DNA of 63,666 bases, filler included, from Octopus bimaculoides (GCF_001194135.2; 6 parts of 6 records of this genome joined end to end with filler, not necessarily neighbours in it); one strand, 5' to 3'; shown: positions 1 to 63,666, counted from the whole stretch's first letter. Program-made: numbers and translations. The notes: generated from the letters alone by a model not told the origin.

Positions 1-203
1 ATATATATATATATATATATATATATATACTAGCAGAGATACCCGGCATTGCTCAGGATTAAAATGGCATAGTTTGTATATAATATATTACAGTTATGTT
101 GAAACAGGTAGGTAGGAAGGTAAGCAGAAAAATGGAAAGCAAGGAAGAGAGATTTAGATGTAGAAATAGAAACGGAAGAAGGTAAGTTGTAGTAGATACT
201 CAC

Positions 204-300
204 AGTATAAAGAATGAGCACTGATACAAACTGGATGATGCTGTAGAGGGCCATGTATTTGAAACAACCAAAAGAGGTGACTAAAGCAGCTCGACCTTCC
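204..300 (-). CDS. ATP13A3: P5B ATPase exon ([32 protein letters not shown]), last exon in window
   Basis: ccag acceptor and GTGAGT donor; 97 nt, phase 2 to 0; matches remembered ATP13A [23 protein letters not shown]. Confidence 0.93.
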
Positions 301-684
301 CTGGAATGACATAGATGTTATGGTGATCATAATGGCTTCAAATTTTGGTACAAGGCCAGTAGTTTTTGAGGGGAGGGGGAGAAGTTGATTACATCAATCT
401 GATCGCTTCTTTTTAAGTTCAAATTCTACCAGTCAACAGCCTTTCATTCTTTCAGAGTCAATGAAATAAGCACCAGTCAAGCACTGCAGTTCATGTAATC
501 AACTAGCTCCTCAAAATTTCAGGCCTTGTGTCTATAGTATAAAGAATTATTATTATTATTATCATTCTTCACTAAATGCCTTTTCACAGAAACAGTGTCC
601 AAGACACAACAACTAATATTCAGCCCCATCATAATAACAACACCAAAAGTCTTCAAAATAATAATGAACAACAAAGTAACTTAC

Positions 685-794
685 TTTATCACAGTTACAA
701 CACATTCAATGTTTTGGTTTTTGGAAGTGAAAGGAGCAGCAACTGAAGCTTCAGTCTCTGACAGAGAGATACCAGCATGGGCAGCCTTTAATGC
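685..794 (-). CDS. ATP13A3: P5B ATPase exon ([36 protein letters not shown])
   Basis: tgcag acceptor and GTAAGT donor; 110 nt, phase 0 to 2; ALKxAHxGISLSExEASVAxPFTSK motif. Confidence 0.93.
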
Positions 795-1414
795 CTGCAA
801 ATACACAAAAACAGATGGATTACAATGGCTTCTAACAGAGGTAGAAGGCAACAAGAACAGCTATGACAACAACAACACTTCAGTCACTGAGACTCTATTA
901 TCAGTCCTATCAATAATGACGATAGTAAAGGTAGACAAACATTTAGAACACTGATTGAACCAGTCCTTCTCAAGAGATTAGAGACCTGGACCTTATCGGC
1001 TTTCTTAGAAAACAACTAGATGAGCATCATTATCATCGTCTTCATCATTATCATCAAACAAGGCTGTTCATTTCCAGTCTTCTATAAAAAAACATGTCTG
1101 ACCACAGAGAAATATTACTTTGATTGGAAACAGGTGAGGGTTGGCAACAAGGTGGGCATCTGACTGCAGAAAATCTGTCTCAACCATCTAGCTTTTACAA
1201 GCAGTGAAAAGTGGATGTTAAATGATGATGTTGGTACCATTCCTGAGATTTTTCAGACATGACCACTGGAGTGAGGGTGAGATAGTGTTGAATGCTAATT
1301 CTCGTTTGACTAGACTGAATTAATTGATATTAGTAAAAATGGTTGATTAACATTTTATTCCATCTTTCTATTGGATTCCTGTAAAAAATAAAATGTAGAA
1401 TGTTCAAGACTTAC

Positions 1415-1457
1415 CTCACAATCATTAGCACCATCACCACAGAAACCAGTTCCATAC
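1415..1457 (-). CDS. ATP13A3: P5B ATPase exon with hinge motif (YGTGFCGDGANDCE)
   Basis: ctatag acceptor and GTAAGT donor; 43 nt, phase 2 to 0; GDGAND P-domain motif. Confidence 0.92.
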
Positions 1458-1589
1458 CTATAGGAGGAATATCAACGAAAATATTTAAATGAGCACCATC
1501 ATGTAGCTTATTACTGCTATTAATAATAGTAATGTTATGGGCATTAACAGAAGTATTAGTCTAATAATAATAATTATTATTATTTATTA

Positions 1590-2180
1590 TTATTATCCTT
1601 TCTATTACAAGCATAAGAGGTGAAATTTTGGAGAAGGGAGTGAGTGAATTACATTGACCCCAGTGCTTAACTGGTACTTACTGTATCAACTCCAAAAGGA
1701 TGAAAGGAAAAGTCAACCTTGATGGCATTTGAACTCAGAATGTACAGCTGGAAAAATGCTGTTTAGTAGTTTGTCCAAAAAGCTACCTATTCTGAAAGCT
1801 TGGTGCCTTTCAAATTTTGGCATAAAACCAGGAGTTTTATGAGGAGGGGACAGTCAATTACATTGGTCCTAGTACACAATTGGTATTCTATTTTATCAAC
1901 TACAAAAGGATGGAAAGCAAAGTTGACCTCAGTGGGATTTGAACTCAGAACATGAAGTGCCTGAAGAAATGCTGTTAAGCATTTTGTCCGGCATGCTAAC
2001 AATTCTGCCAACTCGCTGGCTTAAAATGATAATTTCTAAAATAGGCACAAGGCCAGAAATTGGGGAAAGCAGGAAAACAGTTGAGCAAATTAAGCCCAGT
2101 ACTTGACAGGGGCTTTATTTTATCGATTCTCAAAGGCTGAAGGGAAAAGCTGACCTCAGTAAAATTTGAACTTAGAACAC
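1590..2180 (-). mobile_element. Three tandem copies of an abundant tRNA-derived SINE with (ATT)n tail
   Basis: Repeated reverse complement of the gagctggcagaa...gagttcaaatt head, ctttgcctttcatcc core and ccttgtgcc tail. More copies near 5452-5860, 6985-7210, 8580-9200, 12100-12540, 16140-16610, 19430-19640 and 21700-21905. Confidence 0.85.
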
Positions 2181-2672
2181 AAATGTGATGACACCTGACA
2201 GGTGTCGCTAAATAAACAACTGAGAAAAATGGTGTCACAGTCAAAATGGTGAAGCAATAAATCCCCAAATCAAGTTTCATATCTTAACAGAAATACATTA
2301 TGTATTTCTATGATATTCGAAGGGTTTTGTCATGTGCCAGCACAAATGGTCATAACTAAATATGACCAGATTTTTAAATTGTCAACTTTGAGGTGCTTAG
2401 ATATCTAACTTATGACATGTCTTACAAGTAGGATCAAAGCAATTACTATAGTATAATACAATTATGATAAATCTTTAAAATTTGAATCAGAAATTATGAG
2501 AAAACGATGCACATATTACAGAATTATGATCATACCATTTGATGTTAATTATGTATCTTATAAACAGAAACAAAGTAATTCAATCCTTTTTTGTTACTAT
2601 ACATTTTTTTTTTAAATTTACAATTTAATTTTTAAAATAATGAAGTATTTAATAAAATAACTATTGTCATTA

Positions 2673-2882
2673 TTAGCCATTTCGTTACCATATTTCTGTC
2701 AAAATACACTGCTATTGTATCAATTACTTTTGAAAATAATGAAGAATTTACTACTAAAACAATTGTCATTATTAAACTGGTGTTTGAAACATAAATTAAC
2801 ATGAAATTTTGACAGAAGGTTTTAACTTAAATCGCATTAAAACAAGAAGTGGTGTCGGTGGGATTGGTATCAAAAGAGTTAA
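2673..2882. mobile_element. piggyBac-like MITE, copy 1
   Basis: Similar throughout to 4174-4401; ends aaaagagttaa. Confidence 0.55.
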
Positions 2883-2948
2883 AGAAAGTAAGAGAAGGGT
2901 TTGAGAAACATTCAAGACCATTTTCAAAGGAATTTAACAGAAACTCAC

Positions 2949-3028
2949 TCCAGTTCTTGAAATTTCTCCACTAATTGAGCCTTTTGATCTGGAGACATTC
3001 TGGCAAATATTGTTCCTCTTTCGCAGAC
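2949..3028 (-). CDS. ATP13A3: P5B ATPase exon (VCERGTIFARMSPDQKAQLVEKFQEL)
   Basis: ctaaag acceptor and GTGAGT donor; 80 nt, phase 0 to 2; FARMxPDQK motif. Confidence 0.93.
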
Positions 3029-3890
3029 CTTTAGAAAGAAATTCAAATTGGAATTGGTCACAGTATAGGTACACCAATTGTACACACACATAATCAACTA
3101 AATGTCTCCTACTATAGCCCCAAACCAACCAAAGCCTTGTGAGTGAATTTAGTACACAGAAATTGGAAGAAACTGTCATATATGTATGTGTGTTTGTTCA
3201 CATTTGTGCTCACTTCTACAAAATATGCAACCTATCAGCAGTGATGTTGTCATTTCTACTATGGAAAAGAATGGACAACTGTACTCAATACTTTATTCAC
3301 AAACCTTCATTTACCAACCAACCAACCACAACTACTGGTTCACAGGTACCCAATCATCAAACTTCACTCACCAACATAACACAACCATTGAATCACAGAC
3401 ACAATATCCTCTTTCAATTGTCTCTCTCTCTCTCTCTCTCTCTCTGTCCTGTGTGAGGAGACAGTGTTGCTGTGATCTAGTAGCTGTAGCGAGTTGGTGA
3501 GAAAGTTTGTGCGTCTGTGAAGTAGTGAGCATAGCAGATTGGCAAGTGAAGATTTGAGTAAAGACACTATGTCTATGAGCCAAACATTACAGCATCTTTG
3601 CGAGTGAAGGCATCAGGCAGTGGCTTCACTCACAAAGCGGTGGACTGGTGAGTAATGGTTTGAATGATAAGTTTGTAGGTCTGCGATTCAGTGGCTGTGA
3701 TATGTTTATAATTGAAGATTTATCAATCAGTCAGATGTTCATTTATGATAAGACAAGAAGAGATGACCTCTCAGACAGATGCCAGGAACTCAGTACTCAA
3801 TATATGTATCAACAGAACCACTGAAATATCATGAGCCACGTAGTCAGGCAAGGGTGCCAAGTTCAAAATTGATAAATATGATTATTTTAC

Positions 3891-3998
3891 CTGGTTTAGT
3901 AACTGGGGGAAGTATGTCTTCAGCACAGAAAAGGCTTTACCAGACACGGCAAAGTGATACCTTCTACTGTCAGATTCACATCGAATGGAATGGTAACC
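3891..3998 (-). CDS. ATP13A3: P5B ATPase exon (GYHSIRCESDSRRYHFAVSGKAFSVLKTYFPQLLNQ)
   Basis: tgcag acceptor and GTAAAA donor; 108 nt, phase 0 to 0; RYHFAxxGKxF motif. Confidence 0.9.
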
Positions 3999-4173
3999 CT
4001 GCAATATAAACAACAAATGTAATGAGGATTCAGAAGAAAGAGGAGAAATGAAAAGCAAGCAATAATAGTTAACTTTGCAGCATTGAGAGATGACAGTGAC
4101 CTTAAAGTTTTGGCTCACCAGCCTTCATCAGATTGTCCAACAAAGCCAGCAGGTTGAGACTTTGAACAAGTAC

Positions 4174-4401
4174 TTAACCCTTGTGTTACCATATTTCTGA
4201 TGAAACCCACTGTCTTCATTTCAATTAACTTTGAAAATAATGAAGAATTCAATGAAACATCTGCCATTATTAAGCCAGCATTTGGAATAGAATTTAAAAT
4301 GAAATTTTGATGGAAAGTGTTAATTTAGATCATTTTAAGGAAAGAAGTTTTTATCATAGTAGCAGAAGAAACCTTGGGTGGTTTGGTGTCAAAAGAGTTA
4401 A
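4174..4401. mobile_element. piggyBac-like MITE, copy 2
   Basis: TTAA-CCCTT...AAGAG-TTAA ends with TTAA on both sides. Confidence 0.6.
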
Positions 4402-7400
4402 GTAAGATATGATATGATGTGATATGACAGTGATAAAACATGAAATGATTTTACATCAGTGTGCTATGGACACAGTGATATAAATGCTGTCAGTAAACTG
4501 TTGACTTGCTGCTATAAAATATTTCATTCCGAACCTAACTAGAACACAATCAAAATTATATGGTTAAGATTATATCTTGAATTAGTAAAGCAACCGCAAT
4601 CAAGTTAAAAACATTAAAAAAGAAGACCAAGTTCAATCCCAGCTATTGCTGACAATTTGAAAATATCATATAAATATCAATGTGTACTAACATCTCTACA
4701 TTTATTTATCACATGAAAGTGAAATAAAGTCTACTTTATGATGAAGCTATCCAGGAGTTTTTAGAGCAACAAACTATACTTCACTCCAAAGTGTCCTTGA
4801 GTTATATAGCCATGACTAGATTTGAACCCAGCACAGTAGGTGAATAATGTAATATCCATTACACAATGCCATTGTTACATATCCTTACAACAGTAAGTTA
4901 ATTCTATGTAGTACTTATTTACTGCCAGGTAAACTATCAACACATGGAACCTATTTATGACCAGGTGGACAGCACTTTCTCATGGTACCTGTTTACAGCT
5001 AGTTTCTCAGGGTAGCTTTTCACAGTTAAGTAGACTCTCATGGTACCTATTTGCAGTTAAGTGGATTACATCTTTTCATGATATTGAAGTTAGTTACAGC
5101 AAGGTGAAGTGTGCACTGTAGTGATATCTATTTACAGCTAGATGGACAGTGTGTCCCTATGGTCCCCTACAGTATGCAGAGTGAGATTGAACCTGCTTTG
5201 CTAGTTTTAAATGGTTAACTTCTGAACATGGTCTACTGTTTATCTAATGTAAGGCAGACATGTTCTGAAGCTGAACAAAGTTATAATGTCAGTTAGTAAA
5301 TAAAAGAAAAAGAAATATTAAAGTTTTTTATATATANNNNNNNNNNNNNNNNNNNNNNNNNNNNNNNNNNNNNNNNNNNNNNNNNNNNNNNNNNNNNNNN
5401 NNNNNNNNNNNNNNNNNNNNNNNNNNNNNNNNNNNNNNNNNNNNNNNNNNNTAACGTTGACCTCAACAGTATTTGAACTCAGGACATAAAAAGCTAAAAG
5501 AAATGCCACGAAGCATTTTGTCCAGTGTGGGAAAAATTCTACCAGTTTGTCAACATAATAATAATAATCCTTTCTACTATAGGTACAAGGACTGAAATTT
5601 TGGGAGGGAGGGGGAGGGGGCTAATCAATTACATCAATCCCAGTGCTCAACCCCCAACAAGATGAAAGGATAACGTTGACCTCAACAGTATTTGAACTCA
5701 GGACATAAAAAGCTAAAAGAAATGCCACGAAGCATTTTGTCCAGTGTGGGAAAAATTCTACCAGTTTGTCAACATAATAATAATAATCCTTTCTACTATA
5801 GACACAAGGCCTGAAATTCTGGTGGGATGGGTCTAGTTGATTACATTGACCCCAGTGTTTTGTTTTTTTGTGTTGTATGGCATGATACATTGCTGATGAA
5901 TCAAGGAACTTTAAAGGTTCAAAAATAGCCACAAGGAATTCATACAAAACTATGGAAAAAAAATAACTTGATTAAAAAGTTTCTGAAAGAAAGAAAGCAA
6001 GGCAGTTATTTTCAATACATGTAGAAAATATTAGAAAAAAACATTTTCATATACACACACACATGCACACACACACATACATAAATACACACATACATAC
6101 ATACATACATACATATTGGAGCCTTGAATCTATGCTAGAGTCCGGCTCTTTCTCTATTGACAAGAAATACAGAAATGAAACTGATTGATAACATACATAC
6201 ATACACACACACATTTAAATATGTAAACATACATACTCGCATAAACACACATGCATGTACACATACATTTATAGAAAATTTCGACAATTTCTAGCAAAAT
6301 GCTACAAAAGCATGCAAAGTATTTGAACCATGCCCGTAGATGCCGAAACCAAAAACTAAATAAACAAACACATCAAATAAAATAATGATAATAAAAAAAT
6401 GTTAATAATATTATTATTATTAATAAGAAGGCAACAAGCTGGTAGAATCATGACTGTGCCACAGAAAATGCTTAGCAATATTTCTTCCAGGTCTTTATTT
6501 TCAGAGTTCAAATTCTGTTGATGCCAACATTGCCTTTGAGTGATATAATTAGTTTACCTGCTCCCTTCAAAATTGCTGGCTTGTGCTGAAATCAGACAAA
6601 AAGGTGCCCAGGCTGGTGACATGTTAAAAGCACCTGTGTTGGTAACATGTTAATGGCAGCCATGCTGGTGACACATAAAAGACACTATGGAGTGGTTGGC
6701 ATTAGGAAGGGCATCCAGCCATAGAAACCAAACCAAGGCAGATGGGAGCCTGGTATAGCTCTCAAGCTTACCAGCTCTATCCAACCATCTAACCCATGCG
6801 AGCACCAAAAACAGACACTAATTGAAGTTGATGATGGTGATGAATAATGTTAATATCAAAAGTCTTGTGTCACCCTGACACACTCAAAATGGTGTATTTT
6901 ATGTGCCACCTGCACAGGAGCCAGTCCAGCGGCACTGGCAACGATCTCACTCGAACGGTGCGCTTAGTGCTCCACTGGTACAGGTAATAATCCTTTCTAC
7001 TATAGGCACAAGGCCTGGATTTTTGTGGGGAGGGGGACAATCAATCATACCGACCCTAGTACTTGACTGGTTGGTACTTAATTTATTGATCTGAAAGGAT
7101 GAAAGGCAAAGCTGACATCAGTGGAATTTGAACTCAGAACATAGCAACAGAAGAAATACTGCTAAGCATTTCGCTCAGCATGCTAACAATTCTGCCAGCT
7201 TGCCACCTTGATAATGATAATAACAAAATAATGAAAATAAACACGAAATTAACAAAAAATATACACTAAATGAAAAAAGAAATCAATCAAAATCAAACAA
7301 AAACATATAAAAGGAAGAAAAAAAACTATACAAAAATCTTTAAAAAAAAAAATGCCAAGTATGCAGTCAGTGCTAGAAGGTAGAGAAAGATCACCCACCT

Positions 7401-7989
7401 GTTCTTGGGTTTCATTAAACAGAAGAAGAGGACAATTCTGAAAAACACAAAGCCAAGGAGGATGTTTTCTTAACATGCTGCATATCCACTCTTCCCATGG
7501 ACCTGGGGTGGATAAGGGTGGAGCAGAGGCGAGAGAGAGAGAGAAGAAATAGGGGAATTGGTGTCGTCGTTTTAGCCCCAAAAACAGTCGTGACCAGGTG
7601 GAAGTCTGATCAAAGACGTTCCAGCCATGACCTTTTCATCTTTTATTCAATGTATTTAAGACTACATTATCTAAACGGTTTATCAATACTAATTATTCCT
7701 AATTATTTATTAATGCTAAATAGTTACTATTAGTGGCTATAATTTGTATGTTGTTTAACCCCAGGTAGAGTCCTGATCAAGCAAAACTGATCAAAGATGT
7801 ACCAGCTACACCCATTTCATCTTTTATTTGATGTATTTACAACTACATTCTTTAATATAGAGTTATTAACACTAATTATTACTAATTACTTCTTACTACT
7901 CATTAGTATTAGTAGCACATATAATATATAGCATCACATTATAGACACACACACACACATTATATACACACACGCACATATATTATATA

Positions 7990-8300
7990 GCATCACTATC
8001 ATCTGCATTCCATGCTGACACGGGTTGAGCAGTTTGACAAGATCTAAGAGTTCAAGGGCTAAATCGTGCTTTATTGTCTGCTTTAGCATGGTTTCTATGG
8101 CTGGATGCCTATCAATCATCATTTAACATCCACTTTCCATGCTAGCATGGGTTGGATGATTTGACTGGGGACTGGTGAAACCAGATGGCTACACCAGACT
8201 CCAATCTGATCTGGCAGAGTTTCTACAGCTGAATGCCCTTCCTAACGCCAACCACTCCAAGAGTGTAGTGGGTGCTTTTTACGTGCCACCAGCACAAGGG
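7990..8300 (-). mobile_element. RTE LINE 3-prime UTR fragment(s)
   Basis: Reverse complement of the tail ...ccaacccatgctagcatggaaag...gttaaatgatgat seen at 23400-23480. Related pieces near 6600-6980, 10870-10935, 11790-11960, 19680-20060 and 36870-37080. Confidence 0.75.
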
Positions 8301-9846
8301 CCAGTCCGGCAGTATATATATAAAATACAAAAATGGGACAAGAACGCAAAACATCCAGACAGACAATACAAAGAAAACAAGGATGGGTCATTTGAAGTTT
8401 TCTTTCCTCAGTCAAGTTCCAGATTATCTTTGCAATTTCGGCTGGTATACTCGAGGATTGCTCCAATCTGGCCAGCCCCAAGGAAAAACTAAGCTAAGAG
8501 CATTAGATTCCTTGGAAGAAAGCAGCAAATGTATACAAAAACAAGGACGGAAAAAAATGAAAGGTGAAGAAATTCTCAGTGGAGTTTGAACTTAGAATGT
8601 GAGATGGATGAAATACAAATGATCCTACCAGCTCACCGACTTTCTACTAGAGTCATAAGGCCTGGAATTTTGGGAAAGCAGGTAAGTTGATGACATTGAC
8701 CCCAGTACTCAGCTGGTACTTAATTACCAACCCCAAAAAAGATGAACAGTAAAGTCAACCTCAGCAGAATTTGAACCTAGAATGTAAAGAATCAGATGAA
8801 ATGCCACAAAGCATTTTGGTCGGCTTGATGCTTAATAATAATAGTAATATCAATAATTCCTTCTACTATAGGCACAAGGCTAAAAGTTTTAAGGAGAGGG
8901 TGCTAGTCAATTACTTGGACACCCCAGTGCTCAAATGATACTTATTTTATCAACCTTAAAGGATGAATGACAAAGTCAACTTTGGTAACATTTGAACTAA
9001 AACCATAAAACTGGAAAACATGTCACCAAGCATTCTATCCAATATGTTAATTATTCTCCTAGCTTACTGCCATAATTAATAATATTTGCTTCACATTTTG
9101 GCAGAAAGGACAGCACTTTAAAAGAAGAGGGTAATTCAATTACATCAACCCCAGTGTTCAAGTGGTACTTATTTTATTGACCCTGAAATAATAACAATAA
9201 TAAACTTTTAGAAATCGATTTCTTTCTTGGGACCCAAGGACAAAAAGAAATCAATGCAAAGCAGAGAAACAATCAGCGAAAATGGAATAAATTGAAGACA
9301 TACAGCTACAAGACTGATGTGGGGGAAGGAAAAAAATTGAAAATCTTCATACAGAGAAACAGAGTGGGTTGAGGGGAAACAAAGAGCATAGGTAATGAAG
9401 GTACACAGTGAGTAAAAGAGGCTGGGTTGGTAAAAGAGGCTGGGTTGGTAAAAGAGGCTGGCTCTTGGATGGAAAAAGGCAAGTATAGACAATGAAGAGA
9501 ATGGGGATGCGGAGAGTAAAAAATACAGAATAGATGGAGATATAAAGAGGGTATATAGTTAAAGTGGAGTATGCAGAGAGAAAGATATGATGGACAGAGG
9601 GATACAAAGAAAATAGAGTCAATGAGGGAATGCAAAAAGTAAAAGAAAGGACAAGCAGATGAAAGAAGGAGTACAGCTGATGAAATAAAATGCAGAGAAA
9701 AACAGGAGTAAAATAATTGCACAGAATATTAATGTGAAACAAATGGTACATTGTATGGGTGCAGTTCATGTTTGTGTGTGTATGTGGTGTATATGTATAT
9801 CTGTGTGTGAGTGTATGTGTCTATATATATTGGTATGCGTAGTTAC

Positions 9847-10019
9847 CTCTTGATCAGATTCACTAAGAGAGTCATCTGTGACGGACTCAGATTGTTCCCA
9901 ATGAATCTGAGCTTCCTGGCCATCTTCTGGAGGTGAGGCATTAACGATGATCACATTTTGTTTTGGCTTCACCATTCCACAGTTCCTAGCAACACTGACA
10001 GCTGTCAGAATCATATCTC
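9847..10019 (-). CDS. ATP13A3: P5B ATPase exon (GDMILTAVSVARNCGMVKPKQNVIIVNASPPEDGQEAQIHWEQ...SDQE)
   Basis: tttcag acceptor and GTAACT donor; 173 nt, phase 1 to 0; completes the TGD motif; LTAVSVARxCGM. Confidence 0.92.
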
Positions 10020-10069
10020 CTGAAATATTTAGAAACATATGTATACATGCATAAATACATATACATACA

Positions 10070-10105
<36 letters not shown>

Positions 10106-10160
10106 TATACATACACATGAACATACACTCAAACACATGTGTGTGAGTGTATTTACACAC

Positions 10161-10199
<39 letters not shown>

Positions 10200-10200
10200 C

Positions 10201-10283
<83 letters not shown>

Positions 10284-10505
10284 TATGCACATATACTTAG
10301 ATGAACTCACACACACACACACAGATAAGTATCCTGTCTAAGTTGACTGGCGCTTGCCAACAAACAGAACACAAAGTTCTAGTCAACTTGATATTCATAC
10401 TAAATTTGACTCTGATAAAGAGAGAAAAGTCAAATTTATTGTGAACATGAACACCACCACCACAACAACAACAACAGCAACAGCAGCAGTAATAATAAAT
10501 CTTAC

Positions 10506-10630
10506 CTGTCACCATCACTGAACGAATATTTGCAGCTTGTAAAGTCTTGATGACTGGTGCCGACTCTGGTTTTAAGGTATTTTTCATTATAAGCAATCCC
10601 AGGAAGTTTAAATTATGTTCCACTTTTTCA
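10506..10630 (-). CDS. ATP13A3: P5B ATPase exon (EKVEHNLNFLGLLIMKNTLKPESAPVIKTLQAANIRSVMVT)
   Basis: tttcag acceptor and GTAAG donor; 125 nt, phase 2 to 1; FLGLxIMxNxLK and ANIRxVMVTG motifs. Confidence 0.93.
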
Positions 10631-10948
10631 CTGAAAATGGTCAATGAAACAAAACATAAATTTGAAAAAAAAGAAAAGATCAATTCTTGCTAATAATCAT
10701 TAATCAATAGTCATTAATCAGAAACTTCACATAATGATATGACACACTTAACCGTAAATAGAGAGGTACCAAATATGGTTCTCTTTAGTGGCTTGCTGGC
10801 TAATTTTCTCACAGACAGTGCTCCAGCATGGCCCAGCCTTAGAGCTGAGACATATAAAAGAATAATCCAAAACGAACTAACTACACCATTTTGAGCGTGG
10901 CCGTTGCCAGTACCACCTGATTGGCCTTCAATGAGACAACATACTAAC

Positions 10949-11069
10949 CGGTTTATCCGCTGTGCCTGGTGCCAGGTGAGTTTAGGGTCCAGTTCCTTCC
11001 AGGATAAGGCAAGAACACGGAACCCTTGCACTGTGTATTTGTGGAGAATATCAGAGAAGTCTGCTGGAA
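10949..11069 (-). CDS. ATP13A3: P5B ATPase exon (PADFSDILHKYTVQGFRVLALSWKELDPKLTWHQAQRINR)
   Basis: ccaaag acceptor and GTTAGT donor; 121 nt, phase 1 to 2; QGFRVxAL and KLTWH motifs. Confidence 0.93.
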
Positions 11070-12688
11070 CTTTGGAGAAGAAAAGAAAAGGAAAAAGATA
11101 TAAGAAAACAATAGGGTAAATGAATAAAGGGTAGAAGATTGTATGTTGGTTTCTCATCCTCCTTCTTATCATCACCACCATCATCATCATCAACATAAAC
11201 AACATCAACTTCATTATCACCACAAACATCATCATCAATATGCCTTCCACCACTACCACTACCATTCTCACTTCTATCATCATCATCATCATCACCACCA
11301 CCATCTCAACCACCATTTGTCATCATCATCAAAACTACCACCATAATGATCATGAACAGCCTACAACCGCAACTCTCACCATCTCTCCACCACCACTACC
11401 ATCATCACCAGCATAAACATTGTCCTCATTATCACCATCAATATTAACCACCTCTACACTATCGTCATCAATACCACCATCATCAACGCTGCCACCACCA
11501 CTGCTGCTGCCACCACCACTGCTGCATCATCGTCATCATCATCATCAGTTCAATGCAAAACTTAAAAAGCACTTCATAAAACGGAGGCAAAAGGAAAGAG
11601 AAATATGAAATCCACCACCACCACCACCAACACCACCACCAACACCACCACCAACACCAACATCAACACCAACAACAACAACATCCTTTAATCCATTAAA
11701 ATTATTTGTGAAACACAATAACCATTAAGGTCTTAATTCCATCAAAGAAACATGGAATTCAATAATAGCATTGTCATCATCATCATCATTTAATGTCCCC
11801 TTTTCTATGCTTGCATGGGTCAGACAGAATTTGTTGAGGCAGACTGTTCACAGCCAGATGCTCTCCCTGTCATCAACCCTCACCTATTTCTAAGCACAGT
11901 AATATTTTGTGATGGAAGACAGGAAACAAACAACACCACTTGTATGAGAGTGATGCTCATTTACAATCATCACACAATGTCAAGACAAGGGAACTCACAG
12001 AGACACACACAAATACATATACATAATCACATGTATATTATATACATATATTGACAGGTTTCTTTCAGTTTTAAGCTAGCAAATCCACTCAGAAGGCCAG
12101 CAATTTTAAAGAAGTGGCTAAGTCAATCACATTTATCCCCAGTGTTCCACTGACACTTATTTTTCTGAACACGAAATGATAATATTAATGGTTTCAAATT
12201 TTGGCACAAAGCCAGCAGTTTTGAAGGAGAGGATAAGTTGATTATATCAACCCCAGTGCTCAAGTAGTACCTATTTTACTGATCCCAAAAGACAGATGAA
12301 ATACTGCTAAGCATTTTGCCCAGTGTGCTAACACTTCTGCCAGCTCACTGCCTTCATAATAACAACAATAACACTTTCTACTACAGGTACAAGGCCAAAA
12401 ATTTTAGAGGAAGGTTATAGTCAATCACTTTGACTCCCATCCTCAACTGGTTCTTAGTTTATCAATCTTAAAAGGACGAAAGGCAAAGTCAACCTCAGCA
12501 ACATTTGAACTGAGAACATAAAGCTGGAAGAAATGCCACCAAGCTTGGAACTATAACAGAAGACATTTACCCGAGGTGTCACACAGTGAGACTGAACCAA
12601 AGACTACATGATTGAGAAGCAAGTTTCTTAACCACACAGCCACACCTCCATCATCAAAGAGAAAAAAAAAACATTAACAAGTACGTAC

Positions 12689-12842
12689 TACTATCTGGAT
12701 TACACAGTGATGCAATCTTCTCTGGAGCCCCTTTCGAATAAATGTCCATGTGATTGGTACCAAGTTTGCGAACAATCACACTCATACGCTGAAGACTTGA
12801 GGTAAAAGTGAACTGTCGCACAATTCCGACTTCAAGGGATGT
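12689..12842 (-). CDS. ATP13A3: P5B ATPase N-domain exon ([51 protein letters not shown]); absent from ORF track
   Basis: ccatag acceptor and GTACGT donor; 154 nt, phase 0 to 1; IVRQFxFxSxLQRMSV and KGAPE motifs. Confidence 0.93.
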
Positions 12843-14779
12843 CTATGGCACATAAACAGAGATGGAGAAGAAAAAGGGAATGTATTCTTCAAAGACTAAA
12901 AAAAACATTCTTCAGAAATTTACCATTCTTCAATGGAAATTTACAATTTGATCAAATTTAGGTAAATTTACAATTTGATTATAATCAAAATTACAATTTA
13001 CAAGTATTCAGTGAAATTTATATAATTTAAAATATTATGTTAAATTCAAGATTTGATATTTCGTTGAAGTTTATAATTTGTCATAATATTTAAAATATTT
13101 GATTAGATTGAAACTGATATTTAATTAATACATAATTTAGAAAACTTTGTTAAATTTATAATTTAAAATATTTAGTTAACATTACAATTTAATATATTGT
13201 TCAAAGTCAAGGAAGTACAAAATTTCTCTTTAATGTTTTTTTTTATTTATTCTCGATCTTTTTAAAATTATAGATAATGTTAAAGAATTGTTATGCTTTC
13301 CAAAACTATTTAGACCAAAGTTTTGCAAAATTTTATCAATGAGTTTGAACACCATTTCTTTAAAAAATTTTAAGTAATTCTATAGAAAACTTTCACTTGG
13401 AAAATTATTTTCTACAGAGTTACCAAACAGAAAGTAGGTTTAAAGTTCACTCCAGCCAGTAAACACCACCTTTTCAGATCAATTTCTGTCTTCTCCATTG
13501 TTAACTTCACACAAACAAACAAACAATATACATTCTCTTAAAAAAACATTTTTTAAATTCAAAACTTCTGGGTTGGAGTTTTTTAGGGAGCAAAACTGAT
13601 AGGATGGCAGTGGTGTAAAATTTTCAGTAAACAACATTTTAGAAACATAATATTTGTTATCAAGTCCATTAAGAAAACCATTTTCAAACATTCAAGCAGT
13701 TTAAACTGATGGGAGCAAAATAGAAGGGTCTCTATCAGGGTGGTGGGTGTAAGCTTAGCAGTGGGGAATATAGGTTGGTCAGTACAGGGGTGGGGATTGT
13801 AGCTTAGCTGGGGAAAAAATAGATGGTTTGGTGTGTAGCTTGGGGAACAATATAGGAGGATCTCTACGTGGAAGTGTGGCTTAGCAGAGGGGCAATATAG
13901 ATAGTCAGTATAGGGAGGTTGGTATGTAGCTTAGGGGATCGATATAGGGATGTTGATGTGAGATTATTAAAACAAAATTCAAATGAAGAAACATTTAGAA
14001 ACTGTGTGTGTGTGTTTGTGTGTGTATGTAAGAGTGTATGTGTGAGAGTGCATGCAAGAGAGTGTATGTGAGAAAGTGTGAGTGAGTGTGCATGTGTGAG
14101 TATGTGCATGTACATGAGTGCATGTGTGTGTTTGTATGTGTGTAGGTGAGTGGGTGCTTGAGTGTGTGTTTGTGTACTTGTATATGTCTATTTTGAGAGT
14201 GTAGTAGATTCTGGTCTGAGTCTGGATCAGAATGAACGATCTGCTTTGCATACTTGACAGCCAGGTGGACAGTTCTCTGAGAATGAACTAGACTTATTTG
14301 ATATCTTTTTCCTCAAAACTAGATGAAAGGATTGGTGGACTGTGGTCTAAGTCTACAGCCAGATGATCTGGTATGTATATTTGAGAGCAAGGTGGACTAT
14401 GATCTCTATTTAAAGCTAAATGATCTGGTATCTATACATCACATCTAAGTGGACTGCAGTCTGAAAATGAATGCCTAAAGATTGGATGACTATTTTCATC
14501 AAAATATACTTCAAAATATATAATGTTCAGTATTCTAAGTCTTATAAAGGTTTTTCTATTTGCAGATGGAATATCCTGCCAGTAGTGACGTCTACACATA
14601 CAAAAAAAAACAAAGGGACTATCTGGTGAGAATGTTCTGGTGCCAACAGATCGGTAGTTGAAATATAACCTGTAATGGATGAAAGAAGTGGTAGAAGAAA
14701 AAACAAAAAAAATAAATGAAGACAGATTTGACAATCTCTGTAGATTATCACTTCGATAAAAGTATGAGTAATATTTCAC

Positions 14780-14878
14780 CTGATCCACATTTGTAAAACT
14801 AGCACTGGAACAAGGCTTAACAACAGTTGGTGTAAAACTGTCGAATTTCCGTGTCTCACTGCCGGGCTCCTGAATCAC
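14780..14878 (-). CDS. ATP13A3: P5B ATPase N-domain insert exon, copy B (VIQEPGSETRKFDSFTPTVVKPCSSASFTNVDQ)
   Basis: tgcag acceptor and GTGAAA donor; 99 nt, phase 0 to 0; homologous to copy A and to remembered ATP13A3 ILEE...MPTVVRP. Confidence 0.82.
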
Positions 14879-15970
14879 CTGCAATCAATATGGGAGTGGC
14901 TGATGAATGTAAACTATCGCATAAACTTCTTGGAAGGAAACATGGAAAGCTCAAAATGGATCAAATGGATCTCTTGCAGAGATCTTTGTTGCTTTCTTTA
15001 GTTTTGCTCTTTGATTTTTGTTTAGTTTTGTTTTGTGACTGCTTTGTAATTAGGACAAAAAAAAAGGCAAGAAAATGAAGCAAGAGCGCTAAATTGGTAA
15101 AAAAAAAAAAATGCCATGATAAAAGAGGGCAGAAGAAATCGAGAGGAGATTACAAGGAAAATAAAAAGCAATATTCAAGGTGAAAGCAAAAGCCTGGTAA
15201 ATTAGTTTCAAATTTTGACACAAGGCCAGCAATTTTGGGGTAGGGGTAAGTCAATTACATCAACCCCCAGTGCTCANNNNNNNNNNNNNNNNNNNNNNNN
15301 NNNNNNNNNNNNNNNNNNNNNNNNNNNNNNNNNNNNNNNNNNNNNNNNNNNNNNNNNNNNNNNNNNNNNNNNNNNNNNNNNNNNNNNNNNNNNNNNNNNN
15401 NNNNNNNNNNNNNNNNNNNNNNNNNNNNNNNNNNNNNNNNNNNNNNNNNNNNNNNNNNNNNNNNNNNNNNNNNNNNNNNNNNNNNNNNNNNNNNNNNNNN
15501 NNNNNNNNNNNNNNNNNNNNNNNNNNNNNNNNNNNNNNNNNNNNNNNNNNNNNNNNNNNNNNNNNNNNNNNNNNNNNNNNNNNNNNNNNNNNNNNNNNNN
15601 NNNNNNNNNNNNNNNNNNNNNNNNNNNNNNNNNNNNNNNNNNNNNNNNNNNNNNNNNNNNNNNNNNNNNNNNNNNNNNNNNNNNNNNNNNNNNNNNNNNN
15701 NNNNNNNNNNNATATATATATATATGTATGTATACAAAATGGAATTAAGGGTCAGACATTGTGATATGTAAAAAGCAGAAAGTTTAAAAACTGACACAGA
15801 AGATAATAATAATAATAATAATAATAATAATGTGACTCATAGCCTGATGTTAGGAACTTTTTCCAACAGTGTAATCTGTTGTGCTTATATGAAATCATCA
15901 TCATCCCAGTCATAAAAACCAACAGTCATAAGTCTCTCCAGTTGTAACACCTCCCCGTTGTAAGTCCCTC

Positions 15971-16028
15971 CAGTCATAAGACTACCCAGTCATAAGACTA
16001 CCCAGTCATAAGACTACCCAGTCATAAG
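15971..16028. repeat. 16-nt tandem repeat (cagtcataagactacc) x3.6 with degenerate flanking units
   Basis: Direct reading. Confidence 0.85.
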
Positions 16029-16337
16029 TATAAGATTCTTTCGACATAAGACCCCAGAAACATAAACCTCCCATCTGGATGTAATCCCCTCTAGTCCTAT
16101 GTCTGTCCAGACTTTGATGATGATGGTAAGAATAATATTTCTAATAAAGGTGCAAGGCCTGAAATTTGGGGGTGGGGGCTAGTCAATTATATCGAGCGCC
16201 AGTGCATAACTGGTACTTATTTTAACAATCTCAAGAGAATGAAAGATTAAGTCGACTTTGGCAGAATTTGAACTCAGAATGTAAAGAAGATCTAAATGCC
16301 AGAACTGGCATGCTAACAATTCTGCCAGTTCACTAAC

Positions 16338-16386
<49 letters not shown>

Positions 16387-16610
16387 TCATCATCATCATT
16401 TCTACTAAAGGCACAAGATTTGAAATTTTGGGAGAGGGGACTAGTCGACCACATCGACCCCAGTACTCAACCGGTACTAACTTTATCAACCTCAAAAGGA
16501 TGAAAGGCAAAGATGACCTTGGCAGAATTTGAACTCAAAATGTAAAGATGAACTAAATGCTGCTAAGCATTTTGCCCAGTGTGTTAATAATTCTGCTAGC
16601 TACCACCTTC

Positions 16611-16656
<46 letters not shown>

Positions 16657-16812
16657 TGATAATAATATTCAGGCATTATTATTATTTATCTTCTGTCAGT
16701 TTCATGCAAACAAAGGGTTGAAAAATAAGCTTAAAAAAATTTGATAATTAAAAAAAAATTGAAATAAAAATGAAACACAGCAGGAAAGGGGGGGTCTGTA
16801 TTTATTTCCTAC

Positions 16813-17004
16813 CACGGAATCAGAATCACCGAGATGCAAGAATGAACCATTAGAAGTGGCAAATAAGGCGTCGTTATTCTCTGCAGAAGTAGTGGTAAGG
16901 TCAGAAGTAGAGGCAGTAGCAGTGATTGAGGTGCTGCGCGGACGCACCACCGTCGGCATGAGACTATCAAAGCGTGTTGTGTCTTTACCAGGTTCGTCCA
17001 GTAC
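16813..17004 (-). CDS. ATP13A3: P5B ATPase N-domain insert exon, copy A (VLDEPGKDTTRFDSLMPTVVRPRST...GDSDSV)
   Basis: pyrimidine tract, gagcag acceptor and GTAGGA donor; 192 nt, phase 0 to 0; MPTVVRP motif. Confidence 0.88.
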
Positions 17005-17344
17005 CTGCTCAACGGAGAAGAGAAAAGAGGAGAAGAGAAAGAAGAGAGAAATGTATACACATTTATTCACAGAGAGGAAATGGTCACTGTATGATGGTGG
17101 AATATGGTATCAGTAGACACTAACTTCTGGTAATAACAATAATTACAACAGTAACAATAAGAACAGTGGTAAAAATAAAAATAATACAAAGAAGAATGGT
17201 AGAGAGAAATGGGTTCCTGGAAACTGAAGACAGACACAAGAATTGGAAGGAGATGAAAGAAGAGAGAAGACCAGAAAATGGGAATGAGAATAAGAAAATA
17301 AAAAGATGAGAGAAAACAATGAGAGGAAATGAGAGCAAAAAGCA

Positions 17345-17355
17345 GAGACAGGGAA

Positions 17356-17412
<57 letters not shown>

Positions 17413-17660
17413 AAGAGAGAGAGAGAAAGGGAAGGAGAGAGAGAGAGAAAGGGAAGGAGAGAGAGAGAGGGAGGGAGAGAGAGAGGGAGGGAGAGAGNNN
17501 NNNNNNNNNNNNNNNNNNNNNNNNNNNNNNNNNNNNNNNNNNNNNNNNNNNNNNNNNNNNAGAGAGAGAGAGAAAGAGAGAGAGAGAAAGGGAAGGAGAG
17601 AGAGAGAGGGAGGGAGAGAGAGAGGGAGGGAGAGAGAGGGAGGGAGAGAGAGAGAGGCAG
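17345..17660. repeat. (GA)n/(GGGA)n microsatellite spanning a gap
   Basis: Direct reading. Confidence 0.95.
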
Positions 17661-19784
17661 AAAAGAATGAAAAAGGAAGAAAAAGAAAACAGGAAAAAGT
17701 GAGAGAAAGAAAAGAAACAGAAAGGAAGAGAAGAAAAGCAAGATGATGACAACAAAAAAAAAATGGCAGAGGAAGAAAGCAACCAAAGATCAAAAGAAAG
17801 AAATAAAGCAAAAGAAGAGGAAGAGGGATACAGATGAAGATGAAAAATAAAATGACAGAAGATAGCAGGAAAATCCCAACAAAACTAAAACAAAGAATGA
17901 AAAAAAGGCAAAAATGAAAAAAAAAAATACAAATGAAACATCAGCAGCATCATAATCACTATCACAAGACTTGCCTGACTCAAATAAATGTAAACCTAAC
18001 ACCAAAACCTGTAAATACAACAGAGCCATACATACAGTGTAATGTGTGTGTTTGCACATATCTACATGCATACTTACATACATACATATATACATACATA
18101 TATACATGCATGTATGTATGTAGAAGGTATAAGGATTGAAGAATTGTATCAAGAACACAATGAAGGCAGTCAAAACCTTGGAAAATGGATAGGAAACCAT
18201 TATTCCAGATGGTTCGTCACTGAGGGAAGCAGTGCCTCATGTGAAGGAGAACTCTAACAAAATTGCATCAAGCATGAACAGTTGAAGAAAGACCTTGGTA
18301 AGAGTCTTGGTGTACATTTTCCTGAGTATTTTGGAGCACAGCCTGAATGAGTGTGGGCATGTCTGTCTAAGTGAGGCAGGCCTCAGAAGTATAAAAGGAA
18401 CACCCCCCACCCACCCCCTACACACAGGGCATCTTTATTTACAAGGAGTACAGAAAAGAATGCACCAGGAGGCAGAGTGAAATGTCATATGAAGGTTCAC
18501 AAAAGTAATATTCTAACACCTACTACAAGAGGTGCCCATCATTAGCACATCTGTGCAAAAGAATGTAGGTCACTAGCAGGGCTGAAAAACCACATCTGTG
18601 TTGTTCATATTTAAGAGAAAAATCAACCAATGACATTTTTCAAAACATGAGTTTCAAAACATCATATATATAAAAATCTGTGTATATCATGTAGCTCTAG
18701 TTTACTCAGATGTAAATGAGCACCAATCTGGTGCCTGCCCTCTCTCCTTCCATGTACTGGTGCTGCCCTCTTTCCCTTCATGTACTGGTGCTGCCTTCAC
18801 TCCTATGTACAGTAATGCAACTAAATAGCACAAAACATTTTTGTCTGAGATGCTACAACAATAACTACAACAAGGATTTTCGACTCAAGATGCATCATTT
18901 GGAGTGACGACACAATGCAAGAGCAAGCAGGCATGCAAAACCTTGTCACTCTTAATTTTAAACAAGACTCTAAGACTCAAGTCATTACGATAAAAATCAA
19001 GATGCAACAAAATTCCAGAGCTGCAATACAGGAACTCCTGTCATTGACTGACAAGCAATAGGAGATATTATAATAATAATAATAATAATGATAATAATAA
19101 TATGTAAAGAACTAGAAACAATCCTACACGGCTCTAAGATTTTAGCCAATTCAACAGGTTGATGATGATGGTAGAGAAGGTGGTGGTGATTATGATGATG
19201 GTAGTGGTTTTGATGATGATGATATCTAAATTTACCAAAGCCCACAAAATTAGGAGCATGTCTGTAGTAGTGTGAAATTTGAAATGACCTCAGTATATCA
19301 CTGGGATATGGTTTATTGACAAAAGACAAATTTGACATCAGCAAGAATTGCTCTCAAAATGTAGAAACATCAACCACAAAACATATTTAGACCATCTCCA
19401 CTGTCTTAGAACAACTATTAATAATAATAATAATAACTGTGTTATAGGCACAAGGGCTGAAATTTTGGGGCAGGGGTCTAGTTGATTATAATGACCCCTA
19501 ATGTTCAACTGGTACTCATACTGTTGACCTTGAAAAGATGAAAGGCAAATAAGAATGGTTTGATTATAGTTAAAAGACTTCGATCTCAAACTCTTGACTG
19601 GTACATTGGTTTATTGATCCTAGAAGGATGAAAGGCAAAGTTGAGGACCTGAGTAGAATATAAAGGGACATCACAACTGTTCAACCCATGCCAGCATGGA
19701 AAGCGGACGTTAAACAACGATGATGATGATGATGATGATCACTCAATAATACAATTTTATGTTTGGCCAATACAAAGCGCATAT

Positions 19785-19817
<33 letters not shown>

Positions 19818-22034
19818 ACACCACACCACCAGCATCATCATCATCATCATCATTTAACGTTCATGTCCCATACTGGTAGGAGTAGGAGGGTTTGATAGGA
19901 TCCAACAAGTCTGCCAACTGCATTGTGTTCCAATGTCTGCTTTGGTATTGTTTTTATGGCTGGATGGCATTCCTAATGCCAACCACTATACAGTGTGTAC
20001 TTAATGCTGTGTTTTTTTTTTTTTCGTGACACCAGCACTAATGAGGTCGCCATGCAGCTTGCAACACTTAATATCCCTTTAACTGAGCGAGGACTACAAT
20101 AACAGGAGACAGTAAGCAGGAAATTGAAACATTTGTGCTTTCGCCAGGTTCATTAACAGTGTACAAGAAATAATGTGATTTAGTGAGCCTCCACCAAGAA
20201 CTAAAGCTTGTGTCTCACACCCACAGTTTGCTGGAATCATGTCTTGTGCTCTACAAACTACAATGCTTGCCACAACGCAGGTTTTACTCTGAACAGATTG
20301 TCTTGTGTTATGGATTCTTATATTGAAAGTAAATTTAAGACAAAACAAAAAAAAAAAAAGACCAAGAGAAGATACCATAGCATTAAAGTGTTACTAAGCA
20401 CAAAAGCCACTGAATGTAATTTTAAGGTTTACAGTTTGTGCATTAGATTTATAAACCATTACATGAATTATACACATATTAAAATTTTGCTAAAGCATAG
20501 TGATACTAATAACTAACAGTTAGAACTCAATATATATATATGCTTTAGAATAAAGCGTTAGGTGAGTAATGTTAATTAAAAAATGACAAGAGAACAGGAG
20601 TCAAATAAGCTAACAAAGGTGATCACAACTCCTGTTAACTTGTCATATATATATATATATATATANNNNNNNNNNNNNNNNNNNNNNNNNNNNNNNNNNN
20701 NNNNNNNNNNNNNNNNNNNNNNNNNNNNNNNNNNNNNNNNNNNNNNNNNNNNNNNNNNNNNNNNNNNNNNNNNNNNNNNNNNNNNNNNNNNNNNNNNNNN
20801 NNNNNNNNNNNNNNNNNNNNNNNNNNNNNNNNNNNNNNNNNNNNNNNNNNNNNNNNNNNNNNNNNNNNNNNNNNNNNNNNNNNNNNNNNNNNNNNNNNNN
20901 NNNNNNNNNNNNNNNNNNNNNNNNNNNNNNNNNNNNNNNNNNNNNNNNNNNNNNNNNNNNNNNNNNNNNNNNNNNNNNNNNNNNNNNNNNNNNNNNNNNN
21001 NNNNNNNNNNNNNNNNNNNNNNNNNNNNNNNNNNNNNNNNNNNNNNNNNNNNNNNNNNNNNNNNNNNNNNNNNNNNNNNNNNNNNNNNNNNNNNNNNNNN
21101 NNNNNNNNNNNNNNNNNNNNNNNNNNNNNNNNNNNNNNNNNNNNNNNNNGAAAAAGACAAACAAGATTAAATAAATAACCCTTTTGTGATTGCATTTCTT
21201 ATGAAACAAGTCTTCTGTTTGTTTCAATTAATTTTAAATATAAAAAATAATGGAGTCTGGAAGACTACAGAGAACATTAAAGTAAAACACAGAATCCAAA
21301 TAGACTGGCAGTGGTCTGTATTGGAAACAGACTGAATTGATTAATTTGATAGTGAAATTATTTAAATTGGTGTGTCCTTGTGAGAGGAAGTTTCTTATAT
21401 TTTGGACAAAATTCTTCTTTCAGAAACAGATAACTTTATCAGAAATGGCAAACGCTTCCATTCCATACTGACTTAAATAATTTTATTTTTTTTATGCCCT
21501 GAAGCAAAATATCTATTTTCAGTTGTAGAAATGGTATTGGCAACATGTCTTACAAAAAACAAAAGAGGTTCTTATATGGAATAATAATAATAATAATAAT
21601 AACAATAATAACAACAACAATAATAATAAAATAGTAATAATAATAATAATAAAATAATAATAATAATAATAATAAAATAATAATAATAATAATAATGGTT
21701 TCAAATTTTGGCACAAGGCCAGCAATTTCGGAGAAGAGGGTTAGTCGATTATATCGACCCCAGTGTTCAACTGGTACTTAGTTCATCAACCCTGAAAGGA
21801 TGAAAGGCAAAGTCGACCTCAGCAGAATTTGGACCCAGAATGTTAAGTCAGACAAAATACCGTTAAGCATTGTGCCCAGCATACTAACAATTCTGCCAGC
21901 TCACCATCCTATTGATAATAACAACAACAATAATAATAATGATAATAATGATAATAATAATAATAATAATAATATGGTAAGGGAGTTTATTTTAAAATTA
22001 AATATTAACATTTTTTGAAAGATAAGTCTTTTAT

Positions 22035-22134
22035 NNNNNNNNNNNNNNNNNNNNNNNNNNNNNNNNNNNNNNNNNNNNTTAATTAATTAANNNNNNNNNN
22101 NNNNNNNNNNNNNNNNNNNNNNNNNNNNNNNNNN
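22035..22134. other. Artificial 100-nt join spacer (44 N + TTAATTAATTAA + 44 N)
   Basis: Same layout at 32087-32186, 42783-42882, 59398-59497 and 61776-61875; TTAATTAATTAA puts stops in all six frames. Confidence 0.95.
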
Positions 22135-23483
22135 CTGCTGGCGACAAAGGGACTCTCACTCAGAGTAAAAGGCAGACTGTATGACGCATGTGTACGAACA
22201 GCCATGCTACATGGCAGTGAAACATGGGCTGTGACTGCTGAAGACATGCGTAAGCTCGCAAGGAATGAAACCAGTATGCTCCGCTAGATGTGTAATGTCA
22301 GTGTGCATACCCGACAGAGTGTAGGTATCTTGAGAGAAAAGCTGAACATAAGAAGCATCAGTCGTGGTATGCAAGAGAGGCGATTGCGCTGGTATGGACA
22401 TGTGGTGAGAATGGACGATGATAGCTGCGTGAAAAAGTGCCACACCCTAACAGTTGAGGGAACCCGTGGAAGAGGTAGGCCCAGGAAGACCTGGGCTGAG
22501 GTGGTGAGGCAAAACCTTCGGACACTGGGCCTCACCGAGGCGATGACTTCTGACCGAGACCTTTGGAAATGTGCTGTGCGTGAGAAGACCCGGCAAGCCA
22601 AGTGAGACCTAAATCCAATGTTCTGCCAGGGGTGTAGCCAGCCCACTTATGCGTACCTTTCCTACATTGGACACTAAACTCCGCTTGCGAAGACTTGTTG
22701 AGGCAAGTGAAATCGAACTAAATTCGACGATTGGCNNNNNNNNNNNNNNNNNNNNNNNNNNNNNNNNNNNNNNNNNNNNNNNNNNNNNNNNNNNNNNNNN
22801 NNNNNNNNNNNNNNNNNNNNNNNNNNNNNNNNNNNNNNNNNNNNNNNNNNNNNNNNNNNNNNNNNNNNNNNNNNNNNNNNNNNNNNNNNNNNNNNNNNNN
22901 NNNNNNNNNNNNNNNNNNNNNNNNNNNNNNNNNNNNNNNNNNNNNNNNNNNNNNNNNNNNNNNNNNNNNNNNNNNNNNNNNNNNNNNNNNNNNNNNNNNN
23001 NNNNNNNNNNNNNNNNNNNNNNNNNNNNNNNNNNNNNNNNNNNNNNNNNNNNNNNNNNNNNNNNNNNNNNNNNNNNNNNNNNNNNNNNNNNNNNNNNNNN
23101 NNNNNNNNNNNNNNNNNNNNNNNNNNNNNNNNNNNNNNNNNNNNNNNNNNNNNNNNNNNNNNNAAAATACACCATTTTGAGCGTGGCCGTTGCCAGAACC
23201 GTCTAACTGGCCTTCGTAGGATTTTCGAGCGAGATCGTTGCCAGTGCCCTTGGACTGGCTCTTGTGCGGATGGCACATAAAATACACCATTTTGAGCGTG
23301 GCCGTTGCCAGTACCGCCTGACTGGCCTTCGTGCGGGTGACACGTAAAAGCACCCACTACACTCTCTGATTGGAGGCTGGTGTTGCCATCCGGTTTCACC
23401 AGTCCTCAGTCAAATCGTCCAACCCATGCTAGCATGGAAAGCGGACGTTAAACGATGATGATAATGATGATGATGATGATGAT
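22135..23483 (+). mobile_element. RTE-clade LINE, 3-prime part (ORF2 C-terminus, 3-prime UTR, (GAT)n tail)
   Basis: RRLRWYGHVVRM...GRGRPRKTW; in-frame stop at about 22285; tail gttaaacgatgatgat. Confidence 0.9.
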
Positions 23484-23492
23484 ACACACACA

Positions 23493-24570
23493 CACTCTGA
23501 ACCGCAAAAAGAAATGCGTAACATGTGTGACTGTTAAATATGTCTTAATTTCATTATGTCAGAGATAAATTTTAATAAATCTAAAAACGTCAATTTCTTG
23601 AATGCATTTTGAACACAGTCTATGGGTCGTTGTCCTGTGTTCTGGTAGTGGGCGGATCAAGCACATCGAGATTGTAGTGTGTGACATGTTCAATACTCTT
23701 TATGCCCTCCCTGTGTGTTCAAAACGGTCATACACCGTCGATACATGGAGTGCATGAGGCGGTTCACAAAAGCCATTAGCAACTGTGCCCTCACCTTGAG
23801 GAAAGCTACCACCAGTTCCACACGAGTTGTCGACCTTGGAACCACCTGATTCAGCCGTCTCTCGGTTTTATCCCACAGGTGTTCAAATGGGTTCAAATCC
23901 GAGCTAAGAGCTGGGCACGACATGGCTCTGAATTTGTGTTGACGCAGGAAGTCCCTCTGCCTGTACCAACATTTTGGAATACATGGGGCCCACTTCTCTG
24001 ATTCAGGCCTATAACATCCCAAACCATGATGCTTTGGCCACCCCACGCATCTCTCTGCATGACACATGCATCTCTGTAGTGTTCACCTCCTCCTACGCCA
24101 CACCCCCACTCTGCCATCCAAGGTGAAACCGCAGTACCGTCTCTCATCAGAGAAGACTATCGACCTCCACTGTTGATACCGCCAATGTCGGTGCTGTGTA
24201 GCCCACTGTAGTCATGCCTGACAGTGGTAGGCGGTGAGGACAGGCCCTCGAGTAGGTCGACGGCAACGCAGGTTGTTGGCGGCCAGTCGATGTCGTATCG
24301 TGTCGTTGCTGATGGGTCACTGCTTTGTGCCAATATTCTCGCGAGCTGTCACGCTGGTCGGTCTGAAGCGATCACGGAGGTGTTGCAAGTGGATGAAGTG
24401 GTCCTGCCTGGACGTGGTCACTTGGTGTTGTATCGCTGTTGCAGGCGATAGATGGTGCTGACATAGACACTGTAAGCTTTCGCAACAACCAGGGCACGCT
24501 GCTCCACTTGTAATCGGCCGACAGCTTGTTCTCTCTGCGCTACTGACAATCAGGTCATACCTGATGCGTC
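23493..24570 (-). mobile_element. Degenerate Tc1-type DNA transposon lacking its 5-prime terminus
   Basis: ATG at 24556-24558 then LSVAQREQAVGRLQ...STIYRL; SDLNPFEHLWD and SMYRRC...GGH motifs; probable TIR cactctgaaccgcaaaaagaaatg at 23493. Confidence 0.85.
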
Positions 24571-24584
24571 CAAATTACGAATCT

Positions 24585-25900
24585 ATTTTTTATTCTCCAC
24601 AAAGGGATAAGACATAGATTGAACACTACAAGGACAGACAAGATAGCACAAACAAAAAGGTGAGGGGAAAAAAACGAATGAAAAATGGATTTATGATAAC
24701 AGATAAAAAGGGTGAAATGATGATTACACGGACCCCACAACCCATGCAATCTCATTGAAATTGTATAGAAATTTACACATAATTTTTAGTCTTGTATGTT
24801 AATTGAAAGGTCACTATTTAATTTGAGTCTCTGAGGGTGTTTTACTGTGATGACAGTGTTGCATTGTTTTTCTTTTGTGCGTGTGTGTAACTGTTTTGCA
24901 AGTTTTAGTAATTGGGTTCGAAGAGTTTTGTATCTTTTTTTGTGTTTGGTCTTGTGTATCCGTTTTTATATTTTTAATGTTCGTGTGAGGGGGGTATTTT
25001 TTCCTCTTCCTCTTTGTCACCGACCAGTCATTGTCACTTACCTCCATTGAGGTAGATGGAATATCCATTGCAGACTCCATCTGTGTATTCTCCTCCTTTT
25101 CCACTGATTCTTCTACTGTGTTCCGCTTGGTAATCTCTTTCCCTGAGGGATTCTCTTCAGGTGTCGTCTTTTCTCCTTCACTTTGTTGTACAATGGGTGC
25201 TTCCTTTCTTTTTGTCTGTGCTGCTGTATGTTCTTCAGGTTGCAGGGTCTGGGGGCACGTTGCTTTTATGTGACCTTCAGTCCACACCTGAAGTACCTTG
25301 GACTTCTGCCCGGAACCATTATCCTTAACTTTGTTTCATCGGGTAGAATGACAAATTCTGGGATCTCTTCTAGATCCCTAACTTTTGCCGCACCACTTTT
25401 GTAAGACTTTGCTTTCAACTTGAAGAAGGGTTACCTCCTCTTTTATATACACACATATGGCTGCTATTAGCCAAGCCGGACAGATTTCTGGCGGATAATC
25501 TTCAATTGCTATTTTCGCTGTTCGTTTTCTTTAATAAGTCGGCAGCAGCGCCAGCTCCACCAGCAAGGGCTATTGCTGATACTTCTTTTGCATCAACTTC
25601 AGAGATGAATTGCACTTCCACCATGCCAAACTTCCTTCCTCTTTTTACGAACGAAAACCTGTGCTGAATGATTTTTATACATTCTTCAATTGCCTCTCTA
25701 GATGCCATCTCTATCTTTTTCGTCTTTAGCGACAGCTTCCTGTAGACGATCGCTCTTATTGCGACTCTTTGTGTAACTTCTTCTGTGGGTGGGTCAGTCT
25801 CACATTGGTTCCCTCCCCCTGTAGAATTGGGTTAAATGTCCTTACTACTATCGGTTTGATAGTGTATCTTTTTTTATAGCTAACGATGGTGGCCGCATAT
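24585..25900 (-). mobile_element. ORF1-only L1/Tx1-related retroelement (half-L1-like), frameshifted
   Basis: KKIEMASREAIEEC and ETKLRIMVPGRSPRYFRCGLKGHIKATCPQ are homologous to ORF1 at 29434-30255; ORF1 stop (24814) is followed by about 230 nt UTR and AATAAA, with no EN/RT. Confidence 0.7.
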
Positions 25901-26220
25901 TCTCTTTTTTTTCATTTTCCGACTCGGAGTCCTCACTCCCACAAAGTTCGGACACGTCATACTTGCAGACTGTATTTTCCATTTTTATGTAAGAACAAAT
26001 TTCTTACACAAAAACAAATCGCCCCTAAACGGGGGAAACAAATAGAAAAACAAAGCTTGCCGAAGCAGGCAATGCGTCAAAAATGACACAAAACAGTCAA
26101 TCACAGAAAGGCAATCCCAAAGGGAAAAAAGCCGCAACAGCAACAAATAAAACAGTACTCAATAGTAAGAATAACCTTCTATCACTTCTAAAATAACCAA
26201 CTTGAATGGCATCCAAATCA

Positions 26221-29200
26221 CGAATTTATTTTACATAAACTATACAAGGTTAAACATAGAGGGGACAGCACAAGGACAAACCGGAGTCGGGGATAAAACT
26301 CAAATGATATGGTATGATGTACGGAAAAGTTACAAATGTATGATGATAATATATAATAGAGCGAATGAAAATAAGGAGCGATGGGTGGATGCAACCACAC
26401 CAAACACATCCCTTCACTGAACTGATTGGTAACCCTTTAATTAGGTCCTTTCACTCCTAACATTCGCGCAACTTTCTTCCATCTCTTTTCATACTTCGTG
26501 GCAGGCACCTCCTCTCCAGCCCTTCTTTCCTTCTAAGGTGGAAGGCAAAGCAGTTTACTAAATCAAGGCCGGAGATGAGGGTGCCTGTCATGATACCTTT
26601 CACGCATGTCTTCCACACTGCCTCTTTCACTATAGCCACTACAGCTATGAAACAGGCCTGCCCTTCCCTGTTTCCTAGTTGTGACAGCAGTTGCTCAACA
26701 TAAACCTACAGTTCCGAGAGTCTCGGACACTGCACGATTGCGTGTAGAACAGTTTCGCTGCTCTGCTCGCAACATGGGCATGTAGGCGAAACCGAGGCGC
26801 CATGCCTGGAGTGTTTTCTCGAACTGGTAAGGCACCTCGGTAAAATTGCCAAGCCAGAGACTTTTGGAAGTTGCCCATAGGCCCTGGCCCAAATGTTCTC
26901 CAGTACAAGCTGGCAAGTTGACTGTTATCGAAGCCCAGAGTTTCCCCCGGACCGTCGTCACACTTGACCTCTACTAACCTTCTATAAAATACCGAGGTGG
27001 AACCCCCACTGCTGGCGTTACTCGCCCGGGAGAGAAGCACGAGTGCCTGATGGCACTCCGATTGCCAAGCTCCTAGCCTTGGTCTACGCTTGATCCACGG
27101 TTCCAGTTCACCGAAAGACGTGAATCTGGGAAACATCAATTTGACGAACGGAGACCACATCCATTGGCAGAGCCATAGATGCCTCAACTTCAGCGCATGC
27201 CTGCGCATTTTTATCCACAGCTGGTAGCAGATAGAGCGCCTTACAAGAAGTCTTCTGCCCTTCCACAAGAAGTGAAAGGGCATTCGTTCCAAATTGTTCA
27301 GTCATGAACCTGGGCAAGGCACGATGGTTAGGCGGTAAGTGATTACATATGCGATAAACACATTTGCAACCTCTACCCTCTTTTTCAGGGATAGCCTCCA
27401 CTCAGACCAGGTCTGAGTTAGGAGAGCCATTCTGTTCGTGGCCTCGCTCCAGTTCTTCTCTATCTGAAGATCTGGACCGAACCAGACCACTAGCATTTTT
27501 AGCGGCCCATCTGTCCAGCGTCCGATGACACTGTTGGACGGCATCGACTTGCTTCTCCAGGTGCCGTGTTGCAAACCGACCGACTTATCCCGGTTAATTT
27601 TTGCTCCTGCCACCGCTTCATAATCCTTTAGGGCTTTACCTACCCTCTGTGGGCGCTGGTCCCTAGATACGCTGACGGTGTAACTGATCTTCTGCACCCT
27701 AGATCTCGCGGGGCACGACTCATAGCCTCCAATTTACGCAGTAATGGCTCAAGGGCCAATACATACAGCAGAGGTGAGAGTGGACATCCTTGACAGACCG
27801 ATCGCCCGATGCAGAACGGCTCCGAGAAGAAACCGTTCACCCGAATGACCGACTTGATGTTGCTACATAAAGCAATGATCCATCTGCGAAAGGTCGGGCC
27901 AAACCCGGCCGCCGCAAGGAGCGCCGCCAGATACTGATAGTCTACCCTATCGAAGGCTTTAGAGTGGTCTAAAGGGAACAACGCTCCACTCTTGCCAGGA
28001 ATTCTATTAACCCTCTCTAAGGTATAGCGTATAAGATGAAGATTGTCGTGTATAGACCTGCTAGGGATGGCGCAGGTTTGCGCCTCCTCGACAAGTCCAC
28101 CAACTTTTTGCAAGTACCAAGGCCAAAATCTTCAGCTGTGCGTTAAGCAGAGTGATGGGTCTAAAATAATCAATTGTTTGAGTCCTTTCTAAGCAGCACC
28201 ACAACCCCCTCGCTCACAGACTTAGGAATACTCGTGTTCTGATGCCAGTTGGTGTAGACGCATGCTAGTAGGTGCCCAAACAAGTCTGGCATACTATAAT
28301 AAAGTTCATAGGGGGACTATCTCATCCCGGTGACCTGTCCCCGCCACAGTCCGACAATGCCTCCTACACTTCCTCGGCTATGATCGGCCCTTCACAGCAT
28401 TCTGTATCCCACCCCGAGAGACAGACTAGCAAGGAAGTCCACAAGGTCCTCCCTTAACTCCGCCCCCCCCCCCGAATAGGTGGGCGAAATACTCGTGGAA
28501 GACCTTACACATCTCATCGGTTTCGTTTACCGTGCGCTCATGTTGGTGTGTCAAAGACCTTAATATGGCATTGTTGCCACGCTGGGTCTCTAACACACAA
28601 GCCCATCCAGCAACGTTAATTCCCTCTCGACCCATTGCACGTAGCTTTGCTCTGACAATGCAACCCTTGTGTTTATCTTCGAGGTGATGGTTGAGCGTTA
28701 TTCTCGCTGCCAACACTCGGGATGCAGAGTCGGATTTCAATGCTTCCTCTAAAGCCCTTAACTAAAGTCCTTCCTTTCTACACTATTTCTATGTTTAGCT
28801 AATTCTTTACTAAATCTAATTGACTCACATTTAATAACTCTTTTGAGGGCATACCACCATTTGTTGTTAATACTGAAACCGGTGAATGCCCTCATTACTA
28901 ACTGTCTGTTCCGGCTCCTGTGAGCTTCAAAGGCCAAAAGTAACCTGTTTAGCTTCCAGTAACCAGATCCCTGTCTATGCACACTAAGTAAAGCTTCCAA
29001 GTCACAAGTTTGTGATCACTGTAGGTGACGATGTGGAACTGTGGACACTTAAGTATATTTTTGTCCTTAATCTAAGTATGATCTAGAAGACCCGTTGCTA
29101 TTTGACTACGTCCACTGTGGAACACCCAGGCAATCTAGTCTATAACGATCTGCCAGCTGAAAACTACTGAGCAGATCATTGAGGCATGAGTTTCCCCTCC

Positions 29201-30298
29201 TAATTGGATTCGAGCCTACGAAATATACGTGTGCATCGTAAATTGCGTTGAAATTACCTAATAATACTAAAGTGTGCGACGTACCGAGAACATTTTCTAG
29301 GTTTCTGAAAAGGTCAGACTATCTAGTCATGCAAGGGGCACAGACAGCTACCAACCTGAAGTCTTACCACTGCTGTGCGTCACTTCAAGGACGACCAGCC
29401 TACCCTCCGAGTCAACACAGATTATTCTTGTTTTCAAATCGAGTCCCTTCCTGAATAGAACTGCGACTCCTTCCTCTCACACACACACCTCCAGGTTGAC
29501 ATAGAGAAATAACTTTCAATGAGGTCTCTCCTCTTTCTCCAGCACCGTTTTAGCCAACAGTGGAGGTGCGATTTGTTTTTCTCTTGGTGGGGCACAGATG
29601 TTTCCACGGTTGGTTGAGGGCATTCCGCTCTTACGTGGCCTTTCAGGCCACACTTGTAGCACCGAAGCTTCCTGCCTTCCACCGCAACTCTCAACTTGGT
29701 GTTTTCCCCCACCGTAATTATGTCTGTAATCTCTTCAAGATGTCAAACGCAGCCTGGATTAACATTTCCAGGGTCTGCCCCAGCCAGTTTTGTTTTAGGA
29801 ATTTCGTAATTTGGAGGATTATTATTTTCCCCTCCAAGCCCAGGAGGATGGCATCTATGATCCAGGCAACATCCACTTTTGGGTGTATTTCTCCTACCCT
29901 AATCCTAGAACATCTTCCAAGATACGTGGATAGGAGAACCACTTCAGCTGTTTTAGTGTATTTGTGGAATGCTGCCTGGCTATCTCTTCTGACCGAAACT
30001 GCACTTCCACTGTGCCGTACCTTTTCCCCTGGCAAGATAAAACAGGTTGGGTGAAGGCATTTTTCCACAGCCTCCTTCGAAACCAAGTCAATCTTTTTAT
30101 TCTTGATGACAAAAATCTTGAGTCTTGTAAATAATTGTCTTTTTCGCTACATCCTGTATTATTTCTCCGAGAGGGGTTATTTTAACTTCGTGCTCCTCCC
30201 TTTTGAGTAAACCGTCGTGTGTTCCTGCTACAAATTGAACTTTCACCTTCGCCATGCTGGTGGCCGCCGCAGAATTAATTGTCTTTTCTCATTCTTTT
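26221..30298 (-). mobile_element. Near full-length, defective Tx1-like L1-clade retrotransposon
   Basis: ORF1 with CCHC knuckle CYKCGLKGHVRAECP; EN motifs GNFNA, SDHKLV and GYWKLN; RT motifs KAFDRV and QGCPLSPLLY; YADD region deleted; many stops. Confidence 0.9.
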
Positions 30299-31260
30299 CA
30301 CTATAGGTCTTAATGGAATACCATCCATGTGAATCTTAGGAGACCGCACATGTGTGAGTACAGGTGTTGAGTCAGTTGTCCGTACTTCGTTGGTGTAAAG
30401 TGATCCTTGTTCTTGATCAAGATCTGTTACAACTTCCTCTCTGTTTTCAGAGTTGGATCTTTCTTTTCTTTGTTGTAGCTACCATCACTTATAAAACTTG
30501 CCAATTTTTCAAAGTAGTCAGACTTGTTCATCACCACTGTAGATTTCCCTTGTCCGCTGGAATTATTATGATAGAATTGTCACTCTGTAGTCTTTTGATA
30601 GCAAACGTTTCTTCCTTAGTGATGTTTGGTTTGGGAAGTTTCACTTTTTCTAGTGCCTGTCTCATTTTCCACCTTAGTTCATCTCCCTGAGCTTTTGGTA
30701 TCTTTATGGCTATCTCTTTAATAGGGGCTATTATGTCCAAGTATGGAATGTGCTCGATGGTTGTCGCAAAGTTGAGACCTTTGTTTAGTACTGCTTCTTC
30801 AGAGCTTTCTAGATGTCGGCTACTTACATTATTTACTGCTTTCACAGGTGGGTGACGGACTTCAGTCTTCATTCTCTGACCTTTGAGTTTCATAAACTTC
30901 TTAATCTGGCGTGTCTTCACCATTTCAAATTCTTTCATGTACGAATTTTCTAGATCTGTCCTGATGCCATATGGGCCGCATATCTTTTGTATCTTTTCGG
31001 AGGGGCCTTTTCGGAGAGGCAAGTCTTATAAGTGATGGTAGCTACAGCAAAGAAAAGGAAGACCCAACTCCCTGTGGGATGAAGTTAAAATAATACATAG
31101 AGAACACCACTGGAAATACGAAAACTAAAAGAAGCAACACATATGTTAAGACACGACAACCTCCTAAGCAGACTGAGTGCAGATATGAGTAGCATATGGG
31201 AACCGGTATTAAGGAAGGATAGGAAAATATTAGATTTATAGGCCCTAAAATTCACTCCAT
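30299..31260 (-). mobile_element. Penelope-like element fragment with an inverted segment
   Basis: VLNKGLNFA, PNITKEE, PADKGN and GLPKIH...GIPLRPIV on the minus strand; 31018-31070 is an inverted copy of about 30450-30502; endonuclease-end-like text on the plus strand to about 31215. Confidence 0.8.
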
Positions 31261-31270
31261 AATTGCCCAC

Positions 31271-31320
31271 GGGCATATGGCGTAGTAGTTAAGAGCGTGG
31301 GCTACTAACCCCAAGATTCC
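31271..31320 (+). mobile_element. Truncated tRNA-like SINE head
   Basis: gggcatatggcgtagtagttaagagc...ctactaaccccaagattcc; A-box-like, ends before the B box. Confidence 0.55.
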
Positions 31321-32049
31321 CCCATACCCAGTTTGTATTTATATACAGGTAGAATAGTTAGTGAGCTGTTATATAAATAGATGTATGTATGTGTGCGTGA
31401 ATTTTTGTGTATGTATGTGCATATGTGGGCATATGGATATGGAAGTAAACAGATAGACATACAGACGGATAGATACATAGGTTATATGAACAGACAAGCA
31501 CACATACACAAGGACACATATGGAGACACACGTCCACACATATGGAGATACACATCCATACATACAGACACAGTACATAGTCACAAAAACCCATTCACAC
31601 ACACACAGACACACACACACTCAGACATGCACACACAAGGAGACAAAGGAACTCACACATATACATGCAAACACACACACACAAATACACAAACACATGA
31701 ATATGCAGAATACAAACGTACACACATACATATATACATATGCACACACACATACATACATGCATACACACACTTACATGCATGCATACATACATACATA
31801 CATACATACATACATACATACATACATACATACATGTGTATGCGCACACACACTGACCCACATACATGCGCACAAACGAACAAAAAGAATGCAGCTTGAA
31901 TAATGGACAGGGTCAACAACTATTGAAAAGGTTGCAAGACGCAATGAAAATTTAAAAAAAATAAATAAGTACATGAGTGGAAATTTTACCGATGAGTGTG
32001 TTAAATTATAAGGCACTAAAAGAGAATGACTCTGCCCAGACACAACAGT

Positions 32050-32086
<37 letters not shown>

Positions 32087-32186
32087 NNNNNNNNNNNNNN
32101 NNNNNNNNNNNNNNNNNNNNNNNNNNNNNNTTAATTAATTAANNNNNNNNNNNNNNNNNNNNNNNNNNNNNNNNNNNNNNNNNNNN

Positions 32187-32585
32187 ATTAGGCTTGAAAA
32201 GACTTTCTTCGCATTTTAAATATTTTTCCTTAGCTACTGATGATAGCATTGACATGTCAAATACAGTCCAACTTGCGGTTTTTGTACGCAGAATTGATAA
32301 AGATTTAAATATTACAGAAGAAATGCTTGGTCTTCGGGGAATGAAAGATACCACCGGTGGGGAGGATATTTTTCAAGAATTGAAAATTTTAATGGCCAGA
32401 TTTAATCTACATTTCAAAAACTTTCATGGTTTATCAACAGATGGTGCTCCTGCTATGGTTGGTCGTAAAGCAGGCTTAGTTTCTAAAATCAGATCAGAAT
32501 TGGCTTCTATGAATATAGATACAAAAGATTTTTCATTGCATAATTCACCAAGAGAATTTGTGCACCAAGCCACTCAAATTTGAAC
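32187..32585 (+). mobile_element. hAT (Charlie/Buster, GTF2IRD2-like) transposase fragment
   Basis: FSLATDDSIDMSNTVQLAVFVR, DTTGGEDIF and STDGAPAMVG motifs. Confidence 0.88.
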
Positions 32586-35500
32586 ATGTTCCCCGCCCCA
32601 GGGTCTCACAGGCCCATACCTCCCACAACCTCAGGGTTAGCACTCTCAATGTTGGCACACTGAAAGGTAGGTCTGGTGAGATTGTTGAGATGCTTGAACG
32701 GAGATGTCGATATCTGCTGCCTCCAAGAAGTAAGCTGGAGACGAAGTTCCACTAAGTTCCTCACACGCAAAGAACACAGGTACAAGATTTTCTGGACAGG
32801 GAACACAGATGGGGTTGGGGGCGTGGGTATACTTCTTGCAGAGAAATGGGTGGATAAGGTAATTGAGGTAGCCAGAGTATGCGATAGAATACTTAAGATT
32901 AGATTAGTCCTTCACCATGGTTTAGCAACAATTATCTCAGCCCGGGCTACCTGATGGACAGACTACCTCTGTCGACAAATGACAGGGACCTTCCCGTTGT
33001 GGCTGGTGACTTCAATGGACATGTTGGACAACAAAGGGGCGTATATGGAGGCTATGGTTTTGGCTCCTGCAATGAGGAGGGAACCAGGCTGCTGCAGTTC
33101 TGTGATGCAAATGACCTTATGGTCTGCAATACTAACTTCAGGAAACCTGCCAGTCACCTAGTCACCTACCATTCTGGCAGACACACTAGCCAAATTGACT
33201 ACATCCTCACCTGGAAAAGGGAAAGATGGCTGCTTATAAATGCCAAAACCTTCCCAGGTGAAGAATGTACCCCACAACATAGACTAGTAGTTAGTGACTT
33301 CTGGATCAGGGCTAAGTGGTTGCCCAGAAGACGACCAGCATGGAGGAGAAGGGTCTGGAAGCTCAAAGATCCTGCGAATGGATAGAGATTTAGAGACTTA
33401 TTACTCATAGCCTTTGACGAAATAGAAGGAGAGATAGCTTCACACAATGTAGAAGACAACTGGAGGTTTCTACGGGACAACCTGCTGAGGGCCACAGACC
33501 AGATCTGTGGATGGTGCAAAGTCCCCTCTTGACCCAAAATAACATGGTGGTGGAACAATGTTGTTGACAGGGCTATTAAACAAAAGAAACAGGCTTGGAA
33601 GAATGGTGATAGCAGGGAATTGTATCAGACTGCCAGAAGGGAAGCTAGGCGACAGGTTTATTTAGCCAGAGGGGAAGCAGGAAAGAAAAAAATTGCCAAT
33701 GTTCTGCGCTGTGAGGACCAATGACTTGAGGTATTTCATGTTGCAAGACAGTATGTCTTGCAGCATAGGCGGCGAGCTGGCAGAAACATTGGCACGCCGG
33801 ACGAAATGCTTAGCAGTATTTCGTCTGGCTTTACGTTCTGAGTTAAAATTCCGTCGAGGTCGACTTTGCCTTTCATCCTTTCGGGGTCGATTAAATAAGT
33901 ACCAGTTATGCACTGGAGTCGATGTAATCGACTTAATCCCTTTGACTGTCCTTGTTTGTCCCCTCTATGTTTAGCCCCTTGTGGGCAATAAAGACATAAG
34001 NNNNNNNNNNNNNNNNNNNNNNNNNNNNNNNNNNNNNNNNNNNNNNNNNNNNNNNNNNNNNNNNNNNNNNNNNNNNNNNNNNNNNNNNNNNNNNNNNNNN
34101 NNNNNNNNNNNNNNNNNNNNNNNNNNNNNNNNNNNNNNNNNNNNNNNNNNNNNNNNNNNNNNNNNNNNNNNNNNNNNNNNNNNNNNNNNNNNNNNNNNNN
34201 NNNNNNNNNNNNNNNNNNNNNNNNNNNNNNNNNNNNNNNNNNNNNNNNNNNNNNNNNNNNNNNNNNNNNNNNNNNNNNNNNNNNNNNNNNNNNNNNNNNN
34301 NNNNNNNNNNNNNNNNNNNNNNNNNNNNNNNNNNNNNNNNNNNNNNNNNNNNNAGAGATGCTCATAATATCTGGCAGTGTCGGTTATAGCCTAGTCACCC
34401 GTATTGTTATCCAGGTGATACACGAAGGAGTCATACCCAATGACTGGTGTAGCAGCACCATAGTCAAATGCTACAAAGGTAAAGGTGACGCTTTAGATAC
34501 AAATAATTACAGAGGTATCAAGTTGTTAGATCAGGTAATGAAAGTCACAGAGAGGGTCATAGCTCAACTAATTAGGGAGAGAGTCAGTTTAGATGAGATG
34601 CAGATTGTATTCGTGCCAGGGAAAAGCACCACTGATGCTATATTTCTGGTAAGACAGCTGCAGGAGAAATACCTAGCCAAAGATAAACCACTGTACCTGG
34701 CTTTCGTTGACATGGAGAAAGCCTTTGACAGGTTCCCCCAATCCCTTATCTGGTGGTCAATGAGGAAACTAGGGATAGGAGAATGGTTAGTGAGAACTGT
34801 GCGAGCCATGTACAGAGATGCTGTCAGTAAGGTGAGGGTTGGCAACGAGTACAGTGAAGAATTCCGGGTAGAGGTAGGGGTCCACCAAGGGTCAGTCCTC
34901 ACCCCACTCCTATTTATCATAGTCCTCCAGACAATAACACAGGATTTTAAGACAGGATGCCCCTGGGAGCTCCTCTATGCTGATGACCTTGCACTAATTG
35001 CTGAGTCACTATCAGAACTAGAGGATAAGTTTCAGGTGTGGAAGCAAGGACTAGAATCGAAGGAGCCTTAGAATCAACCTAGCTAAAACCAAAGACCTAA
35101 TAAGTAGGAAGGTAAACAAAACACAAACCCCTTCAGGTAGATGGCCCTGCTCAATCTGTAGAAAAGGCGTAAGTAGAAACTCTATAAGATGTACCCAGTG
35201 TAAACTATGGACACATAAGAGGTGTAGTAATATCAAAAGAAGGTTAACAAGGAAGTTAGTTTTTTTATGTGGCAGATGTTCAGGAGCAATAAACGCTGAA
35301 AATGTGCAGAAAACAACCTTTGCCACACTCCAGGGAGAAAAACTAGAAGTAGTTGATAGCTTCTGCTACCTAGGTGACCAAGTTTGTAGTGGGGAGGGTG
35401 CATTGAAAGTGTAGCTGCTAGAATAAGAATAGCCTGGGCAAAGTTTAGAGAGCTCTTAGTGTGCATACTTAACAGAGTAGAGTGTAAGTACTTTGAGAGA

Positions 35501-35835
35501 AAAGTTGAACCTAAGAAGCATCAGTTGTGGTGTGCAAGATAGATGATTGCACTGGTATGGACATGTGGCAAGAATGGATGAGGATAGCTGTGTGAAAAAA
35601 TGCCACACCCTAGCAGTTGAGAGAACTTGTGGAAGTGGTAGATCGAGGAAGACCTGGGATGAGGTGGTGAAGCATGACCTTCAAACATTAGGCCTCACCG
35701 AGGCAATGACTTCTGACCAAGACCTTTGGAAATATGCTGTGCGTGAGAAGACCCAGCAAACCAAGTGAGACCATAATCCAAGGCCTCTGCCAGGGGTGTA
35801 GCCAGCCCACTTATGCGTACCTTTCCTTCATTGGA
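32586..35835 (+). mobile_element. Decayed RTE-clade LINE (EN + RT) interrupted by a SINE and a gap
   Basis: TLNVGTL, DICCLQE, AGDFNGHVG, SQIDYIL and QHRLVV (EN); KAFDR, HQGSVLTPLLF and LYADDL (RT); C-terminus matches 22135-22735. Confidence 0.93.
33768..34000 (+). mobile_element. Full-length tRNA-derived SINE with an alternative L1/Tx1-like 3-prime tail
   Basis: ggcggcgagctggcagaa head, common core, tail tgtccttgtttgtcccctctatgtttagccccttgtgggcaataaag. Confidence 0.88.
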
Positions 35836-36283
35836 NNNNNNNNNNNNNNNNNNNNNNNNNNNNNNNNNNNNNNNNNNNNNNNNNNNNNNNNNNNNNNNNN
35901 NNNNNNNNNNNNNNNNNNNNNNNNNNNNNNNNNNNNNNNNNNNNNNNNNNNNNNNNNNNNNNNNNNNNNNNNNNNNNNNNNNNNNNNNNNNNNNNNNNNN
36001 NNNNNNNNNNNNNNNNNNNNNNNNNNNNNNNNNNNNNNNNNNNNNNNNNNNNNNNNNNNNNNNNNNNNNNNNNNNNNNNNNNNNNNNNNNNNNNNNNNNN
36101 NNNNNNNNNNNNNNNNNNNNNNNNNNNNNNNNNNNNNNNNNNNNNNNNNNNNNNNNNNNNNNNNNNNNNNNNNNNNNNNNNNNNNNNNNNNNNNNNNNNN
36201 NNNNNNNNNNNNNNNNNNNNNNNNNNNNNNNNNNNNNNNNNNNNNNNNNNNNNNNNNNNNNNNNNNNNNNNNNATATGTATAT

Positions 36284-36451
36284 GGTGTTGACTACAAGAT
36301 TTGAACTTGTCTTTTCACTGTAACAAGGACTTCTAACATAATGGTTCTTCTGTTATTATTGTTATATGTATATGATGTTATTAGAAGAACCATTATGTTA
36401 GAAGTCCTTGTTACAATGAAAAGACAAGTTCAAATCTTGTAGTCAACCACC
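36284..36451. repeat. Fold-back inverted repeat, copy 1 (about 68-bp arms, 31-nt loop)
   Basis: 36284-36351 is the reverse complement of 36383-36451 with one mismatch and one indel. Confidence 0.92.
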
Positions 36452-37644
36452 TTTTGTCTTTCTTGAATCTATAAAATCAAATACCAGTCAAGTACTGGAG
36501 TCAATTTAATCAACCATCCCTCTCCTCTAAATCTGAAGTGTTATGCATCATCATCATCATCATGGGTTGGACAGTTTGACAACTGTCCAATCCATGCCAG
36601 ATTGGAGCCTAGTGTAGCCATCTGGTTCACCAGTCCTCTGTCAAATCGTCCAACCCATGCTAGCATGGAAAGCAGACGTTAAACGATGATGATGTGTGAT
36701 TAAAAGGAGAATTCATTGAACTCTTATGAAGAGCAGGAAGGTGTTGGTAGTCAGAAGTTACATCTATGAATATATTATTTTACCCCTGCTTCGTTAAAAT
36801 CATATATCTGCAACCAAGGATATAAAATCTTTCAATAACTATACCCCACTCAGTTATAGGGGCTTGCCTTGCAGGTACTTGGTAACCTGACCAGTGCTGG
36901 TACCACATGAAAAGCACCCAGTATACTCAATAAAGTGGTTTGTGTTAGGGAGAGCATCCTGCTGTAGAAACCGTGCCAAAGTAGACATTAGTGGTTGGTG
37001 CAGCCCTCTGCCTTGTTAGGTCCTGTCAAATTATCCAACCCATGCCAGTATGGAAAAAAGGGACATTAAATGATGATGATGGTGACAAAGAAAGGTAAAA
37101 TTACTTTAACTTAGAATGTAGATGGAGTCTGAACTCTTCCTAATATATCAACATAAATGAACTATATTAAACAGGGTTTCATACTTTTAAATGAGATAAG
37201 GAATTCCAGGCTTATTTATAAGCTGGTAAAATAAAAAACTTTCAATATATCCTGAGTAATGTAAAGAATACCATCAGAAAAATTTTCAGTACAAAGAAAT
37301 AATGTATTTAACACTTTCAATCAATTCAGTAAATCTATATAGTAGACTAAGTGAAAGAAATGAAACACAGGCTTGTTGCTATTGAGCTTTATTATTATTA
37401 TTAAGATAAATGTGGCAAGCTGGCAAAACTGTTAATATGCCAGACATAGCCCTGACTTCAAAATTGCTGGCTTTGTGCTAAAGTTTGAAACAAATTATCA
37501 TTATTATTATTAAAGCAGTGCACTGGCAGAATTCCATGTACAAAAACCGCAAGTTGGACTGTATTTGACAAGTCAATGCTCTCATCAGTAGCTAAGGAAA
37601 AATATTTAAAATGCAAGGAAAGTCTTTTCAAGCCTAATTCTACA

Positions 37645-38293
37645 TTATTATTAAAGCAGTGCACTGGCAGTGCCAGGCAAAATGCTTAACAGTATTTCAT
37701 CCGCCTTTACATTCTGAGTTCAAATTCCACTGAGGTTGACTTTTCCTTTCGGGGCCAATAAAATAAGTACCAGTGAAACACTGGGGTTGATGTAATCGAC
37801 TAGCACCCTCCCCCAAAATTTCAAGCCTTGTGCCTTTAATAGAAAGGATTAATATTATTATTATTATTAAAGTAGTGTCCTGGCAGAATTAATAGCATGC
37901 CGGACAAAATGCTTAGCAGTGGTCTATCCATCTTTATGTTCCAAGTTAAAATTCCACCAATGCCGATTTTGCTTTCAGGGTTGATAAAATAAGTAATAGT
38001 TGAGCACTGAAGTTATTGTAACCCACTTATCCCCTCCACTCCTAAAATTACTGGCCTTGTATCAAAATTTGAAACAAATTATTATTATTATTAACCGGCA
38101 GAATCGTTAGTGCGCCGGACAAAATGCTTAGCAGTATTTCTCCCGTCATTATGTTCTGAGTTCAAATTCCACCAAGGTCAACTTTGCTTTTCATCCTTTC
38201 AGGGTTGATAAATTAAGTACCAGTGAAACACTGGGGTTGATGTAATTACTAGTCCCCCACCTCCAAAATTTCACACCTTGTGCCTATAGTAGA

Positions 38294-38330
<37 letters not shown>
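37645..38330 (+). mobile_element. Head-to-tail train of three tRNA SINEs
   Basis: Three head/core/tail units separated by (ATT)n. Confidence 0.85.
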
Positions 38331-38363
38331 ATATTGTTGATATTATAATTGTTATATGTATAT

Positions 38364-38531
38364 GGTGTTGACTACAAGATTTGAACTTGTCTTTTCACTG
38401 TAACAAGGACTTCTAACATAATGGTTCTTCTGTTATTATTGTTATATGTATATGATGTTATTAGAAGAACCATTATGTTAGAAGTCCTTGTTACAATGAA
38501 AAGACAAGTTCAAATCTTGTAGTCAACCACC
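38364..38531. repeat. Fold-back inverted repeat, copy 2, inside duplicated block 38354-38683 (= 36274-36600)
   Basis: Same sequence at offset 2080. Confidence 0.92.
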
Positions 38532-39589
38532 TTTTGTCTTTCTTGAATCTATAAAATCAAATACCAGTCAAGTACTGGAGTCAATTTAATCAACCATCCC
38601 TCTCCTCTAAATCTGAAGTGTTATGCATCATCATCATCATCATCATGGGTTGGACAGTTTGACAACTGTCCAATCCATGCCAGCTAGCAAGTCTGAGTGC
38701 TGTACCAGGCTCCAGTCATCTATTTTGGCATGGTTTCCACAGTTAGATGCCCTTTCTAACACCAACCACTTTACAGAGTGTACTGTAAAATATGTGGCAC
38801 CAGCACAGGTAACAATTTTATTAATAATCAAGGGGTAATCAAACAGGAGGTTGCATTTACATATTTTAGATAAAGGATTAGAACTGTCCCTGATGTAGCA
38901 GTTAGCTTCACAAGGACTATGAGCACAGAAGCAGTAAACTCAGATGAAATAGTCAATTGACATTTCTAACTGTTGTCATCACATTTTATCTGGGCTAAGA
39001 TGCAGTATTTCAAAGCTAGTAGGGAGGGAGTAAGTTGTTAAATTGAACCGGTAAAATAGAAATGAAAAGTAGCCCTGAGCAAATGAGGAAGCCCTTTTTA
39101 TATATTCATGTATCTATTGCGTGGTTTAGTCTGAGGAAGGACAGCATCCACAACTATTTTCAGGACTTCCAAAGCTCTTGAGAAAAAGGGAGAAAGATTT
39201 TGATGCCTTTAGTCCGGACACCTAGTTTGAATGCTTGTGACAGAATAAAGGGTTAGGCAGTAGTGATAAACCAGGTGACAAGTAGTCTATCTGATGAGCT
39301 TTTGTATAGTTTCTACCATCCCAATTTCACACACAAGCCTCAGGTCAACCCAAGCCTATAGTAGAAGTTACATACCCAAGCTGCTTACCAGTGGAATCAA
39401 ATTTGGAAATATGTTATTGTGAAGTTAACTTCTTAATCATACAACTTTTCCTGAGTCTTAACTGTCAAATCTCTCTTGAATTCCACATTAAAGCTTGAAA
39501 AATGAAAAATACTTTTCATTAAAATGAAAAATACTTTGGTACCACTTACTGTCTGCTAGCATCAAATACTCAGGTGAGTGGATTGTTAT

Positions 39590-40230
39590 CATCCCTGTGG
39601 CTAATGTTGGTGGCCTACTCAGCTTGGATGAACTTTGTGTCTCCATTGCTCTCAGAATGGGAGCTGACATACGCACGGGTTTGATCTGTTGTTGTGGCAG
39701 GCTCCTCAACTCCACAGGCCTCCATAACCTTTCTTCTTGCCTGAATGTTGGTCGCTTCACGTGTTATACAGAGTTGAACCTGATACTCAAGAGGAGCTTG
39801 GCCGGGGCAAACATCCCCTCCATCTTGGAACCATCTGAAGTGTCCAGATGTGATGGGAAGAGAACTGACGGCCTCACCCTGTGCCCCTGGTCGCAAGGCA
39901 GATGCCTTGTCTGGGGTGTTACAGTTAGCGAGTCCTTTGCTTCTTCTCACATCCTAGATGCTGCAGTCAGGGCGAGATCCACAGCTTCTGTGGCTGAGCG
40001 GAACAAAATCCTGAAATAGCGCAACCTGTTAGCCAACTACAGTTTCCATCCTGTGACATTCGTGACGTTTGGTGGGGTTGGACCACTAACTGCAAGTTTC
40101 CTGTCTTCAGAGGCAACTGGTGAGGCTCGTGAGGGCGCTTGGCAGTTCTGGCGCATCAGCCTCGCCAGCACACTTGCAGCGCCTCAACAGCCACTAGAGA
40201 GGTTTACCAACGCCCCCAATTTTTCGACCC
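39590..40230 (+). mobile_element. CRE-clade (restriction-like endonuclease) non-LTR retrotransposon, 3-prime fragment
   Basis: CCCG...GLHNLSSC zinc knuckle; IPSILEP, RCDGKRTDGLTLCPW and LVWGVT match the PD-(D/E)xK-type REL domain pattern; stop at 40017-40019. Confidence 0.72.
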
Positions 40231-42204
40231 AAGGTGGTGAATTGTTTTGGTTTTTTCTTTTTTCTCTTTAATTTTTTTTTTCAATTATGTTCTGTATTTT
40301 GACCAATTTTGTAAAACGGTAAACACTGTGAAGGCAATTAACATAAGTGAACAATAACAAAAGAAATAGGTTAGAAAGAGCAAACACTCTTTCAATTTAC
40401 GTATTACAACAGGTAATACATTTGATTTGCATGGACACTGCACTAAACCATATCATCCACTCGATCGATACACAGGAAAGCAATTGTTAGATTAATGTCT
40501 CGCAAGGGAAAGCTTTTAAATAGCCTGTTTCATTTAGAAAATCTATTAATCTACATAAAATTGTGTTTAACATAAAGCCCAAGTTTATATTTTAAACTTT
40601 GGCTAATACAATAGGCCTGGATATACTATCTGCCGGGAGCAGGAGGGGGGGGGGAGAGAGAGAGGGGGGCGAGACGACCATGGCTGGAATGTCTTTGATC
40701 TGAAGTTTGTTCGATCAGAGATGATCTGGACTTCAACAATTAAAAATGTTCTTATTGAGAGTCGATGTAATTAGCAGAGCTCAAAAACGATACAACGGTA
40801 TCTTCTACTGATATGACGGGGGGTGAAAAGATAGATAAAATTATTTCCAACAATATAGTAGAGTTGATTCCCACTATATGACTTGTACCGAACTAAAAAA
40901 ATAAATAAAGATCAAGAATTTCAGAAATTAGCGTTAAAAGATTTTGGTATTTTCATTCTTTAATCTCTCTCTTTCTTTGTCAAGTTCAGTTGTCGTAAAT
41001 GTTTTTGTCCGTGGTGACTATTTAAAAGTAAAAACATTAATTACTCTATAATATAACCAAGCTCGATTTCAACGGCTTTTGTTGTTTTGCCCAAGGTCAG
41101 TTGTAATCGACAGACCTATGATCAAAAACCTTCCAACAATGACCAACCCATCATTTTTCCAGGTACACTATATCAAGAATTACAGCATCCAAGGTGTCTT
41201 TCTTTCTCTTCCTATTTGTTTAAAGATGGTAGAGCGTGATTTGGAGATTGACTGTTATTTCTAGCAGGTATAGCAACACATAAAGGTATCCACGTTGGCT
41301 TGTCTCTGTTACGTTGTTTTGTTTAATAGATTAGCTGAAAAATCAATTTGAAATTCGCCAAACGTGTTTTTAGTTTTGGTCTTCCATTATAATTAATTCT
41401 ATTCACATTTAGGATACTTTATGGAAAATATTATTTCGCCCTCCAGAAAGACGAAAGGTGAAGTTAATCTCCGATGGCAGTTGGGGTACAACAAGGGCCA
41501 TAATTAGACGTCTAATACCCTAGCGATCCACCGGGACGGATCGGTTAGGTAGTCATCTATACAAACGCTCGTATTTACCAATATATACATATATACACAC
41601 ACGATGTCGACTTAAAGAGGGGGAAGCCCAATGCAGTCATTCGACTATCGTAGAGGTTACCTGAAATACATTATCTACCGTCTTCATAAGAACAGTTGGA
41701 TAATGTAGGCCTAAAAACGCTACATATAATGCGGGATAGACATAAATGGAACGCCTTTGATTCATAGGTCTACTTGATCATGGTTGACCTGGGGCATATA
41801 ATAGTAATGCAGTCGATTCTGTAAGCTATGTCTTTTAAAAGACGGAGGTAGTATAATGGTAAACGCAGTTACAGTAAAATGCAGCTGAATCCCAGACAAG
41901 CGCTGATCGAAACAGTCTCATGATGATATGACATTCCGTTCGTGACCATTCCGTCTCTTTTGTTTGTATTTTATTTATTTATTTTTAGATATAGCGTTCT
42001 AGGGTCACATTACGAAATCTGTGCGTGCGTTTTTTACTTTGGTTCTTTTATTTAAGACCATAGTGTGTGATTTGAGAGGAACTTGGCTATAACTATTTTG
42101 TTGACTATGTTGAGAGGGTCATATACATGAAGCAGAGGTAGTAAGTTATAAGATAAAAGATTGGTTAACAAACATAGAAGACAAAAAAATTAAGGAACTC
42201 TTAC

Positions 42205-42353
42205 AGCTTAAATTTTACTGGTTCGTTCGGAAGCACCTTTAGCTTACACTCAGCAAGATCTATGAACTGAGAATATCGATTCATTGCTTCCTCACGTCTG
42301 CCATAACTGGCCAGTTCTTCAGCATTCTGAAACATGGTGGCGATGTCTTCCAT
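42205..42353 (-). CDS. Probable first coding exon of a TPR protein (TTC32-like)
   Basis: aaaATG start; A8-L11-G15-A20-Y24 TPR spacing in MFQNAEELASYGRREEAMNRYSQFI; GTAAGA donor at 42204; no downstream exon found. Confidence 0.55.
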
Positions 42354-43989
42354 TTTTGTGAAAACAACAGAAGATAAAGAAAATCCTTTAGAAATAAGCT
42401 GTCGACGAGGAAATATCAGTTGTCTACTGATAGCTCTGGAATTATAATTAGTTAGCTGTTTGACCAGGAACATTCACGCACTAAATAGATAAAACAAATG
42501 AAGAAACATGCTCGGAGAAAACCGTCAACAAAGCGTCACCGTTTGTTGGTTATTCAAGAATTATAGAATGAAGCAGCCGAATCATTCGCTTATTCCGATC
42601 TACTATTCTGTTTTTGTTCGAAAATTTATTCTTTTACATTCTCTATTCTCGGAATGTATTCGTGTTCAGTGTCAAATTAAAGAAAAGGATGAAAATTGTC
42701 AAAAGCTTTATCATAATCAAATGCGACTTTGCAGAAAAATATTTTATCAAACAAAATTATATATATATATATATATATATATNNNNNNNNNNNNNNNNNN
42801 NNNNNNNNNNNNNNNNNNNNNNNNNNTTAATTAATTAANNNNNNNNNNNNNNNNNNNNNNNNNNNNNNNNNNNNNNNNNNNNCGCTAAAGTGGAGAAGAT
42901 GAAAAAAATGCGTGCGCGGGGTAGATATCTATGGAAGCCCAAAAGAATTTTTTGTTTGTTTTTTAATAACTCATTTTCGAATTGTTTACATTGAACTGAC
43001 AATGCCAATCCTATTCCATTGTTCTTAGCTGACTTTATTTGTTGGTCAGCGCACAATGTCATGTTTGTTGCAATGAACACAGCACAGTATGTTTATTATT
43101 GGTATTTTCTTTCCCTATCCACCACACATTAACAAACAAAAAAAAAAGAAGGAAGAGAATAATTGAAGAGCAAAATCAGATTTATTTCAATTTCAAGTAA
43201 TTAAGAATATTTACAAAGAATAACGAGATCAGAACTCAAGATCCTGGGCCCTCAAAACTGAGATGACTGTGAGCTCCATTGCTTCTGTTGGTGTACTGTC
43301 GGTTCCACGTGTGCAAAGTATTATTGTGCTTCTGGTATTCTGGAGGAAATTCAGGTAGAACGGTTCCCACTGCCAATGATCTTGTGTTGGTAGCTCTACA
43401 GGAGTCCTCTCATGGCTGATAATGCTGTGGAAAGGACTGAAAATACAGGCAGATTAGCAACTGGCAAAGAGTAACTGAACGACAGTAATAATAATAATAA
43501 TAATAATAGAGGTAAGAGAACTTACAAAGAAAACCTGATCAAGAATAATGCGTGTAACAAAATTCCAACTATTCAAGGACAGAGATGAGAAAACTAAGAC
43601 CAGGACGAATAATTAAGACCCCTTTTTAATCTAAACCTATAGGTTTCGAATATACCGTGACTAACTTTTCACTCAGCAGAGATAACTGTTATGACTTATA
43701 ATATCCTGTCATTTATTCCTTTCAACAATAGTAAATAATAGATAAAAATATCGATATCTTCTTTTGTATTGAGTAGGAAAATGCGGCATAGAGTCGAATG
43801 ATGTTCATAGATGGATGCTGTCTATTTAATCTAAAAGAATGTTTCTTAATTGTTGGACAGCCATAATTAACGGATTAGATGGTGAGCAGAAATAAAGTTT
43901 GAATAAAAAGCCTTCTTTGAACTGGTTTATGACCATACTCATAGGTGCGAGTGTGGACAAACACAAATACATACATACTGGCGTCTATA

Positions 43990-44867
43990 TGGGGGTGTCC
44001 CAAACAATTTCACATAATCTCATCATTTAATAACATGAACAATATTCGTCCAAATTGTTGCAAATTTTAGCAAGTATCTCTAGAATTCAAGAGACTTTTT
44101 AAAAACGATCATTCGTGTGTTTTGCTTTTCAGGATTAGACATGTCGTTTATTGCAACAGAAAAGGGGTTTTATGTATTGAAGTAGGCCCAGTCAAGCATG
44201 CAATGGGTATTTGTTAGATTTCATAAATAAGCACCAACAGGGAAGCATATTTGGAGGTGGCATAAGAAGTTTCAAGAGGAAGGCTGTTTGTGTTAGATAA
44301 AAATAGATCTGGATGGCCGGCAGTTTCAGAAGAGATGGGGAACCAACTTCGGGAAATGCCTAGTTGGAGTCCAAAGAAATCTGTGCAAAGATCAAGCCTA
44401 GAAACCTGTCAACTATTTGGCGTGTCATAAGAAAACGCTTGTGGCTGACCCCTACAAACTTTAGCTTGACAAGCAAAAGTGTAAAACATTCTGTAAAGAT
44501 ATACAAAAGAAATTTTAAGATGATAACTTTGAAAACCATCTTCTTTTCAGTGACAAGGCCACCACATTCCATTTGAATGGCAAACTGAAAAGCAGAATGT
44601 TTGCATTTGGGGGTGAAGAAAATTCACACGACACAATTGAACACGGAAAGGATTCACCAAAACTAAATGTGTTCTGCGCCATCTTAAAGAACCGTAATAA
44701 CTTTGGAACATTATAAAATTATCATCTCACAGAATTTTCTGTTGGAAATCTGTAGAATAAAATTTGTTATGTTCAAAATTAAATCTATTAAGTTTCATTT
44801 CTCTTGACTGTGTAATCACTCCAATATGGACATCTCCAATGATGCCAAATTGTTTGGGGACACCCTG
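43990..44867 (+). mobile_element. Internally deleted mariner/Tc1-superfamily element with both TIRs
   Basis: gggtgtcccaaacaatt (about 43993) and aattgtttggggacaccctg-TA (44848-44869); residual TIFFSDKATFHL text. Confidence 0.75.
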
Positions 44868-45116
44868 TATCTCTAAATATATACAGACATTGCTACATAA
44901 CACATATGCATGTACAGAAATGCACATACGTACATATATAGACACAATATAATAATTATACATACAAATTGCAATTATAAGACATTAAATGAACGTCTAT
45001 ATACATTCACAAGTGTACATAAATGAATCATAATAAATGCTTGTAGTCATCATCATCATCGTTTAACATCTGCTTTCCATGCTGGCATGGGTTGGACGAT
45101 TTGACTGAATAATAAT

Positions 45117-46600
45117 AAAGTCCAGATGTGAATCAAAGAAATGGACTTTTAGTGACATCCAACAGCCCATTGCAGCGTAGGAGTCTAGAAGACATTTCAC
45201 TCCATTTCTAAACTCTAGAGATCTCTTGTTGCCTAGGAAATTTTCATAGAGCCATTTGAAGGATTCCCAGGCTTTAAGCTCAATCTCATCCAGTGCTGTG
45301 AGGAAGTGGTTGTCCTTCAAGAGTTCTTTTTATCTGCGGACCTATGAATACACTCTCCTTCAGTTTTGCCTTGGTGATTTTTGGAAATTTGGCCTTCACA
45401 TATTCAAAACCTTTTGAGCTTTTCCTGGCAAGTATCTTCACAAATTGTTTCATGAGACCAAGCTTTATGTGAAGAGGGGGAAGAACATTTTCTGGGTTTA
45501 AAAGTGGCTTGCTCTGGACGCTAGAAACTCCCGGCTCATATGATTTTCGCAAAGGCCACTCTGATTGCACATAGTGCTTGTTAGTTGCACAACTGTCCCA
45601 TAGGCATAAAAAGCAACAATATTTCGTGAACCCAGATTGCATTCCCATCAACATTCCAATCACCTTCAAGTCTCCACATATTTTCCAGCTGTAGTTTGTA
45701 TAGTTTATGGCATTGAGGAGTAGTTGCATGTTTTCATTGCACTCCTTCCTGTGCACAGAATGTCCTATGGGAATGGATGGTTTCTTATTGCCATTGTGTA
45801 GTAGTACTGCCTTGAGGCCTCTCTTAGATGAGTCAATGAATAAGCGCCATTCAGCTGGAACATGCTCTTGGAACAATCAGCGAAATAACTCATCAGTGTT
45901 ATTACTGTAAGAAAGTGGTCCATCAACAGAGAAGCATGAAGTCAGATCCCTATTTCTCTTCCTGAAATGAGTAAGACAAACATCTTTATTAAGCAGGCAA
46001 GATGCTAATAGTTCAGCTTTATCCTTTCTTCAATGACAAGTCTCTGACTAAATCATTTAACTCTCCTTGAGACAATTTCTGTGGTACATCTTCATTTTCA
46101 ATCGTGAAACCTGCATCCACTTCAGTGTCTTCCACTGCAGTAGTATTTTCGTCAGCAAATACATCTTCGTCAGACATCTGAAGGCCATTTTCTGGTGGTA
46201 TTGGAATAGGAAGATCATCATCGTTGTGTGGTACTGGTCTTCTTGCTGATTCCAAGTTGGGAGACACAATCTTATGCTTGGTCTTTACAGGAAACCCACA
46301 AACATTAACATTGCAGAAATAACAGTCCATGAAATGATCCTTTGGCTCTCTCCATATCATAGGTATTGCAAATGGCATTGCTCTCTTCCTCTTATTTAAC
46401 CAATCCCTTAGTCCATATGAACAAGCTGAGCAGATTATGTGCAGGGCCCAACTCTTATCTTGATCCCCGAGAGAGCAGCCAAAGCATAACTGGTAGACCT
46501 TCTTGATTTCACTTGTGAAGGCACGTTTCTGAGCTTTGGTGGTAAATGAACCACAGACATGAGAAAATATCTCAGGACTGTGCTTGCAATGCCCTGACAT
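45117..46600 (-). mobile_element. Chapaev-like (CMC superfamily) transposase pseudogene, C-terminally truncated
   Basis: N-terminal Cys/His motifs with GDQDKSW and WREPKDHFMDCYFC; WRLFIDSSKRGLKAVLLHNGN, CGDLKV, PPLHIKLGLMKQFVK and SHLDF; frameshifts. Family name from memory. Confidence 0.7.
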
Positions 46601-46789
46601 CCTGAGTAGAATTTGATGATGATGATGATGATGATGACTTGGCACTTTAAACAGAAAGTAAGATTTATGAAAAGAAAAGATTATGAAAACAAAATTACAA
46701 AATGAATACAAATAGTTATAAAACAGGAGTCAGTATTTACCTGTATAAGACGTTTACGTGTAGCGATACTGCTGATGGGAGTTGTATAC

Positions 46790-47560
46790 TTCTCTCATCT
46801 CATCAGAAAAACTGTGCCTGATAGAAGGAAACCGGTTACATTTTTGAAATCATCTGCAGACAAAACTCCATATAAAACATCATATAATATCCCTGATGAA
46901 AACTGGCTGTTGACCAGTGGAATGGATTTAAAGTTTTCAGCCCATCTTTTCAGAATTTCATCTCTGCTACTTAATAGTTTTGTTCCACTGTTAGAAAGAA
47001 GAGATTCTGTACCACCTTTCCTGGGGTCAAATACACCTTTCGGTTGCCATACAGGGCTCTCAGTGTGAGACTTAGCAGCCTCTTCCAATTCTTGGGCATT
47101 TTTTTTTTTTTCTGTCCACCAAGAATTTTTCACCTCACACAATATTTTCCCCCATTTAGTTTTCTTAGAGGGATATAAGAATCTGAGTGTTAGTGAATTG
47201 TTGCCCAAGGTCCATGCCTTGTGCCTCTTGTGCAAAGTTTCTAAGAGACGTTTGATTTGAGAATCATTCTCATCAAACAAATTTTGGTGTTGGCATCTGA
47301 TGAATCCCAGAACTTCTTCAGCAGATGATTTCTGAGGCTCTTACAAACATTCTGCCACAAAACTTCAAGCTCATTGCTTTCCTCTATTTCGGCAAGCTTT
47401 CAATTTAAATGCATATCAGAATTCGTTGTTGTTTCTGGAATTTTTAAAGAAGAAACGGTTATTCTTAGATGTATAACTGAATCCCAGTGGCCCCTTAGTA
47501 TTTAACAAATACCTTACTGTGCACCATCCTGTGATCAGGGGTTTTGTGAGTTCTGTTTAA
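46790..47560 (-). mobile_element. RTE-BovB-like LINE ORF2 fragment
   Basis: DHRMV, FDENDSQIKRLL, NSWW and EILKRWAENF linker motifs. Confidence 0.72.
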
Positions 47561-47886
47561 TCTGAAATCACTGCAATTCTTGTTCTTTGTTATAACACAA
47601 TCAAGCACGTGCCAGTTACTAAATCGGGGATGCTTCCAGATGTTTTTATGTTTATCTGCCAGCTGAAACACTGTGTTTGTAATTGTTAAACCAAACTTAA
47701 TACAGCTTCATTTGTTCTTGTCTTTTCCCCACTTTTTTTTTCTTTAATCCTTGTGTCTTCTCCTTCAAACACTCGTACATCAAAATCGATGGGAGCGACC
47801 ATCATTATTAATGTTATTGCAACAAATATTAATTAGGTACACATGCTGCACTGTATTTGCCACAACTTGAATTTTAACCTGGACAG

Positions 47887-48810
47887 TCACTGTCCACATA
47901 CATGTGTGGTTAATTGACTTCTTCCAGAGAATGATTTACCACAGATAGGACAATGATACGGTTCCTCTCCTGTATGAATACATTTGTGTTTAGTCAAATG
48001 ATCTTTTTGAGAGAAAGACTTTTCACAGACATCACAGTCGTATGGTTTCTCTCCTGTATGAGTGCGTATGTGAACAGTTAAGTGACTTCGTAGGGAGAAT
48101 GATTTACCACAGATTTCACAGTGATATGGTTTCTCTCCTGTATGAATACGTTTGTGCGTAGTTATGGCACTACTTTCAGAGAATGATTTACCACAGATGT
48201 CACACTGATATGGTTTCTCTCCTGTGTGAATAAATTTGTGTCTACTTAAATGACTTATTTGAGAGAATGATTTATCACAGATATCACAGCAATATGGTTT
48301 CTCTCCTGTGTGGATATGTTTATGTCGAGTTAAGTTACTACTTACAGAGAATGATTTTCCACAGACGTCACAGTGATATGGTTTCTCTCCCGTATGAATA
48401 CGTTTGTGTTTAGTTAAATGAGTACTTTCAGAGAATGATTTACCACAGATATCACAATGGTATGGTTTTTCTCCTGTATGAATACGTATATGAGAAGTTA
48501 AATCACAACTGCCAGAAAATGATTTACCACAGATATTACAGTGATATTTTCTCTCCCCTGTATGCATATGTCTGTGTTTAGTTAAGTAACCTATCTGAGA
48601 GAATGTTTTACCACAAATATCACACTGATACAGTTTCTCACCTGTATGTATACGTTTGTGATTAGTCAGGTTACGTTTTTGGGAGAATGCCTTTTCACAG
48701 ATATCACACTGATATAATGTTTTTTCTTCCTCTTTCTTTACGTCATCAGTGAAATTAATCTGTTTAGACATTTCACATTTAATATTGTTCTCAAAGAATT
48801 CAATTTCCAT
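47887..48810 (-). CDS. C2H2 zinc-finger protein, 307 aa, nine complete fingers plus a truncated tenth
   Basis: Uninterrupted ORF of CxxCxKxF...HxxxH repeats, most with HTGEKP linkers. Confidence 0.93.
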
Positions 48811-49582
48811 AATTTTTCGTCTCTCACCACAATTTACAAATAATTCTCTTTGTTTTCGTTTTTTATTTCCTTCCTAACAAATATTTCTTCTGCTATATTT
48901 CCTTCCAACATCTGTGCTCTTTGTTGGGATTTGAATGTACCACAAACTTCATTTTTGTCCAAATTTATTCAGAAAGCCAAATCATCTTGTATGGCTATTT
49001 TGCAAATAATCTCAGCTCAGAGTCAATATTTCACAGTAATTCTACCACAGATTTATATAATGAATGGTTACGTTCGTTCTGTACGACATCTTCCGTTTGT
49101 CTTTAAAAGATGGATAAACATTGATGGATCTCAGGTAAATAATATTCTTTTACGCCAATATCATTTGATATTCTGAAAGAAAAGAGAACAAAATAGAAAA
49201 TACAGAGGAAACTTAAGAAGCAAACATCTCATTACATTTCTTCCGTAGAGATAAACTGAAGAGATAAATATTCACTTGAAGAACTGATCTCATCTACAAC
49301 ATCCATTCCTTTGCAGGCCTAAAAAAGATGTGTGTGTGTGTGCTATCACATGGTTTCAGGTTCAACATGCTGGGCAGTAGGAGGAACAGCATGATTGTCA
49401 CTGCACAGCACCTTATGCAAATGCCTTTCACTGTAGTCTTGGGCTAACCACCAGCTTCAGTGAACTCGGTAGATGGAAACTGAAACAACACTGTTGTATG
49501 TATTTCTATGTCTCTACATATACACAGATACATACGCATATATATATATATATATATATATACTTGCAAAAAGGACGTGTGC

Positions 49583-49620
<38 letters not shown>

Positions 49621-49718
49621 NNNNNNNNNNNNNNNNNNNNNNNNNNNNNNNNNNNNNNNNNNNNNNNNNNNNNNNNNNNNNNNNNNNNNNNNNNNNNNNN
49701 NNNNNNNNNNATATATAT

Positions 49719-49771
<53 letters not shown>

Positions 49772-50554
49772 TATATAAAATCATTTCAAATTTAGCGATG
49801 TTGGACAAAAGTTGTAAAGTTTATATGCTAGAAATAAAGGAGAATGGGGACTAAACAGTGTATAGAAGTGACCTTAAAAAATACAAACTTTCTCTTTGAG
49901 TTGAGGTTAAGATTTAGGGGAATAACGATAACTGAAATGCAGAGTGGAAAGGAAAACTGAATATATTGAGGCAACAAAGGGCAATGTTAGCTAAAGCAAG
50001 TTTTTCAACTCACTATATTACATGTAATAAACTACCATATACGAATTAAGACAACATCGTTACTTTAGTAAAAAAGTTTTTCTTAATTTTCCTTCCTTTA
50101 TCTTTGAACACATTAAAACAAACAGATGAAGTAGGAAGAAGACACGACCTATACAATGTAGATGTTGTTTCTGTTAATAATACTTACATATTAATATAGA
50201 GCCAATGACGAAGATGTCACGATAGATTCAAGTAGTCACAACTCAGACTGGACAATGACAGCTTTGACATTTTACAACAAACCTTCATTTAGATTTTTCA
50301 CATCGACATCGTAAAGAATGTTGTATAGATTTCTTTCCACAGTTAATTAGCAATCAACACTAATTGGATCATCTTAATTGTTTATCAACAACAGCAGAGA
50401 ATCAACAGAATTATTTTGGAAGTGTTAAGTCTTTAAATACATCCACGTTTCCTTCAAATAGATTTTATCTTCTAAAAGACGGAGATTTGATTCATTCTTA
50501 ATGACTGCTTGAAATTCTAATGTTATCCATCGGGTAGAAATATTTCTCTGTAAA

Positions 50555-50703
50555 TTACGTTCTGAGTTCAAATTCCGCCGAGGTCGACTTTGCCTTTCAT
50601 CCTTTCAGGATCGATAAATTAAGTACCAGTCGCGTACTGAGGTCGATCTAATCGACTGCCCCCCCCCCACTCCTCCACCCCACAAATTTCGGGCCTTGTG
50701 AAG
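50555..50703 (+). mobile_element. 5-prime-truncated tRNA SINE with a 16-bp flanking direct repeat
   Basis: aatatttctctgtaaa at 50539-50554 and 50704-50719. Confidence 0.85.
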
Positions 50704-51404
50704 AATATTTCTCTGTAAAGTCTTCTGCAGTTAATTAATCCTTGTTTCATACAATTTCATTGACGTTTCCCAATATATATGCAATCGTTAAACAATCGAG
50801 GATTTTGGATATTTCAATAAAGAATTACAGACACAAATATAATATTTCAATAAAGACTTACAGACACAAATATTCGTCAACAAACAACACAAAAATAATT
50901 CGCCATAATGAAGACTCACCAATGTCCGGGGGGTACCGCTGAAATAAAAAGTACTTCCCTCAGATTGGTATATCATAATTATTTTTTATTTGATGCAAAT
51001 TGAAAAAAACTTTCGTAATCTTCCAATTATTGTACGTATAAAATGGCACAAAATGAAAGTAAAATTATTTTACATGGGTTAAAGATAACAACTAAAGAAC
51101 TGTTTGGTTATAATCGCCACTTTCCGGTATAAGCCGACAATTTACGCAGATATCAAAAAATGTCTGTTTTCTTCAATATTCAATTTATTTTAAAATTATT
51201 AAATTATTAAACCATACTAAGAATTAAATTGGAACTGAAATGCAATACCAATTATGGCATTTTAATGTGGACTGCATTTCTTAATTGTTAGTAATAAACA
51301 TAGAAATGGTAAAAGTATGATTTATTTGATAATTCTATTTAATTTTATTTTTAATGATGGTAATTACATTATATTTATCATGTAATGTTTTTTTTGAGTG
51401 TAAG

Positions 51405-51830
51405 GTTGGGAGTTTGGTTCCTGGCAGCATGTCATATCCTTGAGCAAGACTTTATTTCACATTGCTCCAGTCCACTCAGCCTGTAAAAATGAGTTATACC
51501 TGTAATTACAAAGGGATGAGCCTTGTCACATTCTGTGTTACACTGAATCCCCATGAGAACTCCGTTAAGGGTACACGTGTCTGTGGAGTGCTCAGCCACA
51601 TGCACGTTAAATTTGTGAGCAGACTGTCACTCAGATCAAATCAACCGGAACACTTGTCATATGTGATGGAGAGCCAGGCCAGGCCCGCAAATTTGACCAT
51701 ATTTCATTTCAAAGACTTGGCATCGACCTGCAATCAACTGGTGACCAAGTGTCACCATATGTAACACTTGTTCAAGATATCCTGCTATGATATTGAACCT
51801 GGAACCTCATCGTTGTGAAATGCACTTGTT
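51405..51830 (+). mobile_element. SINE with a conserved central domain (Meta/CORE-type)
   Basis: ccttgagcaagac...gctccagtccactcagc...aaaaatgagt; same core on the minus strand near 58570-58625. Confidence 0.6.
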
Positions 51831-52594
51831 AACCTTTTCAATCACTCATCTATTTTCCCTCCACTCATTTGGCAACAATCACACAGACAGGTCACTTTGC
51901 AAGCATGCAGTACTGGGTTCAACACCACTGTGCAGAACCTCAAGCAAATGCTTGTTACTACAGCCCCAGCTCGACCAATGCCCTTTGAGTGAATCTCATC
52001 AATGGAAACTGTGGGGAAGCTCATTGTGTGTGTGTGCTTATGTATGTATGCTTTTTATTTGCCCCCCACAACTGTTTAAAACTAGTGATGGTTTGTTTAC
52101 ATCCCCATAACTGAGCAGTTCTGCACAAAAAATTGACAGAATAAATACCAGGTTTAAGAATGAGTCCTAGGGTTGACTTGTTTGACAGAACTCTTGAAAG
52201 TTGTGCCCCAGCATGGGCACAGTTCAATGACCAAAACTAGAAAAGCACTCGGAGAGTGAAGGCCTCTGCCAAGCAGTTCATTTCCACTCATAGACACGCA
52301 TGCTGAAAATCACCCAATTTCCCAAACTAATACCAGCAAAAACTACACAGTTGAAAATCCATTATCCGATACTCATGGGACAGTGATTGTTGCAGATTTT
52401 TGATTTTTCTAATTTCAGATTTCTTTATTAAAAAAAAAAAAATTGCATCTACAAAACGGAACAGTTTGAGGATAGAAACCAGGTCTAAACACAATAGCTT
52501 ATAGACATATTCTGAATGTAGTTCTATATAAATCTTTAATAATTTTTTTATACCCACGTTGTCATGCTTTGATTAAAAGGTTACAGAGCATAGA

Positions 52595-53100
52595 TTAGAT
52601 TACTTAGATAAGTTTCGGCCGAAGCTGACTCAGGCCATGTCTAATTTAATAGCACCACCTGGAAGAGATACACAGTCAGCTCTGAGGAACCGTAGCCCAT
52701 TCAAGCAGAGGGTTATTGTTTTCAGAGACATATCTGGGTGTGGGTGGTTTATCTGGTATTTGTTGGGAGTAATCATCTAGGGATCGTTTGAATGTTGTGA
52801 AATCACTTTCCTCCTGTATGTGTGTCTGACACAATGTTGAAGAGAGCAGGGCCAATTGAGGTGAAGTAGTTCTGTCATAGTGTTGTGATACGACACAAAC
52901 ATTTCTGTAGTGGACGGATGGCATGGGAACCAAGCCCCGGATGAATTTCAAAGATGGGCAATGTTGATGGAATATTTTCCACATCATACAGATGATATAG
53001 AGCTTACAGTGGCGGTAGAGGGAGCAAAGCCTGAGCTTTTTGAGTCGATCCCAATAGTCAAGGCTTGTCATGTCATCCTCCGCAGACCTCCGCCAAGCAG
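52595..53100 (-). mobile_element. Non-LTR retrotransposon 3-prime end (CR1/L2-group, clade uncertain)
   Basis: SLDYWDRLKKLRL, FKRSLDDY and IPDKP; tail ttatctaagtaatctaatc. Confidence 0.7.
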
Positions 53101-53229
53101 CTCATTTTAAGATAGATATGCGAGTAAAATTACTAATAGAGAAACGAAAATAAACTTTGGAAACAGCAACACCACCATAGGTTACGTGGAAACGATGAAC
53201 GTGTTTTCAAGGGAGATAATCAAAGAACG

Positions 53230-53462
53230 TAAAATTGTAATACTTCATGTAAAGTAAATATAACAAATGAAAAATCCTTCAAGAATCCATAAAAATTCCA
53301 GGATCACTATTAAAATTTCATCATCTGTTTCTTGTGTCATTACCAACTTTTCCTGCAAGTTTCATCAAATACTGCTCACAACTGTTAGAGTTATTTTGCA
53401 CACAGACCGACAAACCAACGCCGATGAAAACATAACCTCCTTCCTTGGCAGAGGTAACAAGT
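53230..53462 (-). mobile_element. Non-autonomous Helentron/DINE-like element
   Basis: ttacctctgccaaggaaggaggttatgttttcatcggcgttggtttgtcggtctgt start with a short GTCT-like tract. Confidence 0.5.
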
Positions 53463-54824
53463 AAAAGATAAAAGATAAAAGATACACAAACACTCACATA
53501 TGCATATATACATAAATATAAACTTAGAAATACACATGTATACATCTGCACATCCACACATATAGAGGAACGCCCCCTCTAACATACACACACACACACA
53601 AACATGCATGGATTTTTATCACTTAACCAATGAAACTTATGTATAAACATGCTCAAATATTTAGAAATATATATGTGGAGGGTGGACGTTATATGATGCT
53701 GATGGTGATGATGATACAATTACATGTACATCCATACAAAAATACACATATACATACACATGAAAACACACACATGTACTCATCACAAACACAATCAAAC
53801 ACAAACATACACGTATATGCATATACGTATATATGTTTATATTTATATATCTATTTATAAATAATATACATACATCCATAAACACACACACACACACATC
53901 TTCAAGCCATATTTGTGGCTTATCTCTTGTCTGTTGATGTTTGTCAATGTAAAATAAGTTTTGCTTTGAAGGAGGTCACTACGGTATCAGTTTGGGAGAG
54001 AAAAAGAAACCGATCCGTCTCCCCATAACAGGTGGGAGGGTCATTTCACACACACACACACATATGTACTCTTACTGTTATCTTCAGGAAGACTTCATTG
54101 TTGGCTGTCCATTGTAGGTCGACGTTGACTGTTTTGTTTAGAAATTCTCTGAACGAAACACCTTTGAACGGTAAGACAATTGGCATGAACGCCACCACCA
54201 CAAACTGCCCCTCTGGGCCTCTGTGCTAAATACCCATTGGTGTACAAGGGTGCAATGAGCTTGTAGCAGCTCACTTGCAAGTTGATACCCTACCATTGTC
54301 TGATGGTACAGATGTTCCGTTTGGCTGCAATAACCTTCAATGCATTGGTTTACGATTCTTCTGCTTTGTCAGTTATCCAATGTCCTGCAACCGACATCTT
54401 CTCTGTATCCTTGGTATAGAAGGCTTAGGGGTTGTTAAGAGCTGCCTAAGGTGCCACCCCAGTCTACAGACAAAACGAGCAACTTAATCTCCCTTTTCAC
54501 AACCTGCCACTGATATGGATGCTGTACACTATGTATGTGTGTGCAGGTGTATATAAGTTTTGAGTGGAAAGAGGTTCCTCATTCACAGCCCAAGTGAATA
54601 CCAGTTTATCCCAGTATTAATATACTTTGGATTTCATTAATTTCTGTTAGTATTAGTGTTAAAACTTATGAAGTTCCAGTTGTCATTATAAATGTTTTCA
54701 TCCATTTGATTAAGAGAACAAAATTTTAATCTTCTGTTTTGTCAGTTATATATGAAAATTAAACAAGAAATATATATAATAACCTAACTACATCTAAATA
54801 GATAAAAATTGTAACAAAAATTTC

Positions 54825-55670
54825 ACTGGCTGCACCAGACTCCAATCTGATCTGGCAGAGTTTCTACAGCTGGATGCCCTTCCTAACGCCAACCACTCCA
54901 AGAGTGTAGTGGGTGCTTTTACGTGCCACCGGTACTGGCAACGGCCATGCTCAAATAGTGTTTCTTACATGCCACCTGCACAGGAGCCAGTCCAGCGGCA
55001 CTGGCAACGACCTCACTCAAATGTTTTTTCACGTGCCACTGGCACAAGTGCCAGTAAGGTGATGCTGGTAACGATCACGCTCAAATGGTGCTTTTTACGT
55101 GCCACTGGTACGGAAGCCAGACAGCTGCTCTGGCAGTGACCCCGCTCGGACGGTGCTGTTAGTGGTCCACTGGCATGGGTGCCAGTCATCGAATTTGGTT
55201 TGATTTCGATTTCACTTGCCTCAACGGGTCTTCGCAGAGTTTAGTGTCCAATGAAGGAAAGGTACGCACAAGTGGGCTGGTTACACCCCTGGCAGAGGCC
55301 ATGGGTTATGGTCTCACTTGGCTTGCTGGGTCTTCTCACACACAGCATATTTCTAAAGGTCTCAGTCACTAGTCATTGCCTCGGTGAGGCCTAATGTTCG
55401 AAGGTCGTGCTTCACCACCTGATCCCAGGTCTTCCTGGGTCTACCTCTTCCACAGGTACCCTCAACCGCAAGGCTGTGGCACTTTTTCACACAGTCATCC
55501 TCATCCATTCTCGCCAAATGACCATACCAGAGAAGTCGTCTCTCTTGCACACCACAACTGATGCTTCTAAGGTCCAACTTTTCTCCCCAGGTACTTACAC
55601 TCTGTCGGGTATGCACACTGGCACTACACATCCAGCAGAGCATACTGGCTTCATTCCTTGCGAGCTTACG
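54825..55670 (-). mobile_element. RTE LINE 3-prime fragment with tandem subrepeats in the 3-prime UTR
   Basis: RKLARNEASMLCWMC...RRLLWYGHLARM...GRGRPRKTW; 4-5 acgtgccac/ctcaaatggtg units at 54905-55170. Confidence 0.9.
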
Positions 55671-56618
55671 CATGAGGCACAGGTGTGGCTGTGTGGTAAG
55701 AAGCTTGCTTCCCAACACATGGTTCTGAGTTCAGTCCTATTGTGTGTCACTTATANNNNNNNNNNNNNNNNNNNNNNNNNNNNNNNNNNNNNNNNNNNNN
55801 NNNNNNNNNNNNNNNNNNNNNNNNNNNNNNNNNNNNNNNNNATATATATATATATATATAGGTGCTTAACCTGCACCTATCCACACAGTCACACAAGAGA
55901 GAGAGAGGAGGGGAGATAGAAAGAGAGAGAATAAAGGAGAGAGAACACAGAGATAGTGACATAGAGAGAAAGAGGGAGAGAGAGAGAGAAAGAGAGAGAG
56001 AGAGGGAGGGAGAGAAAGAAAGGGAGTGGGAGAGAGAGAGTGTTGATTGTTATGCTTGTTGTTACCAATCCCCCCCACACCTCCATAACTCATTTCCTAT
56101 CATTGTTTCTTGCAAGCTGTGACAACAACAAGAACAACATTAATAACTACAGTGCCATCTGTAGCAGGAGCAGCAAAAGCAGCAGCAGCAGCAGCAGTGG
56201 CAGTAGTAGTAGTGGTAGTGGCAGTAGTAGTAGTGGTAGTGGTGTAAGTAAACTATTGTGAGATCTTTGCTTACAAGTATCGGACATCACAGGTTCACCT
56301 CTGTTACCTCCAGGAATTCACTAACGCACAACCACATCTATCCATCTATCTATCTATCTAGTTATATATTTATATATATAGTTATATACAAGTTTATACA
56401 GAAAAACCAAGAACAAAAACAAAAAACTTTGAGAAAACAATTTTTCAATAATTTACATAGGAATATCAATTGATCAATCTATCTATCTACACACACACAC
56501 ATCTATCTATATCTCTTTCTCTCTCTCTCTCCCTCTCTCTCTATATATATATTATATATATATATACTATATACATACATACATATATATATATATTCAA
56601 AGTTTTAAACAAGAGAGA

Positions 56619-56843
56619 ATGGGTTGCAAATTCTGTGTTGTGGTCCTTGGTTTAATGATGTGGGCAGTGGTGAACTTGGATTTAGCTGCTTCGGTTGACC
56701 AAAATATGTCGAATTCCATCACCAACGCCACCACCAACGCCGCCACCAGCACAAATATTACGACAGGGGCCAGTAAAGAGACGACCACAGTGGCAAACAC
56801 TACTGTGGCACCAACAAATAAATCAATAACCACAGTCATAACG
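56619..56843 (+). CDS. First coding exon of a secreted or membrane Thr-rich, N-glycosylated mucin-like protein
   Basis: ATG, signal-peptide-like MGCKFCVVVLGLMMWAVVNLDLAA, Thr-rich region with NMS/NAT/NIT/NTT/NKS sequons, ACG/GTAAGT donor. Confidence 0.75.
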
Positions 56844-58479
56844 GTAAGTGATCAGCATATTTTTTCACTGTTTATTAGCTTGTCTTTTTTTTGTTTTTTT
56901 TTTATTGCAATGTCTTGGCCCCAGGAGGAAAATTGTTTAAGGGTTGGGACATAAATATCTTATGGGGGATTGCTCCAGCCTTTTTTTTTTTTTGGCAGTT
57001 TAAGGTTAAAGGACGACTTAGTGTTTCATCCTTCTTGTTGGAGATCGGGGAATGGACAGGGGGTGGGATGAGGTCAATAGAATATTTTTTAGTAGTCAAG
57101 TATGTGTGTTGGGGGAGAGTTTGATAATCTTCTTCTTCTTCTTCTTCTCCTCCTCCTCCTCCTCCTCCTCCTCCTCCCTTGCAGAACTGGTTACTCCACC
57201 TCAAAATCCCACCCAGTCATGACATCTCCCGATCGACAGAAAAAGCAATTCCCGTGAGTTGGGATGCATTTGCTGTTACATCAATGACATGAGCTATATG
57301 CAGGGAAGCGTTATAAATGCTGGGTAAGATGAAGACCCTGATAAAAGGATCTATGCCCTTGATCTTGCTTGAACCCTTCCACAGCATTGAAGGGCCCTCC
57401 AAGACCAGTGATGTCAAATCAGTTAATGTTCCTCTTCAATAGCTGCGAGTGAATGGTTGAGTGAAAAACATAGGTAGGAAGGTGATCTTTAAAGGGGTGA
57501 GGTTTTGGGGAGAAAAAACTAGTCATGAGAAGGGCCTCCAGAATTGAGGCGATTATGGGGCCTTCAGAATGGGTATATCATGAAGAGGAAGGGATAGCAA
57601 TGAAAGAGAGTTTCAGAAGGGTGAAGTTCTGGGGAGGAAGGACTAGCCATGAGAGGGGACCTCCAGAAAGGAGATGCCATGAGGAGGAAGGCGCAGTTAT
57701 AGGAATACCCTGGAGGTCAAGATTTTGTTGAAGAAGGACACACGCACACACACACACACATAGATACACACACATATAGATACACGCAGAGAGGGGGGAG
57801 GTCCTGGAAAGGAAGAACCAAGCATAGAAGGCAAGGGTCTCCAAAGAGTAGAACATCACGGGGGAGGAAAAGCATCTCAACAGAAGAAGTATCCAGACTG
57901 TTCAGGTTCTATGGAAAGACACACACACACACACACACACACATCCACACTCCTTCAAGGATGTATCCCAGGCACGGATTTCATTTTACTTCTGGTAAAA
58001 TCTGGAATAAATAGGAAGTAACAATGGTGTTTATCAGGTCAAGTGTTTTGGATGCATTGGCCCCGTTGCAGTGCATTGCCTCCTTCATCCTTTGTCTGAG
58101 TCCTCGCAAGTGACCTGTTGAGCCAAGTCCCAGTCAGTCCCCATCTTTGCAAGATACCTCCTCCTCCTCCTCATCTGCTGTGACCATATAATTTGATTTT
58201 TTTATATAAGAGAGCATCGTGGTCAATTGATGAATTTTATCGACCCTTTAATATTCAGGTTATTTTGAGTAATCCTGCATTATTTCATTGCTTTGAGATT
58301 TCAATGATGTGATTGTTTATTTTTAGAATGACATTGTAGGATAGGTGTGAGAAGCTGGATCTGGCCAGTTTGAACATAAAACAGAATATTTGGGCTGGAT
58401 ATGGCTGGTTTAAATGTTAAATGGTTAAGGTAACAAGAGTTAATAAAAAAAAATAAATGTTTGCCTTTTGAGCCACTCC

Positions 58480-58705
58480 AAGCCCATGAGGGCCCGTTTC
58501 CTGGTTTCCTGGTTTCCATGGCGTGTAAATTCCCCACCAGAACGGGACGCCAGTCCATTGCACGATTACTCCCTTTTGCTAGCTGAGTGGACTGGAGCAA
58601 CGTGAAATGAAGGGTTTTTGCTCAAGAATACAATGCATTGCCTGGTCCAGGAATTGAAATCACAGTCTTACGATCATGAGCCCCTAACCACTAAGCCAGG
58701 CACTG
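58480..58705 (-). mobile_element. tRNA-headed SINE with a conserved core
   Basis: tggcttagtggttagg A box, gatttcaattcc B-box-like, core, atggactggcgtcccgt domain. Confidence 0.7.
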
Positions 58706-59109
58706 TCACAATGAGAGTTAAAAAGAGGAGGGGAAATTCATTGTTGTCTTTACATGTAATTTCTTTACTGATATTTATTTTGGATATTAGATATATTAGT
58801 AAAATATATTTTTAAGTAGTAAAATTAGTTTATATAAAATATTAAGTTGTGGCATGTGGTTTAGCAACATGGGCCATCAGCCCTTCCTCCATGAAGGGAA
58901 CATTGGTAAGCTGGGTTTCACTCAGAAAATCTAGCAACATGGCCAAACAGTCTGGGCTGTCACTTCTGGAATCATAACAACTAACAGGATGCATCCCAGT
59001 TTCTGAGTGAGATTGACAAGGACAAACAGACTCTCATGGAAGTTCTTGCAAAACAAATCCAAACTCTCTGTCTGTCTGTCTGTCTTTCCTCACTCTCACA
59101 TCACACCTC

Positions 59110-59360
59110 TTTCTCTTCCTCTGTTTGTCTGCCTGCCAGTCTGCCAGCCTGTCTTTGTCTGTCTGTCTGTCGATTTATCTATGTATGTATCCATCTGTAT
59201 CTCTATCAGTATTTCCATCCATCCATCCACCCATCCATCCATCCATCCGTCCATCAATCCATCCACCCATCCATCCGTCCATCCATCCATCCATCCATCC
59301 ATCCATCCATCCATGTATCTATCTCGCTATCTATCTATCCATCTATCTATCTGTCTAGTT
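59110..59360. repeat. Compound (TCTG)n/(TCCA)n/(TCTA)n microsatellite
   Basis: Direct reading. Confidence 0.95.
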
Positions 59361-59859
59361 GAAACAATTTCCAATATACAAGTTTGTTTGTATATATNNN
59401 NNNNNNNNNNNNNNNNNNNNNNNNNNNNNNNNNNNNNNNNNTTAATTAATTAANNNNNNNNNNNNNNNNNNNNNNNNNNNNNNNNNNNNNNNNNNNNACA
59501 TACACACACATACATACATATGTGTGCGTGTTGGTGTGTGTAAGTCTAGTTTAGTTAGTCCAAGTATATCAAGAAAGAAAAACTCAATACAGGTTTTGAG
59601 TAACAATTTTATTGTGGTTATTGTAAAGTTCAGTGCCTGAAAATCACTTGTGAAAAATAAGAGAAAAGAAAAACGATGTATATTCTAGTAAAGCATATAA
59701 TCTATGAGTCACGTTAGATAGCATTAATATCTGGGGTGAATACACCTAAATGGTGTTAAAATGCTTATAGGGTCACTATGAGTGTAAAAAATAATGTGAT
59801 AGCTCTTTCAGCTCGGTAGCTTTGTTCTCTTTTTGCAGATTTATGAAATTTCCCCAACA

Positions 59860-61775
59860 CTCATCCTGAAGTACTTCTGCTCATCGTCGTCCAGCCCGAA
59901 GTTTCAGGGCCCATGACACAGAATGTTGTGTCTCTAGTTACCAAATCCAAGAAAAGAAGCATTATTTTTCATCTATTGCTGCTACCGATTTATAATGTTG
60001 GGCATCGAGCTTGGCCACCCAAGACTGAGACACTAGACATCGACAGTGATCAACAGGCCTAAAATGCAAAAAGGAAGGACCATGTTTGGCTTTTTACACG
60101 ACTGTCTGACCCAGGGAACCAGACAACAAGCAGCTGGACAGGATTCAGCATCCAGACCCGCAATGATGTCACAGTTGTCAAGGGCACAGTGAGCTAGCTG
60201 CCAGCTATCAACGCTCCTGCAACAGACATGTACATAGTGAATAAAGTGCTGGATCAACCTACTCGAATCATGGATTCCTTGCAGCTCATCAAGATATTTT
60301 CGTGTGTTTGACCGAGCACTCTATGCCAAGGCAGCTGAAATAGTGTGGAAAAAGACAAGTATAGAAACATAATCATCAGAATGGGAGTTTTCTACACAAT
60401 TAGCAACCTCCTTTCTATCGTCGGCAAGCGGTTTCAAGATGCAAAGATCATGGATATGTTTGTTGAATCAGGTGTCACAGCAGATGGACCAGTGGCTGGG
60501 ATCATGGAAGGACGCAAGTACAACTGTGCAGTCAGGGTACACAAATGTGTGCATGAAACACCAATGAGGCTTGCCTGGAAAGGGTTTCTCCCATGGGTAG
60601 AAGACAATCATACAGAAGATGTGCCTCATCTAGCAGAAACATTGAAGGTTATAGGCAACTTTCAAAGCAGTGTCAGTCAGATGTACCTCCAAGTTCTTGG
60701 AAATGAATCCTGCACAAGGTTCTTGTAGCTGTTTCAAACCTACCTTGAATCTCTTAGATGCATGTACAGTCAGTCGGATTTCTGGATGTCATACATAGAC
60801 ATGGTGGAGATCATGCTTGGCTTAGCGTCCAGAGGTGACTGGATCCTCCATTCGAGAGATGATCCCATGGTATTTTTCCGATAAAATGGAGAACTATGCT
60901 CGTTTCCTGATCTACTACTATTTAATGATGACTCGAATCCACTTTGGACATTCTGAAGTCTATGTACAGTTCATGAATGGTGGTTTTTCAGCCCAGATTG
61001 GAGAACGAAATCCATTTGGACGTATACCAGTGGACCAAACAATCGAAGAGATGATTAACAAGGACAGCCAAACACCTGGCGGACAAACGTCTGGCAATTA
61101 TTCAGTCTGAAAGCTGGAGCAGTGGCTAGGTTCTATTTAACCTTAGAGTATCGCAGCTCATACTTACGGCAAGTGAGAGATATGATAAATGGANNNNNNN
61201 NNNAAACACAAGTCCTTGAACCACCCTGACCTGAATCAGTCAAGGATCAAGAAAGATGAAACGGATATCCAATCCCTTGTTCAGCTCATGGAGGCAGTAT
61301 GGCTGAACCCAATCAAACCTGACAATGGGGATCTTCTGAGCTCGTCCAGTGCCACTAGAGCACCACCAGAGATAGAAAAAGATTTCCTGCATGCTAATAA
61401 GCTTGGATAAGAATCATACCATGTCTTCAGAGCAGAACATGTCGAAGCTGATGTGCCTTCTAAAAGATTCCCTGACAAGATGACTAAAATGGGACCGAAA
61501 AGTTTCTCGGACATCAGAGAGAAACCACGCACTCAAGTGCATGCCAAGATGTGTGTTTGAAAGCTGACCGAGATTTATTTGGTCACATGATCCTTGTAGC
61601 AGAAAGCAGAAAGCTACATATGCCCGATGTACTGGCTCACCCTTTGGGCCCTCTACAGTTTGCACCTGTCAATGCTGATGGGTCTCTTCGTAATACCAAC
61701 AAAGCATCCCTAGCTAGAGAGTTGGAGAGGAATGTTGCCCCAGCAGTCATGCCCTGAGAGGTGGCATCTTTTGCA
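59860..61775 (+). mobile_element. Large DNA-transposon transposase pseudogene, probably Academ-type
   Basis: SWTGF, LPAINAPAT, VFDRALYAKA, RMGVFY, GRKYNCAVRVHK, RIPVDQTIEE and LAHPLGPL; many stops; superfamily from memory. Confidence 0.55.
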
Positions 61776-61875
61776 NNNNNNNNNNNNNNNNNNNNNNNNN
61801 NNNNNNNNNNNNNNNNNNNTTAATTAATTAANNNNNNNNNNNNNNNNNNNNNNNNNNNNNNNNNNNNNNNNNNNN

Positions 61876-63666
61876 ATGTATGTATGTATGTATGTCTGTA
61901 TTTATATATATGAATATATACCTATATATAAATGTATATGTGTATATATACCTATGTATAAGTGTATATGAATATACATCTATGTATGTATATGTGTGTA
62001 TTTGTGTGTGTTTATATGTATGTATATATGTATGTATCTATATATCTATATANNNNNNNNNNGTATGTATATATGTATGTATCTATATATCTATATATAT
62101 ATATACATGTCTATCTATATATATGTATATATATAAATATATGTGTATGTATATACATGTATGTGTGTATATATATATATATANNNNNNNNNNNNNNNNN
62201 NNNNNNNNNNNNNNNNNNNNNNNNNNNNNNNNNNNNNNNNNNNNNNNNNNNNNNNNNNNNNNNNNNNNNNNNNNNNNNNNNNNNNNNNNNNNNNNNNNNN
62301 NNNNNNNNNNNNNNNNNNNNNNNNNNNNNNNNNNNNNNNNNNNNNNNNNNNNNNNNNNNNNNNNNNNNNNNNNNNNNNNNNNNNNNNNNNNNNNNNNNNN
62401 NNNATATATATATATATATTTGTATGTATATATGTGCATATATATATATATATGTATATATATATATGTATAAATATGTAGATATATGTGTAAATTTATG
62501 CATATATATACACATATATACATATATGTATATATGCATATATATATATATATATATANNNNNNNNNNTATATATATATATATATATATGCATATGTGTA
62601 TATATATGTGTGTGTGTGTTTTCATATATCTTTACATATATAAATGTATATGTGTATGTATATATATATATATGTATATATCAATATAAATATCTATATC
62701 TAGGTATATATGTACACATGCAATTATATATATATGTCTATATATAATCATATTTATGTGTGTATATTCTTATATATACACATAAAGATGCATCTATACA
62801 CATTTATGTACACATGCACACACATACATATATAAAAACAGTATACGCATTATATATATATATGTATATATGTGTGTATGTATATTTTTATATATGTACA
62901 TACGCATGTACATACATTTTTATTTCAGTGTGTGTATGTGTCCATGAGTGTATATATGTGCATGAGTGTGTATGTATGAATGCGTGTGAAGAGGACCTTT
63001 TTTTTTCTACAAGTAATACATGATGATTTGATAAATGATCGTTGTGTGTGCATACATGCACATTGAAACAGAGATACACACAGACAGACACATGCATATA
63101 TAAGGGCAGAGAGAAAATAAGAGAAAAAGTAAGTTGCTTGAGTAGAGTCAGTTGAAAAATGGTAAATGAAAAACACAAAAAGGGCATATGTGTATGTGTG
63201 TGTATGTATGTAAATTCATAATTATAATAACAATAATAATAATGATGATGATAATGATAATAATAATAATGATATATTAAATACATACATATATGTACGT
63301 TATTATGTATATGCATTATATATATGTATGTGTATGTGTGTGTATATATATATATATATATATANNNNNNNNNNATATATATATATATATATATATGTAT
63401 ATATGGCCACAGCATCAAGACTGAAACAGAAAAGAATTAAAAAAAAGAATATATATATATGTATATAGTTATGTATTTATCTATATCTGTACATCTATAT
63501 ATAGTTATATCTATATGTGTGCGTATGTGTATACATATATGTATGTATATATATATAAGCACATACACTTATGTATGTATATGTGGATAGAAACCTACAT
63601 ACCTATACGCATACACTTCCATGCATATGCATATATCCCTATGTATACATGCACACACACACACAT
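61876..63666. repeat. Degenerate (TA)n/(TG)n low-complexity segment
   Basis: Direct reading. Confidence 0.9.

What the first reader, a model, noticed from the sequence alone, without database searches (positions are those of the whole stretch)
14780..17004. Tandemly duplicated N-domain exon in the P5B ATPase: candidate mutually exclusive exons
Seen: two phase 0-0 exons 1.8 kb apart start at the same homologous position. A (64 aa) is VLDEPGKDTTRFDSLMPTVVRPRS and B (33 aa) is VIQEPGSETRKFDSFTPTVVKPCS. Both have intact splice sites and no stops, and either joins in frame to exon 12689-12842. Known: ATP13A3-type polyamine pumps carry this MPTVVRP segment once, before the IVRQF/KGAPE nucleotide-binding strands. 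Inference: the divergent but open copies look maintained. They could be mutually exclusive exons giving long and short N-domain inserts, or both could be included as a repeat. I do not recall either being described for a mollusc P5B pump.
Basis: partly seen in the sequence, partly recalled or inferred. Interest (0 to 1): 0.75.

Follow-up and report, generated by a model that had tools for sequence, protein, structure and literature searches.

The report
Duplicated alternative exons in octopus polyamine pump
Two neighbouring, related exons of an octopus ATP13A3-like polyamine pump are both real coding exons that can be used together or singly rather than strictly one-or-the-other, a pattern already in sister-species annotations and apparently inherited from a very old duplication.

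Summary
On the minus strand, exon A (17004-16813, 64 aa) and exon B (14878-14780, 33 aa) are homologous, phase 0-0 and AG/GT-bounded, and either joins in frame to exon C (12842-12689). The N gap (15277-15711) lies inside the A-B intron and begins in a dispersed repeat. A gap-free Argonauta locus has the same order A, B, C.

Both exons are under purifying selection. Synonymous sites are near or at saturation while amino acids are conserved.

The mutually-exclusive reading is only partly right. Annotated proteins of Octopus sinensis (RefSeq X1-X5) and O. vulgaris (annotation built with PacBio full-length cDNA reads (Iso-Seq) and the PASA transcript-assembly pipeline) include A+B, A-only and B-only forms. 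Nothing in the sequence would enforce exclusivity. They are best read as two independent in-frame cassette exons.

B is the canonical exon. It is the only one in transcripts of a non-octopod coleoid, and it carries the widespread PC-x-x-x-F tail. A is an extra copy with an S/T-rich tail.

The same two-exon arrangement, with the same phases, occurs in a chiton, nemerteans, decapod crustaceans and a horseshoe crab. An oyster and Lingula lack it. The duplication therefore probably predates the mollusc-nemertean split.

No paper found describes it. This is a new example of a known kind, of moderate interest.

The parts
16813..17004 (-). Exon A (copy 1): 192 nt, 64 aa, phase 0-0. The head VLDEPGKDTTRFDSLMPTVVRPRS is followed by a 40-aa S/T-rich tail ending in the conserved block NNDALFATSNGSFLHLGDSDSV.
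   Evidence: Sequence and splice sites. The peptide is 64/64 identical in O. vulgaris and O. sinensis proteins. Octopus versus Argonauta: head pS 0.556 and pN 0.02; tail block pS 0.42 and pN 0.16.
14780..14878 (-). Exon B (copy 2, the canonical form): 99 nt, 33 aa, phase 0-0, VIQEPGSETRKFDSFTPTVVKPCSSASFTNVDQ.
   Evidence: It is 32/33 identical in O. vulgaris and O. sinensis. Versus Argonauta, pS is 0.756 and pN 0.103. It is the only form at this position in six listed RNA-seq contig proteins of a non-octopod coleoid. In the AlphaFold2 model of the B-only isoform it forms strand 564-567, a flexible loop, strand 582-586 and a flexible tail.
14879..16812 (-). Intron between A and B, 1934 nt as assembled. 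It contains the N gap 15277-15711, two or three copies of a dispersed repeat, ATT microsatellites and a 16-nt tandem repeat.
   Evidence: It shows no collinear similarity to the 4.2-kb Argonauta intron beyond low complexity.
12843..14779 (-). Intron between B and the next exon (1937 nt).
   Evidence: The open frame that runs 150 codons from exon B into this intron is not conserved past the donor site.
12689..12842 (-). Exon C (constitutive): [51 protein letters not shown]. These are the nucleotide-binding strands and the KGAPE motif of the N domain. It accepts A or B in phase 0.
17005..17497 (-). Pyrimidine-rich (CT) tract in the intron just upstream of exon A, continuing beyond the small gap to about 17731. 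It is a possible splicing-regulator platform; that role is inferred only.
   Evidence: The 500 nt upstream of A are 82% pyrimidine, against 44-59% for ten other exons. A GA/CT repeat family lies at 17304-17497. A CT-rich tract also precedes exon A in Argonauta.
7399..7437 (-). Exon G: a separate 13-aa alternative cassette exon (NCPLLLFNETQEQ) of the same gene.
204..11069 (-). Remaining downstream exons of the same gene in the window: D 11069-10949, E 10630-10506, F 10019-9847, H 3998-3891, I 3028-2949, J 1457-1415 (GDGANDC), K 794-685, L 301 to about 204.
   Evidence: The window encodes residues 573-1019 of O. sinensis isoform X1.

Best explanation
A and B are two ancient tandem copies of one exon of an ATP13A3-like P5B polyamine-pump gene.

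Each copy encodes the same piece of the nucleotide-binding (N) domain. That piece runs from the residue after the helix ending ...LNW, through an E-P-G turn, an F-D loop and the strand P-T-V-V-x-P, into a flexible tail. The tail leads to the strand EVGIVRQF, which carries the adenine-binding Phe.

Both exons are phase 0-0 and both lengths are multiples of three. The spliceosome can therefore include either or both without changing the frame. They behave as two independent cassette exons giving A+B, A-only and B-only pumps.

B is the canonical short form. A is the extra copy: its head keeps every invariant residue, but its tail has become a long S/T-rich, probably disordered, loop. In A+B proteins one copy presumably fills the structural position and the rest forms an enlarged surface loop of about 70 residues.

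Shown: the homology, the splice sites, the linkage, purifying selection on both copies, the existence of all three annotated forms, and the presence of the pair in other phyla.

Inferred: which isoform dominates in which tissue, how the choice is regulated (weak donor sites, and the CT-rich tract before A), and that the isoforms differ in ATP handling or in regulation of the pump.
For: Homology is far above chance and there are exactly two copies.

The similarity is at protein level only, with synonymous sites scrambled (pS 0.95 and pN 0.34 between A and B).

Purifying selection acts on both copies between Octopus and Argonauta. B has pS 0.756 and pN 0.103. The A head has pS 0.556 and pN 0.02. 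The constitutive exon C has pS 0.70 and pN 0.06.

Both copies keep all residues of this exon that are invariant in 41 homologues from cnidarians to chordates (E4, P17, V20, P22) and the near-invariant T18.

Argonauta has the same order and phases without any gap: A is 282 nt, B is 99 nt.

Annotated isoforms in O. sinensis are X1-X3 = A+B, X4 = A only and X5 = B only. O. vulgaris has 3 A+B, 2 A-only and 2 B-only. The O. vulgaris alternative forms were added by PASA from Iso-Seq and RNA-seq assemblies (PMC10700109).

B-type is the only form in six listed RNA-seq contig proteins of a coleoid that is sister to the octopods.

The same pair of separate phase 0-0 exons at the same gene position occurs in the chiton Liolophura, the nemertean Lineus and the shrimp Penaeus. 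Annotated or transcript-assembled forms with both, copy 1 only, copy 2 only, and in one lobster neither, are seen.

The nearest solved structures are of human ATP13A2. The A head aligns to ...VLAVMRP, and A tail plus B is a 72-aa insertion where ATP13A2 has 9 residues.

The AlphaFold2 model of the B-only isoform gives the head as a strand and both the mid-loop and the tail as pLDDT below 50.
Against: No reads were inspected here. The three octopus forms are known only through two annotation pipelines, so their relative abundances and tissue patterns are unknown. Some combinations could be minor or artefactual.

The window itself joins A and B only across scaffold gaps.

No functional data exist for any isoform.

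The two-copy protein could not be modelled, because all octopod A+B proteins exceed the 1200-aa limit.
Confidence: 0.85

Rival explanations
1. Strictly mutually exclusive exons, the reader's main proposal: every mature mRNA carries exactly one of A or B, and the annotated A+B models are artefacts of combining junctions.
For: The two exons are adjacent, homologous and in the same phase, and A-only and B-only proteins are annotated. A non-octopod coleoid shows only the B type.
Against: A+B is annotated by two independent pipelines in two Octopus species and in Argonauta. Two-copy proteins also come from single RNA-seq contigs in crustaceans (P0302, P0332) and from annotation in a chiton, nemerteans and Limulus. 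Double inclusion keeps the frame, since the exons are 192 and 99 nt. The intron is 1.9 kb, both exons are GT-AG, and no intronic complementary pairs were found. The exon lengths differ two-fold.
Confidence: 0.06
2. Both exons are essentially constitutive, so the pump normally carries the repeat, and the single-exon forms are rare splicing noise picked up by sensitive annotation.
For: A+B forms are the most numerous models. RefSeq's X1, and the only Argonauta and chiton models, have both copies.
Against: B-only is the only form in six listed contig proteins of a related coleoid. Copy-2-only isoforms are annotated in Lineus and in many crustaceans, and copy-1-only transcripts exist (P0303, P0298). 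The donor sites of A and B are at the weak end for this gene, with 5/9 and 6/9 matches to the U1 consensus.
Confidence: 0.07
3. One copy is a dead duplicate or an assembly artefact, for example a misplaced contig from a paralogue.
For: Exon A lies on a 1.8-kb contig between two gaps. Molluscs can have divergent P5B paralogues, as Dreissena P0001 versus P0263 shows.
Against: The same arrangement is present in a gap-free Argonauta locus. Both exons appear inside single proteins of two other Octopus assemblies. Both are under purifying selection.
Confidence: 0.02

Closest known systems
Tandem exon duplication-derived alternative exons, such as the set catalogued for human genes in PMC8373072, which includes the P-type pumps ATP2B1-4
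   Same: Adjacent homologous exons of the same phase arose by an old duplication, are kept under selection, and give protein isoforms that differ in one structural segment.
   Different: No ATP13A gene is mentioned in that paper's main text (its supplementary tables were not searched). Here the two exons are not a clean substitution: both-included forms are annotated, the lengths differ two-fold, and one copy has gained a long low-complexity tail.
Classical mutually exclusive exon clusters, either with an enforcing mechanism (docking/selector RNA pairing as in insect Dscam1, steric hindrance, or frame disruption with nonsense-mediated decay) or simple pairs as in tropomyosin. This comparison rests on general knowledge.
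   Same: Tandem homologous exons of the same phase, with single-exon isoforms.
   Different: No enforcing feature was found: double inclusion stays in frame, the intron is long, the splice sites are GT-AG, and no complementary boxes were found. A+B products are annotated.
Human ATP13A2 and ATP13A3 (P5B polyamine transporters; solved ATP13A2 structures 7N70, 7M5V, 7VPI, 8IEK)
   Same: Same family and the same N-domain segment. The A head aligns to ATP13A2 ...[22 protein letters not shown], and exon C aligns to the strand carrying the adenine-stacking Phe (PMC8564547).
   Different: The human protein has this segment once, with a 9-residue loop. The octopus A+B form inserts 72 residues there.
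The same exon pair in other protostomes: Liolophura, Lineus, Tubulanus, Penaeus and other decapods, Limulus
   Same: The upstream exon ends at ...W in phase 0. Copy 1 has a variable low-complexity tail and copy 2 has the canonical tail, both phase 0-0, followed by the (V)PYE(I/V)GIVRQF exon. Both-copy and copy-2-only isoforms are annotated in Lineus and in decapod crustaceans, and copy-1-only forms in decapod crustaceans; the chiton, Tubulanus and Limulus records listed here carry both copies only.
   Different: Tail length and composition are lineage-specific: 9 aa in Lineus, about 105 aa and P/S-rich in Penaeus, S/T-rich in octopods. Orthology with the arthropod pair is only suggestive.

Membership tests
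P5B (ATP13A2/3-like) P-type ATPase | N-domain and hinge motifs of P-type ATPases (KGAPE; GDGANDC) and Pfam Cation_ATPase / Hydrolase domains | tested here: met
   Exon C carries KGAPE and exon J carries GFCGDGANDCE. The window-encoded peptide hits PF13246 and PF00702 above their cut-offs.
P5B (ATP13A2/3-like) P-type ATPase | P5-specific N-terminal domain (PF12409), the DKTGT phosphorylation site and the PPALP motif in M4 | tested here: inconclusive
   These lie outside the window, which starts at residue 573. They are present in the near-identical O. sinensis and O. vulgaris orthologues: PF12409 at E 1.3e-24, and CFDKTGTLTEDG and VVPPALPAAMTVG in the sequences.
P5B (ATP13A2/3-like) P-type ATPase | Closest solved relatives are P5B polyamine pumps rather than P5A or other P-type classes | tested here: met
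   Human ATP13A2 scores E 4e-55 and yeast/fungal P5B 2e-38, against 2e-25 or weaker for P5A.
Mutually exclusive exon pair | Adjacent homologous exons of the same phase that fit the same flanking exons | tested here: met
Mutually exclusive exon pair | Exactly one of the two is present in every mature transcript | tested here: not met
   A+B proteins are annotated in O. sinensis (X1-X3), O. vulgaris (3 of 7) and Argonauta. This rests on annotation; no reads were examined.
Mutually exclusive exon pair | A mechanism that forbids double inclusion or double skipping: frame disruption, an intron too short to splice, incompatible splice-site types, or competing RNA pairing | tested here: not met
   The exons are 192 and 99 nt, both multiples of 3. 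The intron is 1934 nt. Both exons are GT-AG. There are no inverted repeats beyond microsatellites and no conserved intron blocks versus Argonauta. Short or bulged RNA pairings could have been missed.
Tandem exon duplication-derived alternative cassette exons | Two neighbouring exons descended from one, both kept under purifying selection, each optionally included | tested here: met

The most novel reading that the evidence does not exclude
The A/B pair is a single, very old alternatively spliced module, at least as old as the mollusc-nemertean ancestor and possibly protostome-wide. It has been kept for more than half a billion years in some lineages (octopods, chitons, nemerteans, perhaps decapod crustaceans and chelicerates) and lost in others (oysters, and probably the gastropods and other bivalves sampled). 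It lets polyamine pumps switch the N-domain strand next to the adenine pocket and add or remove a long disordered S/T/P-rich loop, giving isoforms with different regulation.
Probability: 0.4. Interest if true: 0.65.

Novelty: new member of a known kind. Interest (0 to 1): 0.45.

Why it matters
P5B pumps (ATP13A2/3) are the long-sought polyamine transporters and are linked to Parkinsonism and pulmonary hypertension. Little is known about how their cytosolic domains are regulated.

A pair of alternative exons has been preserved under selection across distant animal phyla. It rewrites the strand and loop just before the adenine-binding strand of the N domain. That points to a regulatory hot spot that vertebrate studies would not reveal.

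For genome annotation the case is also a warning. Homologous same-phase neighbouring exons need not be mutually exclusive.

For this window specifically, the result is mostly confirmatory, because the isoforms are already in RefSeq and ENA annotation of sister species.

Tried and rejected
Short composite queries to the protein database returned only targets of 500 aa or less and no cephalopod. Only a full-length query exposed the octopus, Argonauta and other full-length proteins.

Exon C alone was used instead, and that led to the coleoid transcripts.

The Dreissena locus L001 showed a single copy, but it turned out to be a divergent paralogue (P0001 versus P0263). That negative says nothing about the orthologue. 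Lingula has one copy.

[quoted passage not shown] P0224 and P0238 are not the longest products of their genes, so they are not on record.

The search for conserved intronic elements between Octopus and Argonauta gave only low-complexity matches. The search for inverted repeats or docking-selector candidates gave only microsatellite matches.

The run accession of the coleoid transcript (SRR24189504) is not in the paper library, so its species is inferred only from a tree.

Literature searches for ATP13A3 or CG32000 with mutually exclusive exons, for octopus mutually exclusive exons, and for P5B splice variants found no description of this pair.

The A+B isoform was not modelled, because all octopod two-copy proteins exceed the 1200-aa limit. 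A model of a two-copy protein would in any case mostly reflect how single-copy homologues are aligned.

The 150-codon open frame running from exon B into the intron was rejected as coding, because conservation with Argonauta stops at the donor site.

Full report
**What is in the window.**
The gene lies on the minus strand. Exon A is 17004-16813 (192 nt, 64 aa). Exon B is 14878-14780 (99 nt, 33 aa). Both are open, begin after AG, end before GT and are phase 0-0. The next exon C (12842-12689, [11 protein letters not shown]...KGAPE...) starts in phase 0.

Ten further exons of the same gene follow down to about position 204. The window encodes residues 573-1019 of the O. sinensis orthologue. The exon that precedes A (...KMFLSLNW) is not in the window.

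The window differs from O. vulgaris and O. sinensis at a few residues (for example FDSFT versus FDSFS in B). It therefore comes from another Octopus species.

**Is the similarity real?**
The first 24 residues of A and B score 77 (ungapped BLOSUM62). The next best place in all six frames scores 25-26. The best hit in 30 shuffles averages 21.5 +/- 4.1 with a maximum of 30. There are exactly two copies.

At the DNA level the copies are almost randomised: 37/72 identical bases, with nearly all synonymous third positions different (pS 0.95, pN 0.34). No DNA-level direct repeat joins them. This is an old duplication whose protein sequence has been held in place.

**The assembly gap.**
The N run 15277-15711 is inside the A-B intron and touches neither exon, so no frame depends on it. 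On its low-coordinate side it starts in the middle of a dispersed repeat that is also present twice more in the same intron.

Exon A sits on a 1.8-kb contig with gaps on both sides, so misplacement was a real possibility. It is excluded by two results. The Argonauta hians locus (72 kb, no N runs) has the upstream exon ending at 48244, A at 50956-51237 (282 nt), B at 55409-55507 (99 nt) and C from 55973, all AG/GT and phase 0. Proteins from the chromosome-scale O. vulgaris and O. sinensis assemblies contain A followed directly by B.

**Both copies are functional coding sequence.**
Between Octopus and Argonauta, synonymous sites are near or at saturation while replacements are rare.
- B: pS 0.756, pN 0.103.
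- A head: pS 0.556, pN 0.02.
- Conserved end of the A tail: pS 0.42, pN 0.16.
- Constitutive exon C: pS 0.70, pN 0.06.

Both copies keep every residue of this exon that is invariant among 41 homologues from corals to amphioxus (E4, P17, V20, P22, plus T18).

**How the exons are used.**
A full-length search and cluster listings show the annotated forms.
- O. sinensis RefSeq: X1-X3 carry A+B, X4 carries A only, X5 carries B only.
- O. vulgaris: seven isoforms, three A+B, two A only, two B only.
- Argonauta: the one model listed here carries A+B.

The O. vulgaris alternative forms were added by PASA from Iso-Seq and RNA-seq assemblies (PMC10700109), so they are independent of RefSeq.

Six proteins from RNA-seq contigs of the Logan collection of assembled public sequencing runs (P0079, P0219-221, P0223, P0351) have only a B-type exon, VIQEPG(R/E)DTHKFDNFMPTVVNPC.... 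The P0079 contig is 3945 nt and carries a 1209-aa ORF, so it is spliced mRNA. These proteins come from animals that group as sister to the octopods at 74.6% identity.

The exons are therefore alternative but not mutually exclusive. Nothing in the sequence would enforce exclusion. Both lengths are multiples of three, the intron is 1.9 kb, both exons are GT-AG, and there are no complementary intronic boxes. There is no conserved intron sequence against Argonauta.

Their donor sites are at the weak end for this gene, with 5/9 and 6/9 matches to the U1 consensus against 5-8 for the others. B has the second-lowest pyrimidine content in the 25 nt before its acceptor among the eleven exons scored. 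Both features are typical of regulated exons.

**Which copy is the original?**
B has the tail motif P-C-S/T-x-x-S/T-F that single-copy molluscs, annelids and even deuterostomes carry (for example oyster PTVVRPCTKDTF). It is also the exon used by the other coleoid. A keeps a conservative head (DTTRFDSLMPTVVRP) but has replaced the tail by an S/T-rich stretch. That stretch is 40 aa in Octopus and 70 aa, with long T runs, in Argonauta.

**The pair is much older than octopods.**
Two-copy proteins are annotated in these taxa:
- the chiton Liolophura sinensis;
- the nemerteans Tubulanus and Lineus (X1 has both copies, X2 has copy 2 only);
- many decapod crustaceans. Penaeus japonicus X1 has both, X5 copy 1 only and X6 copy 2 only. 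Panulirus X8 has neither. RNA-seq contigs P0302 and P0332 have both, and P0303 has copy 1 only;
- Limulus.

Spiders have copy 1 plus a degenerate copy 2.

In the genomes examined (chiton L005, Lineus L007, Penaeus L006) the copies are separate phase 0-0 exons. They sit between the exon ending ...W and the exon starting (V)PYE.GIVRQF, exactly as in the octopus.

Across five lineages, same-copy similarity exceeds cross-copy similarity in 25 of 25 lineage pairs. For chiton versus Lineus, copy 1 to copy 1 is 18/24 and copy 2 to copy 2 is 19/24, against 13/24 across copies. Octopus A is closer to Lineus copy 1 (17/24) than to Octopus B (14/24).

That pattern is what a duplication older than the mollusc-nemertean split predicts. 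For arthropods the signal is weaker, because copy 2 to copy 2 is not above the cross-copy value. A shared origin with them is only suggestive.

The pair is absent from the oyster locus: a 485-nt intron, one copy, and nothing else in 29 kb. It is absent from Lingula. It is also absent from all listed isoforms of abalones, caenogastropods, Mercenaria and Mya.

Caenogastropods instead have other small alternative exons in the same loop. This loop is therefore a recurrent site of splicing variation.

**What it does to the protein (inferred).**
The nearest solved structures are of human ATP13A2. The A head aligns to ...[22 protein letters not shown], and exon C aligns to the strand that carries the adenine-stacking Phe (F630 in PMC8564547). 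Where ATP13A2 has a 9-residue loop, the A+B form has 72 extra residues.

An AlphaFold2 model of the O. vulgaris B-only isoform was made (mean pLDDT 77, pTM 0.71). It gives exon B as a short strand (564-567), a low-confidence loop (572-578), the strand TVVKP (582-586) and a low-confidence tail (590-596). The tail runs into the long strand 602-611 of exon C.

The alternative exons therefore change a strand that lies about 15 residues before the nucleotide-binding strand in the chain (their contact in three dimensions was not examined), and they change the length and composition of a flexible surface loop. In yeast Ypk9 an N-terminal auto-inhibitory tail contacts the N domain and its nucleotide pocket (PMC8233418). 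A changed N-domain surface could plausibly alter such regulation. This is a hypothesis, not a result.

**Comparison with what is known.**
This is a tandem exon duplication giving alternative exons, a known kind of event (PMC8373072). No ATP13A gene is mentioned in the main text of that human catalogue. No paper found describes this pair. The isoforms themselves are already public as database records.

**Verdict.**
Mutual exclusivity is not supported, while alternative use and the 'repeat' option are. The new points are the depth of conservation and the fact that all inclusion combinations occur. Interest is moderate.

Noticed in passing
window 7399-7437 (-): A separate 13-aa alternative cassette exon (NCPLLLFNETQEQ, phase 0-0). 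It is present in O. sinensis X1 and in the non-octopod coleoid transcripts, and skipped in O. sinensis X3 and several O. vulgaris isoforms. An 8-aa cassette (YSKVDDHK) outside the window is also alternative.
   Followed up: partly
window 17005-17497 and 17561-17731 (-): A long CT-rich (GA on the plus strand) low-complexity tract lies directly upstream of exon A. The 500 nt upstream are 82% pyrimidine, against 44-59% for other exons of the gene. A CT-rich tract also precedes exon A in Argonauta (L004 about 50520-50950). It may be a binding platform for pyrimidine-tract proteins, or it may just be a microsatellite.
   Followed up: partly
window 15195-15276, 16135-16225, 16395-16480; further copies e.g. 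12130-12275, 21740-21900: Many same-orientation copies of a dispersed short repeat (SINE-like, ...GCACTGGGGTCGATGTAATTGACT...CCCAAAATTTC...), each followed by ATT/ATC microsatellites. The assembly gap at 15277 starts inside one copy.
   Followed up: partly
window 14435-14884 (-): The reading frame of exon B stays open for 150 codons into the downstream intron. Conservation with Argonauta stops at the donor site, so this looks like chance rather than a longer exon.
   Followed up: yes
window 15906-16029; 13993-14178: A 16-nt tandem repeat (about 8 units, CCAGTCATAAGACTAC-like) in the A-B intron and a TG-rich microsatellite in the B-C intron.
   Followed up: no
proteins P0240, P0453-P0459 (Pomacea), P0261 and P0472-P0478 (Littorina), P0249 and P0479-P0482 (Babylonia): Caenogastropods have only the canonical exon but several other small alternative inserts at the same loop, between ...DTFLGEE and HPFEVGIIRQF (for example DEVYASNEIFESTLQGKWDK and DEEKKV). 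This N-domain loop is a repeated target of alternative splicing.
   Followed up: no
proteins P0282, P0284, P0311, P0334 versus P0293 (spiders): Spiders carry a copy-1-type exon followed by a degenerate second copy (LVQEPGLDESALSFPLSTTKDCSILDEM) that has lost the F-D...P-T-V-V core and is missing in Argiope isoform X3.
   Followed up: no
L001 (Dreissena polymorpha) and P0263: Dreissena has at least two P5B paralogues. The fragmentary model P0001 (locus L001) is a divergent one (ELKEPGMDESSNFDKICPTIVYP), distinct from the ATP13A3-like orthologue P0263.
   Followed up: no
Argonauta L004 50956-51237: Exon A of Argonauta has expanded to 94 aa through runs of Thr (TTTTTTTT, TTTTS, TTTTT). Its first 23 and last 23 residues stay close to Octopus, so the tail evolves by repeat expansion between two conserved ends.
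   Followed up: partly
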